Shown piece after piece: positions 1-64,000 of a stretch of 64,000 nt of DNA. The position numbers were made by a program, and so were the translations under genes. Below the pieces are notes generated by a model that saw nothing but the letters and a program-made list of their open reading frames with translations, did no database searches and had not been told where the DNA came from. The DNA comes from Octopus bimaculoides (taxonomy: Eukaryota): positions 21,224,698 to 21,288,697 of the forward strand of contig NC_068988.1 in NCBI RefSeq assembly GCF_001194135.2. The letters are read 5' to 3'. Position 1 is the stretch's first letter. Every line of letters starts with the position of its first letter.

Positions 1-2603
1 GTCCCTCTGGCCCCTGTGCCGGTGGCACATAAAAAGCACCCACTACACTCTTGGGGTGGTTGGTGTTAGGAAGGGCATCCAGCTGTACAAACACTGCCAG
101 ATCAAATCGGAGCCTGGTGCAGCCTCCTGGCTTCCCAGACCCCAGTCGATCCATCCAACCCATGCCAGCATGGAAAATGGACGTTAAACAATGATGATGA
201 TGACAAAAGGTGTATTTAAAATTTTGTTAAAAATATATTTGAATCTTAATGGACTATGGGATCTTGATGAGATCTGACCTGCCACTCTTCAAGCACAAAT
301 ATGGTAAGGATCACTGATACATCCAAGCTGTTAGTGAAACATTTCCAGTTTTTCACTGATCTATAAATTGTATGTCTACTGAAACATTTTGTTGCTATTT
401 GTTCCTGAATCTCATTATTTCAGTTTCAAATAGACTCAAATCAAAGATATAATGACGGTTTTGTTCCTTGCTGAATGTATCCCTATTGATTCCAGCTCTA
501 CTTCTGGGACCCTTGTATATGCAGCGTATATGACCCACTTACTAATATCTATTTTATCCTATACTAGATGGAAAAACGCTGTCTCTAGATAGAAAAAGAG
601 ATGGAAAAGAGATATTAAAAAGAAAAAAAAAAAATACATATTCCTCATTTTGTGGACCATTGTTTCTGAATTCATACCCTTTTATAAGATCAAACTATTG
701 GCATTTATCCAAAGTTTTCTCCTATATTAGCTACAAGCTACATTCAGACTTTTTCCCAACATCTAATAATTTATTGTATAACAACACCAGAAAAAGCAGG
801 CAGGAATCATTTAATTGAAGGTGAAAAAAGAAATTTTTCATTCAATATTTAAAGTGTAATGTGTTGTCATTAAGGTATTGAAATAGTTGTTTTCTGGCAG
901 CAACCACTGAATGTATTTATTCTGTAAAACCTTGATATATATATGGGGACATACATACACATATATACACTTCCATATATGTGTTTGTAGGGTCTCTATA
1001 TTTAATTGGTGTAGGTATGGCTGTGTGGTTAAGAAGTTCACTTCAGAAACATATGGTTTAGGGTTCAGTCTCACTATATGGATGTTGTTGGCTGATATTC
1101 TATACCGTAGGTGCTGGTTGATCAAATTACTTAGTGAAGTTGCTTGATGGAAACTGAAGCTGGTTATGTACATAAGTGTTTCTATGAGTGAGTTCATATT
1201 TCCCATTATGTGTGTTTGCTAATTGTAAACAAAAGGCACATTTAAACAGTGTCATCTATTCCCATTTCTCCACATAACAATGGATAAACTGTTCATTGTT
1301 TAATGGACTGGGGGATTATTACCTTGCTTAGAAATGGGTGAGGGTTGGCATCAGGAAGGACATTGGCCATAGAAAACTCTTCTCCAATGTTGTCTCACCT
1401 GACCCATGCAAGCATGGAAAAATAGGCATTAAAACAATGATTATGAATGTTAATAGGCAGCAATGCAAGACTGGTGAAGAAGAATAGTTGGTGTCATCAT
1501 ATTGATGATGTTTATTTGAAATAAATTAAGGATTTTAACTGTATGCAAAGAAGTCCAAGTAGATTTTCCAAGAATGTGTTTTGTGTAAGAATTACAAAAT
1601 GATAATTGGTTGAACTAATTATGTGACATTTTCTTTTGCAATTATTATTTTTAGCAATGTTAGGGAAACCTTCATAATTAATAAACACTTGACAACAGAG
1701 AAATCTGCACCAGACTTTAGGAATGTCTCATTCTCTATTTAAGCTTCTTAATCATTAACTGTATTTGATGAAATGTAAGATGTCCTTTTTTTCTAAAAGA
1801 ATGTCTCAAGAAGTCCCCTCACTTCCTGTAGGTAAAAGCTGGGCCTATATTACATGCTTCAGTGCACTAAAAATTTTTCTCTGAATATGTGCTGTTGAAA
1901 TTAGGGTGTGTCTAATATTCTTGTGCATCGTTATTGCCATCAAACATGGTATTTATAAAGCATGAATAATCCTCTTTGCCCTTTCCCTATTTTACTCAGT
2001 TTGCTTTGCAAAGAGAAAGGGCAACTCGTTCACTTTTACGGAAGTAAAAATGAATTTACATTAGTTTTTTTTCAACTACAAAATACATGAACCTTTTTCT
2101 TCATCTATTCAATCTATACAATATGGCCCTGATGGTGACCAAATATTTACATATATTGTTGGGGAAAATGATTTTTGTAGTTACTTTCCTTGTCAATGAT
2201 GACAAGAATGTAAAGTAGAAGCGATTCCTATTTTCTGTAACTGAAGCAAGTAATGCCTTTGGTATAGAGGCATGCACAGTACAGTGTGGTATTATTAGTA
2301 AGATTTAGATTTTGGTCCTTAGGGTCAAGAAATGTATAATCTCTACAGGAGTTATTTTGTATGGATGCTGCCTTCCATGAAATAGCTTAACTCAGAAAGT
2401 GATGATCCTTCATTAATGTCTTAGGAAATTTTTGTAATTTAGTGTAATAGTTGCTATTAACAATTTAACGCTAATCATCTGTTTTTTTTTTCTAAGTGGA
2501 CTCTGTGTAGACCCATGTTCAAAAGGTTTGTCTGCTATTTCTAACCCATACAAATTTCCTCATTTACTTGTAATCACCTTTTGTGTTTATGTTCTTTCTG
2601 CAG

Positions 2604-2757
2604 CCTGCAGGCGTTACGAGAAGAGTTTCTGGAGTTCCATACCAGCAGTAAAGAGCTTGAAGAGGAGATGGATACCACAATAAAACACCTAGATAAAGAG
2701 AAAAAAGACTTTACTGCAGTAAACAGTCGCTTACAAGAAGAAGTAGAATCATTAAAG
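2604..2757 (+). CDS. nudE: nudE (NDE1/NDEL1-like) internal exon, N-terminal coiled coil
   Basis: ttctgcag| acceptor and AAG|gtaggt donor; phase 2 to 0; 154 nt. Encodes (S)LQALREEFLEFHTSSKELEEEMDTTIKHLDKEKKDFTAVNSRLQEEVESLK, matching NDEL1 [24 protein letters not shown]...NQRLKYEVEALK. Confidence 0.95.
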
Positions 2758-2895
2758 GTAGGTTGTTTATTGAGTTATATTTTCCACAATCATCTCAGTA
2801 ACGTGTACCAGTGCCCTGCATGTTATCTTTTGTAAGACTTCATTGTGAAATATTGATTTCATCCATTTAGCTACAAGCTTATTGGGGGTGGTATC

Positions 2896-3650
2896 TGTTG
2901 TATGAGGGAACTGTAATGAGGGAGTGAGGAATAAGAGATGGTTCACCTGCCTTCTTGTCGTTCATCCAGTTGTACTAAGTCCCAAATTTGCACCCTGCCC
3001 ATTGCACCTAATGTAAGCAGCTGCTACTACCAGTCCCGCTAGCTTGCTCCACACACACACGTCTGTTTGTGGCGAGTGCCCCAAGGCAAAAGCAGACAGT
3101 GCTGGTTTTCCTCCTTCACTTCCTCTCTCGGCCTCCCTGTTCTGGTCAGGTCCCTTGACTGTTGACCTCACAGCCCTTTCCTTCTGGCTCATCTCATACC
3201 CACATACTCCCCACCCACCCTCGATCTCAAAGATCACCTCCTCACTTTACTCCATGTCAAAATCTACCATCCACCCATATAGACGCCTCACACGCTGTGA
3301 TCTCTGTAGGGAGGGAGGCTTGTTCTCTTCCTCTCTTCCACCTTTATCGTCCGACAAAGTAACAATTCTGCAAACATCCAAAATAACTTGTTATATGAGG
3401 GAACTGTAATGCAGGGAAATAAGAGATGGTTCACCTACCTTCTCATTGTCGGCCATCCACCTGTACTAAGTCCAAAGCTTGCACTCTGCCTGTTGCACCT
3501 AATGTAAGCAGCTGCTACTACCAATCCATCTAGCTTGCTCCACACGCATCTGTTTGCAGTGAGTGCCTTAAGGTGAAAGAGGATGACCCTGGTCTTCCTT
3601 CTCTCACTTCCTCTCTCGCCCCCTTCCTTCCGGCTCATCTCATCCTCACA
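2896..3650 (-). mobile_element. Miniature non-autonomous LTR retrotransposon (TRIM-like)
   Basis: Direct repeats 2896-3204 and 3389-3650, each starting TGT and ending ACA; 184-bp non-coding core; GTATC 5-bp TSD at 2891-2895 and 3651-3655; G-rich PPT-like tract (minus strand GGGTGGGTGGGGAGTA) abutting the 3204 LTR. Confidence 0.8.
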
Positions 3651-5063
3651 GTATCATTATTAACTTAAGCCCTTTACTCCTTATGGTGCATAGGGCATCA
3701 GTAAATTTTCTCCAACTTTCTTGGCTCTGGGCTATCTTTCCTCTTCCAGGTCTTGTTGGTTCTGAATTATCATTGACGGCTATGTAACTTGCTGTTTTCT
3801 AGGTAGGGAGCATTCTCCCCTACCCAAACTCACTTTTACCTTTGGGTCCATATTAGTCAGGCTTTTATCTTTTGACCTGTCCAGCATGGGAAGCCTTACC
3901 AGGAATTTGCACTCTGCTGGCATAGCTCATTTGAGGCACACAACCTGTCACACTGCAACAAGTACTCGACCATGTGGTGATACATTGTGATAGTGTCATT
4001 ACCACCATCATTTTATGTCTGTTTTCCGTTTGATGCTAGCAGGGTTGGACATGTTTGTCCCAGCAGCATCTCACCAACTTGCTGCAGTTGCTCATGATAT
4101 CACCTGATAGTAGTAAACATGAGTCACCATCACGCCAACAGTGTCTTTTGTTTCCAATCTTCTGTGAAAAGATATCTAGCCAAGGGAAAGTATTACCTCG
4201 CTTGAACATAGGTAAAGGTTGGTGACAAGAAGGTTATGTGACCATAGAAAATCCACCTCATCAAATTGTTTGACCTATATGAGTATGGGTAGGTGGACAT
4301 TAAAATGTGTATTTCAGAAAGAATATCCAGTTTACTTAAATATCACAAGATACTTATTATATTTGTATCATTAATAACTTCATCATTGAAATTGTGAAAG
4401 GGAATAGTTTCTAATATAACTTTGAACAGCTCCACTGAGACAAATGCTCTATATTTTCCATTTGCTTCATGTGTATTGAAATAATTGCTTCTTTTGTCAA
4501 GAAGAATGTTTTAAGGATTCATTATCTTCTTGGTATGCTAAATTCCTCAAATACGAAATGAGAGCTGGTCTGTTTGTCATGAGCCCAAAGACTCATAAGG
4601 CTGGAGTTTAACCATGGTTTCCATGGCATATGAATCTCTGAATGGGACACTGGTCTGTCACATGGTTGACTTCCCAGCTATCACTGAAACTGGGTGGACT
4701 GGAGCACCATGAAATGAAGTGTTTTGCTCAAGAACACAATTCATCACCAGGTCCCGGAATGGAAACCACACCTTCACTGAAATGAGAGCTTTGTTTATTT
4801 ATGTAGGTCTGTCACTGTCTGTCTGTCTATACCTGCTTGTATGCCTGTCACTATGTATTTTTTCTGCTGGTATGAGATGGATGTGCTTGTCATGCAACAT
4901 TGTTGTCACTAGTCTCTGTTAGGTCCAATGTTTACAGATCTGTTTTCCCTGTATCTTCTCACATTCTGTATTAGTATTTTCTACTGTTAGTGTACAACTG
5001 TACTTTGTTTAGTCCAGCACTCTAATTGAGGCCATTCACGTCATATTTGAACCATCTGAAGTG

Positions 5064-5065
5064 AG

Positions 5066-5118
<53 letters not shown>
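5064..5118. repeat. (TG)n microsatellite
   Basis: Directly visible. Similar TG/CA, AT and AG tracts at about 13225, 25590, 29030, 37910, 54295, 56775, 57385, 62470-62660 and 63960; (CTA)n at 47500-47585; (AAT)n at 54880-54918. Confidence 0.97.
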
Positions 5119-5122
<4 letters not shown>

Positions 5123-6219
5123 ACTGAGTAAGATTTGTGTGGTTATTGTTCAGTTTTGGACTGTTGTTGCATAGACAGGACTGCAACGATTGTTTAAACT
5201 GAACAATTGTGATTGGAAGGTAAACTTAAGAATGTGTGCAGTGTTCACTACTAAATACCGGGATGTATTGGAGGTATGCAAGACATTTATAAAGATGGGG
5301 TTTGATATACATTTAGAAGGATTGGATGAGTGTGTGGTATATTTATAGGGGTTGCAGTGGAGTGCACTTATAAGGGTTGATGTTGTGAAGTAGTTTTCAG
5401 ATTGTGGGTGTGGTACATTTGCAAGGATTGGAAGTGTCAGGTATAGATATGGTAATGAGAAGAGGTAAATGTATTGTGTTGGTTTTAATGGGTGTCATGT
5501 AGAGTTGAAGCATTCACAGAAGCAGTGTTGTAGCTAGAACGATATTATGTCTTGTAGCAGGGCAAAATTAGTGACAAGAAATTGAACTCTTTTAGTATGT
5601 AGTCCTGTACATTGACCATTAAACCATTTGTTAAATGTTTTAAGTTTGGAGATATGAATCACACACCTGAGACAAGCTGAGATGAATGCATTGTGTTGGT
5701 TTTTATGTGTATGGTGTGAATGAGTTCATAGGAACAGAGAACATTGTAGTTGTTTTTTTTAAAAAATTTGTTTGTATTTTTTATTTAATCTAATGTTAGT
5801 TGTGTTGCCAATAGCTTTATCTTCAACAGAGTTCAGTCAACATAGTATAAATATCCATTGAATTAAGTTAATTTTTCGTGACTGCATGGTCAAAGAAATT
5901 AAACACCCCTTCCCCCTATATAGATTATCTATGTAATGCGCTCATATCTCTTTGTGTGTATTTGTTGAGCTGATTATCCTAAGATATCAATAATAGGAAT
6001 CTGCACTGATGACATTTAGAGATTAAAGATATAGAAGAAAGCATTTATGATGCAAGTTCACTTGAGTGTCTCTCTAGTTCTAGGTCTTCTATGTTTGTAA
6101 ATATTCAAAGAAAAAAATTAAATTTTCTATGATATTTGTCACCTTAGACTTTTGAGAGCGTCTGACTTGTTTCTCTGGATAATCTTTTACTGTCTGGTTT
6201 CTTGAATATTCCATACCTT

Positions 6220-6662
6220 TGCTTGCGAAGACCTGTTGGGGCAAGCGAAATCGTGATGGCACCACCATTCGAGTGTGATCGTTACCAGCGTTGCCTTCCT
6301 GGCACTTGTGCCGCAGCTTCGCGTTCCTGGCACTTGTGCTGGTGGCACGTGAAAAGTCATTTGAGCGAGATCATTGCCAGTGCCGCTGGACTGGGTCCTG
6401 TGCAGGTGGCACATAAAATACACCATTTTGAGCGTGGCCATTGCCAGTACCACCTGACTGGCCTTCGTGCCGGTGGCACGTAAAAGCATCCACTACACTC
6501 TCAGAGTGGTTGGCGTTAGGAAGGGCATCCAGCTGTAGAAACTCTGCCAGATCAGATTGGAGCCTAGTGTAGCCATCTGGTTTCACCAGTCCTCAGTCAA
6601 ATCGTCCAACCCATGCTAGCATGGAAGGCAGACGTTAAACGATGATGATGATGATGATGATT
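6220..6662 (+). mobile_element. RTE-type 3' end repeat with (GAT)n tail (repeat family B)
   Basis: Shared core ...ggttggcgttaggaagggcatccagctgtagaaactctgcc...catggaaagcggacgttaaacgatgatgat. Other copies at about 1-203(+), 8108-8358(+), 19120-19345(-), 19535-19715(+), 27487-27847(+), 35805-36200(-), 56065-56218(-) and 57600-57770(-). Confidence 0.85.
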
Positions 6663-9600
6663 TACTATTCTATGACACTATAACAAAAGCAATCTCAAGC
6701 AGGATGGCATCATAGCGATTAAAAGTAATATTGTGATTATCTATACATTTTGCATTGATGGGAATGGGATGGCAGTGTGTGATTTGATTTGGCTACTATT
6801 TCTAGCAAAATGAACAACCACATAGAGGCTTCCTCGCAGGCTTGTGTCTTTGGGATGTTGTGATATTGATAGTATTGTTTTACATAGCTGCTCAGGCAAA
6901 AACTCGAAGGAAATAGAGAACACTCTTTGTCAAGACGTTTGTTCTAAAAATAAATATAAGGTTTCTTTTGTGTTGTGTTTCAGACAAACAGGAAATCTTT
7001 TTCACTCGTTTTTGCATTTAAAATTTTATGTGTATGTATAATCAATGTAACAAGGAATATATAGCATATAGAATTGTGAATATAAAATGATTCTATGCAG
7101 GTCAACAAGATTTAGGAGGTTTAATTAAAACAGTAGCAAAAAACGAAATCACTTTACTCAAGGTTATCTTTGTTAGACTCGACTCTGGCAGATACACTGA
7201 TAATTTGGTTTTATTCTGAAAGCAGAATCATACTTTGTCAAAAGAGAGTAGTTGTAGGGTTAAGAAGTTTGCTTTTCAGTCGTATGGTCTTGGGTTCAGT
7301 CCCACTGTCTGGCTTGCATAACTGTCATTTACTATTGGTCTGAGCCGACCTAAGCCTTCGAAGTAGATTTAATAGACGGAAACTGTAAAAAACTTTGAAC
7401 TTTGTGTGTTTATGCATGAGCATTTGTGTGTACTCTTGTAACAAATACCACCACATAATGGTTGTAAATGTGCATCACCCTCACACAAGCGATGTTGTTC
7501 ATTTACAGTCTTCTGTGGAAGAACATGTCTGGCCATGGGAAATATTTACCTTGCTGGGGAACATGTGAGGGTTGGCAACAGGAAGGGCATCTGGCTGTAG
7601 AAAAATCTGCCTTGGCTAATTCAGTCTGACCCAGGCAAGCATTGGAAAAGGAGGTATTAAATGATGATGATTTAGTAGATAGAATCTATCTTGTCACTGT
7701 AGATGAACAGTTTACAATCTGATTTTCATCATTTCTCTTTCTGATTTTACCTGATCTGTTTCCAGATAGGAAGAATTTGGTATACAGAGCTGTGTAGTGC
7801 CAAAGATGAGATTCAGACAAATGGATTTGCAGCTAAGGGTCACCATTTTGGCAGTGATGTCCAAAATCATGTCTCCTTAATCTGGGGGCACTAGTGACTT
7901 TTGTACAGTTAATCTGAACAAGTCTAATTCATTTTTTGATGAGATTTATGTTTGTTTGCAAAGTAAACTTTTAGGAAAGCTTAAAATTGTATTAATTTTT
8001 ACTTTTTACTTGTTTCACTCTTTGGATTGCAGTCATTCTGGTGCACTGCCTTGAAAAATTTTTAGGCGATTGAATCAATCACACTTTTTCTTTTTTTAAG
8101 TCTAACAGGTGGCACGTAAAATACACCATTTTGAGCGTGGCCGTTGCCAGAACCGCCTGACTGGCCTTTGTGCCGGTGGCACGTAAAAGCACCCACTACA
8201 CTCTCGAAGTGGTTGGCGTTAGGAAGGGCATCTAGCTGTGGAAACTCTGCCAAATCAGATTGGAGCCTGGTGTAGCCATCTGGTTTACCAGTCCTCAGTC
8301 AAATCGTCCAACCCATGCTAGCATGGAAAGCGGACGTTATATGACGATGATGATGATGAATACTTATTCCCTTGATCACTATTATTAAATTGTCATGTTA
8401 TGGAAACATAAACAAACCAACACCAGTTGTCGTGTGAGGTAACAAACACAGGCACAAAGGTGTATGTGCACACACACACACACACACACATGTGATGGAT
8501 TTCCAAACTGTCTGCTTCTTAAATTCACTCTCAAGCCATTGGTTGATCTGGGACAATTTGCCCAAAGTGCCATGCAGTGAAACTGAACTTGAAACCACAT
8601 GGTTGCAAAGCAAGCTTCTTAACCACACATCCATGTCCACACCTACCTATTGCTTCATAAACGTATCCAGCTATAATAAATATATTAGCATTTCTTAAAT
8701 TCAAAGTTGTCTTACTTATTGCAAGTGTTGTTCAGCTTCGGGTCAGCACCGATTAAGTAAACCTAAAATCGACTTCCCAAGTATGTCCATCCTGTTGTTA
8801 TATCATGGATTACTGTTGTCCCAGTGTTATGTATCAAAATAGGTGGTTTTGATACATACAGAGTAAAATGTGGAGGACTGGAAAGTCTAAGTTGATAACT
8901 TTGAATGTTCTGACATGTTCTTAATGTTTGGAGTGTAAATTCTGTAGTTAAAGATTTGCACACTGGTACTGCTCCACAACTTTCTCTGTCAACAGATCAA
9001 TGTTGCGCTGCCACTTTTCTCAATTAGTCTTATCAGTTTAAAGTCTTCACTAACAAGTATGTCGCAGGACTCTTGGCTGGTCAAACTTCTTTCTGCACGA
9101 TAAATTCAAGGTGTTAGTAAAACGTGACTGCATGACCTATATTGTTGTTGTCAACGTCTCAATTGTCTATCAATTGGTCTCTTCTAAACTGAACTGTGTT
9201 GCAAGGAAAATATAGCAACTATTTATATCGAGGAAAAGTGACTAAAGATCTGGGAGGTATTTTATCTAAAAATAGAATATTCTTGTTTAAAACTGCTACT
9301 AAATATATCTGTTGGCAAAGATTTAAGGAATTCCTATAGCTTCAGTTATTGGTCATTTACTATGTATTTTTGGGTTGCTTGCACATTCCCTTTTAGAAGT
9401 GAAAAGTCTTAATTTCATTCCATTGGTTTGGCACAGACAACTAGTTTTCTATCTTCTACATTGTCATTTGACCACCCCTGTGCAACGACTTAAGGTTTCT
9501 TTTTTTAAATAATCCTCTAGAGCTGTTATTAGCTAATAGTTGAAGTTGTACTTTATCCTGTTTCAACCCTAATTGAGCATACCTGTGATCACAGGCATTC

Positions 9601-10575
9601 CAACTTGACCATCCTGTCTGATTAGGAATATCTTGGACCATATATTATCTCAGTTGTCCTTCCAATTCTAAAATGGTGAGTGTGATTTGGGGGGAAGATT
9701 TGACTGCTATGTTTAGAAACCTAGTGACTATGCAGATACTCTCTTGTTCAGTTCTTTACTTTGTTTCAAATGGAAAGTAAAAATAGCATTTATTGTATAT
9801 TTCTCAGCTGTAGTTATAGAAAAAAATTTCTTAATAATTTTGGTCACAGGGAGATATTTTTACTTGTTTATAAAATACATAATTTCCTCTGAACGTATGT
9901 ACCACATGTCTTTTTCTCATACTTACATGAGTTAAATAGATCATGAAACACTTTATAGTGTGAACTTTGCATATTTTGCTGTGTTCACAGTATTAGTGAG
10001 TCTCCTCTAACCTGTAGTCATTTTTCATTCAGCAGCATGGGTGTGGTTAAGAAGCTTGCTTCCCACCCTCTTGGTTCTGGGTTTAGCCCCCTGCATGGTA
10101 CCTTGGGCAAGTGTTTTGTATTACAGTCCTAGTTTGACCAAATTCTTGAGTGGATTCTGTAGACAAAAACTTAAAGAACCCTATGATAAAATATCTGTAT
10201 GCCTCTGTGTGCATTTGTGATTAGGTGTTTCCTTGTCTTGACATTGTGATTGTTGTAGACAAGTGCCACCGTCATACAAGCAGGGTTTCATGAAAATATG
10301 TTCAATCATAGGAAAATATTATCTCACTTGGAAACAGGTGACGGATGGCAATAAGAAAGGCACCTGGCTGTAGAAACTCTTGCTCTCAGCATATTATCTC
10401 TGTTGTGCAATATAAAGTTTACATTTCCTTGCACGTGCACTCACACACCTTCACGTGTGCATGCACACACACACACTCACATTCACAAGCTCAAATGCAC
10501 ATGCTCACTTTTGCATGCAGGCACAGTGCACACACGCAGGCACACACACATATGCACACACTCACGCAATGTACG

Positions 10576-10980
10576 CACTCACATGCGCACTTACACTCAC
10601 ATGCGCACTTACACTCACATGCGCACTTACACTCACATGCCCACTTACACTCACATGCCCACTTACACTCACATGCCCACTTACACTCACATGCCCACTT
10701 ACACTCACATGCCCACTTACACTCACATGCCCACTTACACTCACATGCCCACTTACNNNNNNNNNNNNNNNNNNNNNNNNNNNNNNNNNNNNNNNNNNNN
10801 NNNNNNNNNNNNNNNNNNNNNNNNNNNNNNNNNNNNNNNNNNNNNNNNNNNNNNGCCCACTTACACTCACATGCCCACTTACACTCACATGCCCACTTAC
10901 ACTCACATGCCCACTTACACTCACATGCCCACTTACACTCACATGCCCACTTACACTCACATGCCCACTTACACTCACAT
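10576..10980. repeat. 18-bp minisatellite (gcccacttacactcacat)n
   Basis: Tandem units on both sides of the N gap 10757-10853; the first three units read gcgcac. Confidence 0.97.
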
Positions 10981-12334
10981 GTTCACACACTCTCACTCTT
11001 CCACGCACTCACACACATGCACACAATCACAGACACACTCACATGCGCACAAGCGGCTATATCATCATCTTTATTGATTTAGCATCCATTTACTCAGGCT
11101 GGTAAAGCTTGGAAGGTAGTTTGCAATATAGCACCGATAAGGTACAACCCCCTATCTTGAAGACGTCTTTCCTTAGCCTTTTTTTCCAACCCCCTACTGA
11201 CAGCACACTGTTTTAACTTGGTGTTCATTAATGCACAGCATACATGCATGCTAGGATGCAATTTTTTTAATAGGTGTACTTCCTTACTAATAGCTTTTTC
11301 TCATTACTGATATTTCTTTGGGTGTCTCCAGAAATACATGATTTTGCTTCCTTACAAATGAGGAATGTAGCTTTTTCAGGATGCATTAGACAACAAGTTC
11401 CTATGAATTGTTGTTGGTAGTAGTAGTAATAGTAGTGCTAATTTATGATGACTACACCTAGATTATTTTGTTAGCGCTTAGCTCTATAAAACATTTAGCC
11501 AGAGAGGGGGAGAGAGAGAGAGAGGGAGACCTAGCAAAAATCCATATTAAATGTTTGTTTAATGACTCACTTGCATCAGATAGTTACTGGAGAATGTCTC
11601 TTTATGACTAGGCATTGATGAGTTAGTTGCTTGCTAGCCTTTTCAATATCAATCTTCCTGAGATTACCTATTTGTTGTTTGTTTCAAAATGTTCATATGT
11701 AATTTCAACCTTCCGTCATAATTATTGATGAAGGCAGGCGTGTGGCTCAGTGGCTAGGATGTTTCACTCTTCAGTGACACGGGCACACACAACCTGGGTA
11801 GCTGACTCTGTGTTCTAGGGCTACAGACATTGATGCCCAGGGGTTGTTGATGATGATCATAATTTTATGCTGGAACCTCTTGTGTTCCAATCATTATCTT
11901 AATTAAAATGTTACTTTTGTAAATCCTACCATGCTTTTGATTATTTTCAAAATTAATTGAAACGTCAGTGATGTATTTCATTAGAAATAAATTAATGGAA
12001 AGATTTGTCGAAATTTTGCAACAAAATACAAAGTGATTAAAATTAATATTTCTCCATTTGACTTTCATGTTCAGTTTAAAAGGCCTTATTAGCGAGCAAG
12101 ATCTATTTTCATCCTTCAGTCCTTTTGTATTCCATGGATGAAAAGCAGCTTAATTAATTCTAAGTACAAAAATATGATTAATAATTGTCATTATTATGAT
12201 ATAAAGAAAAGAAAAATTTTTGACATTTGTATTGATAGACAAATAAATAACATTGTTAATTAGTTTGTATTATCTTTGTTTACTAATGAAACAGTAAAAT
12301 CTCATTATTTGGTTCTAGAATAATTAAAATAACC

Positions 12335-12735
12335 AAATACACAAGCAACTTGCGTTGGTTAAAAAGTTTGCTTTCCAACTACAGGGTTTCAGGTTCACTT
12401 TCACAATGTCTTCTACTTTAGCCCCAAGTTGAGCATAGTGTTGTACGCCGATTTGGTTTATGGGAACTGAAAGAAGCTCGACATAAATGTGTTTGTGTCT
12501 CCTTGTCTTGCCATTGTGTGATAGGGATAAATGGGTGTCACCATTATACAAGTGGTTGTTTGTTTCCAGTCTTCTATGAAAATATGTTGGGGCATTATGG
12601 AAATAATACCTTGCTTAGAAACTAGTGAAGGTTGGTGATAGGAAGGGCATCTGGCTGTAGAAAAAACCTGCCTCAGTGAATTCTGTCTGACCCATGCAAG
12701 CATGGTGAAGTAGGGGTTGAAACATTGATGATGAA
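12335..12735 (+). mobile_element. tRNA-derived SINE, family C (head ...aagaagcttgcttcccaaccacatgg..., tail ...catggaaaagtggacgttaaaacgatgat)
   Basis: Diverged copies at about 1010-1440, 7240-7670, 10035-10385, 32690-33110, 34240-34630, 48640-48990 and 63795-64000 (+); heads at 8490-8640, 49190-49325 and 52995-53305 (-). Confidence 0.8.
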
Positions 12736-12883
12736 ATGCATATAGTGTATTTTTTTTCTTTTTAAAGATTGGAAACAATCATTTACTAAAACGAAAGAGA
12801 AAACTTATTTCAAATTTTATTCCTTAACTCTTCTTTTTTATTTCTTCTGCAACTCTTTATTTTATTTTTTTTTTATTCTGCAG

Positions 12884-13032
12884 CGTAAATTAGAGTCCTT
12901 GCAAACTGCACGTCACTACGAGGTATCGAAACTACAAACAGATCTTTGTGAAGTTACGGCTTGGAAGGAAGAACACCAGAAATACATAATTCGGATAGAG
13001 CAACTTAATGATGATTTGGAAAGACAGAACAG
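12884..13032 (+). CDS. nudE: nudE internal exon, coiled coil (LIS1-binding region)
   Basis: Poly-T tract then ctgcag| acceptor; AG|gtaggt donor; phase 0 to 2; 149 nt. Encodes RKLESLQTARHYEVSKLQTDLCEVTAWKEEHQKYIIRIEQLNDDLERQNR (cf. NDEL1 KYVRELEQANDDLERAKR). Not in the ORF track. Confidence 0.95.
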
Positions 13033-13222
13033 GTAGGTTTTGTATTATACTCTGTGTGTGTGTGTGCACAAATGCATGGATACAGAGTTCACTTCGTAAC
13101 CACCATATGTTGTAGGATCTATCCTATTGTGTGGCACCTTGAGCAAGTTTCTTCTGTTATAGCTTTGTGCTGACCAGTGCCTTGTGAGTGAAATTGGCCG
13201 ACAGAAACTGCATAAAAGCCCG

Positions 13223-13257
<35 letters not shown>

Positions 13258-13361
13258 GTTGCATGAATGTTTACATTCCACAAATGTTCTGCGCTTTTGA
13301 CTTGTGAAAAGCAGTTGAATAAACTCTTTATGTGCAAAATAGTGAGTGGTTGAATTTTTGT

Positions 13362-14329
13362 TTCCTTGATGATCATGGCATAGCTGGAATGACATTTCCA
13401 ATCCATGTACTGCTTGTCAGTCAACATAGACATAACTTTTGCTTTGTTTCTTAAGGTATTACTATCACACTTTCTTCTTGAATGCCATGAAGGACATTGT
13501 TTCCAAGCATACTCTTGGACTTGGATGCAAATGAGACATCTATTTGCAGCATTGCTAAAAAATTTGGGAACTGGACATGCTCTTAAGAGATAGCAAATGA
13601 TTGCCAATGTTAAATGCATAATGGCACATAAAACTGTGGAGGCCCTGGGAAGGACATTGCAAGACTTGGGTTGACAATAGATGTCAAATGAGAGGAGTTG
13701 CAGTGGGATTGTGAGATCCTTCTAGTATTCTCCAAAGGCCAATTAAATCTGCAGTGGCTTTAAATCCTCATCACTTAGAACTGAAGTTAAAAATCTTCAG
13801 ACTGTCAAAAAAACACTTAAGTCAATCTTTTTAGGAAGCAGCAGTCTTTTTTTTGTTTAGATTTTTGTCAGAAATTTGTTAAAAGTTAGGGAGTGGAGAG
13901 TTCTTTCTGACTGTCATGGCTCCATCAATCCAACTCCTGTAAGTGCAGTGATTGAGACAGAAAACAAATTGATATGGAAGGTGTTCCTCAACTGGCGTGT
14001 CTGTTGCCTGATCTGAATGAGTGCATCAAGAGAGGATGCAGTCTACCCAGAATTCCACTCATATCAGCAGACTTTGAAAATATCACTTTGCAGAACACAT
14101 AAACATTGTCAATCAATAAATTTCAAGGGCATACATTGACATTTGCTGGACTGCATCTTGACGATTACTGCTTTCCTAGTTGCTTATTTTAAGTAGGCTG
14201 CTCAAGAGTTGGAGACCATAATCTGTTTGTGCTTGTTGGTAAATTGTAAAAAAAAATGCATTGTATATTCTGAGGAGCTGACATGACAATGTTTTGAGGT
14301 CTCAACACTATGATGGGGTACATGTCTAG
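13362..14329 (+). mobile_element. Helitron remnant (degenerate PIF1-like helicase and 3' end)
   Basis: Frameshifted motifs in the correct order: FLDDHGIAGMTF (cf. FLDAPGGTGKTF), MAHKTVEALGRTLQDL (13621), LPRIPLI, SINKFQGHTLTFAGLHL (14109), VGCSRVGD. Ends in CTAG|T at 14326-14330. Confidence 0.85.
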
Positions 14330-14636
14330 TAACATTTACGCTGGGACTCTTCATCACAATATGAGCATGGCTGTTGCCAGTACCGCCTGATGATCACAAT
14401 ATGTCTTGAAATTTTAGTGTTTGGATGTGTGGATTTCCTCTGAATGCTGTTTTCTGCATCACATAAGAATGATTTTATTTTTATGAGCTGATTTACTTTT
14501 CTTTACTTGTATTTCTACTTGGTGAGAGAATCCCATTGTTGACAGCAGGGGTGATAACTCTGCACTTTTTCCACCATATTCTTATTCTGATACCTATATT
14601 TTCAGAATACCCCTCCTTCATAGCTGATTAGGTAAT

Positions 14637-15023
14637 TGTTGTTGTTGGCACTCGTCGCTTACAACGTCGAGGGTTCCAGTTGATCCAATCAACGGAACAG
14701 CCTGCTCGTGAAATTAATGTGCAAGTGGCTGAGTCCTCCACAGACACATGTACCCTTAAGGTAGTTCTTGGGGATATCCAGCGTGACACAGTGAGACAAG
14801 GCTGGCCCTTTGAAATACAGGTACAACAGAAACAGGAAGAAAGAGTGAGAGAAAGTTGTGGTGAAAGAGTACAGCAGGGTTCGTCACCATCCCCTGCCGG
14901 AGCCTCGTGGAGCTTTAGGTGTTTTCGCTCAATAAACACTTACAACGCCCGGTCTGAGAATCGAAACCGCGATCCTATGACCGTGAGTCCGCTGCCTTAA
15001 CCACTGGGCCATTGCGCCTCCAC
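14637..15023 (-). mobile_element. tRNA-derived SINE, family A
   Basis: Reverse complement of the family A body; TSD ctgat(t/c)aggtaat. Confidence 0.92.
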
Positions 15024-15733
15024 TGATCAGGTAATATGTTACAGAGAAAAGAAAATGCTATATATTTACTATTCAAAGTACAGAATAGGATGAATAATTA
15101 AATTATAGTTGGCCAACCTATATCTTTGGGCTAGACAGGCTGAGATCAGTAGCATGTCTTATTGACACAATGTCCAGCACTCATGAAATACCCATGTGCT
15201 GTGTATTTAACAAAATTGACCTGCTTTCAGTTGGCTATATCTCTTTCCATCTACATCCACTTTCAATAACTTTCTCTGCTTTAAACCTCCTTTAATTTTT
15301 TGGCTTAGTGGTCACTGAGATCAAGATAATTCTTAGTTGACACTTAATTTCCCCACAACCATTATCACGACTGGTAACCACTCCTCACTCATATTTCTGG
15401 AGTAAATATTATCTTTTCCAACTTACTACATCATGTAAAATTTTGAGTTAATCATAGATTATCCTGTTCTGATTAGCCATTGCTTATAAATCTGCTGATA
15501 GTTAATAATTATATTAGTCAGCTGTGTTTGTGTTTCATTTGTAGGTGAGTAGGTTTTAATCTTGGTTAATCCAACACAAATGTCTATTTACTAGCTTATT
15601 TCTAATTGAGTTCATTAACATACACGTGTATGTGTGTATGCATGCATCTAGCTATCCTTTCGTACAAATGTACCTTGCTCTTGATCAAAGAAAAATTGTA
15701 TATTGTGAACCTAAACCATTGTTTACTATAATA

Positions 15734-17093
15734 TTAGGTTGGCAACTAAGTTCACGCGGTTTTTTTAAAATTTAAATTTTTTAAAAGGTTTAATAAAAAA
15801 TAACAACTAATTAATCAATAATGTATTCACCCTTGTTGTTTACAACTTCTTCTCAACGTTCAACAAGATTTTCAATACCTTGTTGGTAGAAATCACCCGA
15901 TTTCGACTCAGAAAATTGATCCAGCCAAGCTCTCAATTCTGCATCAGTATTGAATGAAACTCCGCGCATAACATTNNNNNNNNNNNNNNNNNNNNNNNNN
16001 NNNNNNNNNNNNNNNNNNNNNNNNNNNNNNNNNNNNNNNNNNNNNNNNNNNACATAACATTTGAAAGAGATCGAAAGAGGGGGAAATCCGTTAGTGCCAA
16101 ATCAGGAGAGTACGGCAGGTGTGGCAGCACTTCCCAGCCATGCGTTTAAATGGCTTCCTTGGTCATATTGGCGATATGAGGGTGGGCGTTGTTGTGCAGC
16201 AGAAGAACAACTCCATGCTGACGATTAGGTCTTTTCTCTTGAATAGCCATGTTGAGTTGTTCCATCTGTTGAACATAGAGTTCCTTGTTGACTGTTTGGT
16301 TCCGATCAAGCAATTTGTGATGGATGATCCCTTCCCAGTCCCATCATATGCACAACATTGTTTTACGCGGATGATGATCTTGTTTCACGCATGGTGTCGC
16401 TTGTTTACCGGGGCTAAGCCTTTCCTTACGCTGTTTCATATTGATGTACAGGCACCATTTTTCGTCGCCAGAAACGATTCGGTAAAGAAATCATTGCTTG
16501 TGTCCATGAGTTGAGCGGTAACGAGCAAGCAAACCAGCGGAGATTGTGGCTCGTTGATTTTTGTTGTTGTCACTTAAAGCATGCGGAGCCCATGCTCCAT
16601 ACTTCTGAACCTTTCCCATCGAGTGAAGATGCTTCTCTATATCAGTGTGGGAGCATTCCATTTTCTCTGCCAGTTCCCTTGTCGTCTGACAAGAATTTCC
16701 GTGCAAAAGTTGATTTAATTGCTCTTCATCGAACTCAACTTGACGGCCAGAATGAGGTGCGTCATGGAGGTCAGAATTTCCATTTTTGAACTTGGCATAC
16801 CAGTTACGAGCGGTTCTTTCAGCTATGGTACCCTCTTGGTACACATCACAAATGTTGTGAGCAAATTTTGCAGCCTTGGAACCTTGATTAAAAGCAAAAG
16901 GAATGTGTTGAAAATGCTCGTTTGTTTTAACTTGACATTCCATTTTAATGATCTGAAAATAAACAAAAATTAACTTAGAAAAAAAAATCAAAAAAACAAA
17001 ATAGATCCCCAAATGATTCAAAAATAGAATTCTCGAAAAAAAATAGATTCCAAAATTCAAAAAAAACTGCAGGAACTTAGTTACCAACCCCAA
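15734..17093 (-). mobile_element. Tc1/mariner DNA transposon, near full length
   Basis: TIRs ttaggttggcaactaagttc... and (reverse complement) ttggggttggtaactaagttc...; TA TSDs at 15732-15733 and 17094-17095. Confidence 0.95.
15811..16943 (-). pseudogene. Mariner (DD34D-type) transposase, inactivated
   Basis: MECQVKTNEHF...WAPHAL...GDEKW...YSPDLA...KGEYIID*. Three in-frame stops; the second catalytic Asp reads Asn (HNNAHPH); spans the N gap 15976-16051. Confidence 0.93.
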
Positions 17094-17456
17094 TATATTG
17101 CAAACATTCCTAAATGTTATTAGATAGAAACATGGCTGTGTGAAAAACTTTGCTTGACTACCCCATGGTTTTGGGTTAGGTCCCAGGACCCGGTGAGTAA
17201 AATTTGTAGATGAAAACTGTATTGAAGCACTCTTCAATGTGTGTGTGAGTGAATATTGTATACATTCATACACACAGATGACTAATATATAATATATATG
17301 TAATTGACGATGACTTCCTATATAATATTTTTATTCCAGGAAGTAACAAAGTGTCTAACTTTCATGAATAACTTTTTTAGTTTTTGAACTTCTGATCACC
17401 TCGTTACCTGTGTTTGTTTATTTGACTGCAACTTTTTTTGTTTTGTCTGTTTACAG

Positions 17457-17502
17457 AATTGCTGCATTGTCATTGACAGATTTTGAAAAGAATCTCAACA
17501 TG
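17457..17502 (+). CDS. nudE: nudE small internal exon
   Basis: ttacag| acceptor and ATG|gtaagt donor; phase 2 to 0; 46 nt. Encodes (R)IAALSLTDFEKNLNM (cf. ATIVSLEDFEQRLNQ). Confidence 0.92.
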
Positions 17503-18448
17503 GTAAGTTTTCAGTTTTCATTCTTTTGGTTAATGTGTGAACATGTAAGGAATATATGTTGTCACATCATGGGAGGATCACCTATGCCAATAATAAATGC
17601 ACACACACACAGGTTCAGTTTCACTTCTTTGCTATTTATTTGTCAATTGTTTTAACTTTTTAAGCAGTTAACTAATTGATTGATTAATTGTTTGGTCTAT
17701 CAATCAGTTAGATTTGTCAAAGTCCTTTTGTTGCTATTCACAACCTCCATCAGTGACATGCTCTCTCTCTACTCCTGGTCTGTTTGTGAGACCAACAGGA
17801 CTTTGACAAAACCCAGCTGATTGATTGACCAAACATTCAAGCGAAGTGAAATAAAACCAGTGTGTGTGTGTGTGTTTATTATTGGCATAACAAACCTCTT
17901 GAGATACAACAAAGTATGCTTCCAAATGCAAGTTTACATCAAGAATCTTGTAAACCAAATACAAAAGTGAAAGAGGTTTCATTAGGAATTATTCCATCTT
18001 GGTATAGTTTATGGTAATTATGGAAAATTGAAATTTTTAAGAATTACTGAAGCAGATTCTTAATAGTTACAAGCCTCTCCATGTAACCATGAAGTCAGAA
18101 AGATGATTTGGTTACTTGCATTGTTAAAAATGGAGCGACTGGATTTTGGCCAGTTGTCTGCTGCCATAAATATTCTTCCACCTATAACTCTAAAAAATTG
18201 AAGAGGCATTGGCACATGACGTTTGTTCATGTATCACTTGAAATTTTGAGTTCTTTTTTTTTTTTTTTTTTTTTTTTACTTGCTTTAGTCATTGGACTGT
18301 GGCCATGCTGGAGTGTCACCTTGAAAGTTTTAGTTGAAGAAATCAGCTCCAGTACCTATTTTTTTTAAAGTCTGGCACTTACTGTATTGAACTCTTTTGC
18401 TGAACTGTTAAGTTACAGGGACCTAAACAAACCAACACAGAGACACTC

Positions 18449-18484
<36 letters not shown>

Positions 18485-20071
18485 TTATTTATTTATATAT
18501 ATATATGTGTGTATGTGTGTGTATACTGTGGTTTATTTCTTTAATGAAAAACCCTTGAAGCCGATGCCTCAGTATGGCTGCAGTCTGATTTCATGAAACA
18601 AAAGCTGAAAGATAGATCCAAATTTGGCTGTTAAAGTGCTTTTATAACATTAATCCTTCTCTCCTGGAGTTTGTTGTTAATATAGCTCTCAGGTCAGCTA
18701 TGTCTAAACAGATGCAGGACTCAACACCTCCCAGAGTCAAACAGTCAAGCCATAATAATGCAGATATGGTGTCTGGTTTGTCACCTGTAACTGAACTTGA
18801 GTCTTTGTTTGGATATACTGGAATACAGACTGAAAAAATGGTATGAGCTAGGTGTCGAGAGATAGACAGATAGATAAATGGAGAGGGAGGAAGACTAAAA
18901 TTAGATGGGAAAAAGTGAGCGGTGGGTGAATAAGATCTCATGGTGCTTCACCTCGTAGATAAGATAACACAAAATTTTACTGTATTACAGGATTATTTGT
19001 GAAGGCACATGACCTAGTGCATAACATGTTGCACTCACAAATGTAAGATTATGGTTTCAGTACCCAGTCTAAGTAGCATGTTGTATTCTTGAAGAAAATG
19101 CTTCATTTCATGTTGCTCCAGTCGACCTTCATCATCATCATCATCATCATCATCCTTTAACATCTGTTTTCCATGCTGGCATGGGTTGGGCTGTTTGACC
19201 AGAACTGGTAAGCCTGGTGAGCTGTACAAGGTTCTAGTCTGATTTGGCTTGGTTTCTGCAGCTGGATACCCTTCCTAATGCCAGCCACTTTACAGTGTGT
19301 GCTGGGTACTTTTAATGTGGCACTGGCACAGCACTCCTGCAGGTCAGTCTTCTTTACCAGGGGATGTGGCCATAACACTTCAGCTGTAATTGAGTTCTAG
19401 CAACAGCTGGGAAGTTAACTGTGTGATGGACTGGTGTCCTGTTCAGAGGGTTATCTCAGTCACTTATACACCATAGAATCCCAGTTAGTCTCCCACTATG
19501 AGACCTTGGGCTCATGACAGACTTTACAGCATTAATTCGGGTGCTGGTGCCCTGTAAATAGCACTCAGTCCACTCTGTAAGGTGGTTGGCATTAGGAAGG
19601 GCATCCAACTGCAAAAAACATGACAGTGAAGCTTGGTGCAGTCTTCTAGCTTGCTAGCTCCTATTAAACCATCCAACCCATGCCAGCATGGAAAATAGAC
19701 ATTAAATGATGATGATAGTAATGATTTTAATTGTTGCTATAATCTCTTTGTTCTAAAATTTAAGCTTTAGAATATTCATTGAAAGGTAGTGGTTTGTTTT
19801 TTTGTTTTTTATATAAACAAGGATTGGTTGGCACACACCAAAATAATTGTTTTTTCTAGCTGCTATTCTTTAGTCTAGTGTAGACTGGGTCCAGTAATTC
19901 AGGGCAACAGTAGTACAACATAATATTTAGTCTGCTTCCTTTTGAGTAATTGGTCAATACTGAGTGTTTTCAGTCATCCTGACTCATCAGCTGTGATTTT
20001 GATGATGGAAATATATATATATATATTTGAGTGTTTTATATGTTATATACTAAAATGTTCTTTGTCTGAAG

Positions 20072-20162
20072 GCTTTGGAGAGAAATGTTTTCCTAGAGAA
20101 TGAACTCGATGGCAAAGAAATTCTCAGAGAATCTATTCAGAGATTAAAAGATGAAGCAAGAG
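20072..20162 (+). CDS. nudE: nudE internal exon, end of coiled coil
   Basis: gtctgaag| acceptor and AGAG|gtaaag donor; phase 0 to 1; 91 nt. Encodes [30 protein letters not shown] (cf. [30 protein letters not shown]). Confidence 0.95.
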
Positions 20163-20189
20163 GTAAAGATATTTTGCTGTTGTTGTTGT

Positions 20190-20370
20190 TACTACTACTA
20201 CTACTACCCACTACTACTACCACCACCACCACCACCACTACTACTACTACTACCACTACTACTACTACTACCACTACTACTACTACTACTACCACTACTA
20301 CTACCACCACCACTACCACTACCACTACTACTACTAATACTACCACCACCACCACCACCACCACTACTAC
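20190..20370. repeat. Mixed (CTA)/(CCA) trinucleotide microsatellite
   Basis: Directly visible; starts about 27 nt after the 20162 donor. Confidence 0.97.
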
Positions 20371-21203
20371 TTCAAACTGCCTGGTCATAAACATTTACTG
20401 TGTCTTGCATACATGTCTCTAATAAAAGTCATAATTAAGGCATTCTGAGAAAATAGCGTATTTAAAAATTTTGTGTTTGTCAATTAGAAGAGTTGCAGTT
20501 CTTTTCTGCAGTTTGCAGACAAATATTTTTGTCAAATGTCGGCAAGTATCAGCAACTAATCAACCAGATACCAGTGAACCTGAGCAACACAACCACAAAT
20601 TTTACTGTGGCAGCTGGCTGCAGCCCACCATTATTTGCAGCAGCACCTACAGGAAAGCTACTTCTTTGCAAGAGCTGCACTTAGAAAAGTGCCTAAGGTT
20701 TGGAAAGTGGTCAAAATGAACTTGAGGATGTGTTCAAAAAGAGGACAGAAAAGTAATCTTAACTGTGTCCCTGGAGGTAATGGGAAATGCTGAGCATTGC
20801 AACAATAAGATATTGTTGCATAGGTATGGAAAGTTATTGTAAAAAAAGACCTATATATGCCCAATTATTTGAAGGCAACATGGAAAAATTTACCTTTGTC
20901 AATTGTGAGCTATTCCATCTCCCTGGTTAAAAGTGAGACATTTTATCCTCATTCCATCTTATATGGGTTGCTGGATGACAAAGATGAGGGCTGTAGATGT
21001 GCAGTCAGAAACAAATGCCCAACCTGATTGAGCTAGCAAATGACACTTAGGTGAATAGAGAAAGCTCACATGCCACACATGTGCTGCTAGAAACCACATA
21101 AGACCATTCAGACACATTGAAGGGCAAAATCGACTTCAGCAGCAGCAACTACATTACTAACAATAGCAGCCGACATCTTGGAAACAATTGAATCTGTCAC
21201 TGC

Positions 21204-21234
<31 letters not shown>

Positions 21235-21949
21235 CTCTCAGCATCCATTTCTCTCCAGCATAAATTCATGATCTGTACAATCTATCTAGTTAGGATGCAT
21301 AAACAAGCATCAGGTTACTAAACCTGAATGCATTATTCCTACTGCATAAATCCTATTAGATTAGTGGCATTTGATGTTGGTGATCATTGACAAAGTGAAA
21401 ATAATTAGCAAAGAAGTTACGATGCAAAAAGAAAAAAATTACAGAGGTGGCTTCACCTTGAAATGAACTGAAATGAAACTATCTCTGAAATGTTGGTCAA
21501 TGGGGTGAACATAGGCATCATCTTCATTGTATATTACCAACTGAGCATCATATCTTGCTCTGGTTTTTATCTGGTCAAACTGGAGCATCTACTCTTTTGC
21601 CATTTGTTGGAAAAATACCCTTCTCTTGTCAGATGGACTCTTTGTGGCCAACATTGTCTTTGTAGAGAGCTCTGTAGGCCATAGTTGATGATATATAGAC
21701 AAATGTCGAGTTTGCAGTGTCTGCAGAAATTCCTGGTCAGTGAGCAAGAGTGGATTATATGGCAGAGGTGGGTCAATGATCTAAATGGAAAACTATTTAT
21801 GTTGTGCTTCTTCTCATGTTCTGAGTTCAAATGTTATTTATGAGAGATTAATTAAATCAACAATGTAGCTTTTCTCTATAAATTTGTCTCTTTATACCAT
21901 GAGTAGAGATCAGTATCTATATAGATATAAAAAATTTTTTTTTTAATAG

Positions 21950-22180
21950 ATTTACGAAATGAATTGAAAGTAAAAGGCATGAAATTTGGGACGGATATCC
22001 CTGAACATTCATCAACACCTGACCTCCCTAGTAGCAGTGGCGTAGAATGTGCATCAGTCACCTCAACACCCCCTTCTTCTTCAGAAAATAGTCGGACACC
22101 TTCAGCAATGTCTGACAACAGTGCAAATCCAAACAGTGCAGAAAACTCATCAACTACATCTACAGCAACAACAAACAAAG
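21950..22180 (+). CDS. nudE: nudE internal exon, Ser/Thr/Pro-rich linker
   Basis: ttttaatag| acceptor and AAAG|gtaagg donor; phase 1 to 1; 231 nt. Encodes (D)LRNELKVKGMKFGTDIPEHSSTPDLPSS...STTSTATTNK; the DLRNEL start matches DLRQELAV. Confidence 0.9.
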
Positions 22181-22679
22181 GTAAGGATCAATTCATATTT
22201 TTTTCCAAATCCTTTTCACACATGGACACAAATCAGCCTTGCATCTGGCCACTATTGGTTTGAGAAGTGCTGACATGCCATGTCTAATGTTTCTTCTGCT
22301 AAATACAGTCCTCTGAATCCATGTTATCCTACTTCTGTTATAGTTGTTGTTGCTAACATTATCTTGGTTCATATCTTGTCAGGGTTAACGTTACCTTCCA
22401 CCTTGTTTGGAGTTGGTGCTGGTACTCCTGTCTAACTTTCTCCTGTTCTAGCATCCCGTCTGCTAAATGCAGTCATCTTAAGTTACTCTGTTGTTGGTGT
22501 TGATTACATTCCGAGTTCATCTCCTGCTAGATTTAGTTCATTTTGACTTTCATCTCGTCTAAGCTTGATAAAATACGGACTTGTCATCCAATACTGGAGT
22601 CGATTCAATTGACTGTACCATTCCTTCTACAAATGGAGCCTTGTGCTACAAGTGACATGAAAAAAAAAATTGATGGTTG

Positions 22680-22900
22680 CTAAGGTGGTGAGCTGGCAGA
22701 ATCCTTAGCATGCTGGACAAAATGCTTAGCAGCATTTCATCCGTTTTTACTTTCTGAGTTCAAATTCCAGTGAGGTCAACTTTGCTTTTCATCCTTTTAG
22801 GGGTGATGAAATAAGTACCAGTTGAGCACTGGAGTTGTTGTAATCAACTATTTTCTTCTCCCCCCAATTTTCAGGTCTTGTACCCATAGCAGAAAGGAAT
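22680..22900 (+). mobile_element. MetaSINE-like element (family D)
   Basis: tRNA-like head plus central gccttt(c)atcctttcggggtcgataaaataagtaccag-type domain, resembling the Meta domain. Other copies at about 28470-28665(+), 31215-31455(-), 54660-54870(-), 55140-55330(+), 55340-55565(+), 55580-55760(-) and 56280-56620(+). Confidence 0.7.
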
Positions 22901-25225
22901 ATTATAGTTGTTCTTTTTAAAACATTTACTATTATTGATTTTAATTGTTATCAAACTGTTAGTTTTGGTTGATTAATTCATTCAGATTATTTTTGGTCTC
23001 CCTTTTCTGAAGGTAGTAGAAGTGATTTTGATTCATAAGTTCTGGTTGTTAATTCAAGTTCTTAAGACTTTCAAAAAAAAATTTAATATTGTCTAACTTC
23101 AAAACTTCTCTCTTAAAAAATTCTCTTCTACTGCTAGATATTTAAAAAATTGTGCTCGCCTCTATGAAGTAAGCTTCGACTCTGTCTTTAGCCATCCATA
23201 CTGAAGCAATGTTCTAATTGAGATGTTGTTTACAAAAGAAGTTTTAAACTGATGACAATACTATGATAGATTTAGCATCTTAGCTTCACAAACTCTGTGA
23301 TTTTAAGTTTTAATATGTCAGTTTCATATTTCACTTTTTTTAAAGAGAAGGTTACCAGTTCATTTATGTTCATGCTGTGATATTCGTCTAAACTAAAGCA
23401 CAAAGTTATACTTATATGTAGCTTTTTCTCATTTTAGTCCAGAGTAAAGAGATTGAAATAATGTGCTTTGGCACATGTAGGGGAAATTTGTAGCAAGAAG
23501 AGATTTTCAGGCAGTTAGAATGAAGTGTTTAATACAAGGTTTTGCAGGTGTAGTACTGTAGGGATGAAGAGAAGCAAGTGAATCTGGTGGGTTTGTGTGG
23601 GGTTGAACCCTTAGCTTGTTAGTTCATTGGAGCAAGAATTGCTGCAGTGTTGTTAGAAGAGACAGGGAGGAGAGAGAGAGCATGTTAGTGTAGTTGGTGT
23701 GTTGGGTGAAGCTTCAATAAAGCAATGACTTGGTCTTTGGATAGTTTGTTGAAATGAAAATTGTCTTTTAATGCTCTCATATCACGTAGAGGTCACAATC
23801 TTCTTCAAAATATTTCTTTTGGATGTTGTGAACTCTCACTCTCTAGTATGTGTTTAGAAAGTTATTTGATTTTATTAATTGTAGCTCTGCTGAAGCAGCC
23901 AGCTCATGGCTGTTTAAACTATTTCATAACTCCTAAATTAGTTGTTATTGCCTGCAGTGTGTTCACTCCTTTGTACTCCCCCCCCTCCTATCCCTTTTGT
24001 TGTTTTACTTTTGAAGTTGAGGACTTTACTAACAATTATTATAGCTTTATTTGTGTATTATTTTTTTATGCATGTTATTTTTTTTTGCTGTGCTTTCTCT
24101 GAAATATGATGTAAATATTCTATTCGCTAATTTCTGGTTGTCATTCTCATTTTCATTACAATAAATTTTTTTTTCTTAAGTCTCCCTACCCCATGACTGT
24201 TTATATTGGTGTTTTATGTTTGGGAAGGCTAACCACTTTGTTTCTTCACATCTTTGATGGGAAAGAACTTGAGAGAAGAGTGACTGTGTAATTATACACC
24301 ACCAGCAAAATAAAATAACTTCTGAGAAAGCTTCTTTGTGGAAAGCTTCTTTCTTGAACCTTTCACCCTTGTTGTGATTTTGTTCAGAGAATTGTATTTC
24401 TCTTAATTCATCAGTTGTTAGGGCATAGCAGTTTATAGTTTTATCTTTCAGTATTCAGTCCTGATACATTTTTTAAAGATATACCATGGTTTAGTCATAC
24501 GACTGAATTCACAGAAAATTTGGTCTTGTCTGGAATTTTATGGAATATCCTCCTCCTGCTGATGGAAACCAATGTTACGATAAAGTTGTAAATTCTTCTT
24601 CATTAGTAGAATTATATATGAAACTTTAATAAAGAGAATTAATGCAATAAAAGGTATTTGAGGTAGTGTGTGTGTGTGTGTGTGTGTGGCTTTCAATGTT
24701 CTTTTGCTAGTTATGTCCTAATCTTTGGTTTCATCTCGTTACCAAGAGACTCAATTAGCAAGAGATAATTTTACTTTTAAAATTCCTTTCCATTCTGGGA
24801 AGTGAAGTGTGTGTTAATGCTGTCATATGGGGAAAACAGCCTGCATTTTGTTTTTGCACCTCTTCCTCCACTCTATTTAATTTTGTTTTTGTATGTCTTG
24901 GGCAAATATTTAGCATTTCAAGAAAGGATCTTGTGACTCACATGTTCTGTGCTTGGGCAGCAGTTTTTGAAACTTATGCTTTCTTAGAAATGATGTAGTA
25001 GTGATAAAGAGTTTACAGATCCTCGTATGTTATTGTACTGGTGGAGAATTATGTATGCATATATACACGTACAAGGTGAAGGTGTGGCTGTATCGTTAAG
25101 CTTACTTCTCAACCCTGCAGTCTTTGCTTTAATCCCATTGTATGATACCAAGGGTAGGTGTCTTCTAGTATAGCTCCAGGCCAAACAATGCTTTGTGATA
25201 GAAACTTGGTTGACGGAAACTGAAA

Positions 25226-25268
<43 letters not shown>

Positions 25269-25269
25269 G

Positions 25270-25584
25270 AGTACTCTGTCGTTTATGACGATGAGGGTCC
25301 CAGTTGATACGATCAACGGAACAGCCTGCTTCATGAAATTAACGTGTAAGTGGCTGAGCACTCCACAGACATGTGTACCCTTCTCATAGCTCTCAGGGAG
25401 ATTCAGCGTGACACAGTGTGACAAGGCTGGCTCTTTGAAATACAGGTACTATTAATTTTTGCCAGCTGAGTGGACTGGAGCAACGTAAAATAAAGTGTCT
25501 TGCTCAAGGACACAACGCGTCACTGGGAATTGAACTCATGATTTTAGGATTGCGATCCGAATGCCTTAACCACTAAGCCACGTG

Positions 25585-25588
<4 letters not shown>
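25270..25588 (-). mobile_element. Chimeric tRNA-SINE: family A tail with a different head and middle
   Basis: Tail matches family A; the middle ttgtgtccttgagcaagacactttattttacgttgctccagtccactcagctg matches the 49990 family. Confidence 0.75.
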
Positions 25589-25628
<40 letters not shown>

Positions 25629-26594
25629 CGCACACATAAACACCTCCACCTGCACACACAGGTGCATCTACACACCTGTGCGTTTACCTTAGACATTATG
25701 TTATGGTTGTAAATGAGCATCACTGTTATGTATGTGAGGTTGTTTGTTTCCTGTCTTTCATAGCTATGGGGAAAATACCTTGCTTCGAAACAGGTGGAGA
25801 TTGATGACAGGAAGGGCATCTGGCTGTGGAAAATGTACCTCAACAAAATCCATCTGGAAGTGTGAGCATATCCACACATGCTATATGTGGAGAGAGAGAG
25901 AGGGAAAACGGAGGTGCAGTTCCCCTGGAAAGTGATTGGATCTATGAAATCTGTTCAGTTTGAACATCTTGAGATGAAAGCTTGATGGTAGAGTATGGGA
26001 GATGACAGTTCCAGAGGGTTGCTATTCTGGAGAAGAAGGATTTGGAAAAGTGGAGTAATGACAGATAAAGAAAGGCAAGAGTATCTAGGGGAAGTTTAAG
26101 GGCTGCTTATGTATTTATTTGAAAATTTTAAATATTGATACAGCTGCAAGCAATAGTAATTATATTTCAATAGCTTAGTCTCTGCATTTTTGATGAATGT
26201 AGTTGTATTGAAGTATGGCTTGGTAGTTGAGTAGCCATAGGGTGAAATTTGAAGAGGACTAGGCTGAGTGGTTGGTGAATTTAGGTCGACTGATAAACTG
26301 AAATTATGTAAGGTGTAAAATCTCTTTTCCGATTATTGCTAAGACCTTGCCTGTTGCACCTGTTTAATCATTTGGCTGGGAATGTTCAGCTTAATCGTTG
26401 TTAATATTTTTACCATTTTTAAAGTCCTCGATATTACACTTTCAATAGAACTTTTCTAACAGAAGAAAAAAACGAATAAATAAATGTGGGAAAAAAAAAG
26501 AAAAATGTTAAAAAAAAGAGAGAGAAAATGCCTTGCTGCCTTCCAGCTAATGTCCATTTTTTTTGCCAATGTTTTCAACTGTTTGCACTTGCAG

Positions 26595-26665
26595 GCTCTG
26601 TCATATCCTCGGCTGCCCGAATTTCAGCCCTTTCCATTGTAGGAGATTTGTTGCAGAAAGTTGGT
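26595..26665 (+). CDS. nudE: nudE internal exon, C-terminal helix (dynein/CENP-F-binding region)
   Basis: ttgcag| acceptor and GGT|gtaagt donor; phase 1 to 0; 71 nt. Encodes (G)SVISSAARISALSIVGDLLQKVG (cf. SARISALNIVGDLLRKVG). Confidence 0.95.
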
Positions 26666-26806
26666 GTAAGTAGTTTGACACTTTACTAACCGTTCATATT
26701 AAAATAACTACTTCTCACTCACAGCATTTACTTCCTATTTGTTGTTGAATGTTATTTTACTCATCCATGTATTTTATTATTGTTCCTCTCTTTCTTTATT
26801 TTACAG

Positions 26807-26812
26807 GCATGA
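26807..26812 (+). CDS. nudE: Candidate alternative terminal exon of nudE (Ala-stop, then 3' UTR)
   Basis: Strong pyrimidine tract ttcctctctttctttattttacag| 141 nt after the KVG donor; phase 0 reads GCA TGA. Confidence 0.45.
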   Translation, partial: A

Positions 26813-29030
26813 TTATTATTATTATGATGAAAATCTGCTTTGATTCACATCTTAGCTAGTTGCCTCGATTAGCTCGCCTTTCTCTCATAGTGTTCCTGTA
26901 ATCTGCAGACATTTCATTGACATGTTTAATGTTTTTATTTTTATTTTTGGCTTTTATTCTCTGGAAAGCTATGCAAGTATTGTTCTTTTTAATGCTGTTT
27001 TCCAAGAGAAAACTTAAACCAGCGCATGCCTTATTAATTCCGAGATGACTTCACTGAAATGCCATTCTCTGATTCGGTGTAGATATTTCAACTTTGCTAA
27101 GTTGCAATATAGTTGAAGATTGTTTTCTTCTCTGTGTTTCTAATGAGTCTGTATTCTTGGATATTTTTGAGAAATGTGAGACCTAACGGAAGTTGAATTA
27201 GTAGCAATGTTTTATTAATTGCTTATATTATGTTATGGGTTAATTGTTCAACTAAATACATATTCTGCCATCCACCCCTTGGCAAGACTAGTTTTATTTT
27301 AAAGTTGATTAATTAAATGTTAAGACAGACATCTAATTATTTTGGTATTGCAGTTCAGCATTATTTTTTTTTATAACATTTGAAAAAAACTTTTAATAGA
27401 ATTAGAGAATAGTGTAACATTTGAACCTGTGCACAAATATTGAGAACCTGTTTGTTGTTTTGGAAGTATTTGTTTTCCTTCATCAGTGCTCAGCATCGCC
27501 TTTCTGGCACTTGTGCCCGCGGCATGTGTAAGGACTTTCGAGCGAGATCGTTGCCAGTGCCCCTGGACTGGCTCTTGTGCGGGTGACACATAAAGTACAC
27601 CATTTTGAGCGTGGCCATTGCCAGTATCGCCTGACTGGCCTTTGTGCTGGTGGCACGTAAAAGCTCCCTCTACACTCTCTGAGTGGTTGGCATTAGGAAA
27701 GGCATCCAGCTGTAGAAACTCTGCCAAATCAGATTAGAGCCTGGTGTAGCCATCTGGTTTCACCAGTCCTCAGTCAAATCGTCCAACCCATGCTAGCATG
27801 GAAAGCGGACGTTAAACGATGACGATGACGATGATGATGATGATGATCAGAACAACCAAATAATGCTCAAATAAGTAAGGGGGGTTTCTATGTGGATGCT
27901 TAACATGCTAGAAATAACAGCTACACCTCTCAAACTGCACTCTGTTTTTAAAAGAAAATGTAAGATCAAATTGGATAATGTGTTGTCCTGTCTATACTGT
28001 CTAGTAAAAAGATAGGATGGCTATAGCCAGAATACTTTTGACCATATGTTTACTTAACTAGGTCTGCCTTGGAGCTAAACAACAACAGCTCACTAATGTA
28101 AGTAGTGCTGTATCATTATAATTCCATTCTACCATGCACCATGTTATCAGCTAATAAGGTAGCACATGAAATGGGAAGATATTAAGGCAGGCAAAGTTTA
28201 GCACCCAAAAGACACAACACTTTATCTGTGGTGAGATAAGATAAGCTATTTGAAGCTGTTTCGCTTTTCCTTTCATAAATATTCTCTTCTACATCCATTG
28301 TTTCTGTTTCATTATGAGTTGAACAACAGTAATGTCTATAAGTGTTTGATTACAAGAAGAGAAAATGAGGACTTGAATCAGTGCCTAAAAGACCAACCTT
28401 GTGTTATTTTGAGATTAATTCCACTCTGGCTTTCCTTATTAAGAGGAGGGTGGAGGATTTGTCGCATCATTAGAGCACTGGACAAAATGCCTTGAAGCAT
28501 TTAGTTATGGTCCTATACATTCTGAGTTCTAATCTCTTGGAGACTGACTTTGCCTCTCATCCTACAGGATTTAAAAAAATAAGTACTAGAGAAATTCTGG
28601 AGATGATGTAACTGACCATTTCCTTTCCCTCGCTCCAACTTTCTGGCCATGTGCCTATGTAAGAAATGATTATTAAGATGTAAAAAAAAAAAGTTGTGTT
28701 ATTCTATAATAAAATAGAATAGGGTTGTTAAAAGAAATCATTAAAATTTTATGGATGGAAAAATATATATTTTTTTAATTTCCTTTTTGAAACTCCATGT
28801 ACTACATGACCCCTTGCTCCCAAATAAATGTGAAATGAATATTTGTTTTATTATTATCAACATCCCTGGATTTGGATTAATTATAATTATGAACATGGAA
28901 AGTATGAAAGATCTGACAGATGAAATATTGCTGTCGTAAAAAGAAAAGTAGCATCCTTTGAATGTCTTCATCTTGGTCTTTATACAGAATTACAAAGAAT
29001 TGTTTGAAATGTTCAGAGCCTTTTTCAGTT

Positions 29031-29063
<33 letters not shown>

Positions 29064-30302
29064 CATGCTGAGAGAGAGAGAGTTTCTATATTATTTCTGG
29101 TTGAAGTATGTAGTCTAGTAAATATGTCTGGCGGCTAGAATAATTAACTCCTGCTTGGAGGTTTCATGTTGCTGACTTCTTATGAATGTAATTATATCAG
29201 TGAGTATTCATCAAGCATCCACTAGCAGACATTTGCTGCTGTTTGAAGTAACTGGTATGAAATGTGAGGAGGGACAGGCATGGTTGTGTTGTCAAGAAGC
29301 TTGCTTTTTAACCACATGGTTTTGGATTCCACTGTGGCTTCTTGGACATATCATAAGTGTCATCTGCTATAAATTCTAAGCCAAACAAAGCCATGCGAGT
29401 GGATTTGGTTGATAGAAACTGAAAGAATCCTGTCTCAATTCCTGGTCTGGGCTGCATGTTGTGTTCTTGAGCAAGACACTTATTTCATGTTGTTCCAGTT
29501 CACTCAGCTGTAGAAATTAGTTGTGATGTCACTGGTGCCAAACTGTGTCGGCCTTTCCTTTGGATAACATTGGTCGTGTGGAGAGGAGAGGTTGGTATGC
29601 ATGGGCGAATGCTGGTCTTCCATAAACAACCTTGCCTGAACTTGTGCCTCAGAGGGTAACTTTCTAAGTACAATCCCATATTCATTCATGACCGAATGGG
29701 CTCTTTACCCTTTTATTTCCTTACTTTGACATCTGTGATAGTTGTAAATGATTGTCACTGTTACACAAGCAGTATCATTGACTTCCAATATTCTGCAAAA
29801 ACATGTTTGGTCATGGGGAAATATTACCTTACTTGGAAACCGGTAAGAGTTGGTGACAGGAAGGACATCTAACCATGAAAATCAACCTCGATAGAAAAAT
29901 AAATTCTACCTGATCCATGCAAAAATGAAAATGCATTTGTTAAAATGATAAATGAATGATAAACTTTGATTCTCTTGTTATCATATTTTCTTTCATGTGC
30001 ACACATTTGGTTATATGCCTTATTCTACATTCTATTATCCAGTTTTATGTTTAGTTATTAACTGTATGTATTAATGGATGAGAGGAGAAAAAAGGTTACG
30101 GCTTGATGCTAATCTTAAGGGCTCAGCTATGCTGGTGGCCATCATTTAGGGGAGTTGTAAAAATATCTGAAACGTGTTTTTCATGCATAAAGATGCTGGA
30201 AATACAATTGAAAAGACAATCCTTAAACAGCAATTCCACTATGGGTGGCACTGAATGTTACAAAAGACATTGAATTATACAGTCTTAGTACATTGTCTGA
30301 AA

Positions 30303-30661
30303 GTGGAGGCGCAATGGCCCAGTGGTTAAGGCAGCAGACTTGCGGTCATAGGATCGCGGTTTCGATTCCCAGAGTGGGCGTTGTGAGTGTTTATTGAGCG
30401 AAAACACCTAAAGCTCCACGAGGCTCCAGCAAGAGATGGTGGCGAACCCTGCTGTACTCTTTCACCACGACTTTCTCTCACTTTTTCTTCCTGTTTCTTT
30501 TGTGCCTGTAATTCAAAGGGTCAGCCTTGTCACACTGTGTCATGCTGAATATCCCTGAGAACTACGTTAAGGGTACATGTGTCTGTGGATTGCTTCATGA
30601 GCAGGCTGTTCTGTTGATTGGATCGACTGGAACCCTCGATGTCGTAAGCGATGCAGTGCCA
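30303..30661 (+). mobile_element. tRNA-derived SINE, family A
   Basis: Same body; TSD acattgtctgaaa at 30290-30302 and 30662-30674. Confidence 0.92.
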
Positions 30662-31639
30662 ACATTGTCTGAAAAAAAAAGGACAAGATGAACAGAACTG
30701 GAACCGTTTTGATCTCAAGTCTGCACCATCTGATTAGACACAGAAATAAACAACACATATATGCACATTCATATTTCATCCTAGCTAACTAAGAATGACA
30801 AGAGATACTTTTCATAGGCTCTAAATGTTATTGATGTAAGCCTCTCTCATTCTGTTTAATCTTTTATCAGCTTAAACCAAAATGAGAAGGTGATGGTGAA
30901 GTATAGGTATCAGTTGTGGCCTCACCTGTGAAGAAAAGCTATGGTATTTTGATTTGTATAAATAGACATTTAATCAGTTTCTAGACANNNNNNNNNNTCA
31001 AAGAACTACCAACAATTGAAGGATATTAATAAGTAGTGTCTGCAAATGTCCTTTATTGTGAGGAAAACTTTAGTAATTGAGCTATTAACTGCTTCCATGT
31101 ATATCTTGCTGTCGCAATAAATGATTATTTTTTGACCAAACAAGGCTAAACCTTGAGATAGTTGGTAAAATGCATGCCGGTATATTACTTGGTCCATACT
31201 CCATAGACCCTAGAAATATGAAGGCCTAAGTTATGCCCACAGGGGGCTAAACATAGAGGAGACAAACAAGGACAGACAAAGGGATTAAGTCGATTACATT
31301 GACCTCCAGTGCGTAACTGGTACTTATTTAATCGACCCTGAAAGAATTGAAGGCAAAATCGATCTTGGTGAAATTTGAACTCAGAACATAAAAACAGACG
31401 AAATACCGCTAGGCATTTTGCCTGGTATGCTAGTGATTCTGCCAGCTCGCCTCCCTATGAAGGCTGAAGTTAGCTCTGAATGTAGAGTATCAAGATTAAA
31501 TAGACTGAAGTATTTAGTGTAATACTCTTTGTCAAGTGAAAAACAAATACTTATAAGTTGTTAGCAATTATTTTCTTTTAGTGAAATACTGTTTACACTG
31601 CTGTCATTCTTGTTCTTGGTTAATTAATCATTTTTATAT

Positions 31640-32200
31640 TATCATTATTATTGAGTGAGAGAGCAATGCATGCCATCAAAGTTATACTGGGGTACAAATA
31701 TACAAAGCCCATCATGACTAACCATCTGATAATGGCACACCAGGCACATGCATCATAACCACATGTACGTGACACAATCTCATATCAAGATAAACAGCAC
31801 ATGACCTTGCGGGTGGGGGCCCAGTAAGAATTTTCTTGAGGTCAAGTAACCTATCCTGCTCAAAAGGTTCCTGAATAAGGGTGGTTTAAGATGAAAATGT
31901 TTCTGTATTCACCACAAGGGCAAAAGATGAGAGGACATTACATAGATCATTATTATCATTGGTTTTAGCATCCACTTTTCCATGTTTGCATGAGTCAGGT
32001 GGAATTCATTAAGGCAGATTTTCTATGGCTAGATGCTCATCCTACTTTCAGAGGTGAATTGATGCTCTCCCATTACTCCTGCTCGTGATCAGAAATGCAC
32101 ATATTGTCAGCCACTAAAGGACCATGCTCAGCTGGTTAAGGTCAAGCAACTCTGTGGTATTGAGCAGAATATTCAGTGTAGCCCATCTTGTATACCATGA
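31640..32200 (-). mobile_element. Retroposon with (TAA)n tail, interrupted by a templated insertion at 31901-32048
   Basis: Minus-strand end ...gcatgcattgctctctcactcaataataat; the flanks atgtttc|cagaggtgaatt rejoin across the insert, as in my recollection of this repeat. Confidence 0.55.
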
Positions 32201-32209
32201 CAAAACAGT

Positions 32210-32650
32210 TAAGATGAAAAGCCATGAGAGCCACTGCCTAGTACTGCATCAGGGCTATTGAAAAGGAAGACGAGAATAGAGAGAAAAGTGCTGTCTCGTA
32301 GCAAATTTATTGAAAGGTGGGTGACTGTTGGTAAAATGGCCAGTACGAACGGACCAATTCTGAGGTTACACCTGTAAAAAAAAAAAAAAGATAAATAAAA
32401 AGATAACATTAAAGGAGAAGGGGCTCTCTACCCTTCCTGACCAGGCTTCCGTCGCTTTTAGGGGTTTTTCCACATGTAACCTTTCAAAGCGCCTCCCCCA
32501 TTTGGGAGTTTTATTTGTTATATTTTTCGCTGTTATTAATGTTAACATGAACGTTTTCTTTTCGGACAAAACCCCTTGTACTTTTCGTCCTGTCTTTGTC
32601 CTTACATGTTTTTTGATTTATATTAGCCCTTGTGGCCAATAAAACAAGAG
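32210..32650 (+). mobile_element. Tx1-clade LINE 3' end (ORF2 C-terminus plus 3' UTR)
   Basis: LKRKTRIERKVLSRSKFIERWVTVGKMASTNGPILRLHL* (32258-32377), then a UTR ending ccaataaaacaagag. Confidence 0.7.
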
Positions 32651-34784
32651 TTAATTATTATTTACAATGACCTTATTTTTTAATGTCTTCTGGTATGGCT
32701 GTGTGGTTAAATGATTTGTTTTCGTACCACAAGGTAGTCCTACTATGTCACAAGTAGGCAAATGTCTTCTACTATAACCCTAGGCTGACTAAAGCCTTGT
32801 GAGTGGATTTAGTAAAAGGAAAATGAAAAAATCCGTGTGTGTGTGTGTGTGTTATGTGCGCGTGCACGTTTGTGTGTGTGCGTGCGCGTATGTGTCTCTT
32901 TTGCCATACTAGATGATGGTTATATGCAAGTGTTGCTGTCACACAAGTGATGTCATTCATTTCTGGTCTTCTGTGAAAACATGTCTGGCCAAGGGAAAAA
33001 TATTACCTTATATAAAAGTAGGATGAGCATCTAGCCATAGAAAATCTGCCTTAATGAATTCCACCTGACTCATGCAAACATGGAAAAGTGGATGCTAAAA
33101 CCAATAATAATAATAATCTATGTAATGTCCTCTCATCTTTTGCCCTTGTGGTGAATACAGAACCANNNNNNNNNNNNNNNNNNNNNNNNNNNNNNNNNNN
33201 NNNNNNNNNNNNNNNNNNNNNNNNNNNNNNNNNNNNNNNNNNNNNNNNNNNNNNNNNNNNNNNNNNNNNNNNNNNNNNNNNNNNNNNNNNNNNNNNNNNN
33301 NNNNNNNNNNNNNNNNNNNNNNNNNNNNNNNNNNNNNNNNNNNNNNNNNNNNNNNNNNNNNNNNNNNNNNNNNNNNNNNNNNNNNNNNNNNNNNNNNNNN
33401 NNNNNNNNNNNNNNNNNNNNNNNNNNNNNNNNNNNNNNNNNNNNNNNNNNNNNNNNNNNNNNNNNNNNNNNNNNNNNNNNNNNNNNNNNNNNNNNNNNNN
33501 NNNNNNNNNNNNNNNNNNNNNNNNNNNNNNNNNNNNNNNNNNNNNNNNNNNNNNNNNNNNNNNNNNNNNNNNNNNNNNNNNNNNNNNNNNNNNNNNNNNN
33601 NNNNNNNNNNNTTTTTTTTTTTTTTTTTTTTTTTTTTTTGGACATATATTTTATTTAGTTTGTACCTAACCAATTGGTTTATACCGTGACCTTTTAGCAG
33701 TAGAAGTTTGCCGGCTATTATTATTGGTATCTGTCTGAATAGAAGGAAGAAATAGTTTGAGAGTTGTGGAATCTTAGTCTGCCTGGCTATCAGTCAGTCT
33801 GCCATTGTCTGCTGTATTTTGGCAGTTAAAGTTAATACAGTAAATGCCAGTCGTGCTCTGCCTGCATAAACACATACACACATCATGACTAATTACCATA
33901 GTATACAAGAATTTATTACAGACTCTACCGCCTTCAGTGCTTACTTACATATAAAATTATGGCACAAATCCAATATATATTAGAGATGTTAGTAATTTTT
34001 GTCTCGAGGTTGTTTTAAATTGAAGCCTGTGTGGAAGTGTGAGGATGTAGACAATAATGAAACATGTTTTGTGCTGTTCAGAAATAAGCATTTTGATTAG
34101 TTGGAAACCTGGCCTCCTAGTTGCACAGCCCACTTAATCAACTCCAGTTTATTTCAAATTTAGACAAGGGCTGAGCTTCTTGTGTTCTCTGTGAGACTTT
34201 ATGTGACACTGAGAAAACCCATTTAGAATAATTGATCAGCGCATGCATGGTTGTGAGGTTAAGACGCTTGCTTCCCAACAACATAATTTTGAGTTCAGTC
34301 CTACTGTGTGGCATCGTGGGCAAATGTCTTCTATAACCCTTGGCTGACCAAAGCCTTGAGAGTAGATTTGGTAGACAGAAGCTGAAAGAAGGCCATCATA
34401 TGTCTGTCACCGTCTCCTGACATAACATTGTGTGATAGTTGTGAGCAAAGTTCACTATCATCCAAGTGGTATCCTCCATTTCCAATATTCCATGAAAACA
34501 TTTCTGGTCATGGGGGAAATACTACTTTACTTGGAAACAGATGAGAGTTGGTGAGAGAAAAGACATCCACTCTTAGAAAATCCATTTCAACAAATTCTGT
34601 CCAACCCATGCTAGCATAGAAAATAGACATTAAAATAAAGGTGTCTTGAACTTTTAAGCTTTTGATTTCCTCTTTGTTTAAGAGGACTAAATTATCTGGA
34701 ATAGCAACCTCCTTGTTCTTCAGTTTTAGGATCATATGTATTCTGTTATTAAGGCTTCATATCTGAAACATTTGTATTATACTA

Positions 34785-35172
34785 TTGTTGTTGTTGTTGG
34801 CACTCCGTCGCTTACGACGTCGAGGGTTCCAGTTGATCCGATCAATGGAACAGCCTGCTCGTGAAATTAACGTGCAAGTGGCTGAGCACTCCACAGACAC
34901 GTGTACCCTTAACGCAGTTCTCGGGGATATTCAGCGTGACACAGTGTGACAAGGCTGACCCTTTGAATTACAGGCACAACAGAAACAGGAAGTAAGAGTG
35001 AGAGAAAGTTGAGGTGAAAGAGTACAGCAGGGTTCGCCACCATCCCTTGCCGGAGCCTCGTGGAGCTTTAGGTGTTTTTGCTCAATAAACACTCACAACG
35101 CCCAGTCTGGGAATCGAAACCGCGATCCTATGACCACGAGTCCGCTGCCCAAACCACTGGGCCATTGCTCCT
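34785..35172 (-). mobile_element. tRNA-derived SINE, family A
   Basis: Reverse complement of the family A body with a (TTG)n tail. Confidence 0.9.
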
Positions 35173-37906
35173 ATACTATACTATAATAGTATAGTATATT
35201 ATACTATACTATTATGCTATACTGCAAAAAAAAAAAAAAATCCATTGCTTCTAGGCTGTTATATTGTAATAAATCTGTGCTGTTTTATTGGCCATTTATT
35301 AGAGCAGTGAGAATAGTCAAGATTGCAGACTGCTAAACTAAAAGGATTCAGTATTTAGTTTCATATTCCCTAAATATTGATTTTGTTGTTTTTTCTTTTA
35401 TTGTTTTGTGATTGATAAAATATGAGGCAGCAACATTGAAGTTGTGATCCAGTTGACTGTATCCTTTTTCTATCAAATTTGGATTTGTGCTTGATAAGAC
35501 AAAAAAATGAATATTGAAACCTTTTTATTGCTGAGCTAACTTTGTTGTTATATCAGTCAGTGTATCTTCCCTGGAGACATTAAACTTTAGATAACACATG
35601 CTATAAAAATCTCTTGTATTCAACTGTTGCAGAACATTGAGATTGATAACTTGTAATGGAAATAGAAAGCAAAGGGTGGTTAGCTAGTAGATAGATTATT
35701 CAGAGCAGGAGAGGTAGTGGCTATTAGTATACCATGGTATAGATAGCTGAGCTATTGGTTTATATAATGCAGGTTAATATTTAAAGTGAACAGATTGGGT
35801 ATATCATCATCATCGTCGCTTAACGTCCGCTTTCCATGCTAGCATGGGCAGGACGATTTGACTGAGGACTGGTGAAGCAGGTGGCTACACCAGGCTCCAA
35901 TCTGATCTGGCAGAGTTTCTACAGCTGGATGCCCTTCCTAACGCCAACCACCCCAAGAGTGTAGTGTGTGCTTTTACGTGCCACCGGCACGAAGGCCAGT
36001 CAGAAGGTGCTGGCAATGGCCATGCTCAAAATGGTGTATTTTACGTGCCACCTGCACAGGAGCCAGTTCGGCGGCACTGGCAACAATTTTGCTCGAATGT
36101 CTTTTCACGTGTCACTGGCACAAGTGCCAGGAAGGCAATGCTGGGCACAGGTGCCATCACGATTTTGCTTTCGCTTGCCCCAACAGGTCTTTGCAAGCCG
36201 AGTTTCACCCTTCATCATTACAGTAATAAAATATGCAAGAAAGAAAAAAAAAAACCCAAAGAATATATTTTATTATTATAATAGTAATAATGTTTAAGTA
36301 AATATTACTATGGGTTCAGGCTAGGAAGATGACACTGTCTGGATTAAAATTAGCACCTAATAGTGAGCAGGGACAAAATTAGATTACTCCCATGAGCTAA
36401 TTTTGTCCCTGACTCTCATAGGCTTTAGGGTGGGGGTTTTTGAGACGTTTTTTTTCTTCTACCAAAAAAGAAAAAAAGTGTCATAAGCCATCAAAATTTT
36501 TTTTTTTCTTTGAAACTAGTTTCAATGGGAAGAATGATTTCTATAGTTTTAACTAATCTTTTCCTTTTCCAGTTGAAAGATTTATATTTTATTCAGGATA
36601 TTGCCAAAAACTCGAATATTTCACTAAATTAAATTTCTGTTTCAGTGAAATAGAACTTTGGAAACTCTATAGTTTATTTTTGCGAACTGGTAGTACCACC
36701 CCTGACTAACCAATGAAACAAACAAGCAAAAACTGTAAAACATCTGTAGCTGTGTAATAACGAGCATCTCAGCCTCTCTCTCTTTGTATGACTAGTTTAT
36801 TACCTGTAGCAGATTTGTTGTGATGTGCTAAACTATTTTTAATTCTGTTATTGTCAGATAGATTCACTATAATTTAGCTACTTAAAATAACACTTGACAC
36901 TATCAAGCTCTGTGTGTGTGTGTATGCGATAGGGTGAGGTTGGTGTAAGTGTATAGAATAGAATTCTTCTTCAATGTAACCTTAATAGTTCCCACTGTCA
37001 CATCATTTTATGTATATTTCAAGCTAGATTACTCAGCATATGTTAACTTTTGTATTTTAGGCTGTGATTAGAATTAGAGATTGGGTATCTAACATGTGCA
37101 CTTGTTAGGAACTAGGTTTAGCTAATCTATATGAGAATGAATAAAAATAACTGATGCGAATAGGGTCTTGGCCTGATTGTTAATTTAGGAATATCTTCAT
37201 TTTTCCCTGTTTCTATTTTGGCCCCTTTAGTATTTGTTTTTTCTTTTTTTTTTTTTACAGTTTATGGGAGAGGATTTTGGCCATTCTCAGCTTCTGCTTA
37301 ACTGCTCTATTGTATTTCTAATCTATTTTATTGAGATCAAACAACTGTTATCTATGGGTATGTGGGGGAGCCTTTATGTGGTTACATGGTTTGCAAAAAA
37401 TAGCAGCCAGATTTCCTTGAAACCATAAAAAAAGGAATAGCACATTGGATGATAGTCTCTGATATCTGTGTAAAAAGAAAGGACAGGCCAGTCATTACCA
37501 GATTTCCTTTGATCATAAATCTGATCATGACTGACTTGGAGGTGAACAAGAATTACAACTAGTCCCATGTCCAAGGACATTACTGCATCTTTGAGATGCA
37601 ATTTCACTTCTTACAATAATCTCGATTATAAAAAAAAGTTGAAGTCTTATTAAAATGAGAAAAATCTAGTAGAATTTGGGGATACATTTAAGTTGATGAC
37701 ATCTGAATGCACAGAGGTTTATATTCTTAACATTAAGCATTCCCTTACTTGTCCTCAGCATTTTTTCATAAAACCTTACACATGACAAAGTTTTGAATTT
37801 TCAGGTTAAAATAATTGGAGTTGATTTGCTGAATTTTGACTAGTATTATGAAAGGAATTGTACAAAACGTTTTGCTTTTATCATGAAAAAGTCCTGAATT
37901 TCTAAA

Positions 37907-37946
<40 letters not shown>

Positions 37947-39093
37947 AATATCTTTTTATTCAAATTTATTGTAGTGAAGTCATCTTTTTTATTAAAGATA
38001 TTTGTATTTCCTTATTGGACCTTCATGTTTAGTTCACTTCAAGATCTTGTTGGACCCCCTCATCTGGATTATCAAGGTGATTTTTATTAGTTACAACATT
38101 AATCTCACAATCCTTTGCTGCCTACTACTACCACTGTGATGAGGCTGAAGTTGGGAAACACTAATTAACTTAAGAATATTATTGGTTCTAAAGTAAGCAT
38201 AAAGACTAATAAATATAAAGCCTCTTCAATAAAAGGATTAGATTTGATCTTAACCACATCTTCAATGAGATACACACAACCGTATATAAAAAAAATAAAT
38301 GCATTTTTAGACATAATTCTAATTCCTTAGATTTGTTGGTCCTCAACCAACTGGTTGGCTTAGCTTTCCCTAATATCTAGTATCAAGGCTTCATCCCAAA
38401 TGTTTGAATGCCACTCAAATAAGTTAGACTGAATTGATAGATCATTCTTGCTTTCATTTTTCCCCCCTTTATTTTACAAGTATTTTGATTTGTTACCTCT
38501 GTACTTGGCTGATTACAACTGTGAGAATCTTACTCATCAGTAACTATGGTAATAAGAGTAAAAGTACAAGTTGTTTATAAGTATTTATTAATTACTAGAG
38601 TACCATTACAGTGTGGGTATGAATATGTTTGATAATTTAGTAAATTGATAAGCTTCATAAACATATATTTAGACTCGCTGTGAAATTAGGCCCCATGGTT
38701 TAAGCCACTAGGATTTTTGATGGCTTGGGATGAGGATTGAACTGAAATAGTTTCATTTTGTTTCGACATTTGCCTAGAGGTTAAAAGTGATGTAAGCTAT
38801 GTTGAGAAGATTGTGAACACATTTACATAATAATACAAACCCACAGGGTCTCATTTCGTAACAGGTCTAAATATATGTTTATTAGACACATGGATATGTT
38901 TCCATGTACATATTATGTTTATAGGTAGCCAACTCTACATCTGTGAGACTGTTGTATGCAAAGACTGCATTAAAGAATTGGTCAGTAGTAAATAACTATG
39001 CATGGAGTGTCATGAGACAGGCTTTTTATATACATTTTGTTCGTGAAGAATTGACACATGGTTTATGGAATCGGCAGATTTCTTTTCCCTTAG

Positions 39094-39138
39094 ACATTTT
39101 CACTGAGGCAGTGTAGGACAAAGTTATTTAGATATAAG
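39094..39138 (+). CDS. Candidate nudE 3' exon (45 nt)
   Basis: ttcttttcccttag| acceptor and AAG|gtgaac donor; phase 0 to 0; open frame TFSLRQCRTKLFRYK. No recognisable homology. Confidence 0.4.
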
Positions 39139-39327
39139 GTGAACAAAATAAAATAAACCATACAAAGCAAAAAAAAAAACAAACAAAATATATATATATG
39201 TGGACTACAACATCGCCTGTTGTTTCTATAAGTCATATTTCTGAGTGAATTAAATAAATCTGAAAATAAGCGTCTCACACTTTGCACTGGTTTTAACATT
39301 CAGTTTAGTGTCGCTGGCACCACATAG

Positions 39328-39398
39328 GAGCAAATATCAAAAGCTGACGAGAAACTCCTCCGACCAGAACACTGTATATATTTGAAAGCATGCAGCAG
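39328..39398 (+). CDS. Candidate nudE 3' exon (71 nt)
   Basis: Weak cacatag| acceptor and strong CAG|gtgagg donor; phase 0 to 2; open frame EQISKADEKLLRPEHCIYLKACS(R); CpGs retained locally. Confidence 0.4.
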
Positions 39399-40059
39399 GT
39401 GAGGATTCAGTGCTGAACTGTACTGTTTCATATTTTGGTACTTTTCATTAAAAAAAAAAAAAAAAAATTACTCTTTGATACTAAACTAGGAATGTAAGCC
39501 ACTGGAAGTTCTATTTGTTTTTCAAGAGATAGCTTTAGTAGTAGTAGTCTTTGGTTAACTTTTTAACTAATATATGTGTGTGTGTTTAATGTTTTGCATC
39601 TAATTTTATATACTAGTGTGGGTGGGAACCCTTTTTGCACATTTGGATATTTACACAGCCTGACTGGCTAACAAGAGCTCACTACAGCTTCATGGTTGAG
39701 TGCATAGCAGATGGAACTTCGTTGAGCTGCAAAAGAAAATGTAGAAATCTCTCTTCCAACTGTGTACAAATACCTTCCCATCCACTCTAGTACAGAACAG
39801 CTGATTTAAAACGGTAAATAAATTTCTAATATAACACACACAACACACGTGCATGTGTGTGACTTTGAATATGATTTGCTGTATTAACTAATACAAATTT
39901 CTGCTTGTAGTGAATTATTTTCTTGAAGTGTGAAGTTGGTTGAGGCAAACACCATTACTGTTATGTTTTAGATTTGTTTAGACAAAAATGAAACTAGTGC
40001 AATGTGTATAATTTTATTAAAAGTATAGCCTTATGCAATAGTTAATTATATCATCAACT

Positions 40060-40480
40060 ATCCATGGCTTCTTATTTATTTTATCAAAATATTCCATCAG
40101 TTTGATTAAAGGAGATGGTGCTGGGTCTCCGAGACTGAGACTGTTTCTCTTAAGTAGTTGCAAGTTGTCTGCCGGTGGTGGGTGGGGTTCTGACAGTGAT
40201 AGAATTCAAGAGAGATGATGTCCTGGAGAAGGTAGACTTAGAAATAGATTAGTGCAGATCCTTAGAATGGGGTTAGGGTAGACACACTATGGGTGACACA
40301 GTGAAAGAAGAAAAGATGAACAAGCTGTCTAAGTGGAATTGGTACAAGATTTGCCATTTCAAAGGAATAGAGTTTCTGTGGTAGTGATAGTAAAGACAGT
40401 GGGGAGATAGCATGTTAGTGAGCCAGGGGTTAGTGTACTACTCTGACATGGTTAGTTCTTCTAGTTAATATGGCTTAATT
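40060..40480 (-). mobile_element. CR1-group LINE 3' fragment
   Basis: Minus strand PLAH*HAISPLSLLSL...SFEMANLVPIPL resembles the CR1-type ORF2 C-terminus. Related fragments at about 23440-23760 and 25900-26400 (HFSKSFFSRIATLWNC), both minus. Confidence 0.6.
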
Positions 40481-41526
40481 CTCAATAACAAATTGATCGA
40501 TTTGATCTAGTATTTTCCCTTTATATCCATTTAATCCAAATCTTAGTGGAAAGGTCAATTCTATTTGAGGTATATTAAAATATTATTAGTATGGTTTGTA
40601 CTATTGCTTATTGATATTAGTTAAACTGGGAGTAAAGTTAACAAAAAAGATGGAATTTTAAATGAAACTAGTTGAACTGAATGCTTCTCTATCAGGTTCT
40701 AATGTAGTGCGAGCTCTGTGCAAGAACATGTAGACAGGCATATAGTTATATAGTTGTATATCTGTACATATATATTCACAAAGATTTGGTTGATATTCTG
40801 CTGTTGAAGAACAGTTAACCCTAGCATTCAGATTACTGTCAAATGTTATGCTTATTTATTCACATTGTTTTGCATTAACCTTGCATTATTTTGTAGCTTC
40901 AATATTTTGATTTGATTATTGTTTTTGAGTGGCATTGTAAAGTAGGTGTGAGAGGCTGGATCTAGCCAGTTTGAGCATAAAATGGACAGACTATTTGGCT
41001 GGACATAGCTGGTTTAAATACCAACATAACGTAAAATTTGTAGGTTCTTGAGTCTGAGCTATGATACAGAGGTGTGCGTATATGAGAATAGGGATTTACT
41101 TTCAGCTCTCTCTCTCACTCACACATCCTGTTAATCTGTTCAATCTGAACTACAAAAATTTAAATGGATAACTGTGGTCAGGAATTGTATCCTTTTATTA
41201 GAGTACAGTGTAGGTTAATCTACTTGTCTGACTTCCTAGCTGAAAAAAATTGTTGTTCATTCCACGTCATTGTTAGCCATAGAAAGGGCATACAGTTTAA
41301 AGGTACCAGATCTGATAAATTATGTGTAAATATTCATATTTTCAGTTCCATATAGCATGAGAAATCTAAGAATTGCGGATTATAACACACACACACACAC
41401 TTGTTGAATTGAGTGGTTACATTTTCTTTCAGTTATTCTTCAAAGAGCTTTTATAGATGAACCATATTTTCTTTCTTTGGTACAGAGAACAGCGATAGTG
41501 TGGTGTATCATTTTTATGTTTTGTTA

Positions 41527-41695
41527 CCAGGGGGCATAGCTAGGGTGGGACAAGCAGGGTACATGCCCTGGGTGCCACTTTGAGGGGGATGCAATTTTGG
41601 CCAAGATCATTTTCTAATTGAGCCATTAAAAATTTTGGTTTGTGGGTCAGGGTGTAATTTTGATGCTTGCTCTGGTGCCATTTACCCTATCTATG
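41527..41695. mobile_element. Degenerate MITE-like element
   Basis: Starts cagggggcatagctaggg; far end ccctatctatg is a degraded inverted copy. Confidence 0.3.
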
Positions 41696-42350
41696 TTTGT
41701 TACCCTTTTTTCTCTCTTCTGAAAAGGCAGTTAAAGACCCATTTTGCTGGTCCATTCTAGAAGAAAATGAAATCCAAGTAATATCAATCAGTCCAATTTG
41801 TTGTTTCCATTTACAGATCAAGTTGCTGAGTATTGGACTGTGATTTGCTGTGATATTTTAGTTTTAATATTATTGGTCTTTGTTATTGTGATATTGTTTG
41901 ATGAACATGAATAAACATAAATGTTGATTTGTATTTGTTATACGATGTCAGAAGTGACAAGGTATTTGATAATGGAATTGTTGAAAGTTTTTTTTTTTAT
42001 GTTGGTAGTATTAGCTGTGTGGTAATATGATAACTGGATATTTTGTTTCTGTTAGGTAATATGTTGTGAGGTTATAAATCATTTAAAATCATGTTGTGAT
42101 GGCTAGTGTAATGTAAAAGTTTCTTTTTATAATGTTCATTGTAAGCAGGTGGTGTCTGTTGTGAATTGGATATGTTTTAATGTATCTTCAGTAAAATATA
42201 AACGCTATACATGCACAAGATTTCAGCAAGTTGTACATTAGTTAACATAACTGCTTGTTGATCTTCCTGTATTTATTTCCTTAAATCAAATTTCATGCTG
42301 TAAAATAATTCAAAGCTTTAATTCTGGAAACTTATCCAATTTTTCTACAG

Positions 42351-42383
42351 GTCTGTGCCTAGCCATATTTCAGGATGTAGAGG
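42351..42383 (+). CDS. Candidate nudE 33-nt micro-exon
   Basis: ttttctacag| acceptor and GG|gtagga donor; phase 2 to 2; SVPSHISGCR(G). Followed by an 80-nt intron with a ctaat branch-like motif. Confidence 0.4.
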
Positions 42384-42463
42384 GTAGGAACAAGGCTTGT
42401 GTTTCCCTGTTCTTGCTTGATTCTGCTTTGTCTAATTGTGTCGTTGTTTATGTCATTTGGTAG

Positions 42464-42689
42464 GTCTTCATTTGCTGTCCATTTGCTAGTGTCCCCGGCT
42501 TCTCAGCCAGATAAACAATGCATTGAAAGTCTTCAGAGAATGCTATTTGATGCTGTCAATAAGTACCCTGAATTACTGAACTGTACAGCACGCCTTGTCT
42601 CTGCCAGCCATCCTCGAGCTAACAACAACAGCTGCTGGCCAAATGGATGCAATGAAACAAACAGAAACACAACAAGACCGGTCGCTTGA
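42464..42689 (+). CDS. Candidate nudE terminal exon (74 aa)
   Basis: tttggtag| acceptor; phase 2; open to TGA at 42687-42689 (SSFAVHLLVSPASQPDKQCIESLQRMLFDAVNKYPELLNC...TTRPVA*). Richer in GC and CpG than the flanking intron. Confidence 0.45.
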
Positions 42690-43690
42690 ACTACTCTGTG
42701 AATTAGAAAAGGTTTTTCATATTGACAGGTAGGCCCGACATGCACCTCCTCCGCTCTGATGACACGCCTTCCAATCGACACACCTTAAGCTTTAAAATTC
42801 AGCCAACACTACCATATTCTGTAGTATGTCTACCGTTCTGCAAATCAACAAAGATGTGTCCTGAAATAATGCTCTGATCTTCCAAGAATTGAGACCTGGT
42901 CGTCGTGTTTGTTAACTATCATTGCTGTATTGCTGACCATTTATTATGATTAATCTTTTCATCTAAACACAAACAACAGCTGAAAAGTTAATTTGTCATC
43001 TCCGAGCAATTAACCAACTCAGTTGTTGTTTTGCCTGTCCAAATTGCTTCACCAGAAGTCTATATGGAAACTAATGCAGACATGATACTGAAATCTGATG
43101 TTATACATTGGCTTAGCAGTCTGTTAAAAGCATTAGCAAAAGTTGTTCATGTTGGCTGTAATGGCTGAGACACAGGCAAGAAAATGAGTATCATGTCCCA
43201 AATTTGATTTGTTTCCAAACGTAGTTCCTTCCACCCTGCCTTGTCTGCATTTCTGACCCTTCAGTCTTCCCCCTTCATTGCAGAAGTCATAGTAAATGTT
43301 GTTATGTTGTATTTCATTCTGTTGCTTTCTTTGTCATGCAAGCATTTGTTGTTCAATGGTCTCAGTGGCAGTTTACATCATTTCAGGTCTCCTAGAATTG
43401 CTGACACTTTTTTCTTTATTATTTACATACTCTCAACTAGTTTTACTTTTATAATTGTTTTATTTTTTAAAAATTTCATGCACATACACGCACACACACA
43501 CTCTCCCATTTAAACATACTTCTATATTTTGATTTTTTAGTGTGCATATACAATGTTTTATATAGAGAATTGAGGTATTTTCTTAATATTTACTATGGGG
43601 ACAAAGTATGTAAGCTGTTATTTTTGTTGTCTTAAAACATTTCTTGTGTTTTAATCTGAATTTTCTATCTTAGCTTTTTTTTTTTTTTTC

Positions 43691-43912
43691 CATTCATTGT
43701 CACACTTGTTCATGTTATTTATTGCTGCTCCTGTTGTCGATCTGTTTTGAGTTCGAATGCATACCCTGGCAACAACTGTTTCTTTCTTTTTTTTTTTTTT
43801 TCATTCATTGTCACACTTGTTCATGTTATTTATTGCTGCTCCTGTTGTCGATCTGTTTTGAGTTCGAATGCATACCCTGGCAACAACTGTTTCTTTCTTT
43901 TTTTTTTTTTTT
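43691..43912. repeat. Perfect 111-bp tandem duplication bounded by poly-T
   Basis: 43691-43786 is identical to 43802-43897; each copy is followed by a T run. Confidence 0.9.
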
Positions 43913-44526
43913 AAATTTCTACCTCCTAATTGTATTCCCCCCCACACACCAATGTTTCCATTGGCTCTTTTCACATTTGCTTATCCTTCTTACCATTGTC
44001 ACTTGTGCAACAACAACGGTGGTGCATGTGTGTTTGTTATGTGTTTTGTTGTTGCTCCCTACAGGCAGCAGCTTCTCAGTGCCACCACATATTCTGATAG
44101 AAGGCAATGGAAAGGCAGTATTGGTGAGGAATATTGCATCATTTATATGTATTTTCTTCTTCTACTGGCTCCGACACACATCTTTCTCTTGCTTGAAACA
44201 TTTATCACATCTTCTGTTCATTTACACCTCTCAATTTCTTCTTTTGTTTCCACAGTAACTTTTTCTTTTGTCCCTTATTGCTATAAGCTTCCAGATTCTT
44301 CCTTCGTGTTTGTGATTATGTGGCTTTATTTCATCCTGATTTCAGCACCTTTGTTATCACTCAGTCTTTCCTCCTCCTACTATTATTGCAACCACATGTA
44401 TGACACATTGTTCTTTACACCAATGTCAACCAAGACACTAGTCAAATACTATCTAGTTTCATCAAAACAGCACAGTGACCAAATGATATGTTGGCCTGAA
44501 ATATAGTTGTGGCTTATTCATTGTTT

Positions 44527-44919
44527 GTGGAGGCGCAATGGCCCAGTGGTTAGGGCAGCGGACTCGCTGTCATAGGATCGCGGCTTCGATTCCCAGACCG
44601 GGCGTTGTGAGTGTTTATTGAGCGAAAATACCTAAAGCTCCACGAGGCTCCGGCAGGGGGTGGTGGCGAACCCTGCTGTACTCTTCCACCACAACTTTCT
44701 CTCACTCTTACTTCCTGTTTCTGTTGTACCTGTAATTCAAAGGGTCAGCCTAGTCGCACTGTATTACGCTGAATAGCCCCGAGAACTATGTTAAGGGTAC
44801 ACATGTCTGTGGAATGCTCAGCCACTTGCACATTAATTTCACGAGCAGGCTGTTCTGTTGATCGGAACAACTGGAACCCTCGACGTCGTAAGCGACGGAG
44901 TGCCAACAACAACAACAAC
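44527..44919 (+). mobile_element. tRNA-derived SINE, family A ((CAA)n tail)
   Basis: A box TGGCCCAGTGG and B box GCTTCGATTCCC; TSD attcattgttt at 44516-44526 and 44920-44930. Confidence 0.92.
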
Positions 44920-45878
44920 ATTCATTGTTTATCTGTTAGGATCCTATTATGAGTAATTGAATTTTTTTAATGCTCTCTACTGTTCAGAAGACACTTTTAT
45001 CTTTGATGGGTAAAAGGTTTAACCAGCATACATAACTTATTATATTGGGTGTATGTATGCTAGTTTGAATCAGTTAGTAATTTGGTCATTTGAATACTTC
45101 TGTGCTATAGGTCTTCTTAAGACTAACCGACATGCACTAGCTGACTGGGTCTGTCTAAATTCTTATCTTTCCATGAATAGTGGTCTGGCTGACTATACTA
45201 CTATACTACCCTACTCATTCCAACGATATTACTGTTACTAGGGGTTGGTTGGTTAACACACCTGTCTTCTCAGTCTGAACAGAAATGAAAGTTTAAACAA
45301 AACTCATCTTAATTCTTCATCTTATAGCTGATTATTTGTGAGAGAGAACACCCTACCTCAATAACTTATAGTAGTATTTAAATTTGCAGAGAAATGTATT
45401 TTCAATCTCTTCATTCTGTTATATAGAAATGTGGAAATTACATAATTAAAACAGCAAAGAACTTTAAAAGTTAAGATTCTGCCAGTTCTTTGAAGCTATT
45501 GTTCAGACAACATCTCTGATATGTAAGGTGAACAAATTATCTCTTTACTGTTTTCAATTCATTCCATTCATCTTTCCTGAAAAAGATGAATTTGATGTTC
45601 ACAGTTGATATGAAATGTTGGTGTATCACTTAGGACATATTTAAAAAAAACATTGAAGACAAAAGTCTGTGACGTTTCATTGAAAGCAGGACACAATTAG
45701 CTAACAAAAGCCCTATTGTGTGAGGAAACAATATCCATTGAATAATACATGTAAATATTGATTATTGATGAAGAAGTTTACCTTGAATACATTTAATGGT
45801 CGCTTAATGTTGAATGGATTGAGTTATTTCTCTCGAAACAAAAACATTTGTTTTTAGTTATTAGATACACTGTCACAT

Positions 45879-46258
45879 GTGGAGGTGCAATGGCCCACTG
45901 GTTAGGGCAGTGGACTCGTGGTCATAGGATCGCGGTTTCGATTCCCAGACCGGGCGTTGTAAGTGTTTATTGAGCGAAAACACCTAAAGCTCCATGAGGC
46001 TCTGGCAGGGGATGGTGGCGAACCCTGCTGTACTCTTTCACCTCAACTTTCTCTCACTCTTACTTCCTGTTTCTGTTGTGCCTGTAATTCAAAGGGTCAG
46101 CCTTGTCACACTGTGTCATGCTGAATATCCCTGAGAACTGCGTTAAGGGGTACATGTGTCTGTGGAGTGCTCAGCCACTTGCACGTTAATCTCACTAGCT
46201 GGCTGTTCCGTTGATCAGATCAACTGGAACCCTCTACGTCGTAAGCGACGGAGTGCCA
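45879..46258 (+). mobile_element. tRNA-derived SINE, family A
   Basis: Same body as 44527; TSD acactgtcacat at 45867-45878 and 46259-46270. Confidence 0.92.
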
Positions 46259-46874
46259 ACACTGTCACATATTAGATAACAGCTTAGAACATGACAAACT
46301 GAACAGCTCAAGTAACTAGCCACATCCTGAAGGATGTTTGGTAGACTTACCCCCTTAACGGAACGTCTTTTGGTTTTTTAATTATTGTATCTGTTCTCAG
46401 CACCACTCTTGTCTGTACCTCTCTGAGTTATAGATTCCTCATTTCTGTAGCAAATTTCACTTTTAACACGAAACCACACTAGTGGTCTACTCAAAGTTTT
46501 GTGTGTGCCACATCAACTTTATGCTACCTTTTCTTTTGTTGTGTTGTGCATGTTATGGAGGAGCCAGTTAGCATAAATACTTGTACACTTGCTGCATGGA
46601 AGAAATAATAGATAATGAAATGATAATGATAACTGGTATGGGTAAACAGTCTGGAGCATGATGAAAAAGAAATGCTGGGACTAAGGAACATGGCTTGTTT
46701 TGTTTTATTATATGATAATATACTACTGCATTGTTTTGTTTTTTAATTCTAATTTACTAACCTTGTGTGAGTGTTGCAGATGGCCAAATTGATTGATATA
46801 AGGGATAAATGATGACCAGCAGTTCATCTCTTGTCTCTACCATTGTGTTTTGATTGTTGACTAAGACATTTAAC

Positions 46875-47259
46875 GTAGAACCGCAATGGCTCATTGGTTA
46901 GGGCAGCGGACTCAGTCATAGGATCGCGGTTTCGATTCCCAGACCAGGCGTTGTGAGTGTTTATTGAGTGAAAGCACCTAAAGCTCCACGAGGCTCCGGC
47001 AGGGAATGGTGGCGAACCCTGCTGTATTCTTCCACCAAAACTTTCTCTCACTCTTACTTCCTGTTTCTGTTGTGCCTGTAATTCAAAGGGTCAGCCTTGT
47101 CACACTGTGTCACGCTGAATATCCCCGAGAACTACGTTAAGGGTACACACGTCTGTGGAGTGCTCAGCCACTTGCACGTTAATTTCACGAGCAGGCTGTT
47201 CTGTTGATCGGATCAACTGGAACCTTCGACATTGTAACCGACGGAGTGCCAACAACAAC
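46875..47259 (+). mobile_element. tRNA-derived SINE, family A
   Basis: Same body; TSD aagacatttaac at 46863-46874 and 47260-47271. Confidence 0.92.
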
Positions 47260-47534
47260 AAGACATTTAACTCTCATTAGCTTCTTTTGCCCTAACTATA
47301 AATAGGAACAAACAAGCAGCCACTGAGTAGCTGGTTTGAACGGCTGAAAGTACTGGGTTCAAATTCTTCTTTGGGCCTGGGTTAGGCAATGGTAGACATT
47401 TCCTATGTATGTGTGTATCCCCTACCCACTGATTACTACTTGAAATGTAGGCACTTCAGTGGTGCCCTAATGGCAAATGAGAAAGAGAATTAAGTTACTA
47501 ACTACTACTACTACTACATTGCTGCTGCTATTGT

Positions 47535-47587
<53 letters not shown>

Positions 47588-49794
47588 AAATAAATATAAC
47601 CATTTTAAACAATGATAGTTAGGTTAGTTAATTGTATGGGTTTTTGATGAATTAATTGATAATTTACTGCATGTTGTTGTTACCTGTGTATGTTATTGTC
47701 AGCTGAAGGCCACCTTGACTCCAAATTACTATTAATAGGTCTGCTTGGTCTGCTAACTTAAGTAACCAAGACAAGCTCACATGATTAAGAATTTCATTTG
47801 GCAACCACACAGTTTTGGATTTAATCTCTTTTCATGGTACCAGGTTACCTTGGGCAGGTGCTTTCTGCTATAAACCTCAGGTCGACCAGAAGCTTGTGAA
47901 TGAAATTTGGTAGAGGGTAACTGGAGTGGAAGCTTGTTCATTTTTTTTTTTTTTTTGCAATTTTNNNNNNNNNNNNNNNNNNNNNNNCCCCCCCCCCATT
48001 CGCTTCATAACTTGGGTGCGGATTCATTTATAAAGCAAGATTTCACATCTGGATGTTCTTTCTGTTGCTGCCAGTCCTCACATGTTTTCCAAGTAGGGGA
48101 TCTTTTTTTATTTCACTGGTCTTTGAAAGCACAAAGCCATTGGTTGTAATGTAATATACCACCATTATTTGTCTGTGATAATTATCATGCACATCTGCAT
48201 GTGCACTCACACATGCACACATGTATGTAGGAGAGGCTCAGGGATATAGTGGAAAACACCTGCTCAAGGCATCACTCTATGGGATTGAACCCAGAATCAC
48301 AAAGTTGCAAAGTGAATTTTTTAACCACACAGCCTTGCGTGTGTGTGTGTGTGTGTGTGTATATGTATATGTATGTATACATGCACTCTTTTACTTGTTT
48401 GTCATTTGACTGTGGCTGTGCTGGAGCACCACCTTTAATTGAACAAATTGATGCCAGGACTTATTCTTTATAAGCCTAGTACTTACCCTATCAGGCTCTT
48501 TTGCCAAACCACTAAGTTATGAGGACATAATCACACCAAAGCGATGGTGTGTCTGTGGGGTGGGGAACAAACACTTACAAATATATATATATATATATAT
48601 ATGATGGACTTCTTTTAGTTTCCATCTACCAAATCCACCCAGAGGGCTTTGGTCAGCTATAGTAGAGAACACTTGCCCAAGGTGTCATGCAGTGGGACTG
48701 AACCTGGAACAATGTGGTTGGGAAGCAAGCTTCTTACCACACAGCCACTCCTGCACCTATATACATATAATGTGTGATGATTGTAAATGTATGAGTCGCT
48801 CATACAAGTGGTGTCCTTCACTTTCATTATTCTGTGGAAACCTGTCTGGCCATAAGGAAGCATTACTTTGCTTCGGAACAAGTCAGGGTTGTTGTCAATA
48901 ATAGCATTATGCTGTAAAAAGAATCTGCTTCAGTAAACTCTGTCTAACCCATGCTATCATGGAAAAGTGGACATTAAAACGATAATGATGATGATATTAA
49001 TGCTCCATCAGATTTGGTGAGTGATTCAGTTGTTCACTCAATGGAATTATGAAATTGTTGAATTAAAGAGCAAGTGGCTGTTTATTCCACAGAAACCTTT
49101 ACCTTTGATGTAATCCGCCAGCTGGTTCAGTGTGACACAAGCATGAAGAGACTGTCCCCTTTGAGTAGCAGGTGCTGTCCATTAAACTGGCTTCCATACA
49201 CCTTCCACCGAACCAGTTTCAGTCACAAAGCTATGTCTTTAAGACACTTGCCAAAGGTGCCATACAGTGAGACTGAACCTGGAACCATGTGGTTGGCAAG
49301 CAAGCTTCTTACCACACAGCCACACCTGTTTTTGCAGCTCTATTTCTGCAAGTCTGTTTCTGTATGTTCTAATTACATTCCTTTATGTCCAGCTCAATTT
49401 TTGCCATTCTGGCTCTAATATAATTGACCAAAACTCTTGGCGGTGGTGCCCCAGCGGGATTGGTCCAGTGACTGAATCCAGTTGAAGGATTGAAAAGATG
49501 AAATTCAATGTGCATTTTAAAATTCCTACCTCATTTGTCCTTGTCTTTTGGCAATATTTACAAAGTCAGTTCTAAAAACGACTAACTATATTGATGAGCA
49601 GATTTGAAATCTTATGAGTTATTCAAATCCCATCCTTCTTTCTTCTTCTGTCTACATTTCCCTTGTCAATATGTCTTTGATGTGTTTTATGTTTAAAATA
49701 TTAATTACAGCTTTTGTCTTTGAAAAGTGTTGCTTGAAAGCTAAAAAGTTTTACTTTTATGACTTTTTTTTCCTGTCATTGTGAAGATATTTAA

Positions 49795-50349
49795 CCCTTT
49801 AGCATTTAAACTAGTTATATCCAGCCCAAATAGTCTGTCTTGTGTTCAGACTTGCCAAATCAAGCCTTTTACACCTACCCTACAATGTCATTCTAAAAAT
49901 AATCAATTACATCATTGAAATCTCAAAGCTACGAAATAATGCATGATTACTTCAAAACAATGTGAATAAAGAAGCATTACATTTAGTAGTGAAGGCGCAT
50001 GGCTCAGTGGTTAGAGTGTAGGGTTCACAATCACAAGATAGTGAGTTTGATTCCCAGACCAAGCTGTGTGCTGTGTTCTTGAGCAAGACACTTTATTTCA
50101 CGTTTCTCCAGTTAACTCAGCTGTAGAAATGAGTTGCGAGGTCAATAGTGCCAAACTGTATTGGCCTTTGCCTTAACATCAGTGGTGTGGAGTGGCTAGA
50201 CTGGTATGCATGGGCAACTGCTGGTCTTCCGAAAACAATTTTGCCCCGAGCTTGTGCCTTGGAGGGGAAGTTTCTAGGTGTAACCCCACGGTCATTCATG
50301 ACCCAAGGAGGTCTTTTATATTTGGTTGAGTAACAGGAATACTAAAGGG
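49795..50349. mobile_element. piggyBac-type MITE
   Basis: TTAA|CCCTTTAGCATT ... AATACTAAAGGG|TTAA; an inverted, degenerate second copy at about 40815-41015. Confidence 0.75.
49988..50325 (+). mobile_element. tRNA-derived SINE, family E (nested in a MITE)
   Basis: Head gaaggcgcatggctcagtggttagag...gtttgattcccagacc; second copy at about 29430-29710. Confidence 0.8.
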
Positions 50350-50465
50350 TTAAATACACCAAATTTTGTCTAAACTAGAATGTTGGATATATGCGTATTA
50401 TTCTTTTTGTGTTTTTGTTTCTTAAATTATATTTTAGAAATTGTTTCTTTTGCTTTTCTTGAAAG

Positions 50466-50891
50466 GTCATCCCGTTTGAAGCGAGGAGCAGTCCATCAGC
50501 GAACCCCTTTGAATGTGACTATGTGACAACCAGCATCTCCAAGGAACACGAGCACAGCTGTTACAGCCAGCAGAACACAACACATTTTAGGCAGTTTAGC
50601 ACATGTCCATTAAGTGTGCCAGACCTTTTACCTCTTTGTTCTCTTAGTTGTGCTGGCTTTCTGAGTTTGGTTCTCTTGGAAGTGACTGTAATGGTATGGT
50701 TGGGGAATGAGTGTGAAACATGGATGGGAAAACTGAGTCCTGCCAGGCTGGTTCATGCCCTTCTATCACCAGGCACTTTGCTGCTAGCTGTGTTGCTTGA
50801 TGTCACCACAAGTTATTACTGCTTTAATGCTCTATTCAAGCTGGAAGCTGGCTATATCTTTATATGCCCCCAGCCATTCTTCACTGTGTAA
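50466..50891 (+). CDS. Candidate distal terminal exon readable in two frames
   Basis: Long pyrimidine tract ttgtttcttttgcttttcttgaaag|. Phase 2 gives SSRLKRGAVHQRTPLNVTM* (stop 50524-50526). Phase 0 gives 141 aa to TAA at 50889-50891. Confidence 0.45.
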   Translation, partial: VIPFEARSSPSANPFECDYVTTSISKEHEHSCYSQQNTTHFRQFSTCPLSVPDLLPLCSLSCAGFLSLVLLEVTVMVWLGNECETWMGKLSPARLVHALLSPGTLLLAVLLDVTTSYYCFNALFKLEAGYIFICPQPFFTV

Positions 50892-53800
50892 AACTTTCAT
50901 CTTTTATAATCTAGTTGGCAGAGATTAGTGGGTTTGTTCGTTTTTTTTTTTTTTTTCCTCCCTATCTTTTCCTTTCTTCTATCATATTTTGTTCCTAAGG
51001 AACAGTCATAAAAACATTTCTAACATTTCTGTAGCTGAAACTATTGTACTTAAAGTATGTACTCATATTCTAAAGAGTACTGCTAGAATAATTCTTCAGC
51101 TTTTCCACTCCCACTTCTCTGATCTGTTGTATTTTCTATCTAGTCCTTCCCTTTGCCAATGTCTCATCTCTGCTGATAGATTCTTGGCACAGTTAATGTC
51201 TCTGAATTTGAATGTAAAATGATTACTTTCTCTCTCATCATTTTATCAACTTCACCTCTTTAACTAGTTTCTCCATCTTATTATTTCTTTATATTTGGAA
51301 GCTTTCACTAATATTTAAATTATTTCTTCTAGGTCATTACCTTTCCCTGTTTAAGTTTTATCTATAGTTGAGGGGAGTGAGTGAAGATACTCACCCATGT
51401 CAAAATCAATTCTGTATCATATCAAAAGTTAGTGAAATACATTTTAACAACTTCAATGCTTATGAAGGTAATTTTCTTACATTAAGTGCTATTTTTTTAT
51501 CCTTTAATACTGTACAAAGGAGTGATGAGAATGAATGTTTTACTAAAGGCAAACTGGTAAATTTTATAAGCTCCAATGTCAAAAGCTGTGATAGTTCCAT
51601 TTAACCCAAGCAAAATGGTTTCACTGACTTCTCACAAAACTAAAAACAAAAAAAATTTCTTTTTTGCCTTATTTGTCTAAGAATGATTTTTATATTTCTT
51701 TTTCTTGTCAAGCTGTTTGGTTTGCGTCATATTATCATTGTTATATTAACTCTAATTTTCATGTAATATAATTCTGTATTATATTTCAAAGTTTAAGAAT
51801 TGTTAAGACTATATCTAGGTAGCTTGCATTTTTATTTTGTTTCTTGCTTGCAAAGTGAACCATCACTTAGTTTTTTTTTCTGTTCCTTCTATAATTACTC
51901 ACCATGATTTTCATTCATGCAAATCATAGAGTTGTCATGATATTTTGTCCAACATCAAAGACTAGCTTCTGTTCATTTAGAGCCTGTTCTGGTTAAATGA
52001 TTTCTTCATCTTTATTCAGGCTGTTACATTATTCATCAACCCAGATTACTCTCCACATTTTCTCACAGCACAAGGTCCTACCTCTTCCCATATTAATGGT
52101 TTATTCCCGCTTCATAATTCTCTGTGGAATTGTTGGGTTTCAAGTGCTGTTCTAAATTGCCAAACACATTCTTTCTCACACATTTCTCTCTCTTTTCTCT
52201 CACACATACACACACACAAGTAATTTATTTTAATTTAATGAAATAGTCATTTACTCATTTCAATCATTGAAGGACAACTCCCTCCCTCCCTCTGTGTGTG
52301 TATGTGTTTTAATGTCCACTTTTCCATATTTGAATGTCTGTGGGTAACTTTGAAGGCACAGAAATATGTGACTTTCTGTCTTGTACATTTAAATGCACAT
52401 ACGAAAAAAAAAAAAAAAATCTAAAAAAGATGTTCACGTGTAGGACTCAATAGAGATGATGGCTCCCAGTCGCCTGCTGTTTGAATGACATCTGCATAGA
52501 TAATTTCAAGAACACATTAATACAGATATTTAAAAATCATCATTAATATCAACTTAAGAATCATCAAAATCAAAGGGGAAGGTTTCTCAGTCATTGCTCG
52601 ACTTACTAAAATATCAGTTAAATCTCCTAACCACCTTCTACCATCATTGAATGGATAAATAAACTCGACTGCAAAAGACAGTATAATATACTCCTTGATA
52701 CACTCCGAAAATGAGGTGAGATTAGATGATGATGATGATGATAGCTTGATTACAATTACAACTCCTACTGACAAGCTCTACCCTTAGAGAAAGCCAAATA
52801 TAAAATTATATTATACATTATTAGAAACTTTAACCGTTTGTCCATACCTCAAAAATGTACTTGGCTATAGATATCAGCAGGAGATTGTTGAACCTATCTT
52901 TTGTGCGAAATAGAATTATTCCATAGATTATTCAAATGGTACTTTGAGAAAAATTGGTTTCAAAGGAAAATCAAAATATTTTTTTTAGTTGTTTCAGTCT
53001 TCAGTTGAACAAACTGACCTCAGGACTTATTCTTTGTAAACCTAGTGCTTACTCTATCAGTCTCTTTTGCTGAACCATTAAATTACAAGGACGTAAACAC
53101 ACCAACATCGGTTGTCAAGTGATGGTGGGAGGACAAACACACACACATATATACATACATACAGGCTTCTTTCAGTTTCCGTCTACCAAATCCACTCACA
53201 AAGTTTTGGTTGGCTCGAGGCTATAGTAGAAGACACTTGCCCAAGGTGCCATGCAGTGGGACTGAACCCAGAATCATGTAGTTGGTAAGAAAGCAGCTTA
53301 CCACACAGCCACTCCTGCGCCTATATATAGAATAAAGTTCACAGAAAATTAAATAAAACAAACAATCTGGTTGAAAAACTTTTGCCAGGTCCTGTCCATT
53401 TACTGCAGTCATTCAAAGAGTCCACCAACCAGACAATTCCCATAGAGACTTCTCTCTTGACCATAAACATACTGAGAGTTTATGCTGCTATATACTCTGC
53501 CATTTGCAGCATTTTGTTTCCCGAACTATTGCAATACATCCAATAAAATGCATAATGGTGTTGGACTAAACCATCAGCTTTGAATAGATTAACGAACACG
53601 ACTTGCATTATATGGAATAGTTTTACTCTTTGTACATATTAATGTGCTTGTGTGTGTCTATGTATGTATATATGTGTGTGTGTGTGTATGTATGTCTATA
53701 TATACTCACACACATACACACTCAGATATTTATGGCTCGTGTACTCACTACGTCCTACAGAACTTGAAGCCTCCCTCTGTCTTTTTTTTCATCATTCTGC

Positions 53801-54294
53801 TACGCACTCTATACTTCTCTACCCTTCATTCATTCTGTGCCAAGGTCTGGAGCCACCTTCATTTTCCTTCCTGATGTAAAGTTAACACCATATTTGGTAA
53901 TTTCTTCAGTAACACCAACAATAACTGCAGCAGGACTTATTCTTTGTAAACCTAGTGCTTACTCTATCAGTCTCTTTTGCTGAACCATTAAATTACAAGG
54001 ACGTAAACACACCAACATCGGTTGTCAAGTGATGGTGGGAGGACAAACACACACACATATATACATACATACAGGCTTCTTTCAGTTTCCGTCTACCAAA
54101 TCCACTCACAAAGTTTTGGTCTCTCTCTCTTTCTTTCATTCATTCATTCATTCATTCATTATTTACAGCACAAGCCTGCACATTTCTTTGTGTGCCTGTG
54201 CATATGTGGTTGTATGTTTGTGGTCGTGTGTGTGTTGCTTATCCTTTATGACAGTGTATGTGTGTAAAGTAATTGACAAACAGAAGTGATTATG

Positions 54295-54341
<47 letters not shown>

Positions 54342-54879
54342 TGGGGGGGGGGCGGTTATGCAAGTAGTTGTCTCTGGTCATATTCATTTGTATATACCTT
54401 CTTGTAGCTGTCCTGTAAAAGTCATTCCTCACCTGTCAGCTTCACTTGTCAACATCACATCATTATAATTATTACAGAAAGCAGAAATAACTAGTTTGAG
54501 ATAGATGGAATGGCAGGCTCTCTGCAGCCTAATCACAAACATGGTTAACCATCAAGCTATGGATATGTAGTTCACAAAAGTTGTCTTGTTTCACCTATTT
54601 TAGTTTCAAATTGATGTTTATAAAGTCTAACATTATTATTGTAATTATAAATGATGATAATCCTTCGTACTAAAGGCACAAGGCCTGAAATTTTGTGGGA
54701 GGGGACTAGTTGATTACATCGATCCCAGTTTTTCGCTGGTATTTAACTTATCGATCCCGAAAGGATGAAAGGCAAAGTTGACCTCAGTGGAATTTGAACT
54801 CAGAACGTAAAGACGGATGAAATGCCACTAAGCCTTTTGCCCAGCATGCTAATGATTCTGCCAGCTCACCATCTTTATA

Positions 54880-54919
<40 letters not shown>

Positions 54920-56770
54920 TGTTGTGCATTGACAGAATCATAAATGGTGGCCAAAATACATTGTAGTATTGAATTATGGCTCTTTGCATTCTGTGTTCAA
55001 CTCCTGTCATGGTCATCTTTGTTTTTTCATTCTTCTGGGGTTAGTAGAGTATCAGTCAAGTACTGCAGTTGACATGATGGACTGTTCCCTTTCCTCAAAT
55101 TTGAGACCCTATGGCCGTGTAAGAAATTGCTATTATTATTGAAGTGGCAAGCTGGAAAAATCATTAGCACTTTGGATGAAATGCTTAGCAGTATTTCTTG
55201 CTACTCATTGCGTCCTGAGTTCAAACGTCGCTGAGGTTGACTTTGCCTTTCATCCTGTTGGAGTTGATTAAATAAGTACCAGTTAAACATTGGGGTTTCA
55301 GACCTTGTGCCTATAGTAGAAAGGATTATTATTAATATAATGAAGGCAGCAAGCTGGCGGAATCGTTAGCATGTTGGGTGAAAGGCTTAGCAATATTTCA
55401 TCGTTGCTACATTCTGGGTTCAAATTCTGCCGAGGTCGACTTCGTCTTGCTTCTTTTTGGGGTTGATAAATTAAGTATCAGTGAAACACTGGGGTTGATG
55501 TGACCAGCTAGTCTCCTCATCTCCCAAAATTTCAGGCCTTGTGCTTATAGTAGAAAGGATTATTATTATTGTTGTTCTAAGATTGACTCCCAATATAGGA
55601 GCAAGGTTTGCAATTTTGAGCATGAATATTGTTGTAGACTAGGATAATTGCATCACTCACCTGGTACTTTATTCTATCAATCTCAGAAAGAAAAACTGAG
55701 TTGATCTTGATGGCGTTTGAACTCGGACTGTCAAGGTACACAAGGCACTTTGTCATTCTCTTGATTCTTCCAGTTTTGTTCATGAATATTTATTACTAGG
55801 GAGTAAAAAGTTACATGTAAAAATCTAACAGTTTGCATTTCTTTGTTGGATACCAGTGGTCAGTTTTTGGTAAGAAGCATATATACACCATGTGGACAAG
55901 CCTCTTGCCCTTGCCTCCCACATAATTGGTACTATGTAAATCCTGCCTGGGTTGACTTTAGAAGTCAATGAAATAAAGAGCTGTCAAATCTTAGGGGTCA
56001 GTTTTCTGTTGACTGTCCCACCGTTTCTCCATAAATGTAACCTTCTACTGCCTACATGAGTAAATCATCATCATCATCATCGTTTAACGTCAGCCTTCCA
56101 TGCTGGTATGGGTTGGACGATTTGACTGAGGACTGGTGAAACCGGATGGCAACACCAGGCTCCAATCTAATTTGGCAGTTTCTACAGCTGGATGCCCTTC
56201 CTAATGCCAACCACTCAGATTATGGAAAAGAAAGTGGTAGATTGATTGGAATTGGTGGAGCTTTAAGTATTTTTATTTGCACCCTTTTGTATTCTTGGTT
56301 CAATTCCTGCTGAGGTTGACTTTGCCTTTCACTCTCTTAAGTTTGGTAAAATAAAGGACAAGTGAAATAACGGTGTCAGTTTGACCGACTAAGTCCCTAC
56401 CCTACAAATTTGTGGCCCTGTGCCATTGTGAGAAATTATTAGGCTGGAAGAACTACAGAACTGGTAGAACATCAGATTAAATGCTTTTGCAGGGTTTAAA
56501 CATGTTTCTATTTTCTGAGTTCATTCCCCACTGAGGTCAACTTTGGACCAATAAAACAAAGTACCAGTTGTAAACTGGGGTTGATTAAGTCAACTAGTTT
56601 CCTCTCCCTCCCTCAAATCTTATAACATTGTCATCCGTTATGGCATTTCTGTGTTTTATCTTATCAAATGCTTGCCCTCCACTTCAGAATGGGATGGTCA
56701 GTTAGTTTTCCTGTGACAATGTTAGTGCAAGAGTACTCAGTAAAGACTGGCAAACTGAACCAGCCTCCCA

Positions 56771-56816
<46 letters not shown>

Positions 56817-57386
56817 TTGAGACTCAGTCCTTTAGTTGGGTAATTCCAAAGGGATAGGTTGGCAGAGATAGTTCTCATTTCACAGCTTAGAGTCTCTATT
56901 TATTGCAAATGAGTTCACTCATACTCTCTCTCCACAGCTCCCTGCTTGGTATAAATGACCCTTTATAATTCATACCTTGTCTTTCATATCCTCTTAGTAC
57001 GGAAGTTAGCAGTCAAGAGGTAGAAGTAAATTTATTGAACTAAGTTACTTTATCTTGCCCATTTAGTTTATCTGTTGTTGATGTTGTTATTGTGGTGCAG
57101 TGACTGTAAAGGTGGTGCATTTAGTTATGTTCTTTTTAAACCTCCCACCACCGAGGAAACTCAGTGAATATATAATTTTATCATGCAGTCATTGTAGTTT
57201 CACTTTAAAAGTAATCAATTGCTTCTCAGCGAATAGCCATAGTTAATTAGCTGACTGGCTTTACTTCTTCAACTGGGCTATAAAACAATATAAGAGATGG
57301 TAGGTGGGGTTGTAAAGAAAAAGGAAGGTTAGATTGGTGTGACCATGTGTTAGCTATGTGACAGGTGGTGAGAATGTGTGAGCCTG

Positions 57387-57424
<38 letters not shown>

Positions 57425-57860
57425 AATGATCTTTGTATATATTGGTATATCGCAGTTGGACATGACTGATACAATTTAATCATGAAAATGATGTTATGGT
57501 TTACAGGCTGCCTATTTTGTTGTTTGTATTTTTGTTTACTTCAACTGACAAATAAAATATAAAACCCTGAATTATTCCTTGGCTTGGTTGTCCTTTCTTC
57601 ATCATCATCATCATCATCACCATCATTGTCGTTTAACGTCCGCTTTCCATGCTAGCATGGGTTGGACGATTTGACTGAGGACTGGTGGACCAGGAGGTGA
57701 CACCAGGCTCCAATCTGATTTGGCAGAGTTTCTACAGCTGGATGCCCTTCCTAACGCCAACCACTCCGAGATCTTTCATTTAAAAAAAAAAATATTTATT
57801 CTTTATTCTGCTGTTTGACATTTTCGTTGTGTAAAGAAGTGCTGATCACTTAAAGTGGAC

Positions 57861-58110
57861 GACACTTGTGCAAGAGGGAGACCCAGGAAGATATGGGATG
57901 AAGTATCGAAGGTTGACCCCAAAATGCTGAGTCTCATGAAGATGACAAAGGACTGAGATACATGGTGCAGTGCTGTACTCAAGAAGACCCACTCACCTCA
58001 GTAAAATTTCTCCACGAGAGCAGAATGGGCAGTGCTGGTGTTACCTAAAAAAAACACTGGTGATGGTGCCATGTAAAAAGCATCCAGTACACTCTGCAAA
58101 TAAAGATGAG
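57861..58110 (+). mobile_element. RTE-clade LINE 3' fragment
   Basis: DTCARGRPRKIWDEVSKVD...DTWCSAVLKKT, the typical RTE ORF C-terminus. Confidence 0.75.
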
Positions 58111-58181
58111 TTAGAACTCCTTGGTCAGATTTGTCACACGTTTAGGACACCGCTGCATAACTTGTGATTTGAAGGAGTGTA

Positions 58182-58441
58182 TTAACCCATTCAGTGCCAA
58201 ATTTTTTAATTCTTACTTTTTGGCTTAAGAGTTAAAATATAGTATTTAAATTTTCTTCATATGTGAATTATTTTGGAAATTATAAATTTTTCGAAAACTT
58301 CCAAAAGGGTATTGTTAAAAAGAATAAAAAAAAAAAAGCATATTTATCCTTTTCTATTCAATTGTAAGAATAAACGTTTAAAGTTTTTTTTTTAAACTAT
58401 AGTATCAAATGCGAATGTGTATGAAATATCAATGAATGATA
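58182..58441. mobile_element. Possible piggyBac-type element left end (other end in gap)
   Basis: TTAA|CCCATTCAGTGCC followed by AT-rich sequence running into the N gap. Confidence 0.35.
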
Positions 58442-59399
58442 NNNNNNNNNNNNNNNNNNNNNNNNNNNNNNNNNNNNNNNNNNNNNNNNNNNNNNNNNNN
58501 NNNNNNNNNNNNNNNNNNNNNNNNNNNNNNNNNNNNNNNNNNNNNNNNNNNNNNNNNNNNNNNNNNNNNNNNNNNNNNNNNNNNNNNNNNNNNNNNNNNN
58601 NNNNNNNNNNNNNNNNNNNNNNNNNNNNNNNNNNNNNNNNNNNNNNNNNNNNNNNNNNNNNNNNNNNNNNNNNNNNNNNNNNNNNNNNNNNNNNNNNNNN
58701 NNNNNNNNNNNNNNNNNNNNNNNNNNNNNNNNNNNNNNNNNNNNNNNNNNNNNNNNNNNNNNNNNNNNNNNNNNNNNNNNNNNNNNNNNNNNNNNNNNNN
58801 NNNNNNNNNNNNNNNNNNNNNNNNNNNNNNNNNNNNNNNNNNNNNNNNNNNNNNNNNNNNNNNNNNNNNNNNNNNNNNNNNNNNNNNNNNNNNNNNNNNN
58901 NNNNNNNNNNNNNNNNNNNNNNNNNNNNNNNNNNNNNNNNNNNNNNNNNNNNNNNNNNNNNNNNNNNNNNNNNNNNNNNNNNNNNNNNNNNNNNNNNNNN
59001 NNNNNNNNNNNNNNNNNNNNNNNNNNNNNNNNNNNNNNNNNNNNNNNNNNNNNNNNNNNNNNNNNNNNNNNNNNNNNNNNNNNNNNNNNNNNNNNNNNNN
59101 NNNNNNNNNNNNNNNNNNNNNNNNNNNNNNNNNNNNNNNNNNNNNNNNNNNNNNNNNNNNNNNNNNNNNNNNNNNNNNNNNNNNNNNNNNNNNNNNNNNN
59201 NNNNNNNNNNNNNNNNNNNNNNNNNNNNNNNNNNNNNNNNNNNNNNNNNNNNNNNNNNNNNNNNNNNNNNNNNNNNNNNNNNNNNNNNNNNNNNNNNNNN
59301 NNNNNNNNNNNNNNNNNNNNNNNNNNNNNNNNNNNNNNNNNNNNNNNNNNNNNNNNNNNNNNNNNNNNNNNNNNNNNNNNNNNNNNNNNNNNNNNNNNN

Positions 59400-59614
59400 T
59401 TTGAATTACAGGCACAACAGAAACAGGAAGTAAGAGTGAGAGAAAGTTGTGGTGGAAGAGTACAGCAGGGTTCGCCACCATTCCCTGCTGGAGCCTCGTG
59501 GAGCTTTAGGTGTTTTCGTTCAATAAACACTCACAACGCTCGGTCTGGGAATCGAAACCGCGATCCTATGACCGCGAGTCCGCTGCCCTAACGACTAGGC
59601 CATTGCGCCTTCAC
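59400..59614 (-). mobile_element. tRNA-derived SINE, family A, 5' half (rest in gap)
   Basis: Reverse complement of the head and first part of the body; cut by the N gap 58442-59399. Confidence 0.88.
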
Positions 59615-59680
59615 TTTGTGGTTGTTAGACCTACGATATATTTATCGTAGGTTTAACAACCACAAAGTGAAGGCGCAATG
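59601..59680. repeat. 38-bp inverted repeat with 4-nt loop
   Basis: Arms 59601-59638 and 59643-59680, one G/T mismatch. Confidence 0.95.
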
Positions 59681-60499
59681 TATATCCCTCAGTATATCCC
59701 TCAGATCACGACCTACAGTCAGTCTTTAAAAGAAGACAAAAAAAAGTGAAGAAAAAGGGGAAAAATAAAGCGAAGAAAAAGAAATAAAGGACATATTTGA
59801 TAATGGAGTTCTGATTAGACAATGCCTGAAGAAAAACGATGAGATAGTCAAAACTGGGACGCCTTAGACTATAGATTTTCTTGATCGGGACTGATTTGGG
59901 GCTAAACAATAACTCTCTCTGTGTAACACCCCTCCATACACATGAAATGGTAAAAAAATGTCAATTCATAACGGGAGGAGGTGGGAGACACTGTAAAGGG
60001 AGATAACACATCAGTTGTTCAGAATGTCCCGTATTGTCTAACATCATGATGAGTATTTGCACCATTTTCTAAAGCAGATAGTTATCAACTGAGAATAGTG
60101 ATTATTAGGAGTTTCACCAGAACATAAAGTCAAGCACTACGTGATATAACATACATATTCAGTTTAGATTCCTGGGTCAATTACTTTTATGAATTAATCA
60201 AAGCTGAAAAATATTCAGCTGTAATAAACAAGGGAAGCAATTCCTGTTAATAGATTTCTTAATTATCGACCTTGAAGAGATGTTTCCCGTTTTGTTATAA
60301 ACCACAAATACGTACGCATGGTGAAGACAAATCGCTTTAAGTATCATGAGAAGTACTTTTTTTTTTATCGACCCTAGAAGGATTAAAAGTGGGATTTAGA
60401 GGACTAAATTTGAAGACAGAAAGCTCTTGCGCTCTAGTGATTCTACTATCCGTTGGCTTTGATAATAATTTTTCCTGTCACAACCAGATTTTTGTTTGA

Positions 60500-62400
60500 T
60501 GACGTTACGAAGAAAGTAGTTTTTGCCGATTTAATTAATCGAGACAATTGAGTGGTACTCTAGTAGAACGCGTACTTTCCACAAAATGCGGAAGAATAGA
60601 TGTTCTTGTCCGATCAGATACGAACCGGGTCTCGGCACAATGGTCAGGCGGTAATAAATGACGGAGACAATGTAGGTGTTCACTACGTCTACCCGACCTT
60701 TCAGGAAAAGCTTCATATCAGATCATTTCTGGTGATAATGGCCATCCCAGTTTTTGTCTATCCGAAGATCTGGAACAAACAGGACACCTAATAATTTAAT
60801 CGTCTAGCTCTCCACGATACTGTTGGACGGCATGAACCTGCTTCACTAGATATTTTGCTGCAGATCCACCAAATTTTCCGAGTTAATTTTAGCTGCTGTC
60901 ATCGCATCGTAGTCTTTTAAAGCGGTGACGATTAACCAGATGTGGTTGATGTCCGACACTATGGTGGTGTCATCATCCGCATTTCCCGACACAAATATTC
61001 TGCATCTAGTTCATGTTTTGCAGGTAGCCCTAGAGTTAATACATAGAAAAGAGACGACAGAGATCAATCTTGACGGTCCGAGTGTATAAAAGGGAACATT
61101 TCTGCTAAGAGACCGTATTCTCTTACTTCCGAACAGATGTCCCATTGCAACGATCCAGCCCTCGAGAAGGGGATCGCAATGGATTGCTGCGAAGACAACT
61201 GTTAAGTATTGGTGATCGATCTTATTGGAGACTTTTGATTGAACAAAATAGATCGATGTCGCATCACGTTCGTTAGCTAGCCTGTCTATGACATATTGCT
61301 TAAAGTGGCGGTTATGATAGATAGATATGTTCAGAATGGAGCATATCTAAACATCACCGATGACAAATGCCCATCTCTTCGCTAACCCCTTTGCAAAAAG
61401 TTTGAAATCTGCATTTTTCAGAATTATGGACCGAAAAATATCATATGCCCCCTCCATTCGTATCTCTCAATTGTAACACCACTCCTCGGCTGACAGAAAT
61501 GGGAATCCTCCCTTTGTGCTTCCTGTTTCGAGAGACGTCTGCTAAGGGGTCATCGAGCAAGTTTGGCATATCAGTGTACAGTTCGTAATGTAGACTATTC
61601 AAACCAAAGCGATTTACCTGTCGTGAAGTTAATCATCGCTAACTGTATTTCAGTGGCTGTTAATAGCTTTTCACATCATTCCACTTCTGCCCCCGAAAAT
61701 TGCGGCAGACCATCGAAGTAGGCACTGAAGTTCACCACTCGTCTCGAACACCCGAGCGAAGTGCCGCTGAAAAGCCGCGCATTTCAACTCAAAATGGAAT
61801 AGCATGCATTTTTCATGGCCCGCCAAAGCCCGAATAGTGGTTATGTTGCGATTCCACCAACCAGGCCCTTCGAATGACTTTCGTCCCTCCGTGTCTTAGA
61901 GAACGCGCCTTAGCTCTGGCAAATCACCCGTGTTGCAAGCATATTGGTCGATATATTTTTAAGCGCCTCTTCGTTTCCTTTATGTTATACTTGCTCCAAC
62001 TTCCATAAAATTTATAGCACGTTACAAATTCTCTCCCCTTATTACCATATCTTTTTCTAGAGATACTGGAAGAAGTCGTGGAGAAATTCGTTGGAAAAGA
62101 AATAACTGACCGCAAGGTTTTCAGTCTTCTTTTATCTCTTTCATCATAGGCACCAGACATATAAATATTGCCAAACGTTTCTTGTGAAAAGAAGGTGGCA
62201 AGGGAACTTTCACTATAGAACCAATGGACAACCGGAAGCTCACAAGAAGGTGAGTTGTAGACGGTCAACAAGAAGGCGTCGGTCGTCTTTCGTTTTCTCT
62301 GCTGTATCTTGGCGGATTGAGACGGTCGGGCGCGGCTGTTTGGACGGTGGCGATTTGGCGCAGCTGACTGCACATCGGACTTGTTTTTGTGACAGAAATT
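60500..62400 (-). mobile_element. Degenerate Tx1-clade (L1 group) LINE ORF2 fragment
   Basis: Minus-strand pieces LKGRVDVVNTYIVSVIYYRLTIVP, a GNADDDTTI motif (YADD-like) and FRSIIL/NADFK-like RT motifs; many frameshifts. Confidence 0.8.
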
Positions 62401-62469
62401 TTTAAGCACTGGATGCAAACACATGCACACATCTACACATGCACAGAAAAATACACAAAGTGTATGTGC

Positions 62470-62511
<42 letters not shown>

Positions 62512-62623
62512 GGGTAGAAATATAAATAAAGTGAGAGAGAGAGAGATGGTAAAGAGAGAGAGTGAAATAGGGAAGAGAGAGAGAGAGAGGAGAAAGAGGG
62601 GAGAAAGAGAGAGTGAGGGAAAT

Positions 62624-62665
<42 letters not shown>

Positions 62666-63960
62666 GGACGGACAGGACGAGCAAGACATTGAAATGTCTG
62701 GTATCAAATAAATCTGTGTTAAACCAGCGACGCCAAATAGATGGGACCAAAACGGCTGTACCAAAACGTCTCATGTCCTGGTATTCGAACTCGTCACGAA
62801 CCAGCAGTGTCCCTCAATAAAACTGCCTAGCCAAACGACGGGGGAACCTCTACATCGTTGCTCGACTTACCAGAATTAGTAACCAAATCTACCTCAAGTC
62901 ACATCTTATTGTTTTTTTATATGCCCGGAAAAAATATATACCGGAATGGCCACAATTTGAACGACAGAAAAAAAAAAGAACCCTAAAAGTTTCTAGAAGT
63001 TGGCTGTTATGTTCGATCTGGAAATGCTCCCGGTGAGACTGTGTAATGTATCCTTGCCGACGCTCAGGGTAACTTCAGGCCATTGAATTCATGTTTTAAT
63101 ATAATGTGTTCTTGTAGACATTTAGACTAACTCAAGGCCGTCGCTGCTCATGACTCAATAAAATATATGTCGTTGTTGACAATCAGAGTAACCTCGGGCC
63201 ATTGTCGTTCATCTCTTAATGATAGTGATAATAATATTGGCTTAACGATGACGGCCACGACGACCATGATGGCAGTAATGACGACGACGACGATGATGAT
63301 GATGATGATGATGATAATGATGGTGGTAGTGGTGGTAGTGGCAGCGAGGGGGGATGGTAATAAGTAAGGGGATTATGGAGAAATCTTATTCACTGAGAGA
63401 CAATGATGAAATCCAAGTTGTCCAGATTATTTAAGCAATTCTTAAGAGTTGTAATTATAAAATTCTTATTGAGAAGTTTAAAATTAGGAATCCTCATAAA
63501 AGAAGATTTTGTCATGAGATTTTGGAATTTAATTCTTGCTTCAGGGTTAAATATTACACTGCAGACCAAAGCAAGTTGGTTAAAGCACACACACACACAC
63601 ACACACACAATATGCATTCATACATATAAAACAGACATGGCAAGTTTACTGATAAGAAAATATTGGTACTATATTAATGCAACTATAGATGCAGCTCTCT
63701 CTCTTTCTCTCTATTCTTCCTCTTTCTCCCTCTCTTTCTCTCTCTCTCTCTTTCTCTTTATCCATCCTCTCACTCTCTCTCTATATATATCTACATAGGC
63801 GCAAGCGTAGCTGTGTGGTAGGAACTTTGCAGCCCAACCACATGATTCTGGGTTCAGCCCCACTGCATGACACTTTAGGTAACTGTTTTCAGCTATAGCC
63901 TCGGGCCAACCAAAGTCTTGTGGGTGGATCTGGTAGGCGGAAACTGAAAGAAGCCTGTCG

Positions 63961-64000
<40 letters not shown>

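What the first reader, a model, noticed from the sequence alone, without database searches (positions are those of the whole stretch)
2891..3655. 755-bp TRIM-like miniature LTR retrotransposon 139 bp downstream of a nudE exon
Seen in sequence: two diverged direct repeats (2896-3204, 309 bp; 3389-3650, 262 bp; roughly 80% identical by eye, with an extra ~40 bp in the first). Both run TGT...ACA, are separated by 184 non-coding bp, and are flanked by an exact GTATC duplication. A G-rich tract abuts one LTR on the minus strand, giving the orientation; after the other LTR is only a weak PBS-like AGTTATTTTGGATG. Established: this is the layout of terminal-repeat retrotransposons in miniature, common in plants and reported in only a few animal groups. 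Inference: a non-autonomous LTR family in a genome otherwise dominated by SINEs and LINEs; I do not recall one described in cephalopods. LTR divergence implies an old insertion.
Basis: partly seen in the sequence, partly recalled or inferred. Interest (0 to 1): 0.7.

Follow-up and report, generated by a model that had tools for sequence, protein, structure and literature searches.

The report
Old miniature LTR retrotransposon copy
A 755-bp, non-coding, decayed copy of a small LTR-type jumping gene sits in an intron of a nudE-like gene; the structure is real but ordinary, and whether it represents a new family could not be tested here.

Summary
Two direct repeats (2896-3204 and 3389-3650) are homologous (BLAST E 1e-57). 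They are 87% identical at aligned bases and about 80% counting gaps. A 184-bp spacer separates them, and exact GTATC copies flank the pair.

New evidence supports integrase-mediated insertion of the whole unit:
- Homology alone fixes the boundaries, and the 5-bp duplication sits exactly at them.
- Only the outer flanks match.
- Each repeat runs TGT...ACA with an imperfect terminal inverted repeat (GTATGAG/CTCATAC).
- A purine tract ends 2 nt from one repeat on the minus strand.
- The element is 45-54% GC, against 30-36% in the intron around and beyond it.
- It has no Pfam, tRNA, 5S or hammerhead content.

The "PBS-like" motif is not a canonical primer-binding site.

No second copy lies in the 64-kb window. 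The public collections on hand hold no DNA of this organism: abundant SINEs used as a positive control also found nothing. Family status, autonomous partner, empty site and prior cataloguing therefore stay untested. An in-situ internal deletion of a full-length element cannot be excluded.

Verdict: a genuine LTR-type relic with TRIM-like layout.

The parts
2604..2757 (+). Exon of the host nudE/NDEL1-like gene. The element lies in the intron that follows; the next exon is at about 12884-13033.
   Evidence: Translation is LQALREEF...EVESLK. tblastn with a recalled human NDEL1 finds four colinear exons. Pfam NUDE_C scores 32.8 bits against a cut-off of 30.9 on the joined exons.
2891..2895 (.). 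Target-site duplication, copy 1 (GTATC)
   Evidence: Read directly from the sequence.
2896..3204 (-). 3' LTR in the inferred minus orientation (309 bp). It runs TGT...ACA and carries a 42-bp segment at about 3136-3177 that the other LTR lacks.
   Evidence: The terminal inverted repeat GTATGAG (2900-2906) / CTCATAC (3193-3199) is.
3207..3222 (-). Polypurine-like tract GAGGGTGGGTGGGGAG, ending 2 nt before the 3' LTR
   Evidence: Fifteen-mers with at least 13 purines make up 1.5-2% of the window but 11% of this strand of the element.
3205..3388 (-). Internal domain (184 bp), non-coding
   Evidence: No Pfam hit in overlapping ORFs. No Rfam family. No significant copy elsewhere in the window.
3368..3380 (-). 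It starts 8 nt after the 5' LTR and is not a canonical PBS. Nine nt of it (TGTTTGCAG) are complementary to 5' LTR positions 92-100.
   Evidence: chance expectation of such a 9-mer is about 0.02.
3389..3650 (-). 5' LTR in the inferred minus orientation (262 bp), TGT...ACA
3651..3655 (.). Target-site duplication, copy 2 (GTATC)

Best explanation
[quoted passage not shown] It lies antisense in an intron of a nudE-like gene.

Shown:
- two homologous direct repeats;
- TG..CA ends with a short terminal inverted repeat;
- an exact 5-bp target-site duplication around the whole unit;
- a purine tract next to one repeat;
- no coding capacity.

Inferred mechanism:
- An RNA copy running from R in one LTR to R in the other was packaged and reverse-transcribed by the Gag-Pol of an autonomous partner. 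Ty3/Gypsy or Copia is the likely partner, because these are the LTR groups common in molluscs.
- Plus-strand synthesis was primed at the purine tract.
- The partner's integrase joined the TG..CA ends to a 5-bp staggered cut at GTATC.
- The two LTRs were identical at insertion and have since drifted to K2P 0.14. That is about 20 million years if the octopus calibration of PMC13282606 applies.
- The copy is now inert.

I put about 0.8 on an integrase-mediated insertion of an LTR-type element. I put about 0.5 on the narrower claim that it transposed as a miniature belonging to a multi-copy family.
For: - Repeat homology has E 1e-57. Aligned bases are 87.4% identical with a 3:1 transition:transversion ratio, as expected for neutral decay.
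- Homology-defined boundaries coincide with an exact 5-bp flank match. Its chance probability is 0.0016, and 0 of 44 control repeat pairs show one.
- The inner flanks (TACTC and TAACT) do not match their partners, so the two repeats were not inserted separately.
- The ends are TGT/ACA. A perfect 7-nt inverted repeat lies 4-5 nt from the two ends of the left LTR.
- The purine tract GAGGGTGGGTGGGGAG ends 2 nt from the LTR on the minus strand. No equivalent exists in the other orientation.
- The element is 45-54% GC, against 30-36% in the intron on its left and beyond about 4200; the 3656-4200 stretch on its right is also GC-rich, 43-46%.
- No homology to the internal domain continues after the second repeat, and TRF finds no tandem array.
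- ORFs in the element have no Pfam domain.
- The layout and sizes match the published TRIM definition and biv-TRIM (PMC6934838).
Against: - There is no canonical PBS. The first TGG is 8 nt after the LTR, and the implied tRNA end would be atypical.
- The LTRs (262 and 309 bp) are longer than the classical TRIM range of 100-250 bp.
- No other copy or solo LTR lies in the 64-kb window.
- No external copy could be sought, so mobility as a miniature rests on a single locus.
- The minus strand of the element is purine-rich overall (60%). This weakens the specificity of the purine tract.
- No promoter or poly(A) signal was recognised in the LTRs.
Confidence: 0.5

Rival explanations
1. A full-length autonomous LTR retrotransposon (Ty3/Gypsy or Copia) inserted here. 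It later lost almost all of its interior by an in-situ deletion, leaving LTR, 184 bp, LTR. It would then not be a miniature that transposes as such.
For: This predicts every feature seen: the duplication, TG..CA ends, the purine tract and diverged LTRs. The lack of a recognisable PBS could mean the deletion removed or damaged it. The LTRs are longer than classical TRIM repeats.
Against: Decay of LTR elements usually yields solo LTRs. A deletion that spares both LTRs and the purine tract and leaves under 200 bp is less common than copies of an amplified non-autonomous family (general knowledge, not tested). No coding remnant is present.
Confidence: 0.25
2. A local segmental duplication unrelated to transposition. 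A stretch of about 300 bp was copied 493 bp downstream by replication slippage or repair, and the flank match is coincidence.
For: Only one locus is known and there is no other copy in the window. No PBS is present.
Against: - The exact 5-bp flank match sits at homology-defined boundaries (P about 0.0016).
- The ends are TG..CA with a terminal inverted repeat.
- GC content is foreign to the intron.
- The sequence after the second repeat is not homologous to the spacer.
- No GTATC lies between the copies, as microhomology-mediated tandem duplication would leave.
Confidence: 0.08
3. Two independent insertions of one short interspersed repeat (a SINE or solo LTRs of one family), in the same orientation and 184 bp apart.
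For: The window is full of SINEs, several of them clustered in the same orientation.
Against: - Neither repeat has its own flanking duplication; only the outer flanks match.
- There is no tRNA, 5S or 7SL-like head and no simple-repeat or A-rich tail.
- Similarity to the SINE family with a (GAT)n tail is at chance level.
- No further copy is present among the many repeats of the window.
Confidence: 0.05
4. A partial tandem of a Penelope-like or retrozyme-type element, whose pseudo-LTRs arise from tandem insertion and usually carry hammerhead ribozymes.
For: Penelope-like elements are abundant in octopus genomes (PMC13282606). Tandem arrangement gives direct terminal repeats.
Against: No hammerhead family appears even at E <= 10. 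No CUGANGA core lies on either strand. The TG..CA ends and the precise 5-bp duplication point to an integrase rather than target-primed insertion.
Confidence: 0.03

Closest known systems
TRIMs (terminal-repeat retrotransposons in miniature; Witte et al. 2001, as defined in PMC6934838 and PMC10886601)
   Same: The element is under 1 kb and non-coding. It has two terminal direct repeats around a short internal domain, a purine tract next to the 3' repeat, TG..CA ends and a 5-bp target-site duplication.
   Different: The repeats are 262 and 309 bp, against the classical 100-250 bp. No tRNA-complementary PBS is recognisable. Only one decayed copy is known, so family status and mobility are unproven.
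biv-TRIM of bivalve molluscs (PMC6934838)
   Same: It comes from a mollusc and has a comparable layout: 202-218-bp repeats, a 77-80-bp internal domain and a short G-rich PPT (GGGGAGA). It also lacks an unambiguous canonical PBS.
   Different: The present internal domain and repeats are longer. biv-TRIM also occurs as solo repeats and tandem arrays in many species, none of which could be examined here.
Cassandra, Helenus and Ajax (TRIMs with a small-RNA gene in the LTR; PMC10886601)
   Same: They are short non-autonomous LTR elements. Helenus occurs in molluscs (bivalves).
   Different: Their LTRs carry a tRNA-like or 5S-like sequence, and none is detectable here. Animal Helenus makes 4-bp duplications; this element made 5 bp.
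Retrozymes and Penelope-like pseudo-LTR elements (PMC7761336)
   Same: They are small non-autonomous retroelements with direct terminal repeats.
   Different: They are defined by hammerhead ribozymes in the repeats, which are absent here.
Internally deleted Ty3/Gypsy or Copia elements (also LARDs/SMARTs)
   Same: They have LTR ends, a PPT and a duplication, and depend on Gag-Pol supplied in trans. Gypsy and Copia are the LTR groups found across molluscs, including cephalopods (PMC10294476).
   Different: No similarity to any autonomous element could be shown, because none is present in the window or in the accessible collections.

Membership tests
LTR retrotransposon (any) | Two long terminal direct repeats that were identical at insertion | tested here: met
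   The repeats are 309 and 262 bp with E 1e-57. Aligned bases are 87.4% identical and K2P is 0.14.
LTR retrotransposon (any) | LTR ends 5'-TG...CA-3' with a short terminal inverted repeat | tested here: met
   Both repeats run TGT...ACA. GTATGAG (2900-2906) and CTCATAC (3193-3199) are perfectly complementary in the left LTR and partly so in the right.
LTR retrotransposon (any) | A 4-6 bp target-site duplication flanking the whole element | tested here: met
   GTATC lies at 2891-2895 and 3651-3655, at boundaries defined by homology. Chance is 0.0016, and 0 of 44 control pairs match.
LTR retrotransposon (any) | Polypurine tract immediately upstream of the 3' LTR | tested here: met
   GAGGGTGGGTGGGGAG ends 2 nt before the LTR on the minus strand. 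Specificity is moderate, because this strand is purine-rich.
LTR retrotransposon (any) | Primer-binding site complementary to a tRNA 3' end, within a few nt of the 5' LTR | tested here: inconclusive
   No TGG lies within 0-5 nt of the LTR in either orientation. The first TGG is 8 nt downstream and is followed by AT-rich sequence. The window holds no tRNA and the organism's tRNA set is unavailable. The copy is also old enough for a PBS to have decayed.
TRIM | Total length under 1000 bp and no coding capacity | tested here: met
   The element is 755 bp. Its ORFs (121 aa or less) have no Pfam match.
TRIM | Terminal direct repeats of 100-250 bp (classical definition, PMC6934838) | tested here: not met
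   The repeats are 262 and 309 bp. They are slightly above the classical range. Whether later, wider definitions would admit them rests on my own recollection.
TRIM | A family of multiple dispersed copies (full elements, solo repeats) with independent duplications, mobilised in trans | not testable with these tools
   There is no other copy in the window. The DNA and protein collections on hand lack this organism: the SINE positive controls also failed.
Cassandra / Helenus / Ajax | A 5S rRNA-like or tRNA-like sequence inside the LTR | tested here: not met
   ARAGORN finds no tRNA. Rfam finds nothing at gathering scores or at E <= 10.
Retrozyme / Penelope-like pseudo-LTR element | Hammerhead ribozyme in the terminal repeats | tested here: not met
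   Rfam gives no hammerhead match at E <= 10. No CUGANGA core lies on either strand.
Tandem repeat / satellite | Head-to-tail units with homology continuing through the array | tested here: not met
   TRF reports no long-period array. The sequence after the second repeat is not homologous to the spacer.

The most novel reading that the evidence does not exclude
The copy is a relic of a previously uncatalogued TRIM-type family in a cephalopod genome. It would be the first such family in that class, missed by default LTR finders because the element is so short. It may prime reverse transcription without a tRNA: a 9-nt stretch near the start of the internal domain is complementary to the 5' LTR, as in self-priming Tf1/sushi-type elements.
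Probability: 0.2. Interest if true: 0.35.

Novelty: new member of a known kind. Interest (0 to 1): 0.2.

Why it matters
If a family exists, it would add a small non-autonomous LTR element to the repeat catalogue of a lineage whose genomes are described as dominated by SINEs, LINEs and DNA transposons. It would extend the known animal distribution of TRIMs beyond hymenopterans, cestodes and bivalves.

Such short elements fall below the default spacing limits of LTR finders, so they are easily missed. Dated insertions like this one can also serve as presence/absence markers between related species.

The copy lies 138 nt from a splice donor, antisense to the host gene. Nothing suggests a function. 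As a single decayed copy it is ordinary genomic debris.

Tried and rejected
1. Search for other copies, all empty:
- BLAST and nhmmer within the window.
- Exact 20-mer scans of metagenome and viral contigs.
- A six-frame translation of the element against the 5.8-billion protein set.

2. Controls showing that these negatives carry no information:
- A 22-mer from an abundant SINE gave one chance hit with no extended similarity.
- Twenty window ORFs are absent from the protein collection.
- A six-frame query of the two commonest SINE families found nothing.
- No close NudE ortholog is present.

3. Weak nhmmer hits of the LTR to the SINE family with a (GAT)n tail are at chance level by shuffling.

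4. A 34-nt similarity of the spacer to 17438-17471 suggested a mariner inverted repeat. The mariner's repeats lie elsewhere (15720-15773 and 17053-17106), so this is chance.

5. The sequence right of the element (3656-3995) was tested as a third LTR or as a diverged copy of the spacer. It is neither.

6. Small-RNA or ribozyme content of the LTRs was tested and none was found.

7. Literature:
- No paper in the held library pairs TRIMs with cephalopods.
- No paper prints k-mers of the LTR or of the SINEs.
- The supplement of the Octopus vulgaris repeat paper holds no sequence library.

Full report
**Observation.**
- The region contains two direct repeats, 2896-3204 (309 bp) and 3389-3650 (262 bp), found by the repeat finder, MAFFT and BLAST.
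- BLAST gives 80.2% identity over 243 columns (E 1e-57), plus 89% over the last 27 bp.
- A gap-aware global alignment gives 254 aligned positions and 87.4% identity. It has 24 transitions, 8 transversions and 8 indel events, one of them a 42-bp block present only in the left repeat. K2P is 0.14.
- Both repeats begin TGT and end ACA. They are 184 bp apart. GTATC precedes the first (2891-2895) and follows the second (3651-3655).
The "roughly 80%" figure includes gaps.

**Is it more than chance?**
- The repeat boundaries are set by homology alone, because the bases just outside each end differ between the copies. The duplication was therefore not used to place them.
- Two random 5-mers of this window are equal with probability 0.0016.
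- Of the four flanks, only the outer pair match. The inner flanks are TACTC and TAACT.
- As a control, I examined 44 other direct-repeat pairs of at least 100 bp in the window. None has a 5-bp outer-flank match, even allowing +/-3 bp at each end.
- The left repeat carries a perfect 7-nt inverted repeat (GTATGAG at 2900-2906, CTCATAC at 3193-3199) placed 4-5 nt from its two ends. With TGT/ACA this makes an imperfect terminal inverted repeat of about 11 nt, partly kept in the right repeat.
- The element is 45-54% GC, against 30-36% in the intron on its left and beyond about 4200.

**Context.**
- The element lies in an intron of a nudE/NDEL1-like gene on the plus strand.
- Exons lie at about 2604-2757, 12884-13033, 20069-20161 and 26597-26665.
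- Pfam NUDE_C scores above its cut-off on the joined exons.
- The first repeat starts 138 nt after the splice donor.

**Orientation and internal signals.**
- On the minus strand the internal domain ends in GAGGGTGGGTGGGGAG, 2 nt before the repeat at 2896-3204. That repeat is therefore the 3' LTR.
- Such purine-rich 15-mers make up 1.5-2% of the window but 11% of this strand of the element. The tract is therefore supportive rather than decisive. The plus orientation has no equivalent.
- No canonical primer-binding site exists in either orientation. On the minus strand the first TGG lies 8 nt after the 5' LTR. It would pair with a tRNA ending ...GCAAACAUCCA, which from my own knowledge is unlike cytosolic tRNAs.
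- The window has no tRNA gene to test against.
- Nine nt of that motif (TGTTTGCAG) are complementary to positions 92-100 of the 5' LTR. The chance expectation is about 0.02. This could hint at self-priming, but I treat it as a lead only.
- ORFs in the element have no Pfam domain.
- No Rfam family matches, whether tRNA, 5S or hammerhead, at gathering scores or at E <= 10. There is no CUGANGA hammerhead core.

**Rivals tested on the sequence.**
- Tandem duplication or satellite. TRF finds no long-period array. The sequence after the second repeat is not homologous to the spacer: the global colinear alignment scores worse than shuffles, and the only local similarity is weak and out of register.
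- A third degenerate LTR in 3656-3995. Similarity is at chance level.
- Two separate SINE insertions. The repeats have no individual duplications and no small-RNA head. The weak nhmmer hits to the SINE family with a (GAT)n tail are at chance level.
- A mariner end inside the spacer. This is rejected, because the neighbouring mariner's inverted repeats lie at 15720-15773 and 17053-17106.
- In-situ deletion. The sequence cannot separate a miniature that transposed as such from a full-length element that lost its interior in place.

**External evidence.**
- None could be obtained, and the negatives carry no information.
- The LTR 20-mer is absent from metagenome and viral contigs. A six-frame query of the element finds no protein at E <= 10.
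- The controls fail in the same way. A 22-mer conserved in an abundant SINE gives a single contig with no extended similarity. Twenty ORFs of the window are not in the protein collection. A six-frame query of the two commonest SINE families finds nothing. No close NudE ortholog is present.
- The collections on hand therefore hold no DNA of this organism or its close relatives.

**Literature.**
- TRIMs are defined as elements under 1 kb with 100-250-bp terminal direct repeats, a PBS, a PPT and a 5-bp duplication. In animals they are reported from ants, the honey bee, taeniid cestodes and bivalves (PMC6934838).
- The tRNA-bearing Helenus group occurs in six animal phyla, including bivalve molluscs (PMC10886601).
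- biv-TRIM likewise lacks an unambiguous PBS and has a short G-rich PPT.
- Gypsy and Copia occur across molluscs, whereas BEL, DIRS and Ngaro are nearly absent from cephalopods (PMC10294476).
- A 2026 repeat annotation of Octopus vulgaris used LTR_FINDER. It lists Ty3-like and "other LTR" families and places an LTR burst at JC 0.12, about 33 My (PMC13282606). Its scale is about 0.0036 substitutions per site per My. If that scale applies, K2P 0.14 between the LTRs dates this insertion to about 20 My.
- No paper in the held library links TRIMs with cephalopods.

**Conclusion.**
- The structure is genuine. It is best explained as an integrase-mediated insertion of an LTR-type retroelement, which I put at about 0.8.
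- The most likely form is a non-autonomous miniature mobilised in trans by a Gypsy or Copia partner (about 0.5). An in-situ internal deletion is the main rival (about 0.25).
- It meets most TRIM criteria. It fails the classical repeat-length range and shows no canonical PBS. The family criterion could not be tested.
- Even if confirmed it would be a new member of a known kind, in a phylum where TRIMs are already described. Interest is low.

Noticed in passing
window 15720-17273: A mariner-like DNA transposon. Its 54-nt imperfect terminal inverted repeats lie at 15720-15773 and 17053-17106. An ORF at 16491-17273 (-) carries the Mos1-type HTH_48 domain (E 4e-15). The ORF is truncated and an N gap (15976-16051) lies inside the element.
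   Followed up: partly
window 53021-53210 and 53931-54120: A 190-bp direct duplicate, 100% identical, 910 bp apart. It is part of a SINE-like family that also occurs at 48433-48763 and 63786-63964. It is either a very recent duplication or conversion, or an assembly artefact.
   Followed up: partly
window 14636-15023, 34785-35172, 44527-44918, 45879-46261, 46882-47261, 30302-30664 (family with a tRNA-like head); 6300-6661, 27486-27838, 35803-36156, 8106-8359 (family with a (GAT)n tail): Two abundant SINE families. The first has a tRNA-like head and copies 85-95% identical. The second ends in a (GAT)n tail. Both are far younger and more numerous than the LTR element. I used them as positive controls for the database searches.
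   Followed up: partly
window 3656-4250: The sequence right of the element is also GC-rich (43-46%) compared with the intron background. Positions 3996-4060 resemble the SINE-related family at 19.1-19.7 kb. Positions 3656-3995 are unidentified and unrelated to the LTRs or the spacer beyond chance.
   Followed up: partly
window ~3136-3177: The 42-bp segment found only in the left LTR ends in CCTCACAG, like the LTR terminus followed by the G of the duplication. GCC is repeated at its two edges. It is either a microhomology deletion in the right LTR or a small internal duplication in the left; no outgroup is available to decide.
   Followed up: no
window 31898-32048 and 33015-33165: A 151-bp inverted repeat, 98% identical, with one arm abutting the N gap at 33166-33611. 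It may be an assembly artefact.
   Followed up: no
window 10500-11010 and 20162-20420: An 18-bp-period minisatellite (reads as HAHLHS in one frame) interrupted by an N gap. A long ACT/ACC trinucleotide run starts immediately after the nudE exon donor at about 20162.
   Followed up: no
L001 2571-2592: The only metagenome contig with the SINE 22-mer (Ga0335074_10075439) shares nothing else with the window. It is a chance match and shows that the collection lacks this organism.
   Followed up: yes
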